Shown here: piece after piece, positions 1 to 64,000 of the stretch
Numbering within the stretch: the first letter of the stretch is position 1
Layout of the letters: every line of letters starts with the position of its first letter
Origin: Nitrospiraceae bacterium
GTDB lineage: Bacteria; Nitrospirota; Thermodesulfovibrionia; UBA6902
NCBI GenBank assembly: GCA_003599025.1
Contig: QZIL01000084.1
Coordinates: 4,285-68,284 of the forward strand
Direction of reading: 5' to 3'
Length of the DNA: 64,000 nucleotides
Notes under the pieces: generated by a model
What the model was told of the DNA's origin: nothing
The model's input: the letters and a program-made list of their open reading frames with translations, nothing else
Database searches by the model: none
Translations under genes and position numbers: made by a program

Positions 1-1
1 T

Positions 2-630
2 GGTACTGCTACGATTACGGCGCAGCTGAGCGCAGTCAGCAGTAAAAATGTGACCGTGCCGTTTACGGTAAGCGGCAGCAGCACGGCAACAGGCGGCGGG
101 ACGGACTATAGCATAACAGCAAGTCCAATAACTATCACTGCCGGGAATACGACTGCCGACATAACGGTCACGATAGCGGCAGACAGTCTTGATGAAGACA
201 ACGAGACAGTAATAGTAAATATGGGATCACCCACGAACGCGACCCAGGGGGCCACAACGACTCATACGCTGACTATCACGGATGACGACCCACTGCCTGC
301 AGTGACTTTCACAAGCGCATCGCAGGCAACTGCGGATGAAAGTGGTACTGCGACGATTACCGCGCAGCTGAGCGCGGTGAGTGGCAAAAACGTTACAGTA
401 CCGTTTACGGTTAACGGCAGCAGCACGGCAACAGGCGGCGGAACGGACTACAGCATAACTGCTAGCCCGATCACGATAATAGCCGGGAACGCATCGGCTA
501 ACATAACCGTGACGATAACGCAGGACAGTGTTGTTGAAGGTGATGAAACAGTAATAGTAAATATGGGATCACCTACAAACGCAACCCAGGGGACCATAAC
601 GACACATACATTGACCATTACTGATGATGA
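2..630 (+). repeat. Tandem 342-bp (114-codon) in-frame repeat encoding the Calx-beta-like modules; probably continues upstream of the window
   Basis: nt 2.. ggtactgctacgattacggcgcagctgagcgc recurs at nt 344.. ggtactgcgacgattaccgcgcagctgagcgc. Nucleotide identity stays high through ...actcatacgctgactatcacggatgacgac / ...acacatacattgaccattactgatgatgac. Confidence 0.8.
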
Positions 631-2908
631 CGTTGCCAGCGGTACAACATATACCGTTTGTAAAGTTGGACATGCAGATGCTCCATGTAATTACCAGAGT
701 ATAAATGGAGGTATTGACAGCGCATCTGTCTTAAATGGAGATACTCTGCTTGTTTCGGCTGACACTTACAGTGAAAATATTAATTTCGATGGCAAAAATA
801 TCACAATCCTGGCCAAGGTCGGCGCTGCCACAACTAAGATCCAGGGCGACGGTTCTGCCAATGCGGTAGTGTCCTTCCTGCTCGGTGAATCATCTGGAGC
901 GGTCATTGACGGCTTCACAATCGATAATCAGCGGGCCACGGGTGCGGACGGCAGGGGCGTCAAGATAACAAACAGTGCCACACCGACCATTAAGAACTGC
1001 ATTATAGTCGGCAATTTATTGACCACGCTTTCTTCAGGTGATTCCTACTGGGGCGGCGGCATCTATATCAACGGCGGCGGTGTGACTATCGATAACACTG
1101 TTATCGGACAAAACGGTGCTGCCAACACAGCTAACAGGGGATCAGGGATATATGCCATAAACGGACTTGATATAACAATATTGAATTCCACGATCAGTTA
1201 TAATTCAGGACGTGACTATGCCGGGATATATCTGGCTTCTATGACCGGTATGACTACCCTGACCAATACAAATGTGGTCTACAATGATGCTACCACGGGT
1301 TATATCACTGGCGGCATTTACGCTAACGCCAGTTCGATATCAATAACTGGCGGCTCTATCTCCAATAACACCGGCAAACTAGGTGCCGGTCTGCGGCTTG
1401 AAAATGTACCGACCATCACCACCATCAACAACGTGGTCATTAACGCCAACAATGCCGGGGGTAATATAGCTGGCGGTATTTATTCTATCAATTCGCCAAT
1501 GGCTATCAGCAATGGCACCACTATCAACAACAACACCTCCCGTGATGGCGCTGGTATCTACCTGAGCGGAAATTACAGCGGGTTCCCGGCTGGCACCAAG
1601 ACTACCATTGCCAATACGACTATTACAGGGAACAGCACCGGCGGCGGCTATCCTGGCGGCGGTATCTACTCTAGCGGATCGCCGCTGGAGATCTCCAACA
1701 GCAATATCTCATCCAACACGGCGAGGGCAGGATCAGCAATCCGTCTGGAGAGCGTCCCGATAGTGACCGTGATCAGCAATACTACGATCAACAACAATAT
1801 TGCCGACGGCACACAAACGGGCGGCGCGATATATTCCAACTCATCGCCGATAACCTTTACTGGCGGTACCATATCAGGCAACACTAATGGTCGTGAGGGC
1901 GGCGGTCTGTATCTGACCGGCAACTACTCAGCGTTCCCGGCCGGCACAAAAACCACCATTACAGGGACGACCATTAATGGCAATAGCTCCGGCGCTTATG
2001 TCGGCGGCGGTATCTACACCTCCTGCCCGATCACAATCAATGGCAATGCTGCTATCACCAATAACACGGGAAGTGCCGGTGGCGGTATTTATATCACCGG
2101 CCAGGCAGATGCCACAGTGATAGATAGCGTTACCATAACCGGCAACACAGCCACGAGTGGCAATAATGGAGGTGGTATCTACTCTACTGCTTCGCCACTG
2201 GCTATCAGTAACAGTACAATCTCCAGCAATACAGCAACCCGTCAGGGAGCAGCAATTTTTATCACTGGCGTCTATGCTACTACAAACACCATATCGAACT
2301 CGACTATTAACGGCAATAACGCCCAAACCAACTACAGCGGCGGCGCCATCTACACTGACCGGGCACTGCAGGTGGACAGGACCTATATTCAGGGTAACAG
2401 AGGTGGTAACGGTGCGGCTATTTACTCTAATACAACCCTGACCATCACAAACTCGGTATTAACCGGTAACGTTGCTGACAGAGGCACCAATGACGGCGGT
2501 GCCCTCAACGTCTCGGCCAGTACCACTATCACTAATTCCACTATTGCAGGCAACTATGCTACGCGTTATGCGGGTGGTCTGCAAGGCGCTGCGACGGTGG
2601 TCAACAGCATCTTCTGGGGTAATACCTCCGGCACATCAAACCCGCAGATCAATGGCGGAGCCACGGTCACCTATTCCGATGTACAGGGTGGTTATGCCGG
2701 TACCGGGAATATCAATGCTGACCCGTTATTTGTGAATTTCCAGCAGGCGACCAGCGGCAACCCGACCAGTGCGGGAGACTTCCACATCCAGTCCGGCTCA
2801 CCTGTCGTAAATCAGGGCACAGCAAGTGGAGCGCCTTCCAATGACATAGACGGTGACAGCAGGCCTCTGGGAGGTGGATATGATATGGGTGCGGATGAGA
2901 AAGAGTAA
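2..2908 (+). CDS. Secreted surface protein, 5'-truncated by the window edge: Calx-beta-like repeats, then a long right-handed parallel beta-helix (PbH1) region and a conserved C-terminal tail
   Basis: The frame of ORF 50..2908 stays open back to nt 2, where GTATITAQLSAVS repeats the later GTATITAQLSAVSG. The repeated unit NVTVPFTV.GSSTATGGGTDYSI...ITV.I..DS..E..ETVIVNM is Calx-beta-like. It is followed by many GGGIY / N.TI..N beta-helix turns. The tail reads DPLFV...GDFHIQSGSPVVNQG...DIDGDSRP...YDMGADE. Confidence 0.85.
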   Translation, partial: GTATITAQLSAVSSKNVTVPFTVSGSSTATGGGTDYSITASPITITAGNTTADITVTIAADSLDEDNETVIVNMGSPTNATQGATTTHTLTITDDDPLPAVTFTSASQATADESGTATITAQLSAVSGKNVTVPFTVNGSSTATGGGTDYSITASPITIIAGNASANITVTITQDSVVEGDETVIVNMGSPTNATQGTITTHTLTITDDDVASGTTYTVCKVGHADAPCNYQSINGGIDSASVLNGDTLLVSADTYSENINFDGKNITILAKVGAATTKIQGDGSANAVVSFLLGESSGAVIDGFTIDNQRATGADGRGVKITNSATPTIKNCIIVGNLLTTLSSGDSYWGGGIYINGGGVTIDNTVIGQNGAANTANRGSGIYAINGLDITILNSTISYNSGRDYAGIYLASMTGMTTLTNTNVVYNDATTGYITGGIYANASSISITGGSISNNTGKLGAGLRLENVPTITTINNVVINANNAGGNIAGGIYSINSPMAISNGTTINNNTSRDGAGIYLSGNYSGFPAGTKTTIANTTITGNSTGGGYPGGGIYSSGSPLEISNSNISSNTARAGSAIRLESVPIVTVISNTTINNNIADGTQTGGAIYSNSSPITFTGGTISGNTNGREGGGLYLTGNYSAFPAGTKTTITGTTINGNSSGAYVGGGIYTSCPITINGNAAITNNTGSAGGGIYITGQADATVIDSVTITGNTATSGNNGGGIYSTASPLAISNSTISSNTATRQGAAIFITGVYATTNTISNSTINGNNAQTNYSGGAIYTDRALQVDRTYIQGNRGGNGAAIYSNTTLTITNSVLTGNVADRGTNDGGALNVSASTTITNSTIAGNYATRYAGGLQGAATVVNSIFWGNTSGTSNPQINGGATVTYSDVQGGYAGTGNINADPLFVNFQQATSGNPTSAGDFHIQSGSPVVNQGTASGAPSNDIDGDSRPLGGGYDMGADEKE

Positions 2909-3384
2909 ACACACATAGCTTGCAGGTGAACTTGTCCTGCTTCCGTAAATCCTCACAACCCTGATACGATGCTCCCCGTATCAGAAAATACATTAACTGT
3001 TCCTGCACTACAAAAGGCAGTTTGCGTATATTCATCCCTGTTTCACTTAGCGCTGGTCATCTGTATTCAATCCAGCATTATATTTGTATGAAAGAAACAG
3101 TTTTCAGCGTCCATCAGACAGATTAGCAATTGCTGGGATACTGCCCTAATATCCTGGTGAAATCACGAATCAATTGGTGATTACACCAGGTTGAGCAAGC
3201 AATGTGTTTCAATAGCAACTGGTAATTTAATCAGCTATTCCCATCTCCAATTCAACATTACTAATAACAAAATCTACTAAATAATCGGATATGTATTATT
3301 TTATGAGGTGTTAGGGGACAGTCATGGCCTTAGGAAAAATATACTCATTAATAGAATGATAATGATATGCATATTAGTATGTTA

Positions 3385-3400
3385 TGGAATGAAAGTTGCT
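3385..3400 (+). promoter_or_regulatory. Candidate sigma54 (-24/-12) promoter upstream of the giant cytochrome gene
   Basis: TGGAAT-gaaag-TTGCT has GG (3386-3387) and GC (3398-3399) separated by exactly 10 nt, about 150 nt upstream of the start at 3550. The consensus is TGGCAC-N5-TTGCW, so the -24 element is only a partial match. Confidence 0.3.
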
Positions 3401-3549
3401 TAACCACTAATGGTGATTAACGAGAAGGAAGTGGGTTGATCGTGCTCATATAAAAGCATCTGAAAATAAAAGGTATTAATTATTTGCTGATATGTAAGAA
3501 AACACGAAGGAAATTGTGAAGTTATTTCATCAGTGAATCAGGGCGGGTT

Positions 3550-6500
3550 TTGATGATACGAAGCAGATACAGAGGGGTATCCATATCAATTGTAATTTAT
3601 AAACCGTTAATCACAATATTCGCATTGCTTCTGGCATTTATTGAGGCAACAGCGATTGACTCCCCTCATTATGACCTTAACAGAATAGGGTGCGATTCCT
3701 GCCATTTTGTGCGTGGAAGTGAACCATCGCTTTTACCGCCCTGGACATCACATGTGCCCCAGGACATTGATGATACACAATACAATACACTTTGCTGGAG
3801 TTGTCATAATGATATTGAGGCGCCTTATGTTCGGACTCATTCCAGCCTTAATACAGACAACGGGTACGGGGACTGGACAGTAGAGTGCAGGGTATGCCAT
3901 AACCCGCATTATCAGAAACAGTTCAGGACATATGGAAGCGCGAGCTATGTGTATTCAGGGGCATCAACAGGTTTGACTGCAAGCACAATAACAAAGACCG
4001 GAGCAGGGTGGGCGCTTAATGCATATAAGGGATTAGTGGTTGTACCGAATTTATTGCAGGTTAATTACAATTATAAAATTCTAAGCAATACATCCGATAC
4101 ACTGACTGTTCAGGGGCCGCTCAATTTAAGCAAGGCAGCAGTCGGCAATACCTTTGCAATTGTGTATGGCAAACTTGTCACTGATACAGCTAATCTGAGC
4201 CAAATAGCAACAACTCCTGCTAAGAGCGGCAGCAAGCCTGTCAGGTTTTTTAATTCAACCGGGGCCAATTCATTTGCGGACGGCAATGGCGTATACGATG
4301 GAATCTGTGAGGTCTGCCATACGCAGACTTTTTATCACAGGAATAATCCTTCTGGAAATCATTCACATAATAATGGGGTGAAATGCACTGTATGTCATAC
4401 CCATTCGGAAGGGTTCAAGGGAACGGGTTGCGATGTTTGTCACGGATACCCGCCGGTCAATGCAACAAGCGGGGGTCCTGCCGGATTAGCGGACTATAAT
4501 GGTTCCACCGGCTCTGCTACAGCCGGGGCACATGCACTGCATGTAAATACAATAGGTTATTCCTGCAATGAATGTCATTTAAACAGCGCGGGTTCAGGTG
4601 CAACTCATATCAGCGGCCTTATGATAACAATGGGTTTCTCTCTCGCGGGAGGCACTTACCCGGGAGGCATGTATGACGGACAGACGACTGCGAATTACGA
4701 CAGTAGCGAGCCAGATACTGTTGTGTCAAAAACAGGGACAATGACATGTACAAGCATCTACTGCCACAGTACAGGGCAGTCAATAACTGATAAAGATGAT
4801 TCTACACCGAGCTATGCATCCCCTGTCTGGGATGACCCTGTAAGCGGGGCATGCGGTACTTGCCACAATGTCAGCGAGGCATCAGGGCTAAACAGCGGGA
4901 GCCATGCAGAACATCTTGGAGGCTCAGGAGTAAGCGGTTGTGGAGACTGCCATGCTGGTGCTGCTGATGATGCTTCGTCATATAACTCATCAAATCATGT
5001 CAACGCCTCTATAAACGTAGACAATGCTTACACAGCAGGTGGAGCGCCCGGGAACGGATACGGTACATGTTCCACGGCAAGCTGTCATGACGATGGGACA
5101 GGTAATCTCGTTGTAACTCCTGTCTGGGGTACTGATGTTGCCAGCTGTACGGCATGTCATGCCGCAGTGCCGTCTACAGGAAGCCATCAAAAACATGTTG
5201 TAACCACCAGTTATAAAAAAGCAGATTGCGACAGCTGCCATGACGGTGCAGAGGAAAGCCTCATGCCTCCTGAGCAGCATCTTGACGGGAATATTGACGT
5301 ATATGACTCCGCATCAGGAGATCTCGGATATCCCGAAAACAAGTCGCCGGGTACTGCCTATGCAGCATGTTCAACAGCATACTGTCACAGCACAGGACAA
5401 TCGACTGCCAGCGGTAATTCATCAACGCCTGCCTACTCAACAGTAACATGGGGTGGTTCTGCCGGATGCGGGACATGTCATGGTGTAACAGAGGAGACAG
5501 GATTGATCTCAGGCAGTCATGCGGCCCATCTCGGGTCTGCGGGAGTGGCCGGCTGTAGTGACTGTCATACAGGAGCGGCCAATGATGCGTCATCATACAA
5601 TTCGATTGAACATATAAACAGATTCATAGATGTAGCCAATGCTTATTCGGCAGATGGTGCGCCGGGCAATGGATATGGGACATGTGCCGTAGCCTCCTGT
5701 CACGAAGACGGGACCGGTTCGATGGTAACAACTCCTGTATGGGGGAGTGTAACAGAATGTTCGGCATGTCATGCGGCAGCACCGTCAACAGGCAGTCATA
5801 CAAAACATCTTTTACAGAGCGGAGTTGCATGTAGTGACTGTCATGACGCGGCAGTGCAGGGAACAACTGCTCCAACACAGCATCTTGACGGCAATATAGA
5901 TGTTTATAATTCAACACCGGGTGACCTCGGCTATCCTCAGGACAAGGCAAAAGGCAGCGCATATTCAACCTGCTCAAACATATCCTGTCATGGTGGTACA
6001 AGTGCAACATGGGGCGGGACTGCATGTCTTGACTGTCACAGCATCTCACAGGGAAGCCGGGCAGCCATAACATCTCAGTTCAACGCGAATTCCCATCATA
6101 TTCAGGGGGCTGTTACAAACGAAAAATGTTACCAGTGCCACTGGGAGGCAAACATTGACGGGAGTATCAACAGCACTCATCACGGAGGATCAGGGGCATC
6201 CGGATCTGCCGTGGACCTCGTGATATACGGTGCCGGGGCAAGACCTTCGATATATACCTCAGGGACTACGGCAGTCCAGTACATGGCTAGCGGGACGAGG
6301 ACAGAGATACAGAGAATAAACAGCCATTGCCTTGGTTGTCACAGTGACCAGAACAATTCAACTACGCCTTTTGGGGACGGGAAGACGCCGAGACAGTACG
6401 CATGGGACGGCAGCAGTGTGGAGGCCCGATACTCCCAGACAGGGACGACTCCGTGGGGTAAATACAGCAGCGCCACATATCCGAACGTGACACCCAAGGA

Positions 6501-9500
6501 CAAGCGTACCAAGGCCTTTTCTGCCCACGGCAATGCAGTGAACAACGAAGGGGGCTGGGACCTGAACGAAACCTGGCCCAACACTAGGAGCGGTGCAGTT
6601 AATGTGGCCTGTTTCGACTGCCATAACTCTCACGGCTCAAGCGTAAGTGGAACGACTGCATCATACATAAGCGCCACGACCAGCGGCGGGATTCTGAAAG
6701 ACACTTCTGCAGGCAAAGGGGGATATAACGTTGATTACAGACCTGCGGCAGGAGGTACTGATGAAAACAGGAACATCCGTAATGCCGGCGCAAGTCTATG
6801 CTTTGACTGTCACCTTACGGCTGACGGAAGTGCTGCCGGAATCCCCTGGGGCTATCAGACAACTTTTGGTTCGACTCAGGCGGTCATCGGCTACTTTGAT
6901 TCACCTTACCTTTCTCCAGGCAGTTCAGGAATGCAGCAGCGTTACCCGTATAAGGCGCTGTTGCAAAACAAAGGCGGCCATTTCAGTGCCTCATCGCCGC
7001 TATCCAGTACACCGATGGGCACTATCAACGGGCTATGCACACCATGTCATGACCCGCATGGGGTCAGCCCCACTGCTGTCGGAATCTGTTCGAACACGGC
7101 ATATGTCACAAAAACAACCTGTCAGTCCGGCGGCGGGGTCTGGACAGTTACTCCCCAGTACGGAGTACCGATGCTAAAGGGCACCTGGATGACGTCACCG
7201 TATAAAGAGGATGCTGCACCTGCTTACAACACCTTCGGCACAGTGCGTGACAGTTCATATCCGACAGGACACGACGGGACGCCGAGAGAAGGTGTTCCAT
7301 ACCATATAGACCAGAACACCTTTGGTGCGAACATAAGGGCAACGGTAACCGGCATAACTCAGACAGCCTCCCAGTTTGCAGGATTGTGTCTGAACTGCCA
7401 TCCAAAAAACAGCCTTACGGACGGGACCAATGGCGGCACATGGAAGAGTGTTGACCGCATTCATGAGTCTGTAAGGGGATGGGGTGGCAATGTACGGCAT
7501 AACTATACCTGCGCAAAGTGCCATGTTCCCCATAACGGCTCATCATTGCCACGCCTCATGATAACCAACTGCCTCAATAGCAGGCATAAAGGGAGAGTCG
7601 GCAATAATACCTCTGCTGTGCTCTCAGGCAGCGGCAGTTGTGATGACTACAACTGCTATGGTGAGGCCCGGACCATCGGCTTTGGATGGTGGGAAGAGGC
7701 TTATGCCTTTGCATCCGGCGGCGGGCAGTTCCCCGGAAGCTGGAGCGGGTATTATCCCGGGAGTTACGGTGTGACATGCCATGAGAACAAGGAAGCTGAC
7801 CAGAGCTGGAATAATGTTACGCCCTGGACTAATAGCACTCCTTCTATAACGTCCGGCCCCAGTTCAACCGGGCAGTTGGTGCTTATGCACATGGATGAAG
7901 CGTCATGGAACGGGACTCCGGGCGAGGTCAGTGACAGTTCGGGAAGAAACAACAATGGTACTGCATACAGTGGCGCAAATACAGTAACCGGCGGGAGCAG
8001 CGGCAGGGCAGGCAGCTTTAACGGTACCAGTAACTCTGTTGTAATAAATTATTCACCACCTGTGGACAGTTTCACGATTGAAGCGTGGATAAAGCCGACT
8101 GCGACCCACCAGGTTGATTCTGAATCTGTCACGGGCACAGGCGGTACGTCGGGGCAAAGATATTTATTCTGGCCAGACCATAAAGGTGCAGAAGGAGGAG
8201 CAGGCATATCAGCGGGCACCAACGGTATTTCTGTTTATGAGCACGGCAGCGGCTACATGCCTGCAATGGCGGTATACAACGGTGCTATCAGTACGAGCCA
8301 GTGGACCCATATAGCTGTGGTTTACTCTGATAAGAAGCCGAGTATTTATGTAAACGGCGTACTTGTCCGCACAGGTCTCAAGTCTGCCAAAACACATGTG
8401 TATGCGCCTACTGTAATTGGCGGGGGTTCATATGGTTATTTCCCCGGGACTGTAGACGAGGTCTCTATTTATCAGGGGGCCTTGAGTGCTGATGAGATAA
8501 TCCTGCACTATCAGCAGAACAGTGCTGTTGTCTGTAACAGCACGGAAAAGAATATTGTATGGACTACTGATTTCGATTCCACGTCTTATGTTGACTTCGG
8601 ATTAACAGCGGGTTACGGATCAACAGCCGGGAATAGCTCCTCAGTAAAGAACCACAGTATTGTGCTGTCAGGCCTTTCAGCGCCAGCGACATATCACTAT
8701 AGAGTGCGTTCTTCCAATTCAAATGGAGAAACAGTATCCAGTGACTATACTTTTGACACATATACCTGTCCGCCTGCAACGCCGACCCTTACCTCACCGA
8801 CGGCGACATCAGTCAGCACTACCACCGTGACACTTGGGGCCAACGTAACTGCTTCCGGCGGCCCGGCCATTACAGCACGGGGCACAGTATGGGGTATCTC
8901 AGCGAACCCGACCGGTAATGCAGCGGCAGAAGGCGGGACCTCAACAGGGGTCTATACTCATTCAAGAACAGGGCTGCCTTCCGGTACACGCATTTACTAT
9001 CGAGGCTACGCAACAAACAGCGCGGGTACGAGGTATTCCCCTGACGGCAGTTTCTATACTGAGCCTTTGACACAGGCAGCCGGGGTGAATTTTACATCAG
9101 TATGGTCATCAGGCATGACAGTGAAATGGACTCGCGGGACCGGCGATGGGGTCCTGGTATTGATGCGGCAGGGTTCGGCAGTGGTCACTGATCCAACTGA
9201 TGGTATATATACAGCATATTCGGGAAATGCCTCCCTTGGAAGCGGGACAGACATAGGAGGTGCATATGTGATTTACAAAGGGACAGGCACCAGCGTGACG
9301 GTCAATGGTCTGGCTGCCGGTACAACATATAACGTAGCGGTCTATGAATATAAGGGTACGCTTAACACTGCTGCATATGCACAGGGCACTAATTACAGAT
9401 CCCCGCCGGCAACAGGCAGTCAGGCAACCAGCACAGGTAGCTCAGGGGGAACTGTTGTGTTTCCGATTTCTCACATGGTGAATTGTTATAGCGGGACTTT

Positions 9501-9942
9501 TGCAGCAGATGCCGGAAATATTATATGGGCCGGCCCTTATCTGGACGAATATGATGAATGTGATGTCGACCGTACATTTTTGATGTTCGACACTTCATCG
9601 CTGGGGGCCGGAGCAACAATTACATCAGCGAGACTTTATCTGGATTTCCAGACAAGGGACTACCTGTCTCAGAACGCAGTTACTAATATCCATGAATCAT
9701 CGTGGGTGTACCCTCCTAATTCAGGTACCTGCAGCAATGTGGGGACTTATCTGGCCAATAACACGGTGTTGGTTAATCAGGCCTTCGGACTTACCACCTT
9801 TAACATAAACCCTGCATCTATTAACAAAACCGGGAATACCGGATTTGCTGTCAAGGGCGCTGATGAAACCATATGTGACAATGCAGACCCTGGTTATAAC
9901 AGGGCAACTTCATATCTGGAAGTGGATTACACCTCAAACTAA
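3550..9942 (+). CDS. Giant extracellular multihaem c-type cytochrome (about 28 haem motifs) fused to LamG-like, FN3-like and DNRLRE-like C-terminal domains
   Basis: 2130-aa ORF with an N-terminal hydrophobic signal/anchor (PLITIFALLLAFIEATA). By eye I count 23 CxxCH and 5 Cx4CH (CTSIYCH, CSTASCH, CSTAYCH, CAVASCH, CSNISCH) in the first ~1400 aa. The Cx4CH...CxxCH pairing resembles the Geobacter-type multihaem repeat. About 7870-8520 is LamG/ConA-like (SFNGTSNSVVI...FTIEAWIKP...WTHIAVVY...IYVNGVLV...VDEVSIYQGALSADEI). About 8550-9420 holds three FN3-like modules. About 9450-9939 resembles a DNRLRE-type domain (RTFLMFDTSSLGAGATITSARLYLDF). Confidence 0.9.
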   Translation: MMIRSRYRGVSISIVIYKPLITIFALLLAFIEATAIDSPHYDLNRIGCDSCHFVRGSEPSLLPPWTSHVPQDIDDTQYNTLCWSCHNDIEAPYVRTHSSLNTDNGYGDWTVECRVCHNPHYQKQFRTYGSASYVYSGASTGLTASTITKTGAGWALNAYKGLVVVPNLLQVNYNYKILSNTSDTLTVQGPLNLSKAAVGNTFAIVYGKLVTDTANLSQIATTPAKSGSKPVRFFNSTGANSFADGNGVYDGICEVCHTQTFYHRNNPSGNHSHNNGVKCTVCHTHSEGFKGTGCDVCHGYPPVNATSGGPAGLADYNGSTGSATAGAHALHVNTIGYSCNECHLNSAGSGATHISGLMITMGFSLAGGTYPGGMYDGQTTANYDSSEPDTVVSKTGTMTCTSIYCHSTGQSITDKDDSTPSYASPVWDDPVSGACGTCHNVSEASGLNSGSHAEHLGGSGVSGCGDCHAGAADDASSYNSSNHVNASINVDNAYTAGGAPGNGYGTCSTASCHDDGTGNLVVTPVWGTDVASCTACHAAVPSTGSHQKHVVTTSYKKADCDSCHDGAEESLMPPEQHLDGNIDVYDSASGDLGYPENKSPGTAYAACSTAYCHSTGQSTASGNSSTPAYSTVTWGGSAGCGTCHGVTEETGLISGSHAAHLGSAGVAGCSDCHTGAANDASSYNSIEHINRFIDVANAYSADGAPGNGYGTCAVASCHEDGTGSMVTTPVWGSVTECSACHAAAPSTGSHTKHLLQSGVACSDCHDAAVQGTTAPTQHLDGNIDVYNSTPGDLGYPQDKAKGSAYSTCSNISCHGGTSATWGGTACLDCHSISQGSRAAITSQFNANSHHIQGAVTNEKCYQCHWEANIDGSINSTHHGGSGASGSAVDLVIYGAGARPSIYTSGTTAVQYMASGTRTEIQRINSHCLGCHSDQNNSTTPFGDGKTPRQYAWDGSSVEARYSQTGTTPWGKYSSATYPNVTPKDKRTKAFSAHGNAVNNEGGWDLNETWPNTRSGAVNVACFDCHNSHGSSVSGTTASYISATTSGGILKDTSAGKGGYNVDYRPAAGGTDENRNIRNAGASLCFDCHLTADGSAAGIPWGYQTTFGSTQAVIGYFDSPYLSPGSSGMQQRYPYKALLQNKGGHFSASSPLSSTPMGTINGLCTPCHDPHGVSPTAVGICSNTAYVTKTTCQSGGGVWTVTPQYGVPMLKGTWMTSPYKEDAAPAYNTFGTVRDSSYPTGHDGTPREGVPYHIDQNTFGANIRATVTGITQTASQFAGLCLNCHPKNSLTDGTNGGTWKSVDRIHESVRGWGGNVRHNYTCAKCHVPHNGSSLPRLMITNCLNSRHKGRVGNNTSAVLSGSGSCDDYNCYGEARTIGFGWWEEAYAFASGGGQFPGSWSGYYPGSYGVTCHENKEADQSWNNVTPWTNSTPSITSGPSSTGQLVLMHMDEASWNGTPGEVSDSSGRNNNGTAYSGANTVTGGSSGRAGSFNGTSNSVVINYSPPVDSFTIEAWIKPTATHQVDSESVTGTGGTSGQRYLFWPDHKGAEGGAGISAGTNGISVYEHGSGYMPAMAVYNGAISTSQWTHIAVVYSDKKPSIYVNGVLVRTGLKSAKTHVYAPTVIGGGSYGYFPGTVDEVSIYQGALSADEIILHYQQNSAVVCNSTEKNIVWTTDFDSTSYVDFGLTAGYGSTAGNSSSVKNHSIVLSGLSAPATYHYRVRSSNSNGETVSSDYTFDTYTCPPATPTLTSPTATSVSTTTVTLGANVTASGGPAITARGTVWGISANPTGNAAAEGGTSTGVYTHSRTGLPSGTRIYYRGYATNSAGTRYSPDGSFYTEPLTQAAGVNFTSVWSSGMTVKWTRGTGDGVLVLMRQGSAVVTDPTDGIYTAYSGNASLGSGTDIGGAYVIYKGTGTSVTVNGLAAGTTYNVAVYEYKGTLNTAAYAQGTNYRSPPATGSQATSTGSSGGTVVFPISHMVNCYSGTFAADAGNIIWAGPYLDEYDECDVDRTFLMFDTSSLGAGATITSARLYLDFQTRDYLSQNAVTNIHESSWVYPPNSGTCSNVGTYLANNTVLVNQAFGLTTFNINPASINKTGNTGFAVKGADETICDNADPGYNRATSYLEVDYTSN
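4747..5970 (+). repeat. Internal in-frame tandem duplication (units 4747..5367 and 5368..5970) of a six-haem module within the cytochrome gene
   Basis: The protein segments C(T/S)..YCHSTGQS...CGTCH...SGSHA.HLG..GV.GC.DCH.GAA.DASSYNS..H.N..I.V.NAY.A.GAPGNGYGTC..ASCH.DGTG....TPVWG.....C.ACHAA.PSTGSH.KH......C..CHD.A......P.QHLDGNIDVY.S..GDLGYP..K..G.AY..C align over about 200 aa. A third unit starts at 5971 (CSNISCH) and then diverges. Confidence 0.85.
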
Positions 9943-10190
9943 TTATGGTTTGGACCGGTCAGGAACCGGAACGCACCATGCAGAATTAATATAGTAAACC
10001 AAGGGAACTCTGACCCGTGATATAAAATCGGGATTTCTTGTACAAGTTATACAGCAACATCCGTTATTTCATGCAGTTCAGTTTTATCAATATCCCGCAC
10101 CTTAGTGTTGAAATTTAAAAGTTTCTGCTGTAATATCATCGAAGATTTCAATATGAAACATAGCTGGAGCAGACTTGCGTTGCGAATGAT

Positions 10191-10811
10191 ATGAAACTGG
10201 ATGTCCCGGTAATAGGAATTCTGAGGGGAGTGGAGGCTGCCTTTTTCAGGAGCATCATGGACGTCTCGTTTGTCTCGGGTCTTCAGGCCATAGAGATTAC
10301 TATGAACACTGATCAGGCCCTGAATATCGTATCGGCAAACATAGCATCTGTGCCTTCCGGAAAGTTACTGGGGATGGGGACCATACGCAATCTTGCAGAG
10401 GCAAGAAAGGCCGTAGAAGCAGGCGCCATGTTCCTCGTTACGCCGAATACGGACCCTGAAGTAATCCGGTATGCAAAATCAAAATCTGTCCCGATAATTT
10501 CAGGTGCGCTTACGCCAACTGAAGTATACACCGCATGGTCTGCCGGAGCTGACATGGTAAAGGTATTCCCATGCCGGTCTTTTGGTCCGGAGTACTTCCG
10601 TGAACTCAGAGGACCGTACGAACTGATACCATTGGTCGCAGTAGGGGGTGTCGATATGGACAACATCAGGGAGTATTTTGCTGCAGGTGCCGGGGCTGTG
10701 GGGGCTAGTACCTCGCTTTTTGGCAGGAAGGCATTAATGGAACGTGACCTCGAAGCTATTGCCCAAAACGTAAAAAAATTTATTGCCCTTTGCCCTGATC
10801 TGAAGAAATAA
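10191..10811 (+). CDS. eda: KDPG / 4-hydroxy-2-oxoglutarate aldolase family protein (Eda-type class I aldolase)
   Basis: VIGILRG...AIEITMNT...GMGTI.....A..AV.AGA.FLVTPN...ISGALTPTEV..AW.AGADMVKVFPC...GP.YF.EL.GP...IPLVAVGGV are hallmarks of the Eda TIM barrel. Confidence 0.8.
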   Translation: MKLDVPVIGILRGVEAAFFRSIMDVSFVSGLQAIEITMNTDQALNIVSANIASVPSGKLLGMGTIRNLAEARKAVEAGAMFLVTPNTDPEVIRYAKSKSVPIISGALTPTEVYTAWSAGADMVKVFPCRSFGPEYFRELRGPYELIPLVAVGGVDMDNIREYFAAGAGAVGASTSLFGRKALMERDLEAIAQNVKKFIALCPDLKK

Positions 10812-10864
10812 ATTATAATATCCACTCAATATATATATTCTAATTATCATTAAGGAGACGATAC

Positions 10865-11815
10865 ATGTACAGACCGGAAATAAAAGTGATAGACTGCTCC
10901 GTCCGTGACGGGGGATTAATGAATAAGTGGCAGTTCAGTGACGACTTTGTCTGCAAGGTTTATACAGCCTGCACTGAGGCCGGAGTCGATTACATGGAGA
11001 TCGGCTATCTGAGTTCAGAGTCCGCATTTTCACGTGCCGAAGTCGGTCCATGGAAATTCTGCGCTGAAGCCGATATCCAGCGCATTATCGGGAAGAGTGA
11101 AAAAAGGATAAAGCTCTCGGCAATGGCAGACATAGGCCGTATCGATTATCAGGACATTCCGCTTAAAGCCGACAGCTCTCTGGATATGATAAGAGTTGCA
11201 TGTTACGCGCATCAGACTGACGCTGCCATAGACCTTGCACACCATTGCATCGATAAAGGGTACGAGACCACCATTAACGTTATGGCGGTATCTACCGTGG
11301 GACTGAGGGAGCTGGATGAAGCGCTTACAGATCTCTCTAAAAGCCGCGTTCCGATTATTTATGTTGTGGACAGCTTCGGTTCTTTTTATTCCGAGGACAT
11401 AGAGCTGCTCGCAAAAAAATACATGGAGTATCTGCCTGGCAAGACCATCGGTATTCACTGCCACAATAACCAGCAGCTGGCCTTTGCCAATACCATATCC
11501 GCTATAATCTCCGGTATTAATTACCTCGATGCAAGTCTGTACGGCATAGGAAGGGGAGCCGGCAACTGTCCTCTGGAGCTTCTTATCGCATTTTTGAAGA
11601 ACCCCAAATTCAAGGTGCGTCCGCTTATCGAGGCTATAGAGGCAGAGATTCTTCCGTGGCAGGAGAAGATCGACTGGGGGTACTACATTCCATATATGGT
11701 TTCAGGAGTACTTAATCAGCATCCGCGTGCTGCCATGGCCCACATGGAATCGGACAAAAAGAACAGGATAGTCCAGTTCTTTGATCAGATGACCAACGCT
11801 ACAGAGCTGGGATAA
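10865..11815 (+). CDS. HMGL-like (DRE-TIM metallolyase, pyruvate carboxyltransferase-fold) aldolase
   Basis: N-terminal IKVIDCSVRDGG...GVDYMEIGY and later IGIHCHNNQQLAFANT match the DRE-TIM metal-binding pattern (D-R-E ... H.H). The RBS is aaggagacg, 5 nt before the ATG. Confidence 0.7.
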   Translation: MYRPEIKVIDCSVRDGGLMNKWQFSDDFVCKVYTACTEAGVDYMEIGYLSSESAFSRAEVGPWKFCAEADIQRIIGKSEKRIKLSAMADIGRIDYQDIPLKADSSLDMIRVACYAHQTDAAIDLAHHCIDKGYETTINVMAVSTVGLRELDEALTDLSKSRVPIIYVVDSFGSFYSEDIELLAKKYMEYLPGKTIGIHCHNNQQLAFANTISAIISGINYLDASLYGIGRGAGNCPLELLIAFLKNPKFKVRPLIEAIEAEILPWQEKIDWGYYIPYMVSGVLNQHPRAAMAHMESDKKNRIVQFFDQMTNATELG

Positions 11816-11867
11816 TGATAAATGATACTGGAAAATATCAGGACTACATTTCCGGGAGGTAATCATA

Positions 11868-12104
11868 ATGGATGAGTATGAAAGAGAAATGGAAATAATC
11901 GCATTGCTGTCAAATCCTGACAGCAATTACACATATATTGATTGTGACAAAGAGGTGATAGACCATTCATGTGAGAAAACAAATGAGCAGCGGCAAATAA
12001 AGCTGATAGAAGTAGAATATTTTAAAGACGCCAAATTAAATGAAGGCCGGGCGAATTTCTGCCATAAATGTAATCAGGTGTTTGTCTATAAACCCGGTGC
12101 CTGA
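11868..12104 (+). CDS. Hypothetical small Cys-containing protein (78 aa)
   Basis: ORF with an RBS-like ggaggt upstream, co-directional with the two aldolases. It carries C-x8-C ... CHKC, a possible zinc ribbon. I recognise no family. Confidence 0.35.
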   Translation: MDEYEREMEIIALLSNPDSNYTYIDCDKEVIDHSCEKTNEQRQIKLIEVEYFKDAKLNEGRANFCHKCNQVFVYKPGA

Positions 12105-12137
12105 TATGTAGTCTCCTTATCTGATTTCTGTAAATAA

Positions 12138-15100
12138 TTATTTTTCATCTGGACGTCCCGGTTTTCTGGTTATCAATTCAAACGGTTTCCAGTATAACCT
12201 TCGGACTGTCTCGACATAAGAGCCCATCCGGTTCCGCATTGAATCAAAGAGTGAATAAAGGGTTGGTACCACAACAAGTGTGAGAAATGTAGCGAGCATA
12301 AGGCCGTAAATAACAACGACTGCCATTGTACGCCACCACTGCGTTGACTCGCTTACCCATGACATTTGCCAGTTCTGAAAATCATACGACACGCCGGTCA
12401 TCATCGGGATAAGACCGAGAATGGTTGTTATTGCCGTCAACAGCACAGGCCTCAGTCTTGTAGCGCCACCTGCAATTACCGCCTCACTAATGCTCATTCC
12501 CCTGTCCCGGAGCTTGTTCGTATAATCCACGAGCACAATGGCGTTGTTTACAACGACACCGGCAAGCGATATTACGCCCACACCTGTCATGATGATACCG
12601 AAGGGGGAGCTTATAGTCATGAGACCAAGAAATACCCCGCCCAGGGACAACACGACCGAGGTCATGATGATAAAGGGCTGTGATATGGAATTAAACATTG
12701 CGACCAGGATGAGGAATATAAGGAATAGCGCCACGATAAATGATCTGGACAGGAATTCTTCAGACTCTTTCTGGAATTCGAATTCACCTGTGAACTGGGT
12801 CCTGTAGCCTGGAGGAAGCTGGAAGTCCTTCAGAAGTTCCTCAGCCTGCACGCGTGCCACTGCACCCGGTATCTTTGTCTCATCCACGTTTGCCTTGACA
12901 GTAACGACCCTCGCGTGGTTTATCCTTATTACATTTCCGATGCTGCCGGTATAATCAATCCTGGCTAGAGTTGTAAGAGGGACGAGCCTGCCTTCAGGTG
13001 TCGGCAGCATCAGTTCATGCAGCACATCAGTGACCCTTCTGTCCGGGTCTGATAGCTGGACTGTTATATCATAGTCTTCATCGTCCTCACGGTATGTAGA
13101 GACATTAAGGCCGTTGTATCCTGTCTTGAGGGCAAACCCTATTGAGTCTGTAGTCAGCCCGAACAGCGCTGCCTTCTGGCGGTCGACCGTAACCCTTACG
13201 GACGGTGTCCCTTCCACATAATCGTCCCTGATGTCTTCAACATACGGGACCTGCTCTATTATCTTCCTTATCTCTCCTGCGAGACGTCCGAGTATCCTGA
13301 AATCTGTCCCGGATATTTCAATATTAATAGGTGCACCCGTGGGAGGTCCTTCCTCAGCCTCTGCCACAGTCACCTTTGCACCGGGGATGTCCCTGACCCG
13401 CTCGCGGATCTTTTCGAGTGTCTCTGATGAAGGGACACGCCTGTCCTGGAGGTCCAGAAACTGTATGCCCACATGGTTTGCGGCAGTAGGCTCAAAGGCC
13501 GAACCGGCGGTGGGATAGGCCATTGACCTTGCATAGATATATTCCACGTTTTCCAGATCGCTCGGACCGGTATATTCATCCCCGTTGCTTTTCTTGTGGT
13601 ATTTTAAAAGAAATGACTCTTTGTACCTGCCTTCAAATGTATCAGCTGAATTGTCAGATTTTTTTTCTGAAACGCCGTTAATATGCATTTCGATCTGCTT
13701 CAAAATGCGGTCGTTGTAATCGATGTTGGACCCTTCAGGCACATCGATATTCACATACATGGATTTAGGATCAATATGGGGGAAAAACTCTACCGGTTTT
13801 TCAAGCCCTACAAGCAGGAGCCATCCCTGTACAAGGAGTATAAGACCGGCAAACGAGATCAGCAGCACTGCGATCCGATGCGCCAGAGCCCCTCTGAGAA
13901 GTTTCGAATAGAAAGTAAGAAACACTCCTTTTATCTCAACAGGTTTTTCTCCTGCTGCAGACGCCTCTTCAGGACTGAGCTGCTGACCGGTTGTATTTGA
14001 GGCCTTCATGAAAAAAGCTGCGAGCGCGGGGTTTATCACCATTGCGACAAACAGGCTTGAGGTCAGGGTGACAATTACTGTAATAGGGAGGTAGCTCATG
14101 AACTCTCCCATTATCCCCGGCCAGAATATCATAGGAAGGAAAGCGGCAAGTGTGGTGAGCGTTGAGCCGATAACTGGCCAGGCCACCTCAGACGTAGCGC
14201 GCATTGCAGCATCAATGCGGGATACGCCCTGCTGCATATAGCGGTAGATGTTTTCTACTATTACAATGGCATTGTCAACGAGCATGCCGAGCGCTAGTGT
14301 AAGGCTGAAGAGTACGACCATGTTAAGGGTTATGCCCATTGAATACAGGACGATGAATGACAGTAGCATCGAAAAGGGGATTGCGAGGCCCACGAGGACC
14401 GCGTTCCTTAAACCCATTGCAAAGAGAAGAACGATGACCACGAGTATGAGTCCTGTAAGTATATTATTGTTCAGGTCGGCTACCATCATGCGTATGTCCT
14501 TGGCCTTGTCCATCACCTTGATAATTTCAGTACCTCCGGGCCAGGTCGCGCTCAGGCGGGACAGTATCTCATCAATCCTGTCAGTTATCTCGATGATATT
14601 TTCTCCGGCCCGTTTCTTTACAGCAATGTTTACCGATTCCCTGCCGTTCAGACGCGAACGACTGGTTTCGTCCTTGAACCCGTCAACCACGCGGGCAACG
14701 TCTTTAAGATAGACCGGATGCCCGTTGTGTGTGCCCACGACCAGGCCGTATATTTCTTGAGGAGTCCTGAATTCCCCGGGCACCCTGAGCTGGAAACGCC
14801 CGTCCCCGAGCCTGATGGCCCCACCGGATATGTTCTGGTTCTCGCTTGATACTACCCGCTGGAAAGCGGTGACCGGGATATTGTAATAGGCAAGTTTATC
14901 GGGAATGATCTCAACACGGATTTCCCGTTCGAGAGCTCCTGCTATTGTCACATCAAGCACGCCGGGTATCGCTTCGATCTCGTCTTCGATCTCGTCAGCA
15001 ATCTTTTTCAGGCATGGGTTTCCACAGGTGCCGCTCAGGGAAAATACCACTATAGGCATCTCGGAAAAGTTCACCTCAAATACCGCCGGGTCGTCCTCGA

Positions 15101-15467
15101 GGTCGGTCGGAAGATCGTTCTTTGACTCATCCACCTTGTTCCTGACCTTCTCTATTGCGCTGTCAATGTCAGTGCCGGTCACGAATTCTATGCTTATTGA
15201 GGACTCACCTTCAGAACTTATTGAATGTACTTTTTTAACGCCTTCAAGGCCCTTGAGCTTCTTTTCTATGGGGATGGTTATTGATGTCTCGATGTCCGAA
15301 GGTGAGACGCCCTTATATGTAGTTGAAACGAATACAAAGGGGATGGTTATGTCTGGTTCGCTCTCGCGGGGCATGACCTTATAGCAGTACGCGCCAAAGA
15401 CCAGTATGATGACAGCCAGCACCATTACGCTTATTCTCTGTCTTACTGCGGAGTCCGAAAGGATCAT
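12138..15467 (-). CDS. RND efflux transporter permease (AcrB/HAE1 type)
   Basis: 1109 aa with twelve-TM RND architecture. Typical segments include AIRLGDGRFQLRV, LALGMLVDNAIVIVENI and LAGVVVNNAIVLVDY. The start overlaps the adaptor gene stop by 4 nt. Confidence 0.95.
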   Translation of the reverse strand: MILSDSAVRQRISVMVLAVIILVFGAYCYKVMPRESEPDITIPFVFVSTTYKGVSPSDIETSITIPIEKKLKGLEGVKKVHSISSEGESSISIEFVTGTDIDSAIEKVRNKVDESKNDLPTDLEDDPAVFEVNFSEMPIVVFSLSGTCGNPCLKKIADEIEDEIEAIPGVLDVTIAGALEREIRVEIIPDKLAYYNIPVTAFQRVVSSENQNISGGAIRLGDGRFQLRVPGEFRTPQEIYGLVVGTHNGHPVYLKDVARVVDGFKDETSRSRLNGRESVNIAVKKRAGENIIEITDRIDEILSRLSATWPGGTEIIKVMDKAKDIRMMVADLNNNILTGLILVVIVLLFAMGLRNAVLVGLAIPFSMLLSFIVLYSMGITLNMVVLFSLTLALGMLVDNAIVIVENIYRYMQQGVSRIDAAMRATSEVAWPVIGSTLTTLAAFLPMIFWPGIMGEFMSYLPITVIVTLTSSLFVAMVINPALAAFFMKASNTTGQQLSPEEASAAGEKPVEIKGVFLTFYSKLLRGALAHRIAVLLISFAGLILLVQGWLLLVGLEKPVEFFPHIDPKSMYVNIDVPEGSNIDYNDRILKQIEMHINGVSEKKSDNSADTFEGRYKESFLLKYHKKSNGDEYTGPSDLENVEYIYARSMAYPTAGSAFEPTAANHVGIQFLDLQDRRVPSSETLEKIRERVRDIPGAKVTVAEAEEGPPTGAPINIEISGTDFRILGRLAGEIRKIIEQVPYVEDIRDDYVEGTPSVRVTVDRQKAALFGLTTDSIGFALKTGYNGLNVSTYREDDEDYDITVQLSDPDRRVTDVLHELMLPTPEGRLVPLTTLARIDYTGSIGNVIRINHARVVTVKANVDETKIPGAVARVQAEELLKDFQLPPGYRTQFTGEFEFQKESEEFLSRSFIVALFLIFLILVAMFNSISQPFIIMTSVVLSLGGVFLGLMTISSPFGIIMTGVGVISLAGVVVNNAIVLVDYTNKLRDRGMSISEAVIAGGATRLRPVLLTAITTILGLIPMMTGVSYDFQNWQMSWVSESTQWWRTMAVVVIYGLMLATFLTLVVVPTLYSLFDSMRNRMGSYVETVRRLYWKPFELITRKPGRPDEK

Positions 15468-16600
15468 CTAAAAAGGTCCTCCGCATTTGATACTGTACGT
15501 ACGACATTTACACTCTGACCTTCATCAACGCTCCTGTGTCCCACTACAATCACTTTATCCTTTTCAGCAAGGCCCCTGGTAATCTGTATCCTCCAGCCGT
15601 CGAGGATGCCTGTCTCGACCAGCCGGGCGTGAGCGGTCCCGTCCTTTTCAACAAAAATGAGCTGCTCGCCGCCGCGCGCTATAACTGCATAAAGAGGAAC
15701 AGCGAAGCCGTTTTTTACTTCCTGCTTTACTATGTTTACCCTTGCGAACATTCCCGGAAGTATCTCTCCCCCTGGATTGTCGACCGCGATTTCGAGTTTG
15801 TACAGATGCGCATAGGACTCAGGGCTTTTTGAAAGAAAATATCTTTTGCCACGAACTGATTTGTCCAGGGCGCTGATCTTGATGTCAAAATGTTCGAGTC
15901 TCCGTACTTCGTCTACATCAGACTCGGGTATACCTGCGCTCACCTTAACTTTGCTGATGTCGAGTATGACAGCTACCGGGTCCTGAACATTCAGATGGAG
16001 GCCCTCCTTTGCGTCCAGATGGTTCAGTATTCCGCTGACAGGGGCCGTTATACGGCACCGTTCGAGTCTGAGTTCTGCATTCTGAAGTGAGGCATACAGG
16101 TTGTCTGCCCGTGCTGCTTCACTGTCAAGCCGGGCCTGTGTTATTAGTTTTTCTTCGAACAGGTCCTTTGTGCGGGCCAGGTTCTTCAGAGCCAGCTCAT
16201 ACTCGGCGCGGACGGAGGCGAGTTCATTTTCATAGTCCCGCGTATCGATCACGGCTATGACATCGCCTTTTTTTACCTGGGCACCTTCTTTAAGCGGAAC
16301 ACTTGTCAGCTTGCCTGAGACCTCGGCAGAGACCTTGAGTTCAACCCATGCCTCGACCTGTGCGGGCAGGTCCAGCCGGTCCTGGACCGGCATAGGCAAA
16401 ACATCGAGAGTGACCACGTTTACCGGCGGGCGTTCTTTATGCATGGAGGCGAGTTTTTCTGCCTTTATCCTCTCTCCTTCGGTCCTGACACGAGATGACA
16501 TCACAAAGATAATAATCAGCAGCAGGACGACAATAAGAGAAGGCAGCATGCCCCATATCTTCTTTAGTATCTTTTCTTTTTTTGTGTATTCTATTTCCAT
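15464..16600 (-). CDS. RND efflux periplasmic adaptor (membrane fusion protein, HlyD family)
   Basis: 378 aa with an N-terminal TM segment, a coiled-coil hairpin (ELASVRAEYELALKNLARTKDLFE...) and a barrel-sandwich motif (ITAPVSGIL). It is translationally coupled to the permease. Confidence 0.9.
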   Translation of the reverse strand: MEIEYTKKEKILKKIWGMLPSLIVVLLLIIIFVMSSRVRTEGERIKAEKLASMHKERPPVNVVTLDVLPMPVQDRLDLPAQVEAWVELKVSAEVSGKLTSVPLKEGAQVKKGDVIAVIDTRDYENELASVRAEYELALKNLARTKDLFEEKLITQARLDSEAARADNLYASLQNAELRLERCRITAPVSGILNHLDAKEGLHLNVQDPVAVILDISKVKVSAGIPESDVDEVRRLEHFDIKISALDKSVRGKRYFLSKSPESYAHLYKLEIAVDNPGGEILPGMFARVNIVKQEVKNGFAVPLYAVIARGGEQLIFVEKDGTAHARLVETGILDGWRIQITRGLAEKDKVIVVGHRSVDEGQSVNVVRTVSNAEDLFR

Positions 16601-16690
16601 ACCGTCTCCATTTCAGTGTTAGAAGCTTTCAGCAGTCAGCTTTGTACACAATTATTTTCATTAGCGTCTGTCCATGAATTTGATCTATTT

Positions 16691-16797
16691 GTCATACCAG
16701 CGAAAGCTGGTATCCAGTTTTTTATAAAGGTACTGGATTCTCGAATCGAGTCTACTCGACGAGTCGATCCGACCGGCTTAAAGACTGCCGGAATGAC
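16691..16797. repeat. Copy of the modular hairpin repeat family (GTCATACC-hairpin ... GGAATGAC)
   Basis: gtcataccagcgaaagctggtatccag ... ctggattc ... ctgccggaatgac. The stem ACCAGC/GCTGGT replaces the TCCCGC/GCGGGA stem of other copies. It translates to the spurious IPAFAGMT / VIPAKAGIQ peptides seen in ORFs 16616..17014 and 16636..16827. Confidence 0.7.
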
Positions 16798-16826
16798 GAT
16801 CCAATCGCTGAGTTTATGGACAAGCA

Positions 16827-17429
16827 CTAATCAGGTACAACCACAGTTTCATTCATATACGGCCTCAGAAGTTTCCGCATCATGTCGATGCCTTCCTCCA
16901 CCCTGGCGATTGTTATTTTTTTCCCTCCTGATTCCAGATAAGAATGCCAGTAAGTACCTATTATCCAGAGGGATGTCTTCAAAAACTCGATCTCGGACTC
17001 GTCCATGTCCCTGAAAATCCCGGCTTCAATGAAGGCGAGGATACTATACCTGATTTCCGTGAGCCGTCTTTTCTGGTCCCTTATGATCGCTGCTTTAAGG
17101 TCTTTATCACGATTGAGAAGGGCATTGAATTCCCGGTATAAGAAGCGGTACTTCCAGTGAAGGGTAAGGACCCGCATGAAGACCGCCTCCATATTCTCGA
17201 TTGACGGTTTTACACGGAATCCAGACCCGTATGACGAACCTGTTTCAGTAAATTCAACTATCCTGTCAAAGACCGCCCTGATTATCGCCTCTTTGTTTCT
17301 GAAGTGGTAATAGAGGTTACCGGGACTTATCCCGGCAGCTGCGGCGATGTGGTTGGTCGTTACTGACTTGGTGCCTTTTTGATTAAAGAGCTTGATGGCG
17401 CTATGTATTATACGGTCTTTGGTTTCCAT
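16827..17429 (-). CDS. TetR/AcrR family transcriptional regulator
   Basis: N-terminal HTH IIHSAIKLFNQKGTKSVTTNHIAAAAGISPGNLYYHFRNKEAI. It lies upstream of, and co-directional with, the RND pair. Confidence 0.9.
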   Translation of the reverse strand: METKDRIIHSAIKLFNQKGTKSVTTNHIAAAAGISPGNLYYHFRNKEAIIRAVFDRIVEFTETGSSYGSGFRVKPSIENMEAVFMRVLTLHWKYRFLYREFNALLNRDKDLKAAIIRDQKRRLTEIRYSILAFIEAGIFRDMDESEIEFLKTSLWIIGTYWHSYLESGGKKITIARVEEGIDMMRKLLRPYMNETVVVPD

Positions 17430-17567
17430 GGCAATAAAATAAAGTCCATTTAATTTAGAGTAATTGCTCTAAATTGTCAATAAGGAAAGTTGCAGGGGGT
17501 GTACAGGGTGCCCCTTTGTCAGGAATTGTTGTGATCGGAAATGTGATATGCCGAAGTAGGAAACAGC

Positions 17568-17972
17568 CTACTTGCAGTTGCCGATGCGCCTGCCGCTCAT
17601 CTTCTGGACCATGTCCATGCCTTCCATCCGGGTCCTGGTCTCTCCGTCAAATGTATCGCCTTTATATGTGATTTTGCCGATGCTTTTAACTGTTTCTCCA
17701 TCAGTGGTGCATTTGATTTCCCAGGTCACGGTATTGCCTTTTGTTGAGGTGTTTATTATTTTGCAATCCCGGGTGTCTTCTGGTTTGTCCCTCGGCACAC
17801 TGTCTTTGCTTGTGAGACACTGGGTATGTTTGAACGGGGGCATCTTCATCCCAGGCATTTCCATGGAAGATGTGATTTCCCACAGGCCGTCTTTTAGTTC
17901 TAATGCTGATGAACTACTTGCAAGAAACAGTACTAAAAAAGTGGTTATTAAAGCCGTAACTTTGTAATACAT
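17568..17972 (-). CDS. DUF3617-like secreted protein
   Basis: Signal peptide followed by LKDGLWEITS...MPGM......HTQCLT......C......GNTVTWEIKC......GKITYKGDTFDG, the pattern I associate with DUF3617. Confidence 0.7.
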   Translation of the reverse strand: MYYKVTALITTFLVLFLASSSSALELKDGLWEITSSMEMPGMKMPPFKHTQCLTSKDSVPRDKPEDTRDCKIINTSTKGNTVTWEIKCTTDGETVKSIGKITYKGDTFDGETRTRMEGMDMVQKMSGRRIGNCK

Positions 17973-18217
17973 TGATTGCTCCTTTCAAAATATATTGAAT
18001 TATATAACCGCTGATATTATACACTTAACCGATGATGTTTAAGTATTGTATATGTGGAATGCCCCCATACGGACAAGACCCCCTCTGAGTATACTATGTG
18101 GTATCGATTACAAATTGTATAAATGCAATTGACTGGCAAGCTTGATGATCAGGGTGTAAAATAAGTCTTGTATCATGTAAGCATTAAAGTCTTATCAACT
18201 GGAAAAGGAGAAATATA

Positions 18218-19333
18218 ATGGCAAAATTATTTGAACCAGCCTCAATAAACGGCATGAACCTCAAAAACCGCCTTGTCCGCTCCGCAACATGGGAAGGGAT
18301 GTGTGAGGCGGACGGCAGACCTACTGACAAACTGGTCAATTATTATCGCGGCCTCTCAAAAGGAAGGGTGGGTCTGATAATAAGCGGTTATACTTTTGTC
18401 AGGCCTGATGGTAAGCAGCTGCCGGGCAAGATGGGGAGTCACACGGATAAATTTGCCCCTGAGATGAGGGCATTGACCAGAGCCGTCCATGATCAAGGAG
18501 GGAAGATATGCATTCAGCTGGTCCATTGCGGCGGACAGACGGATTCAGTCACTGCAGGTCGACAGCCGCTGGCGCCTTCTTCAGTGCAGGTTGAACAGTT
18601 CCCGGAGCTGCCGGCTGAACTGACAAAGGATGAAATCAGGGACATTGTTGAAGCCTTTAAAGAGGGTGCCCGCAGAGCCAAAGAATGGGGATTTGATGCT
18701 GTTCAGCTGCATGGTGCACATGGGTACCTTATTAACCAGTTCCTTTCACCGCTTACTAATCGCAGGACTGATGAATATGGCGGCAGTATTGAGAACCGCT
18801 GCCGGTTTCTGTTTGAAGTATATGACAATGTCCGTGAGGCTGTAGGTAAAAGTTATCCGGTGGTGATTAAACTTAATGCTGCTGACAATCTGGCAGGAGG
18901 TCTTGTTATTGATGATGCCATTTATACCTCAAAAAAGCTTTCAGAAGCCGGTATCGATGCCATAGAGGTATCAGCTGGTACTCCAGCTTCAGGTGAACAG
19001 AGCCCTGCTCGCGTAAAAATAGACAGTCCTGAAAAGGAGGCGTATAATCTTGGACCTGCCAGAAGGATAAAGGAGGTGGTAAACTGCCCTGTCATGGTGG
19101 TGGGTGGATTCCGGTCTTATGATGTTGCTGAGAAAACTCTCGGTGATTATGGACTGGATTACATCTCCATGGCAAGACCGTTTATCCGTGAACCTGAACT
19201 GGCCCGGCGATGGGAGCAGGGGGACACATCACCTGCGAGGTGTATTTCCTGCAACGGGTGTTTCAAGCCTGGCCTTAAGGAGGGCGGGATCTATTGTGTG
19301 GTGGAGGCCAGGGAAATGGGCAAGAAGTCGTAA
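18218..19333 (+). CDS. NADH:flavin oxidoreductase, Old Yellow Enzyme family
   Basis: LKNRLVRSATWE...GLIISG...VHD.GGKICIQLVHCG...GFDAVQLHGAHGYLINQFLSP..N.RTDEYGGS.ENR.RF is the OYE TIM barrel. The C-terminus carries CISCNGC. Confidence 0.9.
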   Translation: MAKLFEPASINGMNLKNRLVRSATWEGMCEADGRPTDKLVNYYRGLSKGRVGLIISGYTFVRPDGKQLPGKMGSHTDKFAPEMRALTRAVHDQGGKICIQLVHCGGQTDSVTAGRQPLAPSSVQVEQFPELPAELTKDEIRDIVEAFKEGARRAKEWGFDAVQLHGAHGYLINQFLSPLTNRRTDEYGGSIENRCRFLFEVYDNVREAVGKSYPVVIKLNAADNLAGGLVIDDAIYTSKKLSEAGIDAIEVSAGTPASGEQSPARVKIDSPEKEAYNLGPARRIKEVVNCPVMVVGGFRSYDVAEKTLGDYGLDYISMARPFIREPELARRWEQGDTSPARCISCNGCFKPGLKEGGIYCVVEAREMGKKS

Positions 19334-19415
19334 TCCCATGTTATATATTTGATTTTCGTCGCAGGAGCGGTTAGTCAGCGCGGTTACTATAAGTGGTGTA
19401 TATGACCGTTGTCTA

Positions 19416-19781
19416 TCATAGTTTGTCCCGGTTAACTAAATCAGGCGAAAAAGCGGGCAGGCACACAGCGACATATTCCGCTCCGTCCGGTCCCGGAGTG
19501 CTGTACTGGATCCATTCTCCGCCCTTGACTATGACAGCTTCCCCTTCACGGACATCCATTGATCCATCCTTTGTTGTGACCCGCAGTGTTCCGCGCAGGA
19601 CCAATGTATATTCGTCAAACTCCGGTTTCTGCCCTGGCTCGGTCCATCCACCGGGACTCTTCATCCGTGCGATACTTACCCTGTCAGTTTTTGAATTCAC
19701 ACGTCCGATGTATTCCCTGATTTCCTTGGGCTTATTGCCTGATGCTGCAATGATGGCTGGTCTTTTGATCAATATGGGCAT
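19416..19781 (-). CDS. Cupin domain protein
   Basis: 121 aa, with GGWTEP......DEYTLVLRGTLRVTT.DG..DV.EGEAVIV..GEW as the two-motif cupin barrel. Confidence 0.7.
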   Translation of the reverse strand: MPILIKRPAIIAASGNKPKEIREYIGRVNSKTDRVSIARMKSPGGWTEPGQKPEFDEYTLVLRGTLRVTTKDGSMDVREGEAVIVKGGEWIQYSTPGPDGAEYVAVCLPAFSPDLVNRDKL

Positions 19782-19787
19782 ATGTTA

Positions 19788-20201
19788 TCAGTGCTCCTTT
19801 TGTGAAATCTCAGCGGATGCATTTCCGCTTCCTATAAGCGGCAGTATCTTCTCGACTGCAAAGTGCACGAGATACTTCGGCCCCTTTGCCCTGTCCTCTT
19901 CAGGTGTTAGATTACCCCTTGTCATCTTTGCTATGAGAGGAGACTCTGTCTCTTCCTTTATCTTCCTGAGATGGAGTCTCAGGCCTCTGTATCCCGGTCC
20001 GCTTTCGTGAAATAAAAAAGATGCATAAGGATTGGATTGCAGATTATGATGGGTTAGCTTCTTACGCATAAGGAAGGCGACTGTACCGTCATCAAACACA
20101 TGCGGACGGGAATATATGGCAGCATTCACTCTTCCCTCTGAGTCAGCAGTGGAAAATACCCCCGTGCCTTTAGCAGTTAAGAAATAATTTTTTAAGTCCA
20201 T
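19788..20201 (-). CDS. Pyridoxamine 5'-phosphate oxidase-like FMN-binding protein
   Basis: 137 aa with VFSTADSEGRVNAAIYSRPHV.DDGTVAF....KLTHHNLQSNPYASFLF, the split-barrel pattern. It lies 6 nt upstream of the cupin gene on the same strand. Confidence 0.65.
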   Translation of the reverse strand: MDLKNYFLTAKGTGVFSTADSEGRVNAAIYSRPHVFDDGTVAFLMRKKLTHHNLQSNPYASFLFHESGPGYRGLRLHLRKIKEETESPLIAKMTRGNLTPEEDRAKGPKYLVHFAVEKILPLIGSGNASAEISQKEH

Positions 20202-20519
20202 GTATTAATTATAGCTGGTCATACTGAATTTATCATTTATTATAGATTTTGATATTTCTCTTGTATCATTTATAACTTATAGCTCTGTAGGAATTTAGGT
20301 CCATAAAAAGAGAAGTGTGAAATTCACATGTTGAGAATATACTGATAAAAAGTGACTTACATCACTGATGCAGCTCAAATACTTCAATTAGACTATATGT
20401 GAGAGAAACAAATTGAATATTCTATTAAGTTGCCCCGTATTTTAACTGGTAACATGAGAATATTTTAATATCGGGATAATTGATGTTGGGGGGAGGATTG
20501 TATGTGTATATGAAGAAAA

Positions 20520-22124
20520 ATGGAAGTTATGCTAAATAGAAAAAAATATAAATTAACATGTACTGGATTGCTATTATTATTTGCCCTGATAGCAGTTCTA
20601 ATAGTAGTTATGCAAAGTTTGGTATTTGCTGTTTCTTCTATCAATATTCCTGAAATACCACCATTTCCAGCAATAATTTCAACTGGTAACACTTACCATG
20701 TTTCTAAAGATATTGGCAGTAATTTAAATGATGGTTCTTCTGAGCATCCGTGGAAAACACTCCAATATGGGGTTGACCAGGTCAAAGCAGGAGACACGCT
20801 TATTGTTCATGCTACACCTGCTGGGTATAATGAATGGGTGTACATTTCAAACTCCGGTACAGAAAGTAATTGGATTACAATAAAAGGTCGTGATGGGGAA
20901 GATGGACAAAAAGTTATTATAACGGATTACGAACTAAGACTTAAAAGTTCTGCTGCATACATTTCGGTTGAGAATATAAATATTCATGGTAAATATTGGT
21001 CAACACTCTTTCTGAATTCCAATACACATCACTTGGCATTTAATAACATTGAAATTGATTGTCAGAATAGCAGTGAAAATTATACAGGAGTAGTGGTTCA
21101 TGAGGGCGTTAATAATGTCTGGTTCAGGGATATGTATATACATAATTGCGGTTATGAAAAGCTTAGTCCGACGGATGCAAGTGGAGTGTACATGATGCGT
21201 CACCTTAGCACAGATCCTTTAATTACGGATATTGTTTTTATGAATGTTACGGTGAGAGATAATAATGGAGATGGCATTAGCAGCACGGCAGTTGATTCTG
21301 TATACTTTGATAGATGTAATGTAACTAATAATACTGGAGATGGATATGATATATATGCCAGGACAAGGGCGGTTTTTAAAGATATTATTTCTGCCGAGAA
21401 TGGAGAGGGATTACGTTATCAGGGAGTGGGAATCAAGGCATGGTCTAAAGAAACATGGCTCATTAATGCCCTCATATATAAGAATTACTATGATGGAGTA
21501 TTATTTCAGTCTGTTGAGGATAATAGCAAGTTCTTTGTTTTAAACTCAACATTTGTTGACGATGTTTTTTATAATAGAAGTGGTTATGGAACAAACCAAG
21601 TTTATCTTTACAACAATGTGTTCTATCCCCTTAACGCTTACCCGCCCACTGTCATATTTGAGGATATATCTAAACAGACACTTGCAGGAGAGGATAATAA
21701 TTATTACTTCTCAGATAATAATGCTGTTGCCTTTAAATACAAAGAGGGGGGCAAGACTAGAAATTATACGTTCAAAGAAATGGGGGATGGAACATGGTAT
21801 AAATCAACAGGTTATGGGTCAAAAAATATCGGAATCATAGGGTCGCTTGATCACCTTCCAGATCCAGGTTTTACTGACACATATAATAATCTATTTTCTT
21901 TAAAGAAAGGCAGTCTTGCTATAGATGCGGGGATCGATCTGAGTCTAATATTTGATAATTATGATAAAACAAGAATATGTAATCGTAATCCCGATATAGG
22001 TGCAATTGAGTATTGTTCTTGTCCAAATGAATCTATACCAGCAAATTCTGGACAACTTTGTAGTGATCTAGTCCTAATAGACCGTATGGCTCCTGTTGCC
22101 CCAAAGAGGCTAAGAATTCTGTAG
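20520..22124 (+). CDS. Secreted right-handed parallel beta-helix repeat protein (pectate-lyase fold)
   Basis: Signal/anchor LLLLFALIAVLIVV, then GSSEHPWKTLQYGVDQVKAGDTLIVH, then repeated N..F....I.N.G / GDGI turns. The C-terminus has LKKGSLAIDAG...NPDIGAIEY. The gene and its flanks are visibly AT-rich. Confidence 0.75.
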   Translation: MEVMLNRKKYKLTCTGLLLLFALIAVLIVVMQSLVFAVSSINIPEIPPFPAIISTGNTYHVSKDIGSNLNDGSSEHPWKTLQYGVDQVKAGDTLIVHATPAGYNEWVYISNSGTESNWITIKGRDGEDGQKVIITDYELRLKSSAAYISVENINIHGKYWSTLFLNSNTHHLAFNNIEIDCQNSSENYTGVVVHEGVNNVWFRDMYIHNCGYEKLSPTDASGVYMMRHLSTDPLITDIVFMNVTVRDNNGDGISSTAVDSVYFDRCNVTNNTGDGYDIYARTRAVFKDIISAENGEGLRYQGVGIKAWSKETWLINALIYKNYYDGVLFQSVEDNSKFFVLNSTFVDDVFYNRSGYGTNQVYLYNNVFYPLNAYPPTVIFEDISKQTLAGEDNNYYFSDNNAVAFKYKEGGKTRNYTFKEMGDGTWYKSTGYGSKNIGIIGSLDHLPDPGFTDTYNNLFSLKKGSLAIDAGIDLSLIFDNYDKTRICNRNPDIGAIEYCSCPNESIPANSGQLCSDLVLIDRMAPVAPKRLRIL

Positions 22125-22379
22125 AGACTCTACGTTATCAGATACATATGCGTATCAGACTATCCGTGACTACGTCTTACAACGTCAGATTTACCGATTT
22201 TGATAAAATCCGGGACAAAATATCTGCCCGCTATATAATAAGATTAACGGGCTGATTATTTTGATCATTATAGAATGAATGTGTATAAGTGAAGAGCGTA
22301 AGCTTATTAAATAAATCCTTCATGGATGGTTTTTTATTCTGTATACAAATGTAAAAGTTGAACTATCAGGTCTGCCTGT

Positions 22380-23285
22380 TTAATTCCTGTGCCGGATAAA
22401 CGTGCCGTTTCTGTACTCATCAAACGCTGTCCTCAATTCATCCTGCGTGTTCATGACTATAGGGCCGTACCAGGCAACGGGCTCTCCAATCGGTTTCCCG
22501 GATATAAGGAGGAAACGGACCGGACTTCCTTCCGTGATAACTGTGATTGCATCCCCTTTATCAAACAGGACTATGGACCTGTTACTCACGTAAGAATCTC
22601 GTTCAAGATCAAAGTAGTTCTCTCCTACCATTTCATATGTGAAGGGATTTTTTTCTTTGCAGAAATATCCCATGCCGTCAATTACATACGCAAACACGTT
22701 GTGGTCTTTATTTGTGGGATGTATATATGTAGTCCCGGGAGGAATGCTGACGTCGATATACTGGGGGTCAATTATAATGTCCTTCACTGGCCCCTCTGTT
22801 TTGCCTATCCTGCCGGATATGATTTTTATTCTGATTCCATCGTTCAGATTAACTTCAGGAATCTGAGAGCTCTTGACATCCCTGTATCTCGGAGACATCA
22901 TCTTGTTTGATGCAGGGAGATTGGCCCAAAGCTGAAATCCGCCCATTACACCATTGCTGTCGCCCTTCGGCATCTCCTGGTGGATGATGCCGCTGCCTGC
23001 TGTCATCCACTGGACGTCACCCGGAGTTATCACTCCCCTGTTGCCCATGCTGTCGCCGTGTTCTACCTTGCCGTTCAGAACGTATGTAATGGTTTCAATG
23101 CCCCGATGAGGATGCCAGGGGAACCCTTTGAGATAATATTCGGGGATATCTGAGCGGAAGTCATCGAGCAGCAGGAAAGGATCAAACATCGGGACTTCAC
23201 TGAACCCGAAGGCCCTCCGTAAATGAACGCCTGCCCCTTCAATTGCTGGTTTGCTTTTCAGGATTTTAATGATCTTTCTTTCCAT
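22380..23285 (-). CDS. Pirin family protein
   Basis: FPWHPHRGIETITYVLNGKVEHGDSMGN.GVI.PGDVQWMTAGSGIIHQEMP is the pirin signature. It forms a bicupin of 301 aa. Confidence 0.9.
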   Translation of the reverse strand: MERKIIKILKSKPAIEGAGVHLRRAFGFSEVPMFDPFLLLDDFRSDIPEYYLKGFPWHPHRGIETITYVLNGKVEHGDSMGNRGVITPGDVQWMTAGSGIIHQEMPKGDSNGVMGGFQLWANLPASNKMMSPRYRDVKSSQIPEVNLNDGIRIKIISGRIGKTEGPVKDIIIDPQYIDVSIPPGTTYIHPTNKDHNVFAYVIDGMGYFCKEKNPFTYEMVGENYFDLERDSYVSNRSIVLFDKGDAITVITEGSPVRFLLISGKPIGEPVAWYGPIVMNTQDELRTAFDEYRNGTFIRHRN

Positions 23286-23496
23286 TGATCCTAAAAAAAT
23301 CTGAGTTTGATATTACACCTGCTAGTACCATTATACTGCATTAGTACAATAAGGCAATATCAGTTGCCGCTGTTCGCAGATGAGTGTTGGGATTATAATC
23401 AATAGTTAATAGATACTATAGTCTGGTATAGAATGGGACCAAATTATAAGTCTTAAGCAATCATGCGCAACTGCGCAAATATAAATAATATTTTCC

Positions 23497-23524
23497 TTGA
23501 CAGGGCGATGCAGATTGGTATAAT
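23497..23524 (+). promoter_or_regulatory. Consensus sigma70-type promoter (TTGACA-N16-TATAAT) upstream of the PEP-CTERM gene
   Basis: TTGACA at 23497-23502 and TATAAT at 23519-23524, giving a leader of roughly 150 nt before the ATG at 23683. Confidence 0.5.
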
Positions 23525-23682
23525 AACTGTATTAGAAAGATTCCTAATATAAAGCAATTACACCTAAGATGTCTATGAAGCGAGGCTTTCCTAAGCATTA
23601 GAATGGGAAGGAATATACATTAAGGAATTAAAGAAAATAAAAATAATAATAACTATAAAATCAATGCCAGGAGGATGAATAT

Positions 23683-24432
23683 ATGAAACGTTTCATGCTT
23701 ACGATCAGTATTGTTGCACTATGTATTTTTGCCATGTCTTCATGGGCGGAGGCCCAGTTCAATTACTCGGGAGGAATATCGATTGCTGGTGGCTCTGCAC
23801 TGGGGACCGGAAACTGGAATGACAATCCCATGGGAAAGACTAACATGAGCTGGGATGTATCTTGGGATGGAACTGGACTCGTTCATTATTCATACACTTT
23901 TGAAGTTGCCCACCATGATATAAGTCATCTTTCACTCGAGCTTTCTGATTCCTTTTCTGCTACTGATATCACTAACGTGACTATAAATGGAAATGCATCC
24001 TCAGATTACTCAATTGGTAATTTTACAGGAGGTACGGCCCCATATAATACTATGCCCGGAGATATGTATGGAGTTAAATTTGATATGCCTTCCAATACTC
24101 TTCTGGCTACAATTGCATTTGACAGCACCCGTATGCCGACATGGGGTGATATCTATGCTAGGTGCGGGGTAAGAGTAGAACATACACTGCCCAAGACTGA
24201 TCCAGCATGGAAACAGTGGAACTCTGCGTGGAATGCAGGATTCTCAAACGGGGAGACATCAGGTACAGGGAATGATCCAATATTGGCTGCAGGCAATGGT
24301 CCTTATCTGAACCATGTTCTTGTCCCTGATTCGGTTGCAGTAGTGCCAGAGCCTGTAAGCTCTGCCCTGTTTGTCATTGGTGCGACAATGTTTGCCGGCA
24401 GGAAGTATATAAAAAGAAGAAGACTAAATTAA
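23683..24432 (+). CDS. PEP-CTERM sorting-domain secreted protein
   Basis: Signal peptide. The C-terminus VPEPVSSALFVIGATMFAGRKYIKRRR is PEP + TM helix + basic tail, the exosortase sorting signal. Confidence 0.85.
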   Translation: MKRFMLTISIVALCIFAMSSWAEAQFNYSGGISIAGGSALGTGNWNDNPMGKTNMSWDVSWDGTGLVHYSYTFEVAHHDISHLSLELSDSFSATDITNVTINGNASSDYSIGNFTGGTAPYNTMPGDMYGVKFDMPSNTLLATIAFDSTRMPTWGDIYARCGVRVEHTLPKTDPAWKQWNSAWNAGFSNGETSGTGNDPILAAGNGPYLNHVLVPDSVAVVPEPVSSALFVIGATMFAGRKYIKRRRLN

Positions 24433-24618
24433 TATCTTTTTGACGCGTCCTACGGCTCCGCTTACCAGGCGTACTTTTATTCCGTGCGGATGTGAGGAAG
24501 ATTTTGTAAGGATATCTTTAACAATCCCTTCAGTCAGTTTTCCGGTGCGCTGGTCTTTTTTCAGTACGATCGAGACATGTGATCCGGGCCTGATATCAGA
24601 GCGGTTTTTACCTTCCAT
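24424..24618 (-). CDS. YwbE family protein (DUF2196)
   Basis: 64 aa: R..I.PG..V.IV.K.DQRTG.LTEG.VKDILT.S..HPHGIKVRL..G.VGRV. It overlaps the PEP-CTERM gene end convergently by 9 nt. Confidence 0.8.
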   Translation of the reverse strand: MEGKNRSDIRPGSHVSIVLKKDQRTGKLTEGIVKDILTKSSSHPHGIKVRLVSGAVGRVKKILI

Positions 24619-24657
24619 TAGTGTTGACGTGTGCGTTGCTACGAGAGACTCCCCGGT

Positions 24658-25386
24658 TTAATTATTTATTTCAGCCAGCAGATTTGCGGCAATTTGAGGG
24701 TCAAGACTCTTCAGTATCTCATATTCCCTCAGGGCGGATTCCCTGTCTTTTAACTGCAGACTTGAAATAGCAATATTGTAATGGGCGCTTGCAGCATCAG
24801 GGGTACGTGCCAGGACTTTATTAAACAGCTCTATCGCTTTTTCATGCATGCCTGATTCTCCATATGCTATGCCGAGATTCAGTAAGGCATCAGTATCAAG
24901 AGGATCTATTTTAATGGCCTGTTCATACGCTTCTGCTGCTTCTTTATGCATCTTAAGTTTTCCGTATGCAATGCCCATGTTATAATACGCGTCGGGTCCC
25001 TTTGGATTATTATTGATTTCATTCTTGTAGGCCTCTATCGCTTCCCTGTATCTTCCCAATTTCCCGTACGCGACACCAAGGTTGTAACTGGAGTAAACAT
25101 CCCGGGGATTGATCCTTATTACATTCTTGTATGCCTCTATGGCCTCTTCATATCTGCCGGTATCGTCATATGCAACGCCCAGACTGTAATAAGCGCCTGT
25201 GTTTTCAGGGTGTTTTTTTATTTCTTCCTTCAACCGCTCGATATATTTGTCGTGTTCGCTGAGATTGATCTGGGGATCCGCAAACAGTGCGGCAGGGAAC
25301 AGCAGCATTAATAATGCGAGAATACAGACGCATGTATTCAGGTTGAGAAGAACTGATTTTGCCGACGATATTTTTTTAGAAGGCAC
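24658..25386 (-). CDS. Tetratricopeptide repeat protein, secreted/anchored
   Basis: N-terminal hydrophobic segment, then about six 34-aa repeats (AYY.LG.AY...G.Y.EAIEAYK..I.I.P). Confidence 0.85.
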   Translation of the reverse strand: MPSKKISSAKSVLLNLNTCVCILALLMLLFPAALFADPQINLSEHDKYIERLKEEIKKHPENTGAYYSLGVAYDDTGRYEEAIEAYKNVIRINPRDVYSSYNLGVAYGKLGRYREAIEAYKNEINNNPKGPDAYYNMGIAYGKLKMHKEAAEAYEQAIKIDPLDTDALLNLGIAYGESGMHEKAIELFNKVLARTPDAASAHYNIAISSLQLKDRESALREYEILKSLDPQIAANLLAEINN

Positions 25387-25640
25387 AGATAAACTATAAC
25401 AGAAAACGGAGGTAAATAAAACATGTCTGGTCCTGAAAAAAGCATTTGTCCACAGATCTCGATGAATATCACAGGGTTATTATCAGATTATTATGATGTC
25501 CCTTTACCTATTGGGTGCCTGTATGTTGTCGATTTATAAATTGTTGATCATGTAGTTATCTGTGAAATCTGCGGACACAACTGCCGTATTAAGGCTGATA
25601 AATTCTGATGATGCGGGAGGCTGTTTGCCGGGAAGAGACA

Positions 25641-25677
25641 ACAAAAAAAGAGCGCCGGGGGAGGTCCTCGGCGCTCT
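25641..25677 (-). terminator. Rho-independent terminator of ppdK
   Basis: On the minus strand: AGAGCGCCG-loop-CGGCGCTCT (25649-25657 / 25669-25677) followed by a T-run (A-run 25643-25649 on the plus strand), 16 nt after the ppdK stop. Confidence 0.7.
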
Positions 25678-25692
25678 CCGGATATAACGCTG

Positions 25693-28431
25693 CTATTTTT
25701 TCTTCTTGCCCTGTCTTCCCTTGATCGCCGCCTGAGCAGCCGCGAACCGTGCAATAGGCACCCTGAAAGGAGAACAGCTTACATAGTTGAGCCCGATATT
25801 GTGGCAGAACTCAACTGACTTCGGCTCGCCCCCGTGCTCACCGCAGATCCCGAGCTTCAGGTTTTTCTTTACCTTTCTCCCCTGTGAAACAGCTATTTTC
25901 ATAAACGCGCCGACTCCATCCTGGTCTATGGTGATGAACGGGTCATCGTTCAATATCTTGTTCTCAACATAGAAAGGAAGGAACCTGCCGGCATCGTCCC
26001 TTGACAGTCCGTAAACGGTCTGGGTCAGGTCATTGGTGCCGAATGAATAGAAGTCAGCGATTGGTGCGATCTCGCTGGAAGTTACACATGCGCGGGGCAA
26101 CTCGATCATTGTTCCAACAGTGTAAGCTACTTTGGTCTTGTATTTTTTCTGGACTTCTTTTGCTGTGGAAATGACCACCTTCTTCATTGCTGCGAGTTCA
26201 TTGACATGACCTACAAGAGGGATCATTATTTCAGGAATGACCTTGATCTTTTTCTTTGAAAGCTCGCAGGCGGCCTCCATTATCGCCTGTGCCTGCATAG
26301 CATATATCTCAGGGTATGTAACTCCGAGACGGCAACCGCGGTGGCCGAGCATCGGGTTGAATTCGTGAAGCGATTTGTTCTTGTTATTTAACTTATCGAA
26401 CGGGACCCTCATGCTCTTTGCAAGGTCTCTTAAGTCTTTTTCTGTATGAGGCAGGAACTCATGAAGCGGCGGGTCAAGGAGTCTGACTGTGACCGGCAGG
26501 CCTTTCATTGCCATGAATATACCGAGGAAGTCCTTTCTCTGGAAAGGGAGCAGTTTTGCGAGAGCCTTCTGTCTTCCTTCAAGTGTGTCTGAGAGAATCA
26601 TCTCTCTTACTGCCTTGATCCTGTCAGGGCCGAAGAACATATGTTCTGTCCTGCAAAGACCGATACCCTCAGCTCCGAACTTGATTGCAGCAGAAGCATC
26701 TGCGGGAGAGTCTGCATTTGTCCTTACTTTAAGTGTTCTGGCCTGGTCAGCCCAGGTCATGAGCTCTTTGTACCACTTGTTGTGATCAGGGTTTGCAGGA
26801 AGGAGATGGAGCTGTCCTTCATATACTCTTCCCTTTGTACCGTTAAGGGTTATCCAGTCGCCTTCCTTTATGGTCTTTCCGTTAACACTGATTGATTTGC
26901 TTTTTAAATTAATATTGAGAGCCGAACATCCGACGATGCAGCATTTGCCCCATCCGCGTGCTACTAGTGCAGCGTGACTCGTCATGCCGCCCTTAGCAGT
27001 GAGAATAGCCTCAGCAGCATGCATACCGTGAACGTCTTCAGGAGAGGTTTCAGTCCTGACAAGAATGACTTTTTCACCTTTCTTGGCCCATGCTGCAGCA
27101 TCATCTGCTGTTAGCACAACCCGTCCCTTTGCGCCGCCCGGTCCTGCGGGAAGGCCCTTTGCAAGCTCAACTGCCTTTTTCTCGGCAAGCGGGTCGACGC
27201 TTGGATGGAGGAGTTCGTCTATCTGGTCGGGTTTAACACGAATAAGTGCGGTTTCTTTGGTTATCAGCTTCTGCTTTGCCATCTCTACCGCCATGCGGAT
27301 TGCGGCCTGACCGTTACGTTTGCCGACCCTTGTCTGGAGCATCCAGAGTCTGCCTTCTTCAATGGTAAACTCGATGTCCTGCATATCGGTATAATGATTT
27401 TCGAGGCTCTTCTCGTACTTGTGCAGTTCTTTATAAAGGTGAGGCATCTTTTCTTCCAGAGAGGGGAGATGCCTTGTGTCAGCAGTTTTGCCCGCCTTGT
27501 TTACTGGATTGGGTGTCCTCAGTCCTGCGACGACATCTTCACCCTGAGCATTAGGCAGCCATTCACCGAAGAACATGTTTTCACCGGTGGCAGGGTTGCG
27601 CGTGAATGCAACGCCTGTTGCGGAATTATTGCCGGTGTTGCCGAAGACCATTGCCTGGACATTCACTGCTGTGCCCCAGTGGTCCGGCAGTCCTTCGATC
27701 TTTCTGTAGGATATGGCACGTTTCCCCATCCATGACTGGAAGACAGCACTGATACCACCCCAGAGCTGTTCATAATGATCATCAGGGAATGGTTTCTTCA
27801 GAGTGTTCTTGATAATGGCCTTAAATTCATCACAGAGGTTCATGAGATCGTTTACTGTAAGGTCGGTATCGTTTTTATAACCCTTTCTTTTTTTCACTTT
27901 ATCAAGGGCGGACTCAAGTTTGTGGCGTATTCCGTCATGATCGTTTTTGAGCTCTCTGCCGGCCGCCTTTTCCATAACTACATCAGAGTACATCATCATG
28001 AGGCGGCGGTATGCGTCATATACAAACCGGGCATTATTGGTCTTTTTGATCAGCCCGGGAATTGTCTTCGAAGTGAGGCCTACGTTTAATACTGTCTCCA
28101 TCATTCCGGGCATTGAGCTTCTTGCGCCCGAACGTACAGAGACGAGAAGGGGATCGTTAGGGTCGCCGAATTTCTTCCTCATTATTTTTTCAACGCCTGC
28201 CATTGCTGTGTCTACCTGTCCCTTCAGTTCTTTAGGATATTTCCGGTTGTTTTTATAATAAAGCGTGCAGACCTCAGTAGTAATTGTGAATCCGGGCGGA
28301 ACAGGCAGTTTGAGTTTGGGGTGTCCTGCCATTTCAGCCAGGTTTGCGCCTTTGCCACCCAGCAGATTCTTCATGCTTGCATCACCGTCAGCTTTACCGG
28401 CTCCAAAGAAATAGACATACTTTTTGGCCAT
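25693..28431 (-). CDS. ppdK: Pyruvate, phosphate dikinase
   Basis: 912 aa. MAKKYVYFFG.GKADG...LLGGKGANLAEM at the N-terminus, GGMTSHAALVARGWGK (phosphohistidine loop), and a C-terminal PEP-utilising TIM barrel (GTNDLTQ...ICGEHGG). Confidence 0.95.
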   Translation of the reverse strand: MAKKYVYFFGAGKADGDASMKNLLGGKGANLAEMAGHPKLKLPVPPGFTITTEVCTLYYKNNRKYPKELKGQVDTAMAGVEKIMRKKFGDPNDPLLVSVRSGARSSMPGMMETVLNVGLTSKTIPGLIKKTNNARFVYDAYRRLMMMYSDVVMEKAAGRELKNDHDGIRHKLESALDKVKKRKGYKNDTDLTVNDLMNLCDEFKAIIKNTLKKPFPDDHYEQLWGGISAVFQSWMGKRAISYRKIEGLPDHWGTAVNVQAMVFGNTGNNSATGVAFTRNPATGENMFFGEWLPNAQGEDVVAGLRTPNPVNKAGKTADTRHLPSLEEKMPHLYKELHKYEKSLENHYTDMQDIEFTIEEGRLWMLQTRVGKRNGQAAIRMAVEMAKQKLITKETALIRVKPDQIDELLHPSVDPLAEKKAVELAKGLPAGPGGAKGRVVLTADDAAAWAKKGEKVILVRTETSPEDVHGMHAAEAILTAKGGMTSHAALVARGWGKCCIVGCSALNINLKSKSISVNGKTIKEGDWITLNGTKGRVYEGQLHLLPANPDHNKWYKELMTWADQARTLKVRTNADSPADASAAIKFGAEGIGLCRTEHMFFGPDRIKAVREMILSDTLEGRQKALAKLLPFQRKDFLGIFMAMKGLPVTVRLLDPPLHEFLPHTEKDLRDLAKSMRVPFDKLNNKNKSLHEFNPMLGHRGCRLGVTYPEIYAMQAQAIMEAACELSKKKIKVIPEIMIPLVGHVNELAAMKKVVISTAKEVQKKYKTKVAYTVGTMIELPRACVTSSEIAPIADFYSFGTNDLTQTVYGLSRDDAGRFLPFYVENKILNDDPFITIDQDGVGAFMKIAVSQGRKVKKNLKLGICGEHGGEPKSVEFCHNIGLNYVSCSPFRVPIARFAAAQAAIKGRQGKKKK

Positions 28432-28981
28432 TTTTAGTCCTCCAGTATTAGATTTATTATTAGCAACTAAGAAAGAGTGGTTATTTTACAAAATATTATT
28501 GAATAAATTCAAACACAAAAATACTAAGACTGATATTAATATCTTTAATTCATTTATTTTTTTATTAACAAACTAAGTTGTGCTCGTTACTGGTTGCACA
28601 TTAATTGAAATAAATGAATTGAAAAAAAGGTTGACTTGAAAGTCTGAATGGAGTATTAAAGAAATTACCTGTGCTGCTAAGCTCATTAAATGTGATCACT
28701 GTTGTTTAATCATTGTTGTCTTATAAGAATCCGGTCATATTAATTATGAATCACCTTACAATATAAAGGTAAGCTATTTAAAATTGTGATAATCCGGCAG
28801 GAGTGATTCAGCATCATCTTTCTATTAACGGGTGAATTGTGATTTTCATTATTAAGTTGTATCTATGCCACTAAAAGTATTAAGGAATAAGCTGAGTGAA
28901 ATAACGCAAGACATAGTAAGATGTCATTAATCATGATGTCCACACTTGTTGTAACCAATTCATTTTAAATGATCTTTAAGT

Positions 28982-28997
28982 TGGCATAGATAATGCA
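28982..28997 (+). promoter_or_regulatory. Candidate sigma54 promoter upstream of the binding-protein/sensor pair
   Basis: TGGCAT-agata-ATGCA, with GG at 28983-28984 and GC at 28995-28996 (10-nt spacing), about 135 nt upstream of the ATG at 29132. Confidence 0.35.
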
Positions 28998-29131
28998 AAT
29001 TGTAAGACATAATGACAATATAAGCGTCTTATTGTTTTACATATTAATGGTTATGTAAATAGTTAAATGTTTTTTGTAGTTATGCCGATAACAATAGTAA
29101 AAAAAAGGTTTTTTAAGTAAGGAGGTATGAG

Positions 29132-30001
29132 ATGCGGCTTATTATTTTTTTTCTGCTCTTCGTATTGTTTTCCGGAATTTCTTATGCAACCGAGCTGACT
29201 ATCGGATTGATTCCGGAGCAGAATGTATTTAAACAAATGAAAAAATATAAGCCGTTGGGTGAATACATAGAGAAAAAAACAGATATCAGAATAAAGTTTA
29301 CTGTTCTTTCAAGATACGGAAATATCATAGATAGTTTTGAAAAGAAGAAGATGGACGGCGCATTCTGGGGAAGTTTTACAGGTGCAATGGCAATAAAGGA
29401 ATTAGGTATTCAGCCTATTGCCAGACCTGTGAATCCGGATGGAAATTCAACATACAAGGGTTACATCTTTGTACATAAATATAGCGTGATAGACAGTGTT
29501 GATCGTATGAGACATTCTGTTATTGCTTTTGTAGACAAGGCCACAACAGCAGGATATGTTTTCCCTGTAGCGTATTTGAGGGAACATGGTGTAACAGATA
29601 TCAAGTCTTTTTTCAAGGAACATTATTTCACTGGCAGCCACGATGCGGCTATCTATGCAGTCCTGAATAAAGAGGCGGAGATAGGCTGCGCAAAAAATTC
29701 AATATTCGACATGCTGGCCCTGAATGACCCGCGAATAAAAGAAGATCTCAAGATAATAGCAACTTCACCGGCTGTACCTTCCAACGGACTTGCCATGAGA
29801 AAAGATATTGCTACTGATATCAAGAAAAAATTAAAAAAGGTCCTTCTCGAAATGGACACTGATCCCGAAGGAAAAGAAGTCCTTAAACAGTACGGGGCAA
29901 TTAAATTTGTTGATACAACCGAAGCAGATTATGCACCTGTATTCGATCTTGCAAGAAAAGCCGGGATAGACCTGAAGAATTATAACTACAAAAATGAATA
30001 G
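29132..30001 (+). CDS. PhnD-like (phosphate/phosphite/phosphonate ABC-type) periplasmic substrate-binding protein
   Basis: Signal peptide, then LTIGLIPEQNVFKQMKKYKPLGEYIEKK......DGAFWGSFTGA......KGYIFV......AFVDKATTAGYVFP......AVPSNGLAM is the PhnD-family pattern. No ABC permease or ATPase gene is adjacent. Confidence 0.75.
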   Translation: MRLIIFFLLFVLFSGISYATELTIGLIPEQNVFKQMKKYKPLGEYIEKKTDIRIKFTVLSRYGNIIDSFEKKKMDGAFWGSFTGAMAIKELGIQPIARPVNPDGNSTYKGYIFVHKYSVIDSVDRMRHSVIAFVDKATTAGYVFPVAYLREHGVTDIKSFFKEHYFTGSHDAAIYAVLNKEAEIGCAKNSIFDMLALNDPRIKEDLKIIATSPAVPSNGLAMRKDIATDIKKKLKKVLLEMDTDPEGKEVLKQYGAIKFVDTTEADYAPVFDLARKAGIDLKNYNYKNE

Positions 30002-30014
30002 GGATGCTGTTTAA

Positions 30015-32915
30015 ATGAAGCGGAAAATCATTACATCTTTACTGGCGATCTTTATGTTTTTCAGTATTGGTGCAGCGATTGCCATGTTCTACATAACCAA
30101 TACCACAACAGACCTGAAAAAAATTATAGATCTTCAGGAGGTGGAACAGCTCAGGCGGTCACTGGTTATCAATATTCAAACCGTCCAATCCAGCCTGTAT
30201 GCTGTTAACACTCCTTACTCCACTGAGCTTGATTCAATAATTGAAAATACCTCGAGTCTTGAAGTAACAGCCAATGAATGTACTGGGTGCCATCATCCGC
30301 CCCGGTTATCAGACCGGATTTCTGATATTCAGATACTTATTAAAGATTATGAGGAAAGCCTGAGTTACTACATAACATCAAGGGCTGATTCAGAAAGAAT
30401 CGAGAAGCTGAAGACTGAAGCCGTTAATATCGGCAACAGGCTTCTGGCAATGACTGAACAGATGTCACATAAAGCAAGCCTCTTTCTCGATTCCGAGAGA
30501 GACGCTGCCATGATGGAGATCAACAATGTAAAGAAAATACTCGCCGGGACTATTTTGATTACTTCTTTTCTCGGGATCCTTGTCGCGGTAATATTAACCA
30601 GGTCAGTTACCCGCCCGATAAAAGAACTTCTGGATGCAACCAGAATGATTACCTCCGGTAAGCTCGGGTCAACTATTTCTTACACAGACAGAACAGAGTT
30701 TGGAGAACTTGCCCAGCATTTCAACACAATGAGCACCGCAATCAAGGACGGGTATGAAAAGATACAGGAAGAAGTAACTGAGCGCAGCGTTGCGGAAGCA
30801 GCACTGGTCAAGTCCGAAAAATTTCTCAGTACAATTTTTGACAGCATACGCGATCCTTTCTGCATATTCGACAGTGAATACAGAATAGTTAAGATCAACG
30901 AGGCCTATGCAGACATGAAAAATATAAGAGAGGGTGATCTTGTCGGCAGGACATGTTATGAGGTAATTCATGGCAGAAGTGCTGTTTGTGAAGGCTGCAT
31001 TGTGACGACAACTTTTAGATCCAAGGATCCTTGTGCAAAGGACAAACTTATTATACAAAGCGATGGATCACCACAGTGGTCAGAGATTTATACGTATCCC
31101 ATTTTTAATGAAAAAAGGGATGTATTATATATTATCGAATATACAAGAGATATAACCGACCGTAAAAAGACGGAGGAGAACCTTAAGAAAAGCGAGGAAC
31201 GTTATGCCCTTGCTTCTCGCGGCGCAAACGACGGTTTGTGGGACTGGGACCTGCAACTGAACGAAGTTTATTATTCACCCCGCTGGAAGTCGATGCTTGG
31301 TTATGAAGAGGACGAATTAAGTAACAGTCCTGATGAATGGCTTGACCGGATTCATCAGGATGACCGCGTACAGGTGGAGATGGAAATAACAGCCCATGTC
31401 AGCGGACAATCCCCTCATTTCGTGAGTGAATATCGTATGTTGCATAAGAACGGCACATACCGCTGGGTATTGAGCCGGGGTCTTTCTGTATGTGATATGT
31501 CGTCAAAGGCCCAGCGTATTGCTGGATCAATGACTGACATTACAGAGCGCAAGAAGGCAGAGGAGCAGCTTGTTTTTGATGCGCTGCATGATTCTCTTAC
31601 AGGCCTGCCGAACAGGGCGCTTTTTATGGACCGTCTGGGACATGCGGTTGAGAGGGAGAAGAGAAACAGTAAATATATGTTTGCTGTACTGTTTATGGAT
31701 ATGGACCGTTTCAAAGTCCTTAATGACAGTATGGGACACACAACCGGCGATGCGCTGCTTGTTTCAGTCAGTGAAAGACTGGAAGAAAGTCTTCGCCCTG
31801 GAGATACAGTGGCTAGGTTCGGAGGTGACGAATTTGCGATACTCCTTGAAGACCTTGGAAGCAAGGGAGAGGCAATCTTTATTGCAGAGAGGGTGCAGGA
31901 AAAACTGAGGATGCCCTTCAGGTTAAGCGGACAGGATGTATTCACGTCTGCGAGTATAGGAATTGCGTTCAGTACGACTGGATATGACCAGCCTGAGCAC
32001 CTGCTGCGCAATGCCGATATAGCCATGTATCATGCTAAGGCAAACAGTGGAAATGAGAGATTCAAAATATTTGACACCGGGATGTATGACACGGCAGTTG
32101 CCCGTCTGCAGTTGGAGACTGACCTTCGTCAGGCAATCAATCAGAATGAGTTCGTGCTGCATTATCAGCCGATAATATCCATGGAAGATGGTAGCATTGA
32201 GGGTCTTGAAGCTCTTATCAGGTGGCAGCACCCTGTTCAGGGTTTTATTCCGCCAAATGAGTTTATCCCGACGGCTGAAGAAACAGGCCTGATTATTGAG
32301 GTGGGGGAATGGGTACTCCATGAAGCCTGCCGGCAGCTGACTGCATGGCATAAGCAATACCCTTCGATTTCCCATTTATCAATTAGTGTAAATATATCCA
32401 GCAAGCAGTTGCTGCCCAAACTGATAAATCAGGTGCGCGAAGTACTGCACGAGACTGGAATCAGGCCCGAATGTCTTGTACTTGAGATTACCGAAAGCAT
32501 GATCATGGAAAATGCAAAGGTGGCATCTCCCCTGCTATTGCAGCTGAAAGACATGAAGGTCAAAATCCATATTGACGATTTTGGCACCGGATATTCATCG
32601 CTGAGTTACCTACACCAGTTCCCTGTCGATGTTCTGAAGATAGATCGTTCTTTCGTAAAAAGGATCGGGGACAACGATGATAATCTCGAAATTATCAGGG
32701 CCATAACGACCCTGGCACACAGTCTTGAAATGAGTGTTATTGCGGAAGGTGTGGAAACAGAGGAACAGCTCACGCAACTGAAGGCCCTGGGATGCGAATA
32801 TATGCAGGGATATTTATTTTCCAAACCCCTGAACAGTAAAGATATAGAGGCCTTATTGCAGAAAGGCCGGATGGACCTTGTTACTTTTTTTACACGCACC
32901 CAGTTTAAGAGTTAA
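30015..32915 (+). CDS. Membrane sensor: periplasmic domain with a CxxCH motif, then HAMP, two PAS, GGDEF and EAL (c-di-GMP turnover)
   Basis: TM1 at about aa 5-27 and TM2 at about aa 175-195. CTGCH lies between them. HAMP (RPIKELLDATRMI). PAS (FDSIRDPFCIFD.. and NDGLWDWDL...RWKSMLGY). GGDEF as RFGGDEFAIL. EAL as EALIRW...LEITES...DDFGTGYSSL. Confidence 0.9.
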   Translation: MKRKIITSLLAIFMFFSIGAAIAMFYITNTTTDLKKIIDLQEVEQLRRSLVINIQTVQSSLYAVNTPYSTELDSIIENTSSLEVTANECTGCHHPPRLSDRISDIQILIKDYEESLSYYITSRADSERIEKLKTEAVNIGNRLLAMTEQMSHKASLFLDSERDAAMMEINNVKKILAGTILITSFLGILVAVILTRSVTRPIKELLDATRMITSGKLGSTISYTDRTEFGELAQHFNTMSTAIKDGYEKIQEEVTERSVAEAALVKSEKFLSTIFDSIRDPFCIFDSEYRIVKINEAYADMKNIREGDLVGRTCYEVIHGRSAVCEGCIVTTTFRSKDPCAKDKLIIQSDGSPQWSEIYTYPIFNEKRDVLYIIEYTRDITDRKKTEENLKKSEERYALASRGANDGLWDWDLQLNEVYYSPRWKSMLGYEEDELSNSPDEWLDRIHQDDRVQVEMEITAHVSGQSPHFVSEYRMLHKNGTYRWVLSRGLSVCDMSSKAQRIAGSMTDITERKKAEEQLVFDALHDSLTGLPNRALFMDRLGHAVEREKRNSKYMFAVLFMDMDRFKVLNDSMGHTTGDALLVSVSERLEESLRPGDTVARFGGDEFAILLEDLGSKGEAIFIAERVQEKLRMPFRLSGQDVFTSASIGIAFSTTGYDQPEHLLRNADIAMYHAKANSGNERFKIFDTGMYDTAVARLQLETDLRQAINQNEFVLHYQPIISMEDGSIEGLEALIRWQHPVQGFIPPNEFIPTAEETGLIIEVGEWVLHEACRQLTAWHKQYPSISHLSISVNISSKQLLPKLINQVREVLHETGIRPECLVLEITESMIMENAKVASPLLLQLKDMKVKIHIDDFGTGYSSLSYLHQFPVDVLKIDRSFVKRIGDNDDNLEIIRAITTLAHSLEMSVIAEGVETEEQLTQLKALGCEYMQGYLFSKPLNSKDIEALLQKGRMDLVTFFTRTQFKS

Positions 32916-32926
32916 GCGAGATAATC

Positions 32927-34966
32927 TTATTCGATTACTTTAGAAAAATCTGCAAGTGAATTGAAAAGCTCCTTGACAGTATTAAGCAGGGCCAGCCTGT
33001 TTTCCCTGATATGAGGGTCTTTGTCCATCACAAGAACGCTGTCAAAAAAAGTATTAACGGGTTTTTCAAGTTTAAAAAGGGCATCAAAGCCTGTTGCGGT
33101 CATCATGTCCGCTCTTACTTTTCCTATAACTCCATACAATTCCGTTTCTGATGGCTCTGACAACAAATTCTCTTTCACATCTCCCGGCCGGACTTTGGCA
33201 AGGATGTTGTAAACCCTTTTTGCCGCGGTAAGAAGTGCTGGAAATCCGGGTTCCTTTTTTAGTGCTGATAATGCCTGGATCCTTTTCTGAATATCGGTCA
33301 AATTAAGCACAGTAACTGACAGAGCCGCATTGATTACATCATGACTGTGACCCTGAGAGAGCAGTATGCCTTCAAGTCTTTGATTAAAAAACTGCAGTAT
33401 CATGTCTGCAAGCACCGCCCTTTTGGGTTCTGACGGTTCCAATTTTATTAGGGACTTGTCAATAAGCCAGTTCAGGGTAACAGCGTAATCATTGCTCTGC
33501 AAAATATTTAAAATGCCTGCCGCCTGTCTGCGCAATGCAAAAGGGTCTTCGGATCCCGAGGGGATCATGCCAAGATAAAAAAATGAGGCTATATTGTCAA
33601 ACTTGTCTGACATTGATACTATTGTGCCTATTTCTCCGGAAGGAAGAGAGTCCCCTGCAAACCTCGGGAGGTAGTGTTCATATATGGCTGAAGCTATTGC
33701 CTTGTCTTCCCCTGACTTACCGGCATATATCATTCCCATGTAGCCCTGCAGTTCGGGGAACTCACCCACTACTCCTGTTACCAGGTCAGCTTTACACAGC
33801 ATAGAGGCCCGCAGTGACTTATCTTTTAAATCAGGATTAATCATCTCGGCTATAACAGATGAAAGGGCGCACACCCTTTCGGTTTTTTCATAAAGACTCC
33901 CGAGTTTTTCCTGAAAAGTAACTTTCTTAAGTCCTTCCATATAATCGTGCATAGAGCACTTCTGGTCTTCAGTATAGTAAAACCTCGCGTCTTCGAGCCT
34001 TGCCCTGAGGACCCGTTCTGCCCCCCTTCTTACAGTGTCATTGACTTCTTTATTCATGTTGCTGATCACTATAAAAGAAGACTTCATGTTGCCTGCCCTG
34101 TCTTCAACTGAGAAGTATTTCTGATGTGTTCTCATTACAGTTATCAATAATTCCCTGGGAAGATCCAGAAATTTAGTGTCAAAATTTCCGAGCACAGCAG
34201 TTGGATACTCGACCAGATTCGTTACTGTGTCGAGCAGTTCAGCGTCTTTGTGTACTATGCAGTCTGCTGATGCCTCGATCGCCTGAATACCTTCTGAAAT
34301 AAGGTCCTTTCTTTTGTCTGTGTCAGCATAGACATGATTTTGTTTAAGCGAGGATGAATATGAAGAAGGGGAATCGATTTTAAGAGCAGCCGGAGACAGA
34401 AATCTGTGTCCGTATGAAATATTACCGCTTTTTATGGAGTCCAGTGCAAAGGGAATGACCTCGCTTCCGAGCAGGGCGAGTATCCACTGAATAGGCCTGA
34501 AATATTTCAGGGAACTGTCACCCCACCGCATAGATTTCGGCAGCTGAAGTGACGATATCAGCTTTGGCAGGGACTCTGAAAGGACGTCTGCTGTCGGTCT
34601 GCCGATTTCTGTGACTGTGGCAGAAACATATTCTCCGCGTTCAGTATTTATTATTCTCAGATCCTCTACCCCGATATTCAGCGACTTTGCAAATCCCAGA
34701 GCGGCTTTTGTAGGATTACCGTTTGCATCATATGCGGACTTTTTCGGAGGTCCCAGAGACTCTATGGTTCTGTCATTCTGTAATTCTGCGACGTTATCTA
34801 TGAGAATTGCCAGTCTTCTTGGAGTTGAGTATTCAGATATATTGCCATATGTAATGGATGATTTTTCCAGTAACTGAACAAGGTCTCCCCTGAGCAGGGC
34901 CAGGCCTCTTGAGATAAACCTTGCCGGTATTTCTTCGGATCCAATTTCAATAAGTAACGGCTTCAT
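32927..34966 (-). CDS. glyS: Glycine--tRNA ligase beta subunit
   Basis: 679 aa. MKPLLIEIGSEEIPARF......TPRRLA...... is the canonical GlyS N-terminus. It lies immediately downstream of glyQ. Confidence 0.95.
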   Translation of the reverse strand: MKPLLIEIGSEEIPARFISRGLALLRGDLVQLLEKSSITYGNISEYSTPRRLAILIDNVAELQNDRTIESLGPPKKSAYDANGNPTKAALGFAKSLNIGVEDLRIINTERGEYVSATVTEIGRPTADVLSESLPKLISSLQLPKSMRWGDSSLKYFRPIQWILALLGSEVIPFALDSIKSGNISYGHRFLSPAALKIDSPSSYSSSLKQNHVYADTDKRKDLISEGIQAIEASADCIVHKDAELLDTVTNLVEYPTAVLGNFDTKFLDLPRELLITVMRTHQKYFSVEDRAGNMKSSFIVISNMNKEVNDTVRRGAERVLRARLEDARFYYTEDQKCSMHDYMEGLKKVTFQEKLGSLYEKTERVCALSSVIAEMINPDLKDKSLRASMLCKADLVTGVVGEFPELQGYMGMIYAGKSGEDKAIASAIYEHYLPRFAGDSLPSGEIGTIVSMSDKFDNIASFFYLGMIPSGSEDPFALRRQAAGILNILQSNDYAVTLNWLIDKSLIKLEPSEPKRAVLADMILQFFNQRLEGILLSQGHSHDVINAALSVTVLNLTDIQKRIQALSALKKEPGFPALLTAAKRVYNILAKVRPGDVKENLLSEPSETELYGVIGKVRADMMTATGFDALFKLEKPVNTFFDSVLVMDKDPHIRENRLALLNTVKELFNSLADFSKVIE

Positions 34967-35031
34967 AGTAAGTCAGTTTACGCTGTTTCAATTGTTCTGG
35001 CAGTTCAAGTGATCGGAACTGACATGACGAT

Positions 35032-35901
35032 TTATTTTGTTAGTAAGGGGAATCCCATGTCTTCCCTCAGTTTCAGATAACCGTGCGCACATTTTCTGGC
35101 GAGATTTCTGATTCTTGCTATATAGGCTGTCCTTTCTGTGACGCTTATGGCCCCTCGGGCATCCAGCAGATTGAAGCTGTGGGAACATTTAAGGCAGTAA
35201 TCATATGCCGGCAGGACAAGCCCCAGTTTAAGCGTATTTAATGTCTCAGTTTCATACTTCTCAAACAGAGTAAAAAGAAGTGATGTATCAGCGGTGTCAA
35301 AGTTGTATCTGGAAAACTCAACTTCTGTGGCATGGTGGATGTCGCCATATGTGATGTTGCTGTTCCACTTAAGGTCATAAACATTGTCGACTTCCTGAAG
35401 ATACATGGCAATACGTTCCAGTCCATACGTCAGTTCAACTGAGACCGGTCTCAGTTCAATGCCACCCACCTGCTGAAAATAAGTAAACTGAGTCACTTCC
35501 ATCCCATCCAGCCATACTTCCCAACCCAGACCCCAGGCACCCAGTGTCGGGGATTCCCAGTCGTCTTCAACAAAGCGGATATCATGCTTAAGCAGGTCAA
35601 TACCGATGGCCGAGAGGCTTTTCAGATATAAGTCCTGCGAGTCCGGTGGAGATGGTTTAAGAATTACCTGGTACTGGTAATAATGCTGCAGTCTGTTCGG
35701 GTTGTCTCCATACCTGCCATCTGTAGGTCTTCTGGAGGGTTCAACATAAGCGGTTCGCCATGGCTCTGGACCGAGCACCCGGAAAAAGGTCGCAGGATTA
35801 AAAGTGCCTGCACCAACCTCAATATCATAGGGCTGATGTATAACACACCCCTGTTTGATCCAGAATTCGTGGAGCTTTAAAATTAGGTCCTGTAAATACA
35901 A
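35032..35901 (-). CDS. glyQ: Glycine--tRNA ligase alpha subunit
   Basis: 289 aa. [17 protein letters not shown]...[16 protein letters not shown]...[24 protein letters not shown]. Confidence 0.95.
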
Positions 35902-36126
35902 TTTATCTGACTCTGAAGATGAAAATAAGATTCCAGTTTAATTGCTGACGATAAATCTTATATAGAAGCCTGTGCCTTTGTCAAATTAATGCAGCCGTCA
36001 GCTACCAGTCATCAGTTATCAGCGCAAGATCCGGGAGTACTGATATGATGTATATTCAGCGGGTAATTATTGAAGGTATGTATTAATTAATAATGAAAGC
36101 TGATAGCTGAATGCTGACGGCTTCTT

Positions 36127-36142
36127 TATGATAAATATCATA
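36127..36142 (+). promoter_or_regulatory. Palindromic operator TATGAT-N4-ATCATA (CRP/FNR-like 5-N4-5 geometry), copy 1
   Basis: ctTTATGATaaatATCATAGAt. The centre is about 40 nt upstream of the transcription start predicted from TATAAT at 36163-36168. The NifU-like ATG is at 36195. Confidence 0.45.
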
Positions 36143-36194
36143 GATTTATATTTTGATTAAGTTATAATAATTAAAAATAAAAAGGGAGGCAATC

Positions 36195-36422
36195 ATGTTA
36201 AAAGAAAAAGTAGAGGAAGTCCTGGGAAAAGTCAGGCCATTGCTTCAAAGAGATGGTGGAGACGTTGTGCTGGTTGATGTACAGGATGACGGTGTGGTAA
36301 AGGTAAAACTCACAGGTGCATGCTCCGGATGTCCTATGTCAACTATGACTCTGAAAAATGCAATTGAAGAAACTATTAAAAAAGAGATTCCTGAAGTGAA
36401 ATCTGTTGAGCAGGTCAGCTGA
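36195..36422 (+). CDS. NifU C-terminal-domain (Nfu-type) Fe-S cluster protein
   Basis: 75 aa. V..VL..VRP.LQ.DGGDV.LVDV.DDGVVKVKLTGACSGCPMSTMTLKN.IE. RBS gggagg. Confidence 0.85.
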   Translation: MLKEKVEEVLGKVRPLLQRDGGDVVLVDVQDDGVVKVKLTGACSGCPMSTMTLKNAIEETIKKEIPEVKSVEQVS

Positions 36423-36501
36423 TTAATATGTGTTTTGGTTATTAAGAATTGATCCACAAATTGATTAGTATCAGGCAGCATGATTTAGAAAGGGTATTTG
36501 A

Positions 36502-36903
36502 ATGGAACCTGTAATTGTATGGTATCTGAGAATGAGCGTTGTCTATTTTGTTGCGGGTGTTGCAACTGGATTTGGCATGCTGTTATGGCCGAGCGAATCT
36601 GGATATTATTTGCCCGTTCATGTGCACTTGAATCTTCTGGGTTTTATGTCGATGATGATTTACGGTGTGGGTTATCATATATTGCCCAAGTTCAGCGGTC
36701 GCCATATCTACAGCCCACAAATTATGAAGGTCCAGTTCTGGTTTTCAAATGCCGGACTGATCGGCATGGCGGTCAGCTGGCCATTTCATATGGGCGGAGG
36801 TGTTCCAATTGCTGAAACCACACTGGTTCTATTTTCAGCACTTTCACTAATAGCGATAATATTATTTGCCATTAACATACTGAAAACTGTCAAGTCAGTT
36901 TAA
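36502..36903 (+). CDS. Four-TM membrane protein resembling a fragment of haem-copper oxidase subunit I
   Basis: HVHLNLLGFMSMMIYGVGYHILPKFSGRHIYSPQIMKVQFWFSNAGLIGM parallels the H.H..L.GW.....G..Y.L.P...GR.LYS..L...HFW....G helices of CcoN/NorB-type subunits. At 133 aa it is far too short to be an oxidase. Confidence 0.55.
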   Translation: MEPVIVWYLRMSVVYFVAGVATGFGMLLWPSESGYYLPVHVHLNLLGFMSMMIYGVGYHILPKFSGRHIYSPQIMKVQFWFSNAGLIGMAVSWPFHMGGGVPIAETTLVLFSALSLIAIILFAINILKTVKSV

Positions 36904-36922
36904 GTTTTCATGTTTGCGCTTT

Positions 36923-36938
36923 TATGATTGAAATCATA
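36923..36938 (+). promoter_or_regulatory. Palindromic operator TATGAT-N4-ATCATA, copy 2
   Basis: ttTTATGATtgaaATCATAGAa has the same arms and flanks as copy 1. TAATGT at 36960-36965 would put the site centre near -41. The DUF1858 ATG is at 37061. Confidence 0.45.
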
Positions 36939-37060
36939 GAAACTAATTGATTTTTTGTCTAATGTATAGATAGTAAGTTGAATTTCAGAAATAGTATATT
37001 CAGATTTGCACTGAAATTGAAATTATAAAACACAAGTAATTAAGAAAGGATATAACAACG

Positions 37061-37273
37061 ATGGAAATAACAAAAGATTCTGTTATAGGAGATGTGATCA
37101 AGAATGTTCCAGGAGCAGATAAAGTAATAGAAAAATTTTTCGGTAATGGTTGTTTTACATGTCCTGGAATCAATATGGAGTCAATTGCTTTTGGGGCAGC
37201 CATGCATAACATGGACCCTGAAGTAGTCGTGACTGAGATGAAGAAACTCGTGGAGGAAGGTAATGGAACATAA
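37061..37273 (+). CDS. DUF1858 (ScdA-N-like, hybrid-cluster-protein-associated redox disulfide) protein
   Basis: 70 aa. ITKDSVIGDVI...P.A..V...F...GCFTCPG...ESI...A..H..D....V. Confidence 0.75.
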   Translation: MEITKDSVIGDVIKNVPGADKVIEKFFGNGCFTCPGINMESIAFGAAMHNMDPEVVVTEMKKLVEEGNGT

Positions 37274-37391
37274 ATGTCTTAATTGCGGGATTGCGAGTGA
37301 AGATGTATTGTTGCTCTCGTGTGAATATAAAGGAGAATTATTGTTTATTTGTGTTAAGTGTTTCCCCCTGCTTATTCATAGCTCTCATTAA
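37263..37391 (+). CDS. Untracked 42-aa four-Cys zinc-ribbon ORF, overlapping the DUF1858 stop
   Basis: ATGGAACATAA: the ATG at 37263 overlaps the preceding TAA (37271-37273). It translates to MEHKCLNCGIASEDVLLLSCEYKGELLFICVKCFPLLIHSSH, i.e. CxxC-N21-CxxC, similar in spacing to ClpX-type zinc fingers. It falls below the 60-aa cutoff of the ORF track. Confidence 0.45.
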   Translation: MEHKCLNCGIASEDVLLLSCEYKGELLFICVKCFPLLIHSSH

Positions 37392-37549
37392 TAACGCTTC
37401 TGATCTGAATTTATCGTCGCCATTCTTGAGTTGCCTGAAAACCTCTCCAGTTTTTTGTTGTCCTGTCTATAAATAATTATTGCCAGGTTAACCAGTATGA
37501 TGAATATATTTTATTGCTACTGGCATGTAAAATATCGATGTAAAAAATC

Positions 37550-37578
37550 TTGACAAGTGTTTTGTTTTGTGGTATGTT
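37550..37578 (+). promoter_or_regulatory. Sigma70-type promoter candidate (TTGACA-N17-TATGTT) for the PilZ-sigma54 activator gene
   Basis: TTGACA at 37550-37555 and TATGTT at 37573-37578, with the ATG at 37637. Confidence 0.4.
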
Positions 37579-37636
37579 TAAACAAAGCCTTTTCTAATTA
37601 AACCAATTACTTCAAAAAATTCTAAAGGGAGGAAGT

Positions 37637-39106
37637 ATGATGTCACGATTAGATATTAGATGTAAAGTCGATTTGCCTGTGAACATTATTGCTAAAAATA
37701 ATGGCGGCAAAGGTGTTACCGAAACACAGGCAAAATTTACCTCCCTTAGTCTGAGCGGTGGGTTCATTGACAATGCGTTGCCTTATCAGGAAAATAAAAT
37801 TCTTGGCTTGAGATATGATCTGCCTAAACATGGCGAATTTGAGATTTTGGGAGAAGTGACACGTTCTGAAAATGATGGATTTGCTGCGAGGTTTTACAAT
37901 ATTAACAGAGATGCAAAGTTAAAACTCTGGGACTATATAAAGGAAAATATTGAAGATGATCTCTCATGTCCCTACTGTGGCAAAGAGAATATTCAGAAAC
38001 TGAGAAAATGCGACAAGTGCGGATGGAGTCTTAACTTTCATTCCCAGGATTACATAGTCACCCATGAAAAGGAATCTTTTATAAAACGTCTTGATGTCAA
38101 GAGCAGTTTGTTTTCTATTGAAGACATGTATAAGATTCTGAATTATATTGATGTCCAGATTCTGGGGGTCGGTAAGAATCTTGATATCAATGAAGAGTTT
38201 GTGGGTTCGAGCCAGGGCATTCTTAATGTTTTTTCTATGATTAGAAAAGTTGCACCTACGGATATCCCGGTCCTTATAACTGGTGAAAGCGGGACGGGAA
38301 AAGAATTAACTGCAATGGCCATACATGAAAGAAGTCAGAGGAAAAACAAACCGTTTGTAACTATTAATTGTGCAGCGATTCCGGACAATCTGCTTGAAGC
38401 TGAACTTTTCGGTCATGAAAAGGGTGCCTTTACAGGGGCACATGCCAGTAAAATCGGGAAATTTGAATATGCGGACGGAGGCACTATTTTCCTGGATGAA
38501 ATCGGGGAACTTTCCCTGAATTTGCAATCAAAGCTTCTGAGGTTCCTGGAAGACAAGATCGTTGAGAAGATTGGGGCCACTGGAGGCAGAAAAATCGATG
38601 TCCGGCTTGTTGTGGCAACAAATAAAGATCTCAAATCAGCTACTGCAAAAGGGCATTTCAGGAAAGACCTTTTTTACAGACTGGATGTGTTTAACATAAA
38701 TTTACCACCTGTACGTGATAGGGGTGAAGATAAGACAATTCTTGCGAGATATTTTCTGAATAAATATTCCAAGGAAATGAATTTGAGTAAAACGTTTTCT
38801 GCTGAAGCCCTTGATGCAATCAGAAATTATGACTGGCCGGGAAATGTCAGAGAAATTGTTAACAGAGTAAGAAGGGCGGTTGTAATGTCAAAGGATACAG
38901 CTATAGGTCCTGCTGATTTAGATTTAAAAGTCCCCGTAGTACAGACTGATACACTGACATCTCTGAAAGAGGTCCGCTATACGATTGAGAAGCAGAAATT
39001 GATAGAGGCCTTGAGGCATTGCAATAACAATATTTCAAAAGTCGCACGTGTGCTGGGTATCAGCAGGCCTTCAGTTTACAGTCTAAGAAAAAAATATAAT
39101 ATTTAG
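37637..39106 (+). CDS. Sigma54-dependent transcriptional activator with an N-terminal PilZ-like domain and a zinc ribbon (no receiver domain)
   Basis: RLDIR (RxxxR) ... SLSLSGG (xxSxxG) in the first ~100 aa. CPYCGKEN-x8-CDKCGW. AAA+ core GESGTGKE, GAFTGA, DEIGEL. C-terminal Fis-type HTH NISKVARVLGISRPSVY. Confidence 0.9.
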   Translation: MMSRLDIRCKVDLPVNIIAKNNGGKGVTETQAKFTSLSLSGGFIDNALPYQENKILGLRYDLPKHGEFEILGEVTRSENDGFAARFYNINRDAKLKLWDYIKENIEDDLSCPYCGKENIQKLRKCDKCGWSLNFHSQDYIVTHEKESFIKRLDVKSSLFSIEDMYKILNYIDVQILGVGKNLDINEEFVGSSQGILNVFSMIRKVAPTDIPVLITGESGTGKELTAMAIHERSQRKNKPFVTINCAAIPDNLLEAELFGHEKGAFTGAHASKIGKFEYADGGTIFLDEIGELSLNLQSKLLRFLEDKIVEKIGATGGRKIDVRLVVATNKDLKSATAKGHFRKDLFYRLDVFNINLPPVRDRGEDKTILARYFLNKYSKEMNLSKTFSAEALDAIRNYDWPGNVREIVNRVRRAVVMSKDTAIGPADLDLKVPVVQTDTLTSLKEVRYTIEKQKLIEALRHCNNNISKVARVLGISRPSVYSLRKKYNI

Positions 39107-39245
39107 CTGATAACTGATAGCTGTAACTAAGCGTAATTATAAAGTGTAAATTAATTCTTTTTATGTAAGCCTCGTTTACATTTTTCTGACTTTTATTATT
39201 AGCCCCTAAGTTCATAACCTGCTGAGTATTAATGATTAATGATCA

Positions 39246-39262
39246 AGGCACGGTATTTGCTT
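39246..39262 (+). promoter_or_regulatory. Sigma54 (-24/-12) promoter
   Basis: aGGCACGgtatTTGCTt, with GG at 39247-39248 and GC at 39259-39260 (10-nt spacing). It matches TGGCACG-N4-TTGCW at all positions but the first T. AGGAGG and an ATG follow 15-25 nt downstream. Confidence 0.55.
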
Positions 39263-39284
39263 GATTATCACTCAGGAGGTTAAC

Positions 39285-39476
39285 ATGTTTTTTAACAGAT
39301 GGTTTTCTCTCGTTACAATTCTGGATGAGTCCCCCTTTTTTACAGAGCTCTCAATGAAAGAAAGGGAAAAGCTTGTAAAGGATTTGCTTGTAACATACCC
39401 TCAACTGGACAAACAAACGTCCGCGGATATCGAGGTAGGCTATGAAGCAAGCTGGTTAGTCAAACAGACCAATTAG
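39285..39476 (+). CDS. Hypothetical 63-aa protein behind the sigma54 promoter
   Basis: ATG at 39285, preceded by aggagg at 5-nt spacing. MFFNRWFSLVTILDESPFFTELSMKEREKLVKDLLVTYPQLDKQTSADIEVGYEASWLVKQTN. The track ORF begins earlier (39261) at a non-ATG codon inside the promoter. I recognise no family. Confidence 0.45.
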   Translation: MFFNRWFSLVTILDESPFFTELSMKEREKLVKDLLVTYPQLDKQTSADIEVGYEASWLVKQTN

Positions 39477-39941
39477 CAGTATTTGGCCCTCCGGTTTTAA
39501 TTTTTACTCAGTAAATATATTTTTTTCTGTGAGTAGATATTCTTAAAAGAGCACCTGCTGGGCAATCTTAATTACCTGAGGAATACAGTTACATTTATAT
39601 AAGATGCAAAAAGATGTTGACTTATAATAATAAATAGAATAAAATCAACCCGTTACTGTAAGATTTATAGCAATTAAGACATTAAGGCTTAAGAATATAA
39701 TTTCATAATGAAGAGAGGCTCATTAATAATAATTTTCTGGGACGAAGATGACTTTTGAAGTGATTTGAATGTTCATCATCTCTTCATGTCCATATTTAAT
39801 GAAGTGTACTTCCGAAATATAAACAAATTTGCATCAGCTTTCCTGCAATATAACTTCTCGATTGCAATGACTTAAGAATTTGACACGAATATCATCAGGT
39901 AACCGTTGACTTTTCCATTGTTTTTATTTTACAAATAATAC

Positions 39942-41114
39942 ATGAAAAAGGCCTTTATTCTGCCTTTGCTTTGCATGCTGTTTTTAAGTGTAAGTGAGGC
40001 ATCAAGGCAGACCGCTGTTCAGAAGATTCGCTTCTCATCATATAAAAGCCAGACCAGGGTGGTCATCGATTTAAGCGGCCCCATAGTGTTTACGCAGAAC
40101 CGCATAGCAGATCCTGACCGGATTTTCTTTGATATCGAAAACAGCAGCCTGTCCGACAACGTTAATTCCTCCGTTCCTATAATGGATGGCGTTCTGAAAA
40201 AAGTCCGGATGTCCCAGTTTAATGAAAAAACAGTGAGGGTGGTTCTGGATATTGATAAGATGAGCACATATTCCGTTTTTATACTTGAGGACCCTCAACG
40301 CCTTGTTATTGATGTATATCCCGAAATTGCCGGCGAGTCCCGGAAGGAAAACAGGGGAAGTCCCAAAACATTGCCTGACAAGGACCTGAATAAGATAGAG
40401 ACTATTGTTATTGATGCAGGTCATGGGGGAAAAGACCCGGGAGCGATCGGGCCTGGGGGACTACAGGAGAAAGATATAACATTGAATGTTGGAAAGAAAC
40501 TCGGTGAGATACTTGAACAGAAGCAGGGTGTTAAAATTATTTATACGAGAGACAAAGATATATTTGTACCGCTGAATGAAAGAACGGAAATTGCAAATTC
40601 TCATAAGGCCGATCTTTTCGTTTCTATTCACGTCAATGCAAGTGAAAGGAGAAATGCCAGAGGAATCGAAACTTACTTCCTTAACTGGACTAATGACAAA
40701 GAGGCATTGAAGGTCGCTGCAAGGGAAAATAAGATACCGATCAGCAAGATGGAGAAGATACAGGACGGTCTGCAGATGATTCTACAGGACCTGGCAAGAA
40801 ATAATAAAAGGGAAGAATCCATGAGACTTGCCCACAGTGTACAAAGTTCTCTGGTTAATTCCCTTAGGAGTGACTATTCCAAAATCGAAGATCTCGGTGT
40901 AAAATATGCATTGTTTTATGTCCTTGTGGGGGCGGAGATGCCGTCTATTCTTGTTGAGATTTCCTTCATAAGTAATCACGAGGAAGAAAAAAGACTTGCA
41001 GCAAGCAGTTACAGAAATAAAGTGGCGGAGGCCATAGCCAAAGGAATTGATACCTATATTTCACAGTCGACCCTTGTTGTTGAAACTTTTCAGAAGCGTG
41101 CTTCAGGGGGATGA
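39942..41114 (+). CDS. N-acetylmuramoyl-L-alanine amidase (AMIN domain + Amidase_3)
   Basis: Signal peptide. AMIN-like segment (RFSSYKSQTRVVIDLSGP...RIFFDI...VRVVLDI...RLVIDV). Catalytic IVIDAGHGGKDPGAIG...E.DI.L.V...L.....DLFVSIHVNA...GIETYFL. Confidence 0.9.
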   Translation: MKKAFILPLLCMLFLSVSEASRQTAVQKIRFSSYKSQTRVVIDLSGPIVFTQNRIADPDRIFFDIENSSLSDNVNSSVPIMDGVLKKVRMSQFNEKTVRVVLDIDKMSTYSVFILEDPQRLVIDVYPEIAGESRKENRGSPKTLPDKDLNKIETIVIDAGHGGKDPGAIGPGGLQEKDITLNVGKKLGEILEQKQGVKIIYTRDKDIFVPLNERTEIANSHKADLFVSIHVNASERRNARGIETYFLNWTNDKEALKVAARENKIPISKMEKIQDGLQMILQDLARNNKREESMRLAHSVQSSLVNSLRSDYSKIEDLGVKYALFYVLVGAEMPSILVEISFISNHEEEKRLAASSYRNKVAEAIAKGIDTYISQSTLVVETFQKRASGG

Positions 41115-41174
41115 AGCCGGATATTCCTGTTCAGTAATAAAAAAGCTGCGAGGCTCTCTTAGACAGGACAAAGG

Positions 41175-41783
41175 ATGAGATCTTTCAGTCCTGCGCTCAA
41201 AATAATCCTCTATTTATTACTCGTAATAACAGTTTTTTTTATAGAATCTGATTCCCTTCATATTTTTCTACTTTGTGCTGTAGCTGTCATTTCGTTTTCA
41301 ATGCCTGCCTCTGTGCTCAGGCGTGGTTTGGTGCCGATAACGCTTTTTCTTGCATTTACTTTTATCAGTAACTTATTGTTTCAGGAAGGCAGGATAATAT
41401 ACAGGATATTTGGTCTTTCATTAACTGAGGAAGGCATCTTAAGAGGGGGACGTCTGACCCTGAGGCTCCTTATATTAATACTCGGTGCAAAGGTCTTGAC
41501 CTCTACAACCAAAGCAGAGGAACTAGTTGCAGGTCTGGGCAGACTGCTCGGCCCTTTCGGAAGAACAGGGTTTGTAAGGGAACTGATCCTGACAATGTCG
41601 CTGACGCTCCGGTTGTTGCCGGTTGTATACGATGAAGCCCTGGAATTATATAAAGACGTTAGAAACTCTCAGGGAACAAACCTGATGGGTAAAGTAAGAC
41701 TTGCGGTTTCTTTACTGACTCCTCTCTTTGAGAGGAGTATGCAGAAGGCGAAAGACATGTATGACACGGGAGAAGGAATTTGA
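41175..41783 (+). CDS. CbiQ/EcfT-like transmembrane protein
   Basis: Multi-TM, 202 aa, with RL.LIL....L.STT...EL..GL..LL.PF...G.....L.L....LR.LP....E......A. It is shorter than typical EcfT, and no EcfA or S-component gene is adjacent. Confidence 0.45.
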   Translation: MRSFSPALKIILYLLLVITVFFIESDSLHIFLLCAVAVISFSMPASVLRRGLVPITLFLAFTFISNLLFQEGRIIYRIFGLSLTEEGILRGGRLTLRLLILILGAKVLTSTTKAEELVAGLGRLLGPFGRTGFVRELILTMSLTLRLLPVVYDEALELYKDVRNSQGTNLMGKVRLAVSLLTPLFERSMQKAKDMYDTGEGI

Positions 41784-43357
41784 GCATTAATTATTTACTT
41801 AAGGGGGGAATGGTTATCGATGGATCAGCCCCAGATGTTCCCAGCAAGCGGATGGATATAGCTTTAGAAGGTGACTGCATTATTGATATGGGCGACTTGT
41901 CTCATGTCAAGGCCGAAAGAACAATCGATGTTAACGGACTCGTTGTTTGTCCGGGAATTATAGATGCTCATGCACATTCAGAATTTGCTCTGCTTGCAGA
42001 CGGAAGGGCTGAAGGCAAGATATCCCAGGGCGTCACTACTGAGATAAATGGTAACTGCGGTTTGTCTGCTGCACCCCTTCACGGGCCCGCTCTTGAACAG
42101 CGTGAGAGTGAACTTAATTCAATAGGTATCGTGGAAAGGTGGAACACCTTTGCAGAGTACTTTTCACTGCTGGAAAAGAAAAAATTCAGCACGAATTTTA
42201 TGACCCTTGCCGGACATGGAAATATAAGGGCTTCTGTTTTAGGTTATGAGGACAGATCTCCTTCCAGGTCCGATACGGACAGGATGCTGGCCCTGCTGCG
42301 GACTGCCATGGACGAAGGGGCAACCGGGCTTTCTACCGGGCTTATTTATCCTCCCGGTATATACTCCGGCACTTCCGAAATAATAAGACTTGCACAGGAA
42401 GCAGCTAAGCGAAAAGGTATTTATGCAACTCATATGAGAAGTGAAGGGGACACACTGATTGAGTCAGTGGAGGAGGTCATAAGTATCGCAGGCAAAGCCG
42501 GCATACATGCCCATATATCTCATATGAAAACCAGCGGTGAAAAAAACTGGAACAAGCTTGATAAAGTATTTGAAATGATAGACGAAGCCGATAGTAACGG
42601 AGTTGTGATAACCTGTGACAGTTACCCGTACATTGCTTCAAGCACGGACCTGGATACTGTTTTACCGTCCTGGGCATTTGAAGGAGGTCATCAAAAAGAG
42701 CTCTTACGAATTAAAAACCAGCGCACAGAACTTGCAGAGGAAGTCCTGAAGAACTACTCCCGTTCGTCTGACTGGGACAAAGTATTAATATCATCAGTAG
42801 TCTCTGAGCGGAACAAATGGATGGAAGGAAGGAGTGTTTCTGAAATAGCCGGGGCCCAGGGCAAGGAGGAATTGCAGAGTGTATTTGACTTGTTGCTGGA
42901 CGAAGGGCTTAATGTAGGGGCCATTTTTTTTGCTATGAATGAAGACAATCTCAGGTCCATTCTTAAGCGTCCGTATTGCGTAATTGGCACTGACAGCGCA
43001 GTCAGGAGTTTCAGCGGCATCACTGCAAAGGGGAAGCCCCATCCAAGAGGGTTCGGTTCTTTCCCAAGGATACTTGGGCGTTATGTAAGAGACATGGGGA
43101 CATTGACACTGAGTGAAGCAGTTTATAAGATGACGGGTTTGCCTGCCGGTATTTTTAAAATCAGGCAGCGCGGAATTCTCAAAAAGGGCTTTTTTGCAGA
43201 CATCGTATTATTTGATCCTTCAATAATAATTGATACCGCTGACTACAGAGACCCCTTTCAGAGACCGGAAGGGATTTATCATGTTTTCATTAATGGAGTA
43301 CCGGTCCTGCTGGACGGGGAACTGACAGGGAAACTGCCCGGACGGGTGTTAAAATAA
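41780..43357 (+). CDS. N-acyl-D-amino-acid deacylase (D-aminoacylase) family amidohydrolase
   Basis: LLKGGMVIDGS......DIALEGD.I..MGDL......IDVNGLVV.PGIIDAHAHSEF ... GLIYPPG ... HISHMK. TTG start at 41780 overlaps the upstream stop (TTGA). The homology-required N-terminus excludes the ATG at 41810. Confidence 0.85.
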   Translation: MSINYLLKGGMVIDGSAPDVPSKRMDIALEGDCIIDMGDLSHVKAERTIDVNGLVVCPGIIDAHAHSEFALLADGRAEGKISQGVTTEINGNCGLSAAPLHGPALEQRESELNSIGIVERWNTFAEYFSLLEKKKFSTNFMTLAGHGNIRASVLGYEDRSPSRSDTDRMLALLRTAMDEGATGLSTGLIYPPGIYSGTSEIIRLAQEAAKRKGIYATHMRSEGDTLIESVEEVISIAGKAGIHAHISHMKTSGEKNWNKLDKVFEMIDEADSNGVVITCDSYPYIASSTDLDTVLPSWAFEGGHQKELLRIKNQRTELAEEVLKNYSRSSDWDKVLISSVVSERNKWMEGRSVSEIAGAQGKEELQSVFDLLLDEGLNVGAIFFAMNEDNLRSILKRPYCVIGTDSAVRSFSGITAKGKPHPRGFGSFPRILGRYVRDMGTLTLSEAVYKMTGLPAGIFKIRQRGILKKGFFADIVLFDPSIIIDTADYRDPFQRPEGIYHVFINGVPVLLDGELTGKLPGRVLK

Positions 43358-43411
43358 AAAAACAACATTTTTCAAAATACTGGTAAAATACCCGATAACT
43401 TTATACAGATT

Positions 43412-44479
43412 ATGAAAACGGAATGGCTCTACAAGACAATCTCTCTGGCAATAATGCTGGTGCTGTTTTATCTGTTGTACAAGGTGCTCAGTCCGTTTCT
43501 GATCACTATAGCGTGGGCAATGGTCCTGAGCATAACGTTTTATCCGCTTAATATTCTTCTTCTGCGGTATGTAAAAAAACCCTGGCTCGCGTCTCTGATT
43601 ACCCTCGGAATTATACTTGCATTAATATTGGGCCCTTTTTCTTTTATTGCCGCTTCACTTGTTAGCGAGATAACCAGTGTCTACAGCCTGATCGAGGATA
43701 AGGGGATTGAGGCTGTGACTCAGATTCAAGAACATCCGAGGCTGCATACTTTTTTTGAAGAGATAGGTTCATACAAAATATTTGAAGGAGTTGACTTCCA
43801 GAAGGGGGCAGTTGAGTCCTTAAAGTCAGTTGGAAGCCTGATAGCTGGCCATTCCACAGATTTTTTTAAGAATGCAGTCAAGTTCATCATCAATTTCATG
43901 ATTATGTGTTTGACTACTTATTATTTTCTGATGGACGGGAGTACGCTCGTCAATTTTATAAAGAAACTGCTGCCTTTTTCAGAGACGCAAAAGACCAAGC
44001 TCGAACAGAGAGTAAGGGAGCTGGTCATAGCGGCAATTTATGGAGGACTGGCGGTTGCAGTGGTACAGGGCGTACTTGGGGGTATAGCATTTCTTGCCTT
44101 CGGGCTTCCTTCACCTGTATTATGGGGTACTGCAATGGCAATATTTTCATTTATACCGGTTATCGGATGTGCTGCCATCTGGGTTCCAGCCGGCATATTC
44201 CTTCTGTTGACAGCAAGTTATGCAAAAGGAATAGGCTTTCTCGTATTCTGTGCTGTTTTGATTGGAAGCATTGATAACATAATCAGACCCCTCGTTATTG
44301 GCGGCAGGACAAAACTGCATACCCTGTTAATTTTTTTCAGTGTTTTAGGGGGAATTAATTATTTAGGCTTCCTTGGGTTTATTCTTGGGCCTCTCATAGC
44401 AGCTCTTTGTTTGTCCTTGCTCGAAATTTATACATTTGAAGAAGCAGAGCCTGAGGATTCTGTCAGGGCGTTAAAGTAA
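43412..44479 (+). CDS. AI-2E family transporter (PerM/UPF0118)
   Basis: 355 aa, about 8 TM, with the typical ...SFIP.IG......P......G......F......IDN.IRP...G. Confidence 0.85.
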   Translation: MKTEWLYKTISLAIMLVLFYLLYKVLSPFLITIAWAMVLSITFYPLNILLLRYVKKPWLASLITLGIILALILGPFSFIAASLVSEITSVYSLIEDKGIEAVTQIQEHPRLHTFFEEIGSYKIFEGVDFQKGAVESLKSVGSLIAGHSTDFFKNAVKFIINFMIMCLTTYYFLMDGSTLVNFIKKLLPFSETQKTKLEQRVRELVIAAIYGGLAVAVVQGVLGGIAFLAFGLPSPVLWGTAMAIFSFIPVIGCAAIWVPAGIFLLLTASYAKGIGFLVFCAVLIGSIDNIIRPLVIGGRTKLHTLLIFFSVLGGINYLGFLGFILGPLIAALCLSLLEIYTFEEAEPEDSVRALK

Positions 44480-44961
44480 TATAGATCATTATTTAGAAGT
44501 TCACCAGAGTTTCATCAGGGTACGGTAGATTAATAAATATTTGTTATCACATCTGGTGCACCTGTATAGTTTGGTCAGGAAGAATAGCCTCATCCACCAC
44601 TTACGTCGTATCCTTATCAGAGTTGCATGGCAATTTTTACAAATCAATATAATAAACGTTTAGCAGATTAATCCCCTTCTGTCAAATTCACTGGTAGTCA
44701 AATTCGCAGTGACTTCTCGAAAGCTTACCTATAAGATCTGCTAACTCTTTGATAAAAGGGTATTAAAAATAAACTGTTGCATGAATAATATGTAAGTTGC
44801 ATTATGCAATAATTGATGATAAGCTAAAATGCGGTTTATTTAAATAGATATATCTGAGCTTTTCATAAGAGGTGTTAATAAACTTCCGGAGAGCATAAAC
44901 CGCCTGATGTTATTACCGCGTTGTATATCAGGCAATTAATAGTAAAGGAAAGGACTTTCAG

Positions 44962-46323
44962 GTGGAACGGACAGGGGAACTGCTTATTGTTGATGATGAA
45001 ATGATTGCAGTAAAAAATCTCGAGCGGGCAATGAAAAAAGAGGGCTACAGCGTAACCGGGGCCAACAGCGGTGTCAGTGCCCTGAAAATTCTTGAAAAAC
45101 AGGAGTTCGACGTGGTCCTGACCGATTTGCGCATGGAGAAGGTGGATGGAATGCAGGTCCTTCAGAGGTGCAGAGATCTTTATCCCGATACAGAGGTAAT
45201 TATTATTACCGCGCATGCCTCTCTGCCTAACGCAATCGATACGATGAAAAAAGGGGCGTATTATTATCTGGAAAAACCCTTTAAGCTTGATGAAGTCAGA
45301 AAGGTAGTCAGGGAAGCATATGAAAAAGTGAAACTTAAAAAGGAAAATGCCAATTTAAGGGAGCAGATAGAAATATTCAAGGGGAAGGTGAAAATAGTAA
45401 GTCAGGACCAGAAGATCCGAAACCTCCTTGATACAGCCCAGCAGATAGGTCCCACTGACTGTAATGTAATCGTCAGCGGGGAAAGTGGGACCGGAAAAGA
45501 GATGTTTGCCAGATACATACATGCATGCAGTAAAAGGGCTGATGCACCATTTTTTGCCATTAACTGCGGGGCCTTTACAGAGAGTATTTTAACAAGCGAG
45601 CTCTTCGGGTATGAGAAGGGCGCTTTTACCGGTGCTGCGGGCATGAAAAAAGGTCTGATTGAAATGGCTTCAGGAGGGACTCTTTTCCTGGATGAAATAA
45701 CTGAAATGCCTCTCTCTATGCAGGTAAAGTTGCTGAGGGTAATTCAGGAAAAGGAAGTTTTACGACTCGGGGCCACCGAAACTGTCAATGTCGATGTCCG
45801 TTTTATTGCAGCGACCAACCGGGATGTCAAAGACTCCATCAGGACCGGGCACTTCCGGGAGGATTTGTTCTTCAGACTGAATGTAGTTTCCTTTCATATC
45901 CCTCCTCTCTCTGAACGCAGGGACGATGTTCCTCTGCTGAGCTATTTCTTTCTGAAAAAATATTCAGCCTTGATGGGTAAGGATATCAGGGAAATTAGCG
46001 GAGATGTATTATCTATTCTGATGAATTATGATTTCCCCGGAAATATAAGGGAACTCGAAAATATAATTGAGCGGGGGGTAGCACTCGCTTCCGGCGATAC
46101 GATTGATGTGGCCCAGCTGCCGGATGACCTGAGAGAGTTAAGCATTCGTACCTTCAGAAAGAAGGAGGGACGGATACCGTCACTTGAACAGCAGGAAATG
46201 GCCTATATTCAGTGGGTGCTGAAAGAGGTTGGCGGCAACAAGACCCTTGCTGCACAGACTCTCGGTATAGACAGGGTATCACTCTGGAGAAAGCTGAAAA
46301 AATTCGGTTTGGAAGAGGGCTAA
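44962..46323 (+). CDS. Sigma54-dependent response regulator (NtrC family: REC-AAA+-HTH)
   Basis: LLIVDDE......DVVLTDLRM..VDG (receiver). GESGTGKE, GAFTGA, DEI.E (AAA+). C-terminal GGNKTLAAQTLGIDRVSLWRKL. GTG start. No histidine kinase gene is adjacent. Confidence 0.9.
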   Translation: MERTGELLIVDDEMIAVKNLERAMKKEGYSVTGANSGVSALKILEKQEFDVVLTDLRMEKVDGMQVLQRCRDLYPDTEVIIITAHASLPNAIDTMKKGAYYYLEKPFKLDEVRKVVREAYEKVKLKKENANLREQIEIFKGKVKIVSQDQKIRNLLDTAQQIGPTDCNVIVSGESGTGKEMFARYIHACSKRADAPFFAINCGAFTESILTSELFGYEKGAFTGAAGMKKGLIEMASGGTLFLDEITEMPLSMQVKLLRVIQEKEVLRLGATETVNVDVRFIAATNRDVKDSIRTGHFREDLFFRLNVVSFHIPPLSERRDDVPLLSYFFLKKYSALMGKDIREISGDVLSILMNYDFPGNIRELENIIERGVALASGDTIDVAQLPDDLRELSIRTFRKKEGRIPSLEQQEMAYIQWVLKEVGGNKTLAAQTLGIDRVSLWRKLKKFGLEEG

Positions 46324-46433
46324 ACCGAGACTTTAAATCTGGTGCTTAATTAATTTATTATAGATACCGGTAGTGCCGATATTATCTTAGGTCTCTTGAG
46401 AGACCACTCCGAATCCAGGATGGAGAATCGAAG

Positions 46434-46718
46434 ATGAGAGGATTGATTTTTATAATACTAATCTCGTTTTTTGCCGGATGTTCTTCCGGAGACGTGTGGG
46501 AAGGGCTTGTTTACCCTGACAGAGGCAATCTTTTAATACACATAAGTCCGGGACAGTATGAGAGTCTGGAACAGTGTGAAGCTGCCTGCCTCGAAATACT
46601 GAAGTCAAAAAATGCCCTTAAAAATGGCTATTTTGAGTGCGGCAAAAACTGTAAATCCGGGCTGGCCTCCTTTAATGGAGATTGCCAGGAAACTGTAAGG
46701 GGCAATTACTACAAATAG
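46434..46718 (+). CDS. Hypothetical lipoprotein (94 aa)
   Basis: Lipobox LISFFAGCSS and four further Cys. I recognise no family. Confidence 0.5.
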   Translation: MRGLIFIILISFFAGCSSGDVWEGLVYPDRGNLLIHISPGQYESLEQCEAACLEILKSKNALKNGYFECGKNCKSGLASFNGDCQETVRGNYYK

Positions 46719-47037
46719 TTAGTTCTGCAATGACAGGTCTGGGCCTGTTCACTTTCAATTGTCTCCTTATTTATATCTTTTGCTTATATCCATTATCATA
46801 CCTGTCAAATATAAATATGTAAGGGAGGCCAAACAGCCTCATAAACACAATTGAATGGATAGCGAGCGTATAACTGTGGTCGTACCACAGAGGTGAGCGA
46901 GCGCATATAATGATTAACATTCCATACACTAGCTTCCCTGCGATGATTACAGCAGGGAAGATTAATCGACGGGATATTTAGATGGCATATGCCCGGTCTG
47001 AATGTTTTCCTGAAAATTATTTTGGTATAAAGTAATA

Positions 47038-47781
47038 ATGATGAAAAAGCTCAGTCCGAATGAGGTCCATGATCAGGTACGCCGGAGGTACGGTGAGATA
47101 GCATACTCAATAAAGGACAGGTTCAAATATCCTGCCGGCAGGGAAGGCCTTTTAAAACTTGGTTATGATTTGACTGCTGCCCAAGTAATTCATGAGGGTA
47201 TTGTTGAATCCTTCTGCGGGGTAGGTAATCCTTTCAGTCTGGGGCCTGTTCGGCCGGAAGATACTGTTCTGGATGTGGGATGTGGAGGGGGATTTGATGT
47301 TGTCATGGCAAGTCATTTTACGGGTCCTGAAGGGAGGGTATACGGGATAGATCTGGTCCCTGCAATGGTGGAAAAGGCAAAACGAAATATAATGAGTATG
47401 GAATTATCAAACTGTGAAATAAGAGTTGCAGGCTCAGAGGCAATCCCCTTTGATGACAATACATTTGATGTTGTTATTTCAAATGGGGCGATTTACCTGT
47501 CACCTTTAAAAGAAAAATCTCTGAATGAGGTATGCAGGGTCCTTAAACCGGGAGGCTGTTTCCAGTTTGCTGACGTTGTCCTTAATGACGATATTCCGGA
47601 AAAGGTCGCGGCCTGCTTTGATGGCTGGGCCGGTTGAATCGGAGATGCGGTCCTGGTCAGGGACCTGATAGAGTTAATGAGGAATGCAGGCTTTGAAGAG
47701 GTCGAATTTGCCGGGATGACCGGTATATTGACCTCAAAGTTCACGGCTGGCGCACATTTCCGTGCACGGAAGAGAAAATAA
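47038..47781 (+). CDS. ArsM-like SAM-dependent methyltransferase, predicted selenoprotein (TGA 47635-47637 read as Sec; 247 aa)
   Basis: SAM motif VLDVGCGGGFD. ArsM-like FCGVGNP and LKPGGCFQFADVV. The ORF stops at TGA after DGWAG, but the same frame continues for 47 sense codons (IGDAVLVRDLIELMRNAGFEEVEF...AHFRARKRK) to TAA at 47779-47781. The TGA aligns with the Cys of HGECLSGA in the arsM paralogue at 62107. A SECIS-like hairpin follows. Confidence 0.7.
47649..47665 (+). other. SECIS-like hairpin downstream of the in-frame UGA
   Basis: GGUCCU[GGUC]AGGGACC forms a 6-bp stem with one bulged G and an apical GGUC loop. The stem starts 11 nt after the UGA. The loop starts 20 nt after the U of UGA. 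Confidence 0.5.
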
Positions 47782-47804
47782 TAGTAGCAGTTTAAAAAAA
47801 GTAC

Positions 47805-47963
47805 TAGAGTCTATCTCTAAATTAGATTTATCATGTTATCATTCCCGCACAGGCGGGAATCCAGTCTTTTTATCATTATGGTTCCCCGTTTTCACGGGGA
47901 CAACATCTGGATGCCCGCTTACTATGACAATCAACGGCATTTCAATTTTGAGATAGGTTCTAA
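47805..47963. mobile_element. MITE-like element, family A (about 24-bp terminal inverted repeats enclosing hairpin modules)
   Basis: Left end TAGAGTCTATCTCTAAATTAGATTT. Right end ATTTCAATTTTGAGATAGGTTCTA (reverse complement TAGAACCTATCTCAAAATTGAAAT). The interior carries tcattcccgcacaggcgggaatccag, ccccgttttcacgggg and ggatgcccgctta. There is no ORF of its own. Confidence 0.65.
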
Positions 47964-47986
47964 GCAACTTGTCCCAGTCAATAGAT

Positions 47987-48020
47987 AAAAAAAGGGAGTC
48001 TGTTCTCAGACTCCCTTTTC
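47987..48020. terminator. Bidirectional rho-independent terminator between the methyltransferase and cytochrome genes
   Basis: aaaaaaa-GGGAGTCT-gttctc-AGACTCCC-tttt (stems 47994-48001 / 48008-48015). Confidence 0.65.
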
Positions 48021-48038
48021 TGTTATTGAATTAATATC

Positions 48039-48608
48039 TTAGTGCTCGTATTTGAGCGGGAAATGTTCATGTGTCTTTTTAAGCCTGTCCTTGATATCAA
48101 ATTTGTATTTGGCATCCACTTTTTCATTGAACGGGCTGTCTTTTCCATGGCAGTCCATGCAGTTGTTTTCCTTTTCAGAGGGAAGAGACAGTCCTGCTTT
48201 CTTTACGTCAACTAATTTAAACTGCTTGTCTTTTTTCATAATCTGGCTGAAGTCCGCTCCAGGGCCGTGACATGACTCGCACTGAACATCGATTAAATCC
48301 GGGGTCTTTTCCAGACTCACAAAACCGCCCGGTTCACCATAACCTGTAGTATGACACTTCAGGCAGTCCTTATCGTTTGTGTAGTCTTTGGCAGGGTCCA
48401 GGCCAGCTTTCTTCTTTTCATCTGCCTTAACACCAGCCTTGAGATTCTCAAAACTCTTTGCCATAGTAGTTTCTGACCATGACTTGAACTGTTTCATGTG
48501 ACAGGCCTTGCATTTCTTTGCCCCTATGTATTCGGCGGCACTGGCAGCAGATACAAAAAACGTGATCAGAATGAGAGAAAGAAAGGCTCCGGAAATTTTC
48601 TTGAACAT
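48039..48608 (-). CDS. Periplasmic tetrahaem c-type cytochrome
   Basis: Signal peptide and four CxxCH motifs (CKACH, CLKCH, CESCH, CMDCH) in 189 aa. Confidence 0.85.
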   Translation of the reverse strand: MFKKISGAFLSLILITFFVSAASAAEYIGAKKCKACHMKQFKSWSETTMAKSFENLKAGVKADEKKKAGLDPAKDYTNDKDCLKCHTTGYGEPGGFVSLEKTPDLIDVQCESCHGPGADFSQIMKKDKQFKLVDVKKAGLSLPSEKENNCMDCHGKDSPFNEKVDAKYKFDIKDRLKKTHEHFPLKYEH

Positions 48609-48731
48609 TGTTCATAACCTCCTTTTCAGTGATTGTTTGTATTATGAGATAAATCTCACTCGAAATATTGCGCAGCAAAAAAAGGATATCAGCTATACAA
48701 TTAAATGTCAATTGTCAAAGGGCTGAATCCC

Positions 48732-48897
48732 TTAGCTAGTATCTGTTGCGGAGAGTGATAATTTGATATTAACATGTCATTTCGAGCGAAGCGAGAAATC
48801 TTAACCTGTCGCAGTACCGAAAGATTTCTCCCGCTGGTCGAAATGACAATCCAGCTTAGGTAGCAATTTATAGTTTCCGCAACAGTAACTAGCTTAA
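48732..48897. mobile_element. MITE-like element, family B (different terminal inverted repeats, same kind of hairpin core)
   Basis: Left end TTAGCTAGTATCTGTTGCGGAGA. The reverse complement of the right end is TTAAGCTAGTTACTGTTGCGGAAA. The core at 48776..48847 is gtcatttcgagcgaagcgagaaatc ... gatttctcccgctggtcgaaatgac. It gives the spurious RFARNDM peptide in ORF 48701..48907. Confidence 0.55.
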
Positions 48898-48989
48898 TAT
48901 AATTCAATACAACATCATTGCGAGCGGCCTGTAACTACAATATATATAAATGTTGAAGATATTATGAATATAAGACATGCATTTTTATG

Positions 48990-49589
48990 TTATACGGCGA
49001 ACCCTGCCTTCTTTACATCCTCAATTGTATCTATATCTCTCAACTTTTTTGTATACCCAGCAGTATACCCGGATTTACCAGCCTGCTCAAGACTTTCTCT
49101 GAGCGTCTGTTCCGATGACCATGTCACGTTTTCAAACACTTCCCTGATCAGTTTACTCATACCTACTAAATAGTACCCGCCGTCTTCAGCAGGGCCGAAT
49201 ACAAGATCGTTGTCAGACAGCAGATCAAAGGCATTAAGTACAATCGATGCTGACAGGCCAGGAATGTCCGCGCCGACCAGCACTGCTTTCCTGTGCCCCT
49301 TTCCGAAAATCACTTCAAATGAGTGAGACATATTTGCGCCAAGGTCATCCGGTGAAAGAGGGACCAGCCCGGTCAGGAAGCGGGAAAAATATATTTTTGC
49401 TGTCCCAGGCATGTAGGCAATATATGTATCAACCCCGGGGATTTGCCTGAGGTTGAGAATGGTTTGCTCAAGCAGGTGCGTATACAGTCTGAGAATGTCG
49501 TCATCTCTCATGGATCCGTTCAACCGTGTCTTGACGGCCCCGGCCTCGGGATACTTGGCGATAATGATCAATGCATTACTGTTCTTCAC
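48990..49589 (-). CDS. DUF2064 nucleotidyltransferase-fold protein (TIGR04282-type transferase, arsenosugar/rSAM-selenodomain-associated)
   Basis: ALIIIAKYPEAGAVKTRL......LGANM..SF.......KAVLVGADIPGL......AF..L...DLVFGPAEDGGYYLVG......F..V.WSS.. Confidence 0.8.
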   Translation of the reverse strand: MKNSNALIIIAKYPEAGAVKTRLNGSMRDDDILRLYTHLLEQTILNLRQIPGVDTYIAYMPGTAKIYFSRFLTGLVPLSPDDLGANMSHSFEVIFGKGHRKAVLVGADIPGLSASIVLNAFDLLSDNDLVFGPAEDGGYYLVGMSKLIREVFENVTWSSEQTLRESLEQAGKSGYTAGYTKKLRDIDTIEDVKKAGFAV

Positions 49590-50272
49590 CTTACCTCTTT
49601 ATAATGTTTGATAAGCCTCTCAGGAGATATTTTAAAAAACGTGTAAGAAAAAGCGATAGTCCAGTCTCTCAGAGTAGTGTAAAGCATACCTTCTTTCAGC
49701 CAGCGTCTCGGTGATGCCTTAATCGGCGGTTTTATGAAAACGATCTTTCCTTCATGTTTCAGTCTCGTGGATATCTCAATATCCTCCATTAATGGAATTT
49801 CAGCGAAACCTCCGATATGATCGAAGACCTCCTTCCGGAGAAACATGCCCTGGTCACCGTATATGAGAGAAGTAAGCTGGGACCTTACATTTGCGACAGA
49901 CTCAATTAATCTGAAGCCGAGGCCGGGATGGTCGATACTGAGGGCAAATGCGCCTGCTGCCACATCCCTTTTTGTGAGCGTATCTCTTATAAGTGCATCC
50001 GCACTGTCAGGCAGTACGCAGTCAGCATGTAGAAAAAGGAGAATATCTCCTTCAGCTTTCTGCGCGCCGAAATTCATTACGCTTGCCCTTCCTGTTTTTG
50101 TCTCAAAAACTTTTGGGGTAAACTCACGGGCTATGGATACGGTCTCGTCACTGCTGCCGCCATCGACAATTATTAATTCTTCATTCTCTGATAAATGAAG
50201 ATGATCGAGTGTAATGCGGAGACTTCGAGCTTCATTCATAACGGGCATTACAATGCTTATCTTCTGTAACAT
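49586..50272 (-). CDS. Family-2 glycosyltransferase (TIGR04283-type, partner of DUF2064)
   Basis: ISIVMPVMNEA..L...L.......ELIIVDGGSSDETV.IA......GRA..MN.GA..A.GDILLFLHADC.LP. It overlaps the DUF2064 gene by 4 nt. Confidence 0.8.
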   Translation of the reverse strand: MLQKISIVMPVMNEARSLRITLDHLHLSENEELIIVDGGSSDETVSIAREFTPKVFETKTGRASVMNFGAQKAEGDILLFLHADCVLPDSADALIRDTLTKRDVAAGAFALSIDHPGLGFRLIESVANVRSQLTSLIYGDQGMFLRKEVFDHIGGFAEIPLMEDIEISTRLKHEGKIVFIKPPIKASPRRWLKEGMLYTTLRDWTIAFSYTFFKISPERLIKHYKEVR

Positions 50273-50305
50273 TTCATGATATCAGGCAGCAATGAATAAT
50301 TAAAA

Positions 50306-52366
50306 TTAAATTTTTACTAAGACCTTTGCAGCAGCAACGACTTTGTCAGAGGTAAAACCAAACTTCTTCTGAAGGTCTTTAAAAGGTGCTGAAGCTCCGA
50401 AAGTATGCATCCCGATAATCTGTCCATTGTCACCGACATAACGCTCCCATCCGAGGGTCGCTCCCTGCTCAACTGCGATACGTGCGCTTACTGTTGGAAG
50501 GATAACACTGTCCCGATATTCCTGACTCTGCTTCTCGAAAAGCTCCCACGAAGGCATACTCACTACTCTGACTTTAATGCCCTCTGATTTCAACTGTTCA
50601 CTTGCGTCAATGCAGAGCGAAACCTCGCTTCCCGAGGCAATCAGCAGAAGATCAGGTTTGCCGTCTTCCGCATCAGCCAGAATGTATGCACCTTTTGCGA
50701 GGCCTGAAGCAGGAGCGTATCTGGACCGGTCAAGAGTAGGGATGTTCTGACGGGTCAGCATAAGGGCAACCGGTTCATGACGCAGCTGCATGATTACCCG
50801 CCATGCTTCGACTACCTCATTGGCATCAGCAGGCCGGATGGTAATAAGTCCCGGCATGGCGCGCAGGGACGCGATATGTTCAATTGGCTGATGTGTGGGC
50901 CCGTCCTCTCCTACACTTATGGAATCGTGAGTATAGATGTAAATAGTGGGGACCTCCATAAGCGCGCTTAGTCTCATCGCAGGCCGGGCATAGTCACTGA
51001 AGATCAGGAACGTGGCACCGTAAGGCCTGATTCTGGATAGTGCAAGTCCGTTAAGGATACTGCCCATTGCGTGTTCACGTATCCCGAAATGGAAATTTCT
51101 GCCCTTCGGGTTTGCCGTTGAAAAATCTCCTCCCGCATCTTCAAAGGTGAGCAGTGTCTTTGTAGACGGCGCCAGGTCTGCTGATCCCCCCATAAGCCAG
51201 GGCACATACTTTGCGACTGCGTTTAATACCTTGCCCGATGAAACGCGGCTTGCTATGCCCTTTACATCAGGAGGAAAGACCGGTAACTCCGAGTCCCAGC
51301 CGTCGGGCAGCCTGCTGTTCAGCATCGAATCCAGAAGACCGGCCTCCCTGTGAAATTTGTCCCTGAATTCATCAAGCTTCCTGCCCCAGCTTTTATGAAG
51401 TTTCTTCCCTCGCCTGCCCAGACCTTTGCGGAAATGGGCCATGACACCGTCCGGCACAAAAAACTTTGCGTCTTCAGGCCAGCCGTAATTGCGCTTTGTG
51501 AGCCTGATTTCGTCCTCTCCAAGGGGCTCACCATGCGCCCCCGCAGTGTCCTGCCTGTTCGGGGAGCCGAATGCGATATGGCTGCTGACAATGATCAGGG
51601 TAGGGCGGTCATGGGTGTTTCTGAACTGCCTGAAGGCCCGCGCAAGCATACGGAGGTCGTTTGCATCCTTAACGCGGATTACTCTCCACCCGTAGCCCTT
51701 GAACCGGAAGGCAATGTCTTCACTGAAGGCCAGAGAAGTGCTCCCCTCTATCGTTATATTGTTGTCATCGTAAATCCAGCAGAGATTTGAAAGCCTGAGG
51801 TGACCGGCGAGAGAAGCGGCCTCACTTGATACTCCCTCCATCATGTCGCCGTCGCTGCAGAGCGCGTACACATCGTAATTGAAGAGATCAAGATCAGTGC
51901 GGTTGAAGTAACCTGCCTTCCATTTACCGGCAATTGCCATGCCCACACTGTTAGCAGCACCCTGTCCCAGGGGCCCTGTAGTGGTTTCGATTCCAGCAGC
52001 AATTCCATATTCAGGATGCCCGGGCGTCCTGCTGCCAAGCTGGCGGAAGTTCTTTATATCTTCTATTTCAATAGAAAGCCTGTTTGATATATTCCCATGC
52101 TTATCTGCATCCTTTACCCCGCACAGGTGCAGGATTGAATAAAGGAGCATTGAAGCATGTCCCATCGAAAGGACGAAACGGTCCCGGTTCGGCCAGAGCG
52201 GATGCTCCGGGTCATAGCGCAGGAATCGCTGCCAGAGGCAGTATGCCACCGGTGCCATTGCCATGGGAGTGCCGGGGTGGCCGGAGTTTGCCTGCTGTAC
52301 CGCATCCATTGAAAGAGTGCGGATGGTATTAATGCATAGCTGGTCCATCTGTTCATTTTTAGTCAT
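50306..52366 (-). CDS. tkt: Transketolase
   Basis: LCINTIRTLSMDAVQQANSGHPGTPMAMAPVAY......GHASMLLYS.LHL. Full-length TPP and pyrimidine-binding domains. I place the start at Met30 of the track ORF (ATG 52366-52364) because it is preceded by gaggaa, and the longer extension runs into the repeat element. Confidence 0.95.
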   Translation of the reverse strand: MTKNEQMDQLCINTIRTLSMDAVQQANSGHPGTPMAMAPVAYCLWQRFLRYDPEHPLWPNRDRFVLSMGHASMLLYSILHLCGVKDADKHGNISNRLSIEIEDIKNFRQLGSRTPGHPEYGIAAGIETTTGPLGQGAANSVGMAIAGKWKAGYFNRTDLDLFNYDVYALCSDGDMMEGVSSEAASLAGHLRLSNLCWIYDDNNITIEGSTSLAFSEDIAFRFKGYGWRVIRVKDANDLRMLARAFRQFRNTHDRPTLIIVSSHIAFGSPNRQDTAGAHGEPLGEDEIRLTKRNYGWPEDAKFFVPDGVMAHFRKGLGRRGKKLHKSWGRKLDEFRDKFHREAGLLDSMLNSRLPDGWDSELPVFPPDVKGIASRVSSGKVLNAVAKYVPWLMGGSADLAPSTKTLLTFEDAGGDFSTANPKGRNFHFGIREHAMGSILNGLALSRIRPYGATFLIFSDYARPAMRLSALMEVPTIYIYTHDSISVGEDGPTHQPIEHIASLRAMPGLITIRPADANEVVEAWRVIMQLRHEPVALMLTRQNIPTLDRSRYAPASGLAKGAYILADAEDGKPDLLLIASGSEVSLCIDASEQLKSEGIKVRVVSMPSWELFEKQSQEYRDSVILPTVSARIAVEQGATLGWERYVGDNGQIIGMHTFGASAPFKDLQKKFGFTSDKVVAAAKVLVKI

Positions 52367-52448
52367 ATGTATTCCTCGTATGGGCGGGGTCACCCCGCAT
52401 TTACTTATATTGACTATCACATAAATAATCTCCACTCTGCCGATCGCT

Positions 52449-52514
52449 GTCATTCCAGGCTTGACCCGGAATCCAGATATAAAGGACTAGATTCCCGCCT
52501 TCGCGAGATAGGAC
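52449..52514. repeat. Hairpin-module repeat copy (second arm degenerate)
   Basis: gtcattccaggcttgacccggaatccag ... ctagattcccgccttcgcgagataggac, in the zwf-tkt gap. Confidence 0.55.
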
Positions 52515-52558
52515 ATTTATTATGCGGCTTTCTATAGTTTATGCAACATTATGGTTTA

Positions 52559-54109
52559 TTATGCTATCCTCCACTGCCGCCCGTCCTCTTCCAGCAGCCT
52601 GTCTGCATCATCCGGCCCCCATGATCCTGAAACATAATTAGGGAATTCCGGGGCATCTGTGTTGTCCCACCTTTCGATAATCGGATCTACGATCGCCCAC
52701 ATTGCCTCAATCCCGTCCTGACGGGCAAACAGTGTCTGGTCGCCTTTCATGCAGTCAAGCAGCAGTCTTTCATATGGCAGGGGGAAATGCACCTCACCCT
52801 GCAGGTCCTTTTCATAATTAAACCCCATGTTTACCGGATAAAGCTGGTTCCCTATACCCGGGTGCTTCACCCCTATATGCAGGACTATTTCTTCATGCGG
52901 CTGGACCCCGAGCACAAGAAGGTTCGGTTCACGTATCTCGCATATTGACTTGAAGAGTCTGAGTGGCGGCTGCTTGAAGTGTATGCTTATTTCGGTCACG
53001 CGTTTTTTCATGCGTTTTCCGGTACGGAGATAAAAGGGCACGTCCGCCCAGCGCCAGTTATCAATAAAGAACTTGCCGGCAAAAAAAGTAGGAGTACGGG
53101 AATCAGGCGCAATATCTTTCTCATTCCGGTAGCCCGAGACATCCATACCGTTTATGCTGCCTGCACCGTACTGTCCGCGTACAGCGTATTTATCAATATA
53201 TGCACCATCCATGCCCCGGATTGTACGGTATACTTTTACTTTTTCGTTGCGGATATGGTCTGCCTCAAAACCGATAGGGGGTTCCATTGCAATCAGTGCG
53301 AGGAGCTGCATCATATGGTTCTGGACAATGTCTCTCACAACACCTGCCTTCTCATAAAATCGTGCCCTGTTCTCAATACCGATAGACTCGGCCACCGTTA
53401 TCTGGACATGGTCAATATACCTCCGGTTCCAGAGCGGTTCAAAGATACTATTTGCAAAACGGAAAAAAAGCAGGTTCTGGACGGTTTCCTTTCCCAGATA
53501 ATGATCAATGCGGTAGATCTGCCTCTCTTCAAAGGTCTTTGCGATAAGGCCGTTCAGCGCAGCTGCAGATGCCCTGTCATGGCCGAAGGGCTTTTCAACA
53601 ATAAGGCGGGCTTCAAATCGTCCGCTGCACAGTTTGCAGAAAGAGAGGCGCTCGAATATATCGGGCAGGAAATGCGGAGGGACGGCCAGATAATATATAA
53701 CTTCCCTCTTTCCTCCTGAAGCGGGTCTTGCAATTTCCTCAATACGTCCTGAGAGTTTTTTATAGCTTTCCACATCATCGAAATTGCCTGATACATAAAA
53801 AAGATGCCTGCTGAAATTCTCCCAGCACGCTTCATGAAAGGGCCCTTCGTCGAATTTCTCAACGGACTCTTTTACAAGGTCCCTGTATTCCTCATCGGTG
53901 CGTGTGCTGGAGGCGAAGGCTATTATGGAATATTCGTCCGGCAGGTTCTGATCATGGCACAGATGATACAGCGTGGGCAGCAGCTTTCTCCTGCTTAAAT
54001 CCCCGGTGCCTCCAAAGATCACCATAGTGAACGGTTCTATATTAAATCTCTCAGGCTTCAGCTCACAGAAAGGTGAGGCTGTCGGTGTATCTGAGATGTT
54101 ATCAATCAT
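52559..54109 (-). CDS. zwf: Glucose-6-phosphate dehydrogenase
   Basis: IFGGTGDLSRRKL.P.LY.L and IYRIDHYLGKE signatures, 516 aa. Confidence 0.95.
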   Translation of the reverse strand: MIDNISDTPTASPFCELKPERFNIEPFTMVIFGGTGDLSRRKLLPTLYHLCHDQNLPDEYSIIAFASSTRTDEEYRDLVKESVEKFDEGPFHEACWENFSRHLFYVSGNFDDVESYKKLSGRIEEIARPASGGKREVIYYLAVPPHFLPDIFERLSFCKLCSGRFEARLIVEKPFGHDRASAAALNGLIAKTFEERQIYRIDHYLGKETVQNLLFFRFANSIFEPLWNRRYIDHVQITVAESIGIENRARFYEKAGVVRDIVQNHMMQLLALIAMEPPIGFEADHIRNEKVKVYRTIRGMDGAYIDKYAVRGQYGAGSINGMDVSGYRNEKDIAPDSRTPTFFAGKFFIDNWRWADVPFYLRTGKRMKKRVTEISIHFKQPPLRLFKSICEIREPNLLVLGVQPHEEIVLHIGVKHPGIGNQLYPVNMGFNYEKDLQGEVHFPLPYERLLLDCMKGDQTLFARQDGIEAMWAIVDPIIERWDNTDAPEFPNYVSGSWGPDDADRLLEEDGRQWRIA

Positions 54110-54184
54110 TATACGGTTTCCTGTAAATTAATTGAAAAATTACTCTATGCTCTGCATCGCGGTTAATCATAAGTTCTTTTGCAG

Positions 54185-54265
54185 GTCATTCCCGCGGTCT
54201 TTTGAGCGGGAATCCAGTGTTTTTCATAAGGAAATGGATTCCGGCTAAAGGACTGCCGGAATGAC
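54185..54265. repeat. Hairpin-module repeat copy
   Basis: gtcattcccgcggtcttttgagcgggaatccag ... atggattccggctaaaggactgccggaatgac, in the gnd-zwf gap. Confidence 0.7.
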
Positions 54266-54286
54266 ATCCTCCTTATATCTGACTTC

Positions 54287-55186
54287 TCACTTCTTCTTCA
54301 CTGCATGCCCTCCGAACTCATTCCGCAGGGCCGCTATCGTTTTGGCGCTGAAAGACTCCTGCTGTCGCGAACCGAAGCGCTCAAGAAGAGAGAGTGTAAT
54401 TACAGGCGCCGGTACGTCCAGTTCAACGGCCTCGGCAACGGTCCAGCGGCCCTCGCCTGAGTCTTCGACATAACCGCGGATTGATTCCAGGCCGGGGTCT
54501 TTGCTGAAAGCGTTCTCAGCAAGTTCAAGCAGCCACGAGCGCACGACACTGCCGTGGTTCCACAGGCCGGCGATCTTGTGCAGGTCAAGATTGAACTCCT
54601 TTTTTGCGTGCATGATCTCAAACCCTTCGGCATAGGCCTGAAGCATCCCGTATTCGATCCCGTTATGGACCATTTTAACAAAATGCCCGGCTCCATTCGG
54701 TCCGACATGTGCATATCCGTTTTCAGGGGCGAGTGTCTTTAGCAGAGGCTCGACTTTAGTGAATACATCTTTGTCACCACCGATCATCATGCAATATCCG
54801 ATTTTCAGCCCCCAGATACCTCCGCTTGTGCCTATGTCAAGAAATGATATATTGCGCTTTTTCAGTTCCTGCGCTCTGCGTATGGAATCTTTGTAAAAGG
54901 AATTCCCACCGTCTATCAGGATGTCGCCTTCCTGCAGCATTCCAGCCAGGTCCATCAGGTTCTCCTCCGTGGCCTTTCCTGCAGGCACCATAAGCCATAC
55001 AATACGTGGTCTATCCAGCTTGTCCACAATGTCTTTAAGTGACGATGCTCCAACTGCACCCTTCTCTTCTGCCTTATTTACAGTCTCTGGTGTGCGGGCA
55101 TAAGCGATGACTGTATGGCCTCCATTTATCAGGCGCTGCACCATGTTCATGCCCATTTTTCCGAGACCGATTAAGCCGATTTTCAT
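54287..55186 (-). CDS. gnd: 6-phosphogluconate dehydrogenase, decarboxylating (short ~300-aa type)
   Basis: MKIGLIGLGKMG.NM..RL..GGH.V......GG.S.Y.D..RR...L....I.FLD.GTSGG..G...G...MIGG......GAGHFVKMVHNGIEYG. Confidence 0.9.
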   Translation of the reverse strand: MKIGLIGLGKMGMNMVQRLINGGHTVIAYARTPETVNKAEEKGAVGASSLKDIVDKLDRPRIVWLMVPAGKATEENLMDLAGMLQEGDILIDGGNSFYKDSIRRAQELKKRNISFLDIGTSGGIWGLKIGYCMMIGGDKDVFTKVEPLLKTLAPENGYAHVGPNGAGHFVKMVHNGIEYGMLQAYAEGFEIMHAKKEFNLDLHKIAGLWNHGSVVRSWLLELAENAFSKDPGLESIRGYVEDSGEGRWTVAEAVELDVPAPVITLSLLERFGSRQQESFSAKTIAALRNEFGGHAVKKK

Positions 55187-55250
55187 AGGTTTATCTCCAT
55201 ATGCTCTATTTAAATCAAAGGCAATTCTAAATTCCAGATTTCGGGATGAT

Positions 55251-55412
55251 TAGAACCTATCTCTGAATTAGATTTATCTTCAATGGTCGTTTTCGTCATT
55301 CCCGCGAAAGCGGGAATCCATTCTTTTAATGATGTTCTGGATGCCCGCTTATCCCGATCTATCGGGACGGACATGATAGTTAATAGTATTTCAATTATGA
55401 GATAGATTCTAG
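55251..55412. mobile_element. MITE-like element, family A, second full copy
   Basis: Left end TAGAACCTATCTCTGAATTAGATTT. Right end ATTTCAATTATGAGATAGATTCTA. The interior carries gtcattcccgcgaaagcgggaatcca and ggatgcccgcttatcccgatctatcgggacggacatga. It yields IPAFAGMT in the spurious ORF 55210..55521. Confidence 0.65.
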
Positions 55413-55567
55413 ATAAAATTATTACATAAAACAGTTTACTTTGAAAATTTATTTTTATCCACAAGAAACCGGTCTCTGGCATGAGCTTAAGCAGTTGAAC
55501 ATTTATTCTGACTTCGAACACATCATGAATGATGATTTAAAAGAATAGTGAGGATAAGTTGAACGCT

Positions 55568-55671
55568 GTCATTCCCGCAGTCTTTAAGCGGGAATCCTGA
55601 ACGCGCACCCGTGAAAATGGGGACCTGGAATTTAAAAAAACTGGATTCCCGATAAAAACCTCGGGAATGAC
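55568..55671. repeat. Hairpin-module repeat copy
   Basis: gtcattcccgcagtctttaagcgggaatcc ... cacccgtgaaaatgggga ... ctggattcccgataaaaacctcgggaatgac. Confidence 0.7.
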
Positions 55672-55835
55672 GAGCTGACACCTTTGCAAGTTTATTGACG
55701 ACGTCATACTATCTATACAAAAGATATCCTGGAAGAACCTAGAATATTGAATCGCTTTCATTGACAAATAAGCATGCTCTGATATGATAGACATCATAAT
55801 AGCGTAAAAATTAATCTGATAACATTCTTTAAAGC

Positions 55836-56564
55836 ATGGGCAATAACAGCAGGGGCTATGTCAATAAAATTGCGATAGTTGCGGTCATCGCCGCTCTTAT
55901 TATCGGCTTTAAGTTGATCAATGCCGGTGATTATCTGACACTCTCCTATATTAAAGAATCACAGCAGCGTTTTCAGGAGCTTTACCGGGAGCACAGCATT
56001 TCGGTGATAGCGGCTTACTCGGGGATTTACATACTCGTTACATCGCTGTCATTGCCCGGAGCCGCGGTAATGACCCTTGCAGGAGGGGCGCTTTTCGGTC
56101 TACTTACAGGCACTGTAGTTGTATCGTTTGCAAGTACGATAGGTGCTACACTCGCATGTTTTGTTTCGAGGTTCATTCTGAGAGACTGGGTCCAGGGGAA
56201 GTTCGGGGACAGGCTGAAGACGGTAAATGAAGGGATGGAAAGGGAAGGGGCCTTCTATCTATTTACTCTGCGTCTGATCCCTGTATTCCCTTTCTGGCTT
56301 ATCAATCTGCTGATGGGCCTTACAAATATGCCTCTCAGGACGTTCTACTGGGTGTCACAGGCAGGAATGCTCGCTGCCACGATAGTGTTTGTCAATGCCG
56401 GGAGGGAACTCGGCAAAATAGAGTCCCTGTCAGGGATACTTTCACCCACTTTGATCTTCTCGTTTGTGCTGCTGGGACTGTTCCCTCTGATTACAAAGAA
56501 ATCAATAGCATTTTATAAATCGAAAAAAGGGAAATCTGCAGGACTGAACGCTGACAGCCGATAG
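55836..56564 (+). CDS. TVP38/TMEM64 (DedA-related) family membrane protein
   Basis: SLSLPGAAVMTLAGGALFG...G......F..RF..R.W......F...LRLIP.FPF...N...G.T. Confidence 0.85.
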   Translation: MGNNSRGYVNKIAIVAVIAALIIGFKLINAGDYLTLSYIKESQQRFQELYREHSISVIAAYSGIYILVTSLSLPGAAVMTLAGGALFGLLTGTVVVSFASTIGATLACFVSRFILRDWVQGKFGDRLKTVNEGMEREGAFYLFTLRLIPVFPFWLINLLMGLTNMPLRTFYWVSQAGMLAATIVFVNAGRELGKIESLSGILSPTLIFSFVLLGLFPLITKKSIAFYKSKKGKSAGLNADSR

Positions 56565-56610
56565 ATGACTGTTAATATACTAAGACATAAGCTGATAAAG
56601 TCTCATAGTC

Positions 56611-56718
56611 GTCATTCCGGGCTTGACCCGGAATCTGGAGATAAAAGACTGGATTCCTCCCGATGTATCGGGACGGGCATGACAATCAACGGCATTTCAA
56701 TTTTGAGATAGGTTCTAA
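56611..56718. repeat. Truncated family-A element (right end only) with hairpin module
   Basis: gtcattccgggcttgacccggaatctgg ... cgggacgggcatgacaatcaacggcatttcaattttgagataggttctaa. The last ~37 nt are identical to the right end of the 47805..47963 copy. I found no matching left inverted repeat. Confidence 0.6.
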
Positions 56719-56762
56719 CAATGTGGCATTCAATATGTAATTCTCAGTAACAGGAGGTCATC

Positions 56763-58214
56763 ATGCCGAAATACGATTTTGATATAGGAATTATCGGGGG
56801 CGGTGCCGGCGGTCTCACTGTCGCTTCAGGCGCCAGCCAGTTCGGCGCCAAAACACTGCTCATAGAAAAAGAAAAGGCACTTGGCGGTGATTGTCTTCAT
56901 TACGGCTGCGTTCCGAGCAAGACACTGATCAGGACGGCGCATGTATACCACATGATGAAGAACGCTTGCAGATACGGACTTCCAGCTGCAGACATCAGGC
57001 CCGTTGATTTCAGGGATGTCGCAAGACGCATTAAGTATGTGATCGGGACAATACAGCAACACGATTCAGAAGAGAGGTTCTGCAGTCTCGGAGTTAAGGT
57101 CGAATTCGGGGCCCCGGAGTTTATCGATGAACACTCTGTGAGGGTAAACGGCAATAAACTGTCTGCTAAAAAATGGGTCATAGCTACAGGGTCTTCACCG
57201 TCCATACCTCCTTTGGAAGGAATTGACCAGACTGCATGTCTTACCAATAAGGAAATATTTTCTCTGGACAGCCTGCCTAAATCCATAGTCATAATCGGGG
57301 CAGGGCCGATTGCGATTGAGATGGCCCAGGCATTCTGCAGGTTGGGGAGCGCTGTCTCTGTGGTGCAGCGGAGCGGTCAGATATTAAGCAGGGAAGACAG
57401 GGACATGGCAGATGCTGTTATGAATGTTTTGAGCGCAGAGGGTGTTACATTTTATCTGAATACAGAAATAGTAAGCGTGAAAGACCTGGGGACTGAAAAA
57501 GAAGTTGTGATAAAAAATAAAGATGGGAGCAGCGAAAACCTCATGGCTGAGCACGTCCTTGTTGCACTCGGCAGGGACGTAAATGTGAGCGGCATGGGGC
57601 TGGAAAATATTTCCATGGATTTTGGCAGGAAGGGGATAAAAGTGGACAGCAGGATGCGTACAAACCACCCGCATATTTATGCTGTCGGGGATGTAACAGG
57701 AGCATATCAGTTTACGCATGCCGCCGGATATGAAGGAGGGATCGCCCTTAGCAATGCCATTCTGCACCTGCCCAGAAAAGCTGATTATACATATCTGCCG
57801 TGGTGTACGTTTACAGACCCTGAGCTGGCAAGCATCGGCATGAACGAGAAACGCGCCATGGATGCGGGTATTGAATATACAGTCTGGACTGAGGATTTCA
57901 GGGCCAATGACAGGGGCCTTGCCGAAGGTGAAGAGGTGGGCAGGGTCAAGCTTATTATTGACAACAACGGTGACCCGGTAGGTGCACAGATACTCGGGCC
58001 GCAGGCCGGCGAGCTTCTTGGTGAATGGATTGCCATAATGAACGGGAGGGTCAAACTCTCAACTATGGCCTCGGCTGTGCACGCCTATCCGACCCTGGCG
58101 GAGATTAATAAGCGGGTGGTGGGGAATTATTTTTCAGGTAAGATATTCTCAGGGAAGGTAAAGAAGACGCTGAAGTTCCTGTTCCAGTTCAAGGGGAGGG
58201 CCTGCGGACTGTAG
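56763..58214 (+). CDS. Class I pyridine nucleotide-disulfide oxidoreductase (dihydrolipoamide dehydrogenase / mercuric reductase-like flavoprotein)
   Basis: DIGIIGGGAGG (FAD). Redox-active GGDCLHYGCVPSK. Second Rossmann IIGAGPIAIEMAQ. C-terminal dimerisation domain with H.YPT..E. Confidence 0.85.
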   Translation: MPKYDFDIGIIGGGAGGLTVASGASQFGAKTLLIEKEKALGGDCLHYGCVPSKTLIRTAHVYHMMKNACRYGLPAADIRPVDFRDVARRIKYVIGTIQQHDSEERFCSLGVKVEFGAPEFIDEHSVRVNGNKLSAKKWVIATGSSPSIPPLEGIDQTACLTNKEIFSLDSLPKSIVIIGAGPIAIEMAQAFCRLGSAVSVVQRSGQILSREDRDMADAVMNVLSAEGVTFYLNTEIVSVKDLGTEKEVVIKNKDGSSENLMAEHVLVALGRDVNVSGMGLENISMDFGRKGIKVDSRMRTNHPHIYAVGDVTGAYQFTHAAGYEGGIALSNAILHLPRKADYTYLPWCTFTDPELASIGMNEKRAMDAGIEYTVWTEDFRANDRGLAEGEEVGRVKLIIDNNGDPVGAQILGPQAGELLGEWIAIMNGRVKLSTMASAVHAYPTLAEINKRVVGNYFSGKIFSGKVKKTLKFLFQFKGRACGL

Positions 58215-58333
58215 ATTGCAGGGATATAAGCCTTATGATCAGAAAAATCAGGCATGAATATATTGGAATGATTCCAGCTGTGTTATAATCCAGTATTAAT
58301 TACTAAGAACTAACATAACAAAGCCTCACTGTC

Positions 58334-58404
58334 GTCATTCCGGGCTTGACCCGGAATCCAGTATTTTACCGATGTTTCTGGATTCCCGCTTTCGCGGGAA
58401 TGAC
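58334..58404. repeat. Hairpin-module repeat copy
   Basis: gtcattccgggcttgacccggaatccag-tattttaccgatgtttc-tggattcccgctttcgcgggaatgac. Confidence 0.7.
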
Positions 58405-58599
58405 AAACAGGGTGGCTTTCAACATGAATGTATTAGTAAGTTATCGTCTCTGAGCTGACAGCCTTTGATGTGCCTGTTTCTGAAAAGGCCAGAATGTGTG
58501 AACATTCTAATCGATATAGTGACTAATCAACAGAAACGTAATTCATTGATCCGCTGTATAGACAATTTAGCCTTCACCATAAGCTTGTGTCGCAGGCTG

Positions 58600-61500
58600 A
58601 TGCGGCATTGTTCTCTGCTGCTCATATCAGGCGTCGTTCTCTTATCAGGAGCTGTAAGTGATAATTGCAGAGCGGAAACCGCCTCACCCGAGATTCTCGT
58701 TGGCAGCGAGCTGGAATTCCCGCCTTATGCCTTTGTTGACGAAAACGGTAAGGCAGCAGGATTTTCCATTGACCTTATCAGGGCTGTTACAGAGGCAATG
58801 GGCATCTCCACAAGGATTTCAACCGGGACATGGGATACAGTATGGACTGACCTTGTAGATGGACGGATTGATGTGCTGCCGATAGTCGCGAAGTTACCTG
58901 AACGTACCAGCCTGGTAGACTTCAGTCTGCCCCACACAGAGACATTTGATGCCTTCTTTGTACGTGATAGGAGGGAGGTAATCAGAAACATAGAAGGAGC
59001 AAGGGGGAAGGAAATTGCAGTCATGCGGTCTGATGCTGCCCATCATGCACTTCTGGAACGGGATTTCCAGGGACGGCTGGTCCTGGTCGACACTATACCG
59101 GAAGGCCTGTCACTCGTTGCATCAGGAAGACATGATGCGTTTCTCTGTTCCAAGCTTATCGGCACCCTGGCCATTAACATGCATGGGATTAAAGGACTGA
59201 CAGCAGGACCTCCGGTTCCGGATTATAAACGTGTCTTTTCATTCGCTGTTAAAAAGGGTGATACTGAACTTCTTGAAAAACTGAACCAGGGACTGTTGAT
59301 TGTCAAGGCAAGCGGGGAGTACCAGGAGATTTATGACAGGTGGCTCTCTGCTGAGGACCCCTTGCAGAAGTACAGGAAGTATCTTGTTCCCTTTATTCTG
59401 GCTGTTGCAGCTTTAATACTTGCCGGTGGTTTCTGGCTGTTCATGCTACGGCGGCAGGTCAGTAAACGCACGCGGGAACTGACTGAAAAAAATGAAATGC
59501 TCACTCAGCTCCGTGACGGGCTTGATATGACTGTTGCCAGGCGGACTGCAGAATTATCTTCGTTAAATGATGCACTTCTGTCCGAGATTGCAGAGCGCAA
59601 GCGCACTGAAGAAGCCTTGCGCGTAAGCGAAGAACGTCTGAGGCTGGCTGTTTCAGGCGGCAGTATTGGAATATGGGAATGGGACATTGCAACGAATCAG
59701 CTCGACTGGAACGAACAGATAAAGGCCATATTCGGCCTGCCTTCAGATACGACCGGCTTGACGCTGGAGAAGTTTATGTCAGCAATTTACCCTGATGATC
59801 TGGCCGTAACCGAGCGATCTTTCAGATCTGCTCTTGAGCAGAGGACTGAGTTTAAACACGAATATCGTATCATCTGGCCGGATGGCAGCGTGCACTGGAT
59901 CGTGGCGATAGGTCGGGGGATATATGGTCCGGAGGGGCTTCCAATACGTATGCTGGGTTGTGTGCTGGACATTACCGGGCGCAAGCGCACTGAAGAGGAA
60001 CACATTTCTCATCTCCGCTTTCTGGAAAGCCTGGAGCGCGTTGACCGGGCCATGCACCAGGCAGACAGCCTGGAACGCATGCTGGCTGATGTCCTGGATA
60101 CGGTCCTTTCGATTTTCGAAAGCGACCGGGCCTGGCTGCTCTTTCCATGTGACCCGGATGCTGCATCATGGAGTGTTCCGATGGAAAAGACCCGTAAAGA
60201 GTATCCGGGCGCCATGCTTAGCGGTGTTAATATTCCGACAAACCCTGAGGCCAGTCAGCTGTTTCTGGATGCAATTAATTCCAGTCGTCCGATTGTTTAC
60301 GACCCTAATTCAGGGCGGCCACTACCGAAGGAATCGATTCAGTTTGCTGTTCAGTCCCAGGTCCATATGGCACTTTATCCGAAAATGGGGAAGCCATGGC
60401 TGTTCGGTATGCACCAGTGCTCGTACGCCCGTATCTGGAGCGAAAATGATCTGCTGCTTTTTACAGAGATCGGAAGGAGGATTGCTGATGGACTGAGCAG
60501 TCTTCTGTTCCTGAAAGACCTGAGTGACAGTGAGGAGCGTTTCCGTACATTAACGACTTTGGCACCAATAGGTATCTATCTCACCGACAGCAAAGGCAGT
60601 TGCATCTATGTGAACTCTCGCTGGTGTGAAATAGCCGGTATGGACCTGAGTGAGGCTGCCGGCGAAGGGTGGATCAGGGGTATCCATCCAGAGGACCGGG
60701 AGACTGTAATATCAAAATGGAAGGAGACAGTGGAATCGGCAGGCAGATGGGAACTGGAATACAGATTTCAGACCCCGGACAATCAGATTTCCTGGGTTTA
60801 TGGACTTGCCACCCCTCTGTTAGATGAAGCGGGGAGGGTCGTCAGGTATGTCGGCATCAATATGGACATCACCGAGCGCAAACAGTCGGAGGAGGAGAAG
60901 GAGAAGCTGCAGGCACAGCTGCTGCAGGCGCAGAAGATGGAGGCCATAGGTCACCTTGCCGGAGGTGTTGCGCATGATTTCAATAATATACTCTCTGCAA
61001 TAGTGGGATATGCCCATGTGACTCTGATGAAGATGAAAAAAGACGACCCTCTGCGAAATAATATCGATCAGATCCTTGCTTCCTCAGAAAGGGCGGGAAA
61101 TCTGACCAAAAGCCTGCTCGCCTTCAGCAGGAAACAGGTAATGCAGATGACCAGGATCAACATCAGCGATGTTGTACTCGGCATGACAAGGATATTAGAC
61201 AGGATAATTGGTGAGGACATTTATTTAAAGGTCAATACCGCTGATCATGGTTTAATGGTAAGTGCAGATGTACACCAGATAGAGCAGGTGCTGATGAACC
61301 TTGCGACAAATGCCAGGGACGCGATGCCGGAAGGGGGGACCCTGACTGTGACCACAGATGAATTTGAAATCGACGATGAGTATGTCCGGATGCATCATGA
61401 AGGTCAGGCAGGTAAATATGCTGTACTCACTGTTTCGGACACGGGCACCGGCATGGACGAGAAGACAAAAGAATATATCTTTGATCCGTTCTTTACAACA

Positions 61501-62052
61501 AAGGAAGTCGGCAAGGGCACAGGCCTTGGCCTCGCAATGATCTATGGTACGATCAAACAGCATAACGGCTTTATAAATTTCTATAGTGAGCCTGGCAAGG
61601 GAACTACATTCCGGATATATCTGCCTTTGTCCGTATCAGAAGGGATAGTGACAGAGAACAGTACGGCTGATAGCATTCCTTCGGGCACCGAAACGGTGCT
61701 CCTCGTTGAGGATGATGAAGCGGTCAGAAGCGCGACAAAGGGACTGCTGAAGGCATTCGGATATACGGTCCTGGAAGCCGGGGATGCAACACAGGCTGTA
61801 GATATATACATGACCAATAAAGAGATCATACAGCTTGTTATTACCGATATGATCATGCCGGGCCGGAGCGGAAAAGAGCTGCATAATGAGCTGGTGAAGA
61901 TAACAGGTGATATTAAAATGCTTTTTGTGAGCGGCTATCCTGCTGACATGCTTGCCAAAAAGGAAATTGCAGACAATGAGATTAATTTCATATCAAAGCC
62001 TTTTAAACCTGACATGCTTTTAAGAAAGGTGCGTGAAGTCCTGGACAAATAA
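58600..62052 (+). CDS. Hybrid sensor histidine kinase: periplasmic solute-binding (SBP_bac_3-like) domain, TM, PAS, GAF-like, PAS, HisKA, HATPase_c, receiver
   Basis: The track ORF starts at 58465. I prefer Met46 (58600) because [19 protein letters not shown] looks like a signal/anchor. [13 protein letters not shown]...GF.IDL is the SBP domain. H-box is [15 protein letters not shown]-boxes are DTGTGM and GKGTGLGL. Receiver is VLLVEDDE...[11 protein letters not shown]. Confidence 0.85.
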
Positions 62053-62106
62053 ATATTACCTGTTTCATGCAGTTCGGGACTGCGATACTGAAAAGAGGAA
62101 AATATA

Positions 62107-63168
62107 ATGAGCAGAGAATCAGAAATGACCGGGTCGTTGAAATCATATTACGGTAAGGTGATCCAGAGTGCGCTGGACCTTAAGACCAGCACATGCAAAT
62201 GCGACGACAGCACGTTGTCTCCATATATACGTGCAATAGAAAACAAGATCGATGATGAAATCCTTACAAAGGTCTATGGATGCGGTTCTCCCATACCTCC
62301 TGCAATTGAAGGGTGTGTGGTGCTGGACCTCGGATGCGGGGCCGGGAGGGATGTGTACATTGCTTCTCACCTTGCAGGCCCGGACGGGTTTGTGATCGGG
62401 ATCGATATGACACGTGAACAGATTGATGTGGCCCAAAGGCATCTTGATAAACAGATGGAGAGGTTCGGTTACAGGAAACCGAATGTTGAATTCAGGCATG
62501 CGACCATTGAGGACCTGAAAGAGGCAGGGATAGCCGACAAATCTGTTGATGTTGTTATTTCCAATTGCGTCATTAATCTATCTCTCTCCAAAGAAAAGGT
62601 GTTTTCCGAGATCTTCCGTATTCTCAAGACCGGGGGTGAACTTTTTTTCTCGGATGTATTTGCCGGAAGGAGGGTCCCTGATTATTTGAAGGACGATCCT
62701 GTCCTGCACGGGGAATGTCTGTCTGGGGCCATGTATACAGGGGATTTTGGAAGGATGTTAAGAGAGCTGGGATGTCCTGATTACCGCATTGTTTCAAATC
62801 GACGTATAACTATCGATAATCCGGAAATTGAGGCCAGAACAGGCAGGATTGATTTTTATTCCATGACTGTCAGGGCATTTAAACTTGGCTCCCTTGAGGA
62901 CAACCATGAGAATTACGGTCAGACGGCTGTCTATATGGGTACTATTCCTGAATGCCCTCATGCTTTTGAGCTTGACGAATATTACACCTTTAAAACAGGC
63001 AAACCTGTACCGGTCTGTGGCAATACAGCATCGATGCTTCGGGAAACACGTTTGTCAAGACATTTCAAGATAACAGGCGACAGGTCTGTTCACTACGGGC
63101 CGTTTGACTCTGTGCCCGCCTCTCCAGTGCTCGAAAGGCAGGGCAGGGACGGCGGCACTTGCTGTTGA
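62107..63168 (+). CDS. arsM: Arsenite S-adenosylmethionine methyltransferase
   Basis: LKTSTCKC, YGCGSPIP, VLDLGCGAGRD, VISNCVINLS, LKTGGELFFSDV and HGECLSGA match the four conserved ArsM Cys positions plus the SAM fold. Confidence 0.85.
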   Translation: MSRESEMTGSLKSYYGKVIQSALDLKTSTCKCDDSTLSPYIRAIENKIDDEILTKVYGCGSPIPPAIEGCVVLDLGCGAGRDVYIASHLAGPDGFVIGIDMTREQIDVAQRHLDKQMERFGYRKPNVEFRHATIEDLKEAGIADKSVDVVISNCVINLSLSKEKVFSEIFRILKTGGELFFSDVFAGRRVPDYLKDDPVLHGECLSGAMYTGDFGRMLRELGCPDYRIVSNRRITIDNPEIEARTGRIDFYSMTVRAFKLGSLEDNHENYGQTAVYMGTIPECPHAFELDEYYTFKTGKPVPVCGNTASMLRETRLSRHFKITGDRSVHYGPFDSVPASPVLERQGRDGGTCC

Positions 63169-63203
63169 ACCGGCGTTATCCGCAGATTCGTGGCATTCCC
63201 TGC

Positions 63204-63611
63204 TCAGAATATCAGATTAAGCTCTTTTTCAAGCCATTCCCTGTTTTCATCCAGTGATCGTGAAAGTCTGATTTTCCAGTTGGTATGCCTTGCAAAAATC
63301 TGCCAGATCGAGACAAGCCCGTATATAAAGGTATTCCTGATTGCGAAGCCTACAACAATATTTGAATTCCATTTTGAAGCCTGGACATGAATTTTTGAAA
63401 GCTCAACGATTTGTGCAACTGAAATGTCCATTTGTTCATTCTTTGAAAAATCAACCAATCCGTATCGGTAGGCCATTGTTTTTTCTCTATCAGAAAATAT
63501 ATCTTTCATGGCGGAGATCAGATCATTGCCTGTCACAGTATCCAGTCCAGTGATGACAACTCCACTATTGTTATGTAAGTAATTAATTTCTAAAGGCATG
63601 CTCACAACCAA
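63204..63611 (-). CDS. Hypothetical protein (about 131-135 aa)
   Basis: ORF only. The likely start is Met5 (MPLEINYLH...). I recognise no family. Convergent with arsM. Confidence 0.4.
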   Translation of the reverse strand: MVVSMPLEINYLHNNSGVVITGLDTVTGNDLISAMKDIFSDREKTMAYRYGLVDFSKNEQMDISVAQIVELSKIHVQASKWNSNIVVGFAIRNTFIYGLVSIWQIFARHTNWKIRLSRSLDENREWLEKELNLIF

Positions 63612-63777
63612 TTGAAAATTATAATTATGCTCTCCAGTGTCACATAAATCCTTCTAAGAAAATTATATCCTTCCCCGGGAAAAGAGTAAAGGCAGATGAC
63701 TGTTCATGATTCATTTCCCTCTGCCATATCCAGAAAACCAGGGTTCACAATAAGAAAGCGGAGCACCCTGTCAGGTA

Positions 63778-63786
63778 TGGTATAAT
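63778..63786 (+). promoter_or_regulatory. Extended -10 promoter element (TGgTATAAT)
   Basis: TG at 63778-63779 and TATAAT at 63781-63786, 24 nt upstream of the ATG at 63810. Confidence 0.3.
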
Positions 63787-63809
63787 CTGCGTAAGAAAGG
63801 AGGTGATTA

Positions 63810-64000
63810 TATGAAGGAGAAAATCTGTCAAGTAAGTATTTTATTGTACGCAATGGTCATAACCGGAATATTTGTGGGCTCAGCTGTTCCAGCATCAGCG
63901 GCTGACCAGGAGAGCATGCAGCAGCAGATGCAGACCCAGGAACAGGAACAGATATACGGCAGTCAACTGATGGCCCCTCACGAGCGTAACGAATACAGGG
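63810..64000 (+). CDS. Secreted protein, 3'-truncated by the window edge
   Basis: aaaggaggtg RBS 5 nt before the ATG. MKEKICQVSILLYAMVITGIFVGSAVPASA is a signal peptide, followed by a Q/E-rich region and IYGSQLMAPHERNEYR. The frame is open to the end of the window. Confidence 0.5.

Follow-up and report, generated by a model that had tools for sequence, protein, structure and literature searches.

Within a 64,000-nucleotide stretch of DNA (the window), an uncultured Nitrospirota bacterium carries an open reading frame that combines a dense series of c-type haem attachment motifs with lectin-like and FN3-like modules. We asked whether such a combination is the product of one genuine gene and what a cytochrome built in this way might do.

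A single reading frame for a probably exported cytochrome

The first-pass annotation had described one polypeptide encoded at positions 3550-9942, and a single intact ORF is present there on the forward strand, without interruption. A TTG at 3550 stands one codon 5' of an ATG at 3553, which is preceded by GGGCGGG and is the likely start, giving 2129 aa. The features discussed below are as follows.

2-2908, forward strand: 3' portion of the gene upstream, likewise a giant cytochrome fusion (Pfam Calx-beta, Beta_helix)
2909-3552, no strand: AT-rich intergenic spacer of 644 bp (GC about 0.40), with no relation to the sequence upstream of the orthologue
3553-9942, forward strand: whole gene, a multihaem c-type cytochrome fusion, predicted to be secreted (2129 aa)
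3553-3654, forward strand: Sec-type signal peptide, aa 1-34, read from the sequence
3655-4587, forward strand: N-terminal head, aa 35-345, with 7 CxxCH motifs, 10 other His and invariant residues
4747-5967, forward strand: two tandem repeats of about 207 aa, aa 399-604 and 606-805 (TIGR01904/PF09698)
5971-7842, forward strand: conserved core, aa 807-1430, with 9 motifs in 624 aa
8026-8499, forward strand: LamG/concanavalin A-like jelly roll, aa 1493-1650 (Pfam Laminin_G_3)
8536-8760, forward strand: FN3-like module a (Pur_ac_phosph_N, fn3)
about 8785-9087, forward strand: module b, a beta-rich repeat module (homology to repeats in relatives)
9082-9360, forward strand: FN3-like module c (Pfam fn3)
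9400-9939, forward strand: C-terminal domain, divergent DNRLRE/CBM96-like, with 4 Cys (NCBIfam DNRLRE_dom, sub-threshold)
9433-10105, forward strand: cassette differing from the closest orthologous locus, L002 (blastn)

The mature apo-protein has a computed mass of 218 kDa, or about 235 kDa with 28 haems, and a pI of 5.7. Read by eye, its signal peptide consists of a basic n-region and the hydrophobic stretch PLITIFALLLAF, followed by ATA/IDSPHYD, and contains no lipobox Cys. Equivalent signal peptides are found in relatives, where they end just ahead of a conserved (I/L)D-x-PH motif. The protein has no C-terminal sorting signal or anchor. Non-haem Cys are confined to the core (6) and the tail (6), a distribution that, together with the signal peptide, fits an exported protein capable of forming disulfides.

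The earlier count of 23 CxxCH and 5 Cx4CH motifs, placed at about 3690-7600, was reproduced: all 28 lie in aa 47-1324 (nt 3691 for the first, nt 7510 for the last), and the final 800 aa contain none. In 2000 residue shuffles, never more than 2 such motifs arose (mean 0.14). The Geobacter-type Cx4CH...CxxCH repeat proposed earlier is borne out by the matches to NCBIfam TIGR01904 (CxxxxCH/CxxCH; E 2.1e-28, 97.9 bits for a cut-off of 27, in 5 stretches) and Pfam PF09698 (34.7 bits, cut-off 21.7); the models Cytochrome_C7, Cytochrom_c3_2 and Paired_CXXCH_1 were matched as well.

From the haem density a long electron conduit had also been deduced. The haem region is not one uniform wire: it is made of three distinct modules (head, repeats and core), of which the core holds only about one haem per 69 aa as against one per 34 aa in the repeats. 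Each of the two repeats comprises two triheme units (Cx4CH, CxxCH, CxxCH), and the region as a whole contains 12 haem motifs and 12 non-motif His. The two copies share 61.5% aa and 64.7% nt identity, and their number differs among relatives. The core contains 1 Cx4CH and 8 CxxCH motifs, 16 other His and 6 non-motif Cys; its AlphaFold2 model is of low confidence (pLDDT 45). With one non-motif His per haem in the repeats and a surplus elsewhere, the His count matches bis-His ligation. A linker rich in S, T and G separates the core from the LamG domain.

Sequence comparison places the protein in a large, widespread and uncharacterised modular family of Nitrospirota, Geobacterales and Desulfobulbales, whose members share an N-terminal head with 7 haems, triheme repeats in varying number and a core that is conserved and low in haem density. 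Of the 120 best relatives, 93 were found to have the head, which has a beta-rich insert at about aa 120-250; among them are proteins with very different tails, and no other module of the family is shared as widely. The core was found in 41 of the 141 proteins compared, with 48-87% identity to those and many invariant residues. Geobacter relatives have about 26 motifs in 1300-1700 aa.

The haem-free tail and its exchange between relatives

The LamG/ConA-like fold called previously was confirmed by three approaches. Laminin_G_3 matched in the Pfam scan with an E-value of 6.5e-21 (75.5 bits, cut-off 27.6), AlphaFold2 modelled the domain with a pLDDT of 75-93, and Foldseek retrieved ConA-like jelly rolls such as domain 4 of the arabinanase AbnA (5hon, TM 0.52). 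The same 5hon was matched in a PDB sequence search (E 0.0023).

Three FN3-like modules had been proposed to follow. Modules a and c stand, both near threshold, whereas no model recognises the middle one. Scanned alone, module a matched Pur_ac_phosph_N (32.9 bits, cut-off 30) and fn3 (E 0.013), and it was modelled by AlphaFold2 as a beta-sandwich (pLDDT about 55-71). For module c, fn3 scored 25.9 bits in the whole-protein scan (cut-off 25) and 23.8 bits when the module was scanned alone. Module b, modelled with low AlphaFold2 confidence, had no family match in the Pfam or NCBIfam scans; it is homologous to about 30 tandem repeats in one relative (P0084), is duplicated in another (P0012) and is paired with module c in relatives, which have 1 to 3 b-c pairs per protein.

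The terminal domain had been likened to DNRLRE domains. Its own DNRLRE_dom match (nt 9565-9870, E 5.5e-6) stays below threshold, at 26.5 bits for a cut-off of 34, but the likeness is carried by its relatives, 16 of 20 of which match DNRLRE_dom when scanned, and 6 of which match Pfam CBM96, some strongly. Close relatives individually score 24-33 bits with DNRLRE_dom in this region. The terminal 180 aa align to positions 30-142 of the 164-position model; AlphaFold2 modelled the domain with low confidence. A search of 1.84 billion proteins yielded only 21 representatives related at E<=1e-3. The domain is a divergent relative of DNRLRE/CBM96 within a rare subgroup. It also occurs in proteins that lack haem and bear modules of surface type (OmpL47-type barrel, LapB repeats, PxKF domain), and the adhesin-like reading of the tail made earlier is reasonable in this light.

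We considered the possibility that the gene is an assembly chimera, or a collapsed repeat, joining cytochrome and adhesin-like parts of separate genes. The source is a metagenome contig, the gene contains internal repeats and its terminal domain is rare. Yet these repeats are merely 65% identical in DNA, and the composition shows no break. Furthermore, blastn against L002, from an independent Logan assembly (SRR29054604), gave one HSP of 5888 bp (window 3553-9432, 81.9% identity) that spans the 7.7-kb junction. The core-LamG junction is also crossed in P0004, P0005 and L003; FN3-like modules followed by the same terminal domain occur in L004, L006 and P0145, with module c immediately preceding it in L004 and P0145. 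Given the collinear independent assembly and the same module order in Geobacterales MAGs, we reject a chimera; this explanation is largely refuted and retains next to no probability.

Homology to L002 ends at 9432, just past module c. Nothing aligns over 9433-10105, where L002 has a Gly-rich domain and a CarboxypepD_reg gene, and the alignment restarts at 10182-11127 (81.9%), ahead of an aldolase gene. The closest orthologue differs only in a clean swap of the C-terminal cassette. Tails are exchanged across the family, among them LamG, Kelch, beta-helix and Gly-rich ones, but also Big_5, RCC1 and F5/8-C. The order core-LamG-FN3(-DNRLRE-like) was observed at 45-65% identity, with 1-3 b-c pairs, in Desulfobulbus, Geobacter, Pelobacter and Geobacterales MAGs, and also in P0145; the full order, DNRLRE-like domain included, was seen again in Geobacterales MAGs. 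With this recurrence in other genomes, and with Laminin_G_3 in 24 of the best 120 relatives, the architecture is not unique to this protein.

Genomic context and possible function

The gene had been said to follow a Calx-beta/beta-helix surface protein. These domains are present, but the neighbour is itself a cytochrome fusion, with haem motifs, Calx-beta and a right-handed beta-helix. The window does not include its 5' part, where four haem motifs are encoded; in L001, where it is cut by the contig end, the gene has at least 2396 aa, with CTDCH, CLQGGCH, CPSCH and CTHCH close to its N-terminal part. The spacer that follows (2909-3552) is presumably the gene's own promoter region; a scan of the upstream region for the sigma-70 consensus did not exceed shuffle expectation. 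No porin, periplasmic partner cytochrome, type II secretion or cytochrome maturation gene adjoins the gene within the window. NHL beta-propeller genes often adjoin relatives. Such genes also adjoin predicted outer-surface cytochromes of D. ferrophilus and are part of the Tenderiales Uet gene set (PMC9769857, PMC10734462). The window locus lacks both the NHL and the CarboxypepD_reg neighbours that are common among relatives.

On balance, the protein is probably a cell-surface or extracellular electron conduit placed by a glycan- or surface-binding tail. It would be exported by Sec, have a mass of about 235 kDa and consist of shuffled modules: a 7-haem head, four triheme Cx4CH/CxxCH units, a 9-motif core and a tail without haem, in which a lectin-like LamG domain is followed by three Ig/FN3-like spacers and the DNRLRE/CBM96-like domain. 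The haem chain could transport electrons across tens of nanometres. We infer an extracellular location and a direction of electron flow, and the tail may bind a glycan, polymer or surface, either of the cell's own envelope or matrix or of an external mineral-organic surface or partner cell, and would thereby set the position of the wire's end. That the head is kept while the tail is swapped across the family suggests that the head is a common docking or electron-entry end and that the tail confers target specificity. A predicted-extracellular 27-haem 'long wire' cluster described in a survey of Desulfuromonadia counts for a conduit (PMC11492766); the low haem density and enzyme-like conservation of the core count against a plain wire.

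This last point raises the possibility of an extracellular or periplasmic redox enzyme, in which the core would hold a catalytic centre, electrons would be supplied or removed through the other haems, and the tail would target polymeric or particulate substrates as CBMs do. Besides its spacing of about 69 aa per haem, the core shows numerous invariant residues that are not ligands, the Cys of an invariant TNC and a C-H dipeptide lacking a partner Cys; LamG/CBM96-type domains, the kind seen here in the AbnA domain 4 match and in CBM96 hits among the relatives, commonly direct enzymes to polysaccharides. A recent Geobacter study describes a multihaem enzyme in which a haem is ligated by Cys (PMC13510729); it serves as a precedent and implies no homology. 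Yet CxxCK or another known catalytic motif is absent, no NrfA, HAO, OTR or MccA-type match was obtained in Pfam, NCBIfam or PDB, and invariant His suffice to provide a distal ligand for every core haem. Many relatives, moreover, end with the core and have no tail. We consider an enzyme unlikely, though deserving of some weight.

If nothing were extracellular, the protein would be a periplasmic electron store or periplasm-spanning wire, with its beta-rich tail on peptidoglycan or on the inner face of the outer membrane. This would agree with a Sec signal peptide alone, with no recognisable outer-membrane translocation partner in the window, and periplasm-spanning cytochromes of 21-27 haems have been proposed for PCC3 (PMC10734462). 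However, 28 haems and five beta-modules are expected to extend beyond the width of the periplasm; a 27-haem 'long wire' cytochrome is estimated at about 350 Angstroms, versus 170 for the periplasm (PMC11492766). The tail modules are also found in haem-free proteins bearing surface-type modules, and paralogues with beta-helix, Kelch and LamG tails better fit an outward-facing diversity. A purely periplasmic role is quite improbable.

In Geobacter, the non-haem C-terminal part of OmcZ is removed by the protease OzpA prior to nanowire assembly. By analogy with this precursor, the tail could be a pro-domain or assembly inhibitor cleaved after export to free a polymerising or diffusing haem part; the S/T/G-rich linker lies between core and LamG domain. 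Yet no protease gene is adjacent, the PDB search gave no sequence similarity to nanowire cytochromes, and one third of the protein is tail, its LamG-to-module-c part being conserved at 66-77% aa identity to full-length relatives. The variable number of b-c modules resembles a functional stalk, not a disposable piece. We find such processing very doubtful, and retain the surface conduit as the preferred reading.

Comparison with known cytochromes

It was in Geobacter sulfurreducens that the CxxxxCH/CxxCH cytochromes of TIGR01904/PF09698 were originally defined. With its four to five repeat units, the window protein scores above the cut-offs of both models, and named relatives are so annotated in Nitrospirae, Nitrospiraceae, Desulfuromonas and Geobacter genomes. 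No member of this family has an assigned function. The name covers the repeat alone, whereas the window protein adds the head, the low-density core and a haem-free tail of 700 aa.

Like MtrC/OmcA and the porin-cytochrome complexes (Mtr, Pcc, PCC3), which are surface-exposed, multihaem and pass electrons to solids, the protein has beta-rich non-haem domains. Unlike them, it has far more haems, its non-haem part is terminal, not interleaved, and it has no porin or periplasmic partner gene nearby. The MtrC/MtrF domain II/IV model was not listed for it in two Pfam scans (E <= 1 to 10), but many relatives do carry this domain. With DNRLRE/CBM96 modules it shares the alignable terminal domain, which differs in falling below the curated cut-off and in belonging to a rare subgroup.

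The uncharacterised Desulfuromonadia 'long wires' (27 haem motifs, with a 130.7-kDa representative in Geobacter metallireducens) resemble it by description as predicted-extracellular, single-polypeptide haem chains outside porin-cytochrome operons, but their description mentions no fusion to LamG, FN3 or DNRLRE modules (PMC11492766).

The first-pass annotation knew of no characterised cytochrome with this architecture, and none was found in the literature searched; analogous fusions have been described from ANME genomes (PMC9012536). The closest published analogues appear to be these giant ANME cytochromes, of which MHC-A/B have S-layer domains and MHC-C a pectin-lyase-like domain (Chadwick et al. 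2022, PMC9012536). They differ from the window protein in being archaeal, in their S-layer, peptidase M6-like and N-terminal pectin-lyase domains and, for types A and B, in their C-terminal transmembrane helices. Like it, they are known from genomics alone and, by description, are multihaem cytochromes of very large size in which non-redox domains that integrate into the envelope or bind sugars are fused to the haem part. Their proposed role is electron transfer across the envelope or past it, perhaps with recognition of the cell wall of a partner (PMC9012536). MHC-C is furthermore mirrored by the gene upstream of the window protein, which likewise combines haems with a beta-helix.

The cytochrome gene and its haem-bearing modules

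The cytochrome is encoded by a single open reading frame at 3550-9942 of the forward strand. The frame opens with TTG at 3550, and the next codon, ATG 3553, is preceded by GGGCGGG and is the start used by the public protein cluster for this gene. It yields 2129 residues, and residue numbers are counted from it. The translation contains 23 CxxCH and 5 Cx4CH motifs, i.e. 28 haem motifs, the first at nt 3691 and the last at nt 7510; a motif scan found none in the last 800 residues. The count and coordinates in the first-pass annotation were thus correct. In 2000 shuffles of the residues, the mean number of haem motifs was 0.14 and the maximum 2. Besides the 28 motifs, the protein has a signal peptide and, in each haem region, at least as many non-motif His as motifs, as befits a c-type multihaem cytochrome. 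It matched TIGR01904 in five stretches (97.9 bits against a cut-off of 27, E 2.1e-28) and PF09698 in four (34.7 bits against 21.7). Judged from its sequence, this is a very large exported c-type cytochrome of the CxxxxCH/CxxCH-domain family that also has a Laminin_G_3 domain, and its His count fits bis-His ligation. The mature protein has a calculated mass of 218 kDa, which the haems would raise to about 235 kDa.

Haem-bearing part of the protein, from the N-terminus (residues; gene on the forward strand)
1-34: Sec-type signal peptide, read from the sequence, ending ATA/IDSPHYD, without a lipobox Cys
35-345: head, with 7 CxxCH, 10 other His and a beta-rich insert
399-604 and 606-805: tandem repeats, each made of two triheme units (Cx4CH, CxxCH, CxxCH)
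807-1430: core, 624 residues with 9 haem motifs

Relatives have equivalent signal peptides, which end just ahead of the same conserved D-x-PH motif. The tandem repeats are 61.5% identical in amino acids and 64.7% identical in DNA, as shown by direct pairwise alignment; a BLAST of the whole protein against itself gave no off-diagonal matches. Together they hold 12 haem motifs and exactly 12 further His, as expected for bis-His haems, and they match both TIGR01904 and PF09698.

The core is poorer in haems, with about 69 residues per haem compared with 34 in the repeats. It aligned to 40 relatives at 48-87% identity, many residues being invariant, extra His among them. An invariant Cys in a TNC motif (Cys 1340, nt about 7570-7572) and a C-H dipeptide (Cys 1409-His 1410, nt 7777-7782), of which the His is invariant and the Cys nearly so, do not belong to regular motifs; the dipeptide has no partner Cys 3-5 residues upstream. 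These residues could form a single-thioether haem site, a very long CXnCH site or a disulfide. We considered the possibility that the protein is a redox enzyme, with its catalytic centre in this unusually conserved, haem-poor core and with the tail, i.e. the haem-free C-terminal third, serving as a substrate-targeting module; we think this unlikely. An AlphaFold2 model of the core (residues 820-1430, 41-row alignment) had a mean pLDDT of 45 and was unusable.

The core also carries a two-Cys insertion, GICSNTAYVTKTTCQSGGGVWT (residues 1178-1199, nt about 7084-7150), which is shared with P0002, its closest orthologue. A similar two-Cys insert occurs in at least one of the more distant core-bearing relatives and is absent from the relatives P0003-P0005. 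Far larger inserts, such as the Kelch repeats of P0012, occupy core positions in other relatives, which indicates that the core tolerates inserted modules.

An assembly chimera, for instance with a coverage break near 7.7 kb, had been named in the first-pass annotation as one thing that would undo the observation. Yet a contig from an independent assembly (Logan SRR29054604) aligned to 3553-9432 as a single segment of 5888 bp at 81.9% identity, running through the suspected junction, and no composition break was found in the gene. The passage from core to LamG domain is also crossed by the relatives P0004 and P0005 and by a Desulfobulbus MAG, and FN3-like modules lie ahead of the terminal domain in P0145, a giant CxxxxCH cytochrome, and in two MAGs, one of Geobacterales and one of Pelobacter; the module that directly adjoins this domain in P0145 and the Geobacterales MAG is module c. 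The internal repeats are too divergent in DNA to have collapsed during assembly. On these alignments a chimera appears essentially excluded, and the fusion, with its single frame and verified motif count, was real and correctly observed.

The haem-free tail

The tail begins with a domain that matched Laminin_G_3 (PF13385) with 75.5 bits against a gathering threshold of 27.6 (Pfam E 6.5e-21). AlphaFold2 gave pLDDT values of 75-93 across it, and both Foldseek and a PDB sequence search related it to jelly rolls of the ConA type, for instance that of the arabinanase AbnA (domain 4), in line with the LamG/ConA-like fold proposed at first reading. The model of the whole tail (13-row alignment, mean pLDDT 50) was otherwise trustworthy only in part of modules a and c, and the Foldseek matches reflect the LamG jelly roll only.

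The three modules that follow had been described as FN3-like. Profile scores lie close to threshold for module a, with 32.9 bits against Pur_ac_phosph_N, an FN3-like model, when scanned alone and 29.3 within the whole protein (threshold 30), and for module c, with 25.9 bits against fn3 within the whole protein and 23.8 alone (threshold 25). For module b, Pfam and NCBIfam scans gave no match and AlphaFold2 confidence was low. Module b is homologous to about 30 tandem repeats of a Pedobacter 'beta strand repeat' protein. In relatives it is paired with module c, and a protein may have one, two or three b-c pairs, the kind of variation that a spacer or stalk would be expected to show.

The terminal 180 residues scored 26.5 bits (E 5.5e-6) against NCBIfam DNRLRE_dom (NF033679), below the curated cut-off of 34 bits, and matched no Pfam family, CBM96 (PF24517) included. 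'DNRLRE-like', as the domain had been called, is fair, but 'a DNRLRE domain' under the curated rule is not. An exhaustive HMMER search with this domain retrieved only 21 proteins at E <= 1e-3 among 1.84 billion representatives, more than the 2 found by a word-indexed homologue search. When the domain and 19 phmmer relatives were scanned together (n = 20), 16 matched DNRLRE_dom (best 2.2e-100) and 6 matched Pfam CBM96 (best 1.5e-69). The closest relatives each scored 24-33 bits against DNRLRE_dom at the corresponding position, and in three proteins (P0144, P0146 and P0147) the match falls inside the stretch aligned to our domain, linking it through intermediate sequences to bona fide DNRLRE/CBM96 members. 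The sub-threshold score and the matches of the relatives together place the terminal domain, as far as profile searches can tell, in a rare, divergent branch of the DNRLRE/CBM96 group, a carbohydrate-binding lineage. Its AlphaFold2 model was of low confidence and gives no support on the fold.

The same terminal domain is found in haem-free proteins with OmpL47-type barrels, LapB repeats and a PxKF domain, and also in P0145. We also considered that the tail might be a pro-domain that is cleaved off, as in OmcZ, which seems to us decidedly unlikely.

Exchange of tails, genomic surroundings and proposed role

Relatives were scored at E <= 1e-5 (267 proteins), and modules were mapped on the best 120 of them. 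Among these 120, the head was present in 93, the repeat unit in 60, the core in 41 and Laminin_G_3 in 24, and only P0002 had the full order of head, repeats, core, LamG and FN3-like modules; beta-helix, Kelch, Big_5, RCC1 and F5/8-C modules were found in others. A scan of one genome per species yielded 177 family loci, mainly in Geobacter and its relatives, including the isolates Geomobilimonas luticola, Pelotalea chapellei, Geobacter sp. AOG1 and G. hydrogenophilus, and also in Thermodesulfovibrionia/Nitrospirae, Desulfuromonadales and Desulfobulbaceae. The order core, LamG, module a recurs in several of these genomes, and the architecture recurs across phyla. By sequence comparison, then, the protein does not stand alone but belongs to a widespread, uncharacterised modular family in which its exact terminal module is rare.

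The most telling comparison was with the closest orthologous locus, on the Logan contig. Nucleotide homology starts exactly at the ATG (3553 here, 7459 there), ends at 9432 (13335 there), directly after module c, and resumes with the aldolase gene downstream. The stretch between encodes the DNRLRE-like domain in the window, whereas in the orthologous locus it encodes a glycine-rich domain and holds a CarboxypepD_reg gene. At the nucleotide level this is a clean exchange of the tail cassette between close relatives. A glycine-rich domain of about 170 residues (FNYTG...GGGGGR...GGAGGGG...) likewise replaces the DNRLRE-like domain at the C-termini of the nearest full-length relatives, P0002, P0004, P0005 and P0012. 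In one Nitrospirae MAG, three adjacent genes share the head and differ in their tails.

The upstream gene (2-2908, forward strand) had been taken for a Calx-beta/beta-helix surface protein. Its Calx-beta and right-handed beta-helix domains are indeed there, but it is not a mere surface protein: in the full contig the gene spans 2-7192, encodes at least 2396 residues, being cut by the contig end, and has four haem motifs (CTDCH, CLQGGCH, CPSCH and CTHCH) in the N-terminal part that lies outside the window. In its make-up it is similar to the beta-helix fusions that carry the head, P0093 for example, so that two giant cytochrome fusions with different tails stand in tandem at the locus.

Downstream of the cytochrome gene lie genes for a KDPG aldolase, an HMGL-like enzyme and an RND efflux system with a TetR regulator, and the window is otherwise of housekeeping character. 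Three more distant genes were also noted.

Other genes of the window
20520-22124, forward strand: Beta_helix protein of 534 residues, 10-15 kb downstream of the cytochrome gene
24658-25386, reverse strand: TPR protein (TPR_CcmH_CycH, 48.7 bits against a Pfam cut-off of 42), 10-15 kb downstream
48039-48608, reverse strand: tetrahaem c554-like cytochrome of 189 residues (Pfam Cytochrome_C554, E 3e-27)

The tetrahaem gene, which adjoins DUF2064 and glycosyltransferase genes 38 kb from the cytochrome gene, encodes the only other cytochrome of the window besides the upstream fusion and shows that c-type cytochromes of other kinds are made by the organism. At the cytochrome locus, scans for Rfam families, tRNAs, promoters and terminators were uninformative. 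As to the host, almost every named relative of the GlyS protein encoded in the window comes from a Nitrospirota, Nitrospirae or Thermodesulfovibrionia MAG, with identities reaching 77%; the exception is one Deferribacteres MAG (65%). An AcrB protein at least 90% identical to that of the window is annotated as Nitrospirota. The window belongs to JGI contig Ga0104756_1000136, and 'SURF' MAG isolate names attached to contigs of the neighbouring prefix Ga0104751 suggest that it came from the deep subsurface.

The porin-cytochrome or type II secretion partners suggested in the first-pass annotation were not found among the window genes; neither these nor cytochrome maturation genes occur in the window around the cytochrome gene. 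At the relatives' loci, an NHL beta-propeller gene lies upstream in 22 cases and a gene for a CarboxypepD_reg protein downstream in 16, and some Geobacter loci add NosD-like beta-helix, ResB-like, DsbD-like and TPR proteins. A search of the window for these conserved neighbours gave only a weak TPR match.

A recurrent gene order was seen at six loci of Geobacter-group and Nitrospirae genomes (L027, L029, L035, L023, L014 and L075): NHL beta-propeller, giant cytochrome, CarboxypepD_reg (about 260 residues), NosD-like beta-helix (about 835 residues), OpuAC-like, ResB-like (308 residues), NicO/DsbD_2-like membrane protein and TPR (CcmH-like). The set recurring around family members, which the window lacks, may be dedicated to maturation or assembly.

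On balance, we lean towards a role of the haem chain as an outer-surface or extracellular electron conduit whose end point would be fixed by the tail, through binding to a glycan, polymer or surface. Since the head is conserved and the tail variable, docking or electron entry would probably take place at the head, as the end in common, and specificity would probably lie with the tail; the b-c modules would probably form a stalk of adjustable length. The protein might instead be a strictly periplasmic wire or electron store, a reading that we regard as quite unlikely. Returning to the surface conduit, a bolder and rather doubtful extension is that the family consists of 'cytochrome adhesins', with a common haem wire and a conserved docking head, retargeted by recombinational exchange of C-terminal cassettes to different glycans, minerals or partner-cell surfaces. 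Beside this idea stand two facts, the tandem paralogues with different tails and the clean tail swap.

Most of what is understood about extracellular electron transfer comes from a small number of Shewanella and Geobacter proteins. If the adhesin idea were true, the tail would decide with what or whom a cell exchanges electrons, and its scope would take in direct interspecies electron transfer in the deep subsurface. With its conserved wire and exchangeable lectin-like or adhesin-like ends, the family offers a testable handle on what directs a haem wire to one particular surface or partner. Its presence in cultured isolates of the Geobacter group means that knock-outs may be possible, and it extends to Nitrospirota of the subsurface, uncultured organisms about whose respiration little is known. 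The analysis also corrects the annotation of proteins mostly labelled 'hypothetical' or only 'CxxxxCH/CxxCH domain-containing'.

Comparison with known systems

The protein falls outside the MtrC/OmcA family, as PF22113 (Mtrc-MtrF_II-IV_dom) was listed neither for the whole protein at E <= 1 nor for the core at E <= 10. Its locus is outside the porin-cytochrome clusters (MtrCAB, Pcc, PCC3) because no porin or partner cytochrome gene adjoins it. It is also outside the solved nanowire cytochromes, as none of these (OmcS, OmcE, OmcZ) came up at E <= 1 when all PDB chains were searched by phmmer with the full-length protein; the only PDB sequence matches were marginal (AbnA domain 4, a Geobacter cytochrome fragment and NrfH). 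A relationship with MccSep, a pentahaem selenoenzyme, was considered and dropped, this enzyme having five haems, a tetrameric structure and a Sec residue, and no similarity being seen (PMC13510729). The literature searched contained no description of a multihaem cytochrome from bacteria in which LamG, FN3-like and DNRLRE-like modules are joined to the haem part, and such fusions are unmentioned in a survey of Desulfuromonadia and in a paper on Geobacter cytochrome diversity.

By functional analogy, the closest published counterparts are the giant cytochromes of ANME, compared here through their description in PMC9012536. These are fused to S-layer (DUF1608) or pectin-lyase-like domains, and their sugar-binding part was proposed to recognise the cell wall of the partner (PMC9012536); a member of this group would have such a domain joined to more than 10 haem motifs in an archaeal host, whereas the present host is a bacterium of the Nitrospirota. 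Also close by analogy is the uncharacterised, predicted-extracellular 27-haem 'long wire' cluster of the Desulfuromonadia survey (PMC11492766). Finally, NHL propeller genes, which accompany relatives of the cytochrome gene, are likewise present in predicted outer-surface cytochrome clusters of Desulfovibrio ferrophilus and in the Uet set of Tenderiales (PMC9769857, PMC10734462).

Follow-up and report, generated by a model that had tools for sequence, protein, structure and literature searches.

The in-frame TGA at positions 47635-47637 of the window, which is the whole 64-kb stretch of DNA analysed here, is most probably a selenocysteine (Sec) codon in the gene of an ArsM-like methyltransferase. 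The probability of this reading is estimated at about 0.88 from the comparison of the gene with its orthologues, a figure that applies jointly to the Sec reading and the protein family, and not to the substrate. On the grounds of conservation and geometry, the hairpin that follows the UGA, with a G and a U in its apical loop, would recruit SelB with Sec-tRNA(Sec), Sec would be inserted at the UGA, and the ribosome would run on to the TAA at 47779. The product would be a single-domain, SAM-dependent methyltransferase of 247 residues, with Sec200 at the position of Cys224 of CmArsM. With less certainty, Sec200, probably together with the invariant Cys60, would bind a soft trivalent metalloid or chalcogen, and the methyl group would come from SAM.

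Features of the window discussed in the text, with the basis for each
Feature	Position	Strand	Description or basis
Predicted ArsM-like selenoprotein CDS	47038..47781	+	199 codons, UGA (Sec200), 47 codons, TAA; 247 aa
Cys60 codon (FCGVGNP)	47215..47217	+	alignment to 4FR0/4KW7; motif search of loci
Gly150 codon (SNG)	47485..47487	+	column of CmArsM Cys174; alignment to 4FR0/4KW7
UGA, putatively read as selenocysteine (U200)	47635..47637	+	TGA in 81/81 orthologous genes; Cys column of ArsM
Predicted post-UGA coding tail, 47 aa	47638..47778	+	codon-position diversity, stop-free frame
SECIS-like hairpin	47649..47665	+	stem 47649-47654 with 47660-47665; loop 47655-47659 GGUCA; covariation
Terminator-like GC hairpin and T-run	47841..47860	+	60 nt past TAA; consensus scan only
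Convergent pair of TIGR04282 and TIGR04283 'arsenosugar biosynthesis glycosyltransferase' genes	48990..50272	-	above NCBIfam cutoffs; context
Canonical Cys-type ArsM paralogue (SNCVINL, GECLSGA)	62107..63168	+	context, comparison sequence

Conservation of the UGA and of the sequence that follows it

The gene begins with an ATG at 47038 and reads ...FDGWAG up to the TGA, after which the same frame continues for 47 sense codons (IGDAV...RARKRK) to the TAA at 47779-47781. The coordinates and the frame that the sequence-only reading had given for the open reading frame 47038..47637 and for its extension were confirmed. Codon 247 of the read-through product is followed by TAA TAG TAG, and a consensus scan found no terminator-like site between the TGA and the TAA.

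The gene was compared with the best 80 of its 337 relatives among GTDB species representatives, and the tblastn matches in these 80 loci span residues 1 to ~247. The aligned codon is TGA in 81/81 genes (80 related loci), and in none of them is it TAA, TAG or a sense codon. The orthologues with TGA are spread over six or more phyla (Nitrospirota, Methylomirabilota, Planctomycetota, Desulfobacterota, Bacillota, Chloroflexota and others), and the set includes cultured relatives (Bacillus, Anaerobacillus, Desulfopila) and complete isolate genomes. The true terminal stop is mixed in the 81 genes, being TGA in 33, TAA in 29 and TAG in 19. The proposed check of whether homologues genuinely end at ...WAG gave a negative answer, with all 80 fetched orthologues keeping the TGA and a conserved tail of 45-73 aa after it.

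The codon-position diversity of the tail (0.33/0.27/0.62) is similar to that of the upstream body (0.36/0.25/0.63), and past the true stop it is 0.75 at all codon positions. No stop is found in 81 x 40 codons of tail (3240), and the mean amino-acid identity of the tails to the window protein is 0.54 across orthologues. Judged from these alignments, the tail is under the same coding constraint as the upstream body. In the AF2 model it comprises a helix (207-217) and two beta-strands (219-231 and 236-245) that are the last ones of the fold, with pLDDT ~70-90, so that a product of 199 aa would probably be non-functional.

It is as a genuine stop that gene callers and RefSeq treat this codon. The single-domain isolate copies in RefSeq are cut at 197-198 aa in the three entries that were checked (WP_184525773.1, WP_084031565.1 and WP_151970430.1), and such truncated products are found for Bacillus benzoevorans, Anaerobacillus arseniciselenatis and Candidatus Uabimicrobium amorphum. 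The gene would then encode a truncated methyltransferase of 199 aa, or be a pseudogene, and the open frame downstream would be a relic. Indeed, taken by itself the window offers weak evidence, given that 47 open codons after a stop have P ~0.16 (calculated from 1.57 stops per 40 codons in the flanking non-coding frames), and a single stretch of this length is not improbable by chance. Nonetheless, a relic would decay, and this tail has remained stop-free, with third-position-biased variation, in 81 lineages across phyla. Moreover, neither TAA nor TAG ever takes the place of this TGA, although the true terminal stop is mixed, and the tail provides the last two beta-strands of the modelled fold. 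The comparative data effectively refute the genuine stop, leaving it with a very slim probability. As far as can be read from the orthologous sequences, the constant TGA, the stop-free tails and the covariation of the hairpin put the observation far beyond chance.

The codon might alternatively specify a standard amino acid, which could be Trp or Gly (under translation table 4 or 25) or a Cys inserted by near-cognate read-through, given that some metagenome gene calls of relatives have W at this column (P0049, P0056 and P0122). These calls, which were tried as 'full-length' Cys forms and rejected because of the W at the Sec column, stem from TGA on short contigs, and at the DNA level P0056 has TGA codons for its W residues, which were translated with a TGA=Trp code. 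In the window, 6/29 annotated genes terminate at TGA, one of them being a gnd gene with a full-length HMM match, so this organism uses UGA as a normal stop. The relatives, among them the cultured Bacillus, Anaerobacillus and Desulfopila, come from phyla with the standard code, and a conserved hairpin at a fixed distance of 11 nt has no role under a simple reassignment. Cys, the usual counterpart of Sec, is also found at the column in homologues, which leaves a standard amino acid with little probability.

The Cys/Sec alternation that had been suggested as a check was indeed observed, canonical ArsMs having Cys at the Sec column, as do a few subfamily members, namely the fragments P0123 and P0124, and P0121, which has TGC. 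Functional Cys orthologues are rare within the clade, P0121 being the closest; it was rejected as a clean Cys orthologue, because its TGC stands in a gene that carries a frameshift in two samples. That one related contig has TGC at this position (P0121, L082 and L083) could point to a sequencing or assembly error that turned TGC or TGT into TGA in the contig. The chance of such an error is negligible in view of the identical TGA in 80 independent assemblies, complete isolate genomes included.

The SECIS-like hairpin and the Sec machinery

Under the Sec reading, the hairpin lies within the coding tail, over the codons A-V-L-V-R-D. It starts 11 nt past the UGA, with GGUC starting 20 nt past the U, and its positions (47649..47665) are those that the sequence-only reading had described. 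The proposed covariance check showed a hairpin that is conserved across orthologues with compensatory changes. In 79 distinct sequences, 98.9% of the cells of the stem are paired, compensatory changes occur at four of the six pairs, and the covariation score is as high in 0/500 shuffles, while slid controls collapse. RNAalifold gave the same helix as the covariation consensus. The bulged G and the U-A pair with which the hairpin had been drawn were not retained, given that the family consensus has six continuous pairs. A U-G wobble closes the stem of the window copy, over a 5-nt loop, GGUCA. In the orthologue alignment G22 of the loop is invariant and U23 is conserved at 90% or more. The window hairpin alone is not exceptional in its context (z = -0.39 for 45 nt and -2.29 for the 21-mer), and the 66-nt MFE fold of the window sequence prefers another structure. 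Among the features by which bacterial selenoproteins are recognised, the family has an in-frame UGA at one conserved column of the orthologues, protein-coding conservation past the UGA, homologues with Cys in place of Sec, and a 3' stem-loop with a conserved apical G/U and covariation.

A search for selA, selB, selC and selD found none of them in the 64 kb of the window or in the next 9 kb past its 3' end (the source is the unbinned JGI metagenome contig Ga0104756_1000136), and Rfam and tRNA scans of the window gave no matches. Among the related loci, a related Thermodesulfovibrionales MAG (L024) has a gene for tRNA-Sec at a distance of 3.3 kb from its orthologue, and a 'selenium metabolism-associated' LysR regulator, scoring above its curated cutoff, adjoins the orthologue in two others (L031 and L053). 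A SelD-like tblastn match in L034 was discarded as an ambiguous protein of the AIR-synthase family (HypE, SelD or ThiL) that scores below all cutoffs. A scan of the window for open reading frames interrupted by one or two TGA gave no convincing further Sec gene; the candidate at 54287-55186 on the reverse strand encodes a gnd-type dehydrogenase of full length and ends in a normal stop.

Active-site residues, genomic context and substrate

The protein contains a class I SAM-binding domain, which is matched by the Pfam families Methyltransf_31 (E = 6e-29), Methyltransf_25 and Methyltransf_11. The TGA aligns with the Cys of GECLSGA in the ArsM paralogue of the window (62107..63168). In CmArsM the aligned residue is Cys224, which binds As(III) and corresponds in the literature to Cys206 of human AS3MT and Cys207 of mouse AS3MT. 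The proposal that the TGA falls on an As(III)-binding Cys of ArsM was borne out by this alignment. Likewise, the Cys of SNC in the paralogue is replaced by Gly in the window protein (SNGAIYL, G150), as had been noted. In CmArsM this column holds Cys174, which serves canonical ArsM as its second As(III) ligand; Gly is found there in 80/80 scorable orthologues. The column of CmArsM Cys72 has Val in the window protein and V or I in the orthologues. Outside the SAM-binding motif, Cys60, two residues upstream of the Cys72 column, is the one Cys that does not vary in the family. It is found in 79/79 motif-matched loci and also in L063 (SCGVGNP), and it is the candidate partner of Sec200. The N-terminal region has no Cys, and there is no equivalent of CmArsM Cys44. 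In a sister clade, a second, N-terminal UGA is found in the motif U-P-P-S-G-G-A-G-x-C, with its own downstream hairpin. This Sec motif could stand in for the N-terminal ArsM cysteines that are missing; no published description of this second Sec was found.

The presence of at least three of four conserved cysteines (CmArsM 44, 72, 174 and 224) has been used to define ArsM (PMC5552862), and of these the window protein keeps the 224 column alone, as Sec. The description of the enzyme in the sequence-only reading as not a plain ArsM, with an open substrate, is a fair one because the UGA is at the Cys224 column and the Cys174 column has Gly. Given that the clade lacks equivalents of Cys174 and Cys44, the chemistry may differ from that of canonical ArsM.

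The genomic context varies among the orthologues. L001, L002 and L004 have genes of TIGR04282 and/or TIGR04283 close to the orthologue, and such genes recur independently in L031 (both), L015 (TIGR04283 only) and L052 (TIGR04282 only). In Bacillus benzoevorans (L031) the orthologue is flanked by arsC and acr3, in L044 it adjoins acr3, and in L037 and L046 it adjoins Cys-type ArsM genes. There is no ars operon around the window gene, most orthologue neighbourhoods are unrelated, and ars genes adjoin in a few loci only. A conserved neighbourhood was considered as a guide to function and set aside, given that it is mostly absent and that the two largest extra clusters consist of shadow ORFs on the strand opposite the gene.

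Among possible substrates, arsenite or methylarsenite comes first, although with slightly less than an even chance. It is quite possible, without being the expected outcome, that the selenoprotein does not act on arsenic, and that Sec200 and Cys60 form a redox or ligand pair for selenide or selenite, tellurite, a thiol or selenol, or an organometal. This would fit with the Gly at the Cys174 column in 80/80 orthologues, the V or I at the Cys72 column and the single retained position of the four that define ArsM, and also with a score under the NF008823 cutoff, the canonical Cys ArsM that the window already has, and the small number of loci in which ars genes adjoin. Nonetheless, the ArsM and AS3MT proteins are the closest characterised relatives in both sequence and fold, and the nearest NCBI models have been named arsenite methyltransferase by their curators. 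Furthermore, arsC and acr3 adjoin in B. benzoevorans and acr3 in L044, genes of TIGR04282 or TIGR04283 recur nearby, and nothing positive was found for any specific alternative substrate. It is unlikely that the single-domain clade with FCGVGNP, SNG and U is a distinct enzyme rather than an arsenite methyltransferase, with a site of one Sec plus one Cys and another substrate or reaction; it would in that case act, for example, only on already-methylated arsenicals, or on selenium or tellurium species.

The result is incremental and brings no new principle. The gene and its orthologues are called as 199-aa proteins without the last two beta-strands and the putative catalytic Sec, and a curated model of the single-domain form would correct the orthologous entries. 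Thermodesulfovibrionia-like Nitrospirota gain a predicted Sec enzyme. The clade is marked by Sec in place of one arsenic-binding Cys and by the loss of a second, which raises the question of whether selenium compensates for the lost thiol or shifts the substrate specificity.

Comparison with known systems

In the SECIS of E. coli fdhF, the minimal upper stem-loop lies 11 nt past the UGA and has a GGUC loop, of which the G and the U contact SelB. The hairpin of the window family is similar in its 11-nt spacer, its short GC-rich helix and its (G)GU loop with an invariant G and a near-invariant U. It differs in a helix of only 6 bp, in the lack of a conserved lower stem and in a consensus without a bulged U.

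The closest characterised relatives by sequence and fold are ArsM and AS3MT (5EVJ, 4FR0, 6CX6 and 8XT7), whose structures are the best PDB matches of the AF2 model, over ~230-238 of 247 residues, with TM of 0.65-0.69 (query-normalised) and ~26% identity. The window protein shares with the canonical enzymes (CmArsM 4FR0, 4FSD and 6CX6; CrArsM 5EVJ; human AS3MT 8XT7) the class I methyltransferase fold and the As-binding region, and it keeps the ligand position Cys224 as the predicted Sec. Unlike them, it lacks a Cys in columns 44 and 174, has the Cys of the 72 region displaced by two residues, and is without the C-terminal domain of ~100 aa.

The top NCBIfam models are those of curated selenoprotein ArsMs, with 259 bits for NF041537, 242 for NF047649 and 236 for NF041536 over residues 8-246, all below the respective cutoffs of 510, 460 and 575. 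That these models score best implies that the window protein shares their methyltransferase clade and the position of their Sec. NF041537 (ArsM/AhpD-domain), NF041536 (ArsM/DUF2284-domain) and NF047649 (methyltransferase/UXPK-star double selenoprotein) have in common with it the methyltransferase domain and the UxxG Sec column. Each has in addition either a second domain or a UXPK Sec at the C-terminus, with two or three Sec residues in all, whereas the window protein has a single predicted Sec, ends 47 residues past it and covers only model positions 11 to ~249.

A known single-Sec form is the arsenite methyltransferase with the motif UxxG (NF008823, representative WP_011987699.1), which is listed as an 'experimentally verified' selenoprotein (PMC13188914, Table 1). 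The window protein resembles it in its ArsM-type SAM domain and in the single Sec at the CmArsM Cys224 column, where the motif is U-[IV]-G-G in most orthologues and U-I-G-D in the window protein. It differs in scoring below the NF008823 cutoff (185.1 bits, with Cys substituted for Sec, versus 263), and perhaps also in its Gly at the Cys174 column and its V at the Cys72 column. As cited in PMC13188914 and PMC4211708, ArsM-type selenoproteins have been known since Fomenko et al. (2007, Science 315:387), and the fused ArsM selenoprotein families come from Haft & Tolstoy (2025, mSystems). Sec-containing ArsM-type methyltransferases are an established family (PMC13188914; NF041537, NF041536, NF047649), and the window gene is a further member of it.

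Conservation of the UGA and of the frame beyond it

The sequence-only reading described an ATG-initiated frame that reaches a TGA directly after ...FDGWAG, which matches the window sequence. Beyond the TGA, the same frame has 47 sense codons (IGDAVLVRDLIELMRNAGFEEVEFAGMTGILTSKFTAGAHFRARKRK) up to a TAA, giving a potential read-through product of 247 residues. Stops occur at about 1.57 per 40 codons in nearby non-coding frames and, therefore, a 47-codon open stretch has a p of roughly 0.16. The hairpin downstream of the TGA has an energy of -9.9 kcal/mol (z = -0.39 within 45 nt of context), and the MFE fold of 66 nt favours a different structure. The window evidence by itself, open frame and hairpin, is within chance and, for this reason, the case for Sec depends on comparison across sequences. 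UGA serves as an ordinary stop in this organism: of the 29 genes annotated in the window, 6 terminate at TGA, and one of these is a gnd-type gene with a full-length HMM match.

In a protein search, some 100 of the 120 best homologues were 198-208 aa long and ended at one common column, while about ten 'full-length' homologues showed W at the Sec column. This W was rejected as a real residue, being an artefact of TGA=Trp gene calling on short contigs; in the homologue P0056 both W residues are encoded by TGA at the DNA level. Relatives were collected by scanning one genome per GTDB species, and the best 80 of the 337 loci found were analysed. These come mainly from Thermodesulfovibrionia and other Nitrospirota, and also from Methylomirabilota, Candidatus Brocadia, Candidatus Uabimicrobium amorphum, Desulfobulbaceae, Desulfopila aestuarii, Bacillus benzoevorans, Anaerobacillus arseniciselenatis, Eisenbacteria, Rokubacteria and Ardenticatenaceae; the nearest among these 80 is a Thermodesulfovibrionia MAG with 77% identity. 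The codon at the Sec column is TGA in 81/81 genes (window plus 80 loci), and the terminal stop past the tail varies (TGA 33, TAA 29, TAG 19). The tail has the consensus [IV]GGA[IV]PVRD...GF..VE..G.TG..TS.[FY]T.GALFRA.K and is free of stops over 81 x 40 codons; none of the genes ends at ...WAG, and the check on homologues proposed with the Sec assignment came out in its favour. Codon-position diversity in the tail (0.33/0.27/0.62) is indistinguishable from that of the 40 codons upstream of the UGA (0.36/0.25/0.63); beyond the true stop it is 0.75 at each of the three positions.

The anticipated Cys/Sec alternation was also found, in a search whose query was the stretch around the Sec column. 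Cys occupies this column in canonical ArsMs (MYAGCVSGA), in the subfamily fragments P0123 (SNA..., LWAG-C-VSG) and P0124 (SNG..., SWAD-C-VSG), and in P0121, a near-orthologue of the Brocadia locus with TGC at this position. In the Brocadia-like TGC variant the hairpin is intact and the loss of 1 nt from a GGGG run splits the gene, a state that is the same in two independent sequencing runs. The Cys of P0121 is interpreted as having arisen recently, in a copy that is decaying or variant.

Features of the window and of related loci (positions are those of the window unless a locus is named)
Feature	Position	Remark
Sec gene	47038-47781 (+)	predicted Sec at residue 200
In-frame TGA	47635-47637
Terminal TAA	47779-47781
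Hairpin	47649-47665	47649-47654 pairs with 47660-47665
Beta-helix/Calx-beta protein	50-2908 (+)	952 aa, directly before the 2130-aa ORF
Multihaem cytochrome c7/c3 motifs, LamG domain	3550-9942 (+)	2130 aa
ORF	20520-22124 (+)	534 aa
ORF	23683-24432 (+)	249 aa
ORF	36502-36903 (+)	133 aa
ORF	46434-46718 (+)	94 aa, just upstream of the Sec gene
Sigma-54 response regulator		upstream of the Sec gene
c554-type cytochrome		downstream of the Sec gene, convergent
TIGR04282 and TIGR04283 'arsenosugar biosynthesis glycosyltransferase' genes	48990-50272 (-)	1.2 kb from the Sec gene, beyond the cytochrome
Pentose-phosphate genes		after the TIGR04282/TIGR04283 pair
Canonical Cys ArsM paralogue	62107-63168 (+)	14.5 kb from the Sec gene
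Brocadia-like TGC variant	L082:445-1253, L083:3-562
Second in-frame TGA, examples	L021:9956-9958, L084:283-285
B. benzoevorans cluster	L031:7807-15401
tRNA-Sec, anticodon TCA	L024:12686-12783 (-)	3.3 kb from the orthologue

The downstream hairpin

The UGA and the following 45 nt align without gaps in all 81 genes. In this alignment columns 15-20 pair with 26-31, 98.9% of the stem cells are paired, and compensatory changes occur at four of the six pairs (for example A-U 46, G-C 25 and G-U 8 at one, and C-G 64 and U-A 13 at another), which bears out the expectation that the hairpin would be conserved. The covariation score was reached by 0 of 500 shuffles, sliding the partner strand by one to three columns lowers pairing to 19-69%, and RNAalifold independently predicts the identical helix. 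The covariation crosses codons, with Pro-CCN plus Arg-CGG alternating with Ser-UCN plus Gly-GGA and, therefore, protein and RNA constraints are satisfied jointly. In the apical loop, every sequence has G at position 22, and U follows at position 23 in no fewer than 90% of them. The bulged-G form drawn in the sequence-only reading finds no support in the consensus; in the window hairpin the stem closes with a U-G wobble around a GGUCA loop. The conservation argues, with a probability of about 0.9, that the UGA would be decoded as Sec through this hairpin.

Predicted fold, active site and substrate

Pfam assigns the read-through product to the class I SAM methyltransferases (Methyltransf_31, E = 6e-29). 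Its top three NCBIfam matches are curated selenoprotein models: NF041537, arsenite methyltransferase/AhpD domain (259 bits vs cutoff 510), NF047649, methyltransferase/UXPK-star double selenoprotein (242 vs 460), and NF041536, arsenite methyltransferase/DUF2284 domain (236 vs 575). The generic arsenite methyltransferase model NF008823 gives 185 bits vs 263. All four matches span residues 8-246 only, and all four scores are below cutoff because the window protein is the methyltransferase domain alone. The closest solved structures by sequence are ArsM/AS3MT (5EVJ, E = 4e-20; 4FR0; 8XT7), and the AlphaFold2 model (pLDDT 74, pTM 0.73) first matches the ArsM structures 6CX6, 4FR0, 5EVJ and 8XT7, with TM 0.65-0.69 over about 230-238 columns. 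In this model the post-UGA tail forms a helix (207-217) and two strands (219-231 and 236-245), which any 199-aa product would lack. The product is predicted with high confidence to be a SAM methyltransferase of the ArsM fold, in which Sec200 takes the place of the ligand Cys224.

CmArsM, a canonical ArsM, binds As(III) through Cys224, Cys174 and Cys72 (PMC4211708). By HMMER alignment to CmArsM (4FR0/4KW7 numbering), U200 falls in the Cys224 column, retained as Sec, in agreement with the earlier placement of the TGA on an As(III)-binding Cys. The Cys174 column has lost its Cys and holds G150, the Gly that had been noticed by eye, which is found in 80/80 scorable genes (one locus, truncated at a contig end, was omitted). 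V62 lies in the Cys72 column, and an invariant Cys60 stands two residues upstream (FCGVGNP vs FYGCGS), within a [FY]CG[VI]GNP motif in 79 genes and SCGVGNP in locus L063. An N-terminal Cys matching CmArsM Cys44 is absent from the window protein. One published operational definition of ArsM asks for at least three of four conserved cysteines (PMC5552862); the clade of the window gene fails it, and the enzyme is indeed not a plain ArsM.

The window genes around the Sec gene give no operon-level clue. The Cys-type ArsM paralogue (175 bits vs the NF008823 cutoff of 263; C-terminus ...GGTCC) has a 70%-identical copy in locus L037, 1.7 kb from the Sec gene. The window, from the 88.9-kb JGI metagenome contig Ga0104756_1000136, contains neither sel genes nor tRNA-Sec, and it shows no ArsS radical-SAM gene, nor do the 9 kb beyond it. 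Little of the neighbourhood is conserved among the 80 loci, with exceptions that suggest links to arsenic and selenium. In B. benzoevorans, the Sec methyltransferase is clustered with a flanking 'selenium metabolism-associated' LysR (301 vs the 250-bit curated cutoff), a nucleoside-hydrolase-like gene, thioredoxin-type ArsC, ACR3, a 335-aa ORF, TIGR04282, TIGR04283 and an ABC transporter. The same LysR type stands beside the orthologue in L053 (285 bits), ACR3 adjoins it in L044, and a Cys ArsM in L037 and L046. Close to the orthologue, TIGR04282 and/or TIGR04283 recur in six further loci, of which three lack close kinship to the window; L015 and L052 have one of the two each. The Thermodesulfovibrionales MAG locus L024 carries a tRNA-Sec, with an MtrA-like methyltransferase and a GGDEF protein as its neighbours and no selA or selB beside it.

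The substrate may be As(III) or MAs(III), which would be bound by Sec200 with Cys60; the chance of this is nearly even. That the enzyme acts instead on another soft metalloid or chalcogen is only slightly less likely.

Related forms and known selenoproteins

At roughly 45 of the 80 loci the orthologue is extended N-terminally by 40-70 aa, a feature absent from the window gene and its closest relatives. A second in-frame TGA lies inside this extension, in the motif u-[PA]-P-[SA]-G-G-[AT]-G-x-C-R (L017, L021, L022, L025, L029, L032, L033, L035-L039, L043, L045, L047, L048, L050-L057, L060-L063, L065-L068, L070-L075, L077, L079, L080). After this TGA the consensus shows a weaker helix of 4 bp whose loop is rich in G. 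No description of this N-terminal Sec was found in the accessible literature, and the sister clade may be an undescribed double-Sec form.

Elsewhere in the window, the 2130-aa and 952-aa ORFs probably encode large proteins that are extracellular or have a redox role. The 534-, 249- and 94-aa ORFs have no Pfam or NCBIfam match, and the 94-aa ORF is common to three close relatives. The 133-aa ORF may be a remnant, its sole match being to a piece of haem-copper oxidase subunit I.

A 2026 review (PMC13188914, Table 1) counts arsenite methyltransferase (NF008823, UxxG, 1 Sec, WP_011987699.1) among the experimentally verified selenoproteins, with Fomenko et al. 2007 as its source, and ranks the three fused families (Haft & Tolstoy 2025) as predicted; arsM (PRK11873) is named as a selenoprotein family in PMC2398784. 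The ArsM-type selenoprotein kind is therefore established. The finding is real, its Sec interpretation is judged correct, and it belongs to this known kind. The new points are modest: a single-domain clade below all curated cutoffs, and truncated RefSeq products. In three isolates, the RefSeq and UniProt orthologues are 197-198 aa long, with Sec codon and tail unannotated, under the RefSeq title 'methyltransferase domain-containing protein' (WP_184525773.1, L031, B. benzoevorans NZ_JACHGK010000006; WP_084031565.1, L058, A. arseniciselenatis; WP_151970430.1, L009, Ca. U. amorphum NZ_AP019860). The E. coli fdhF minimal SECIS has an 11-nt spacer and a G-U loop, and the window hairpin is alike in both.
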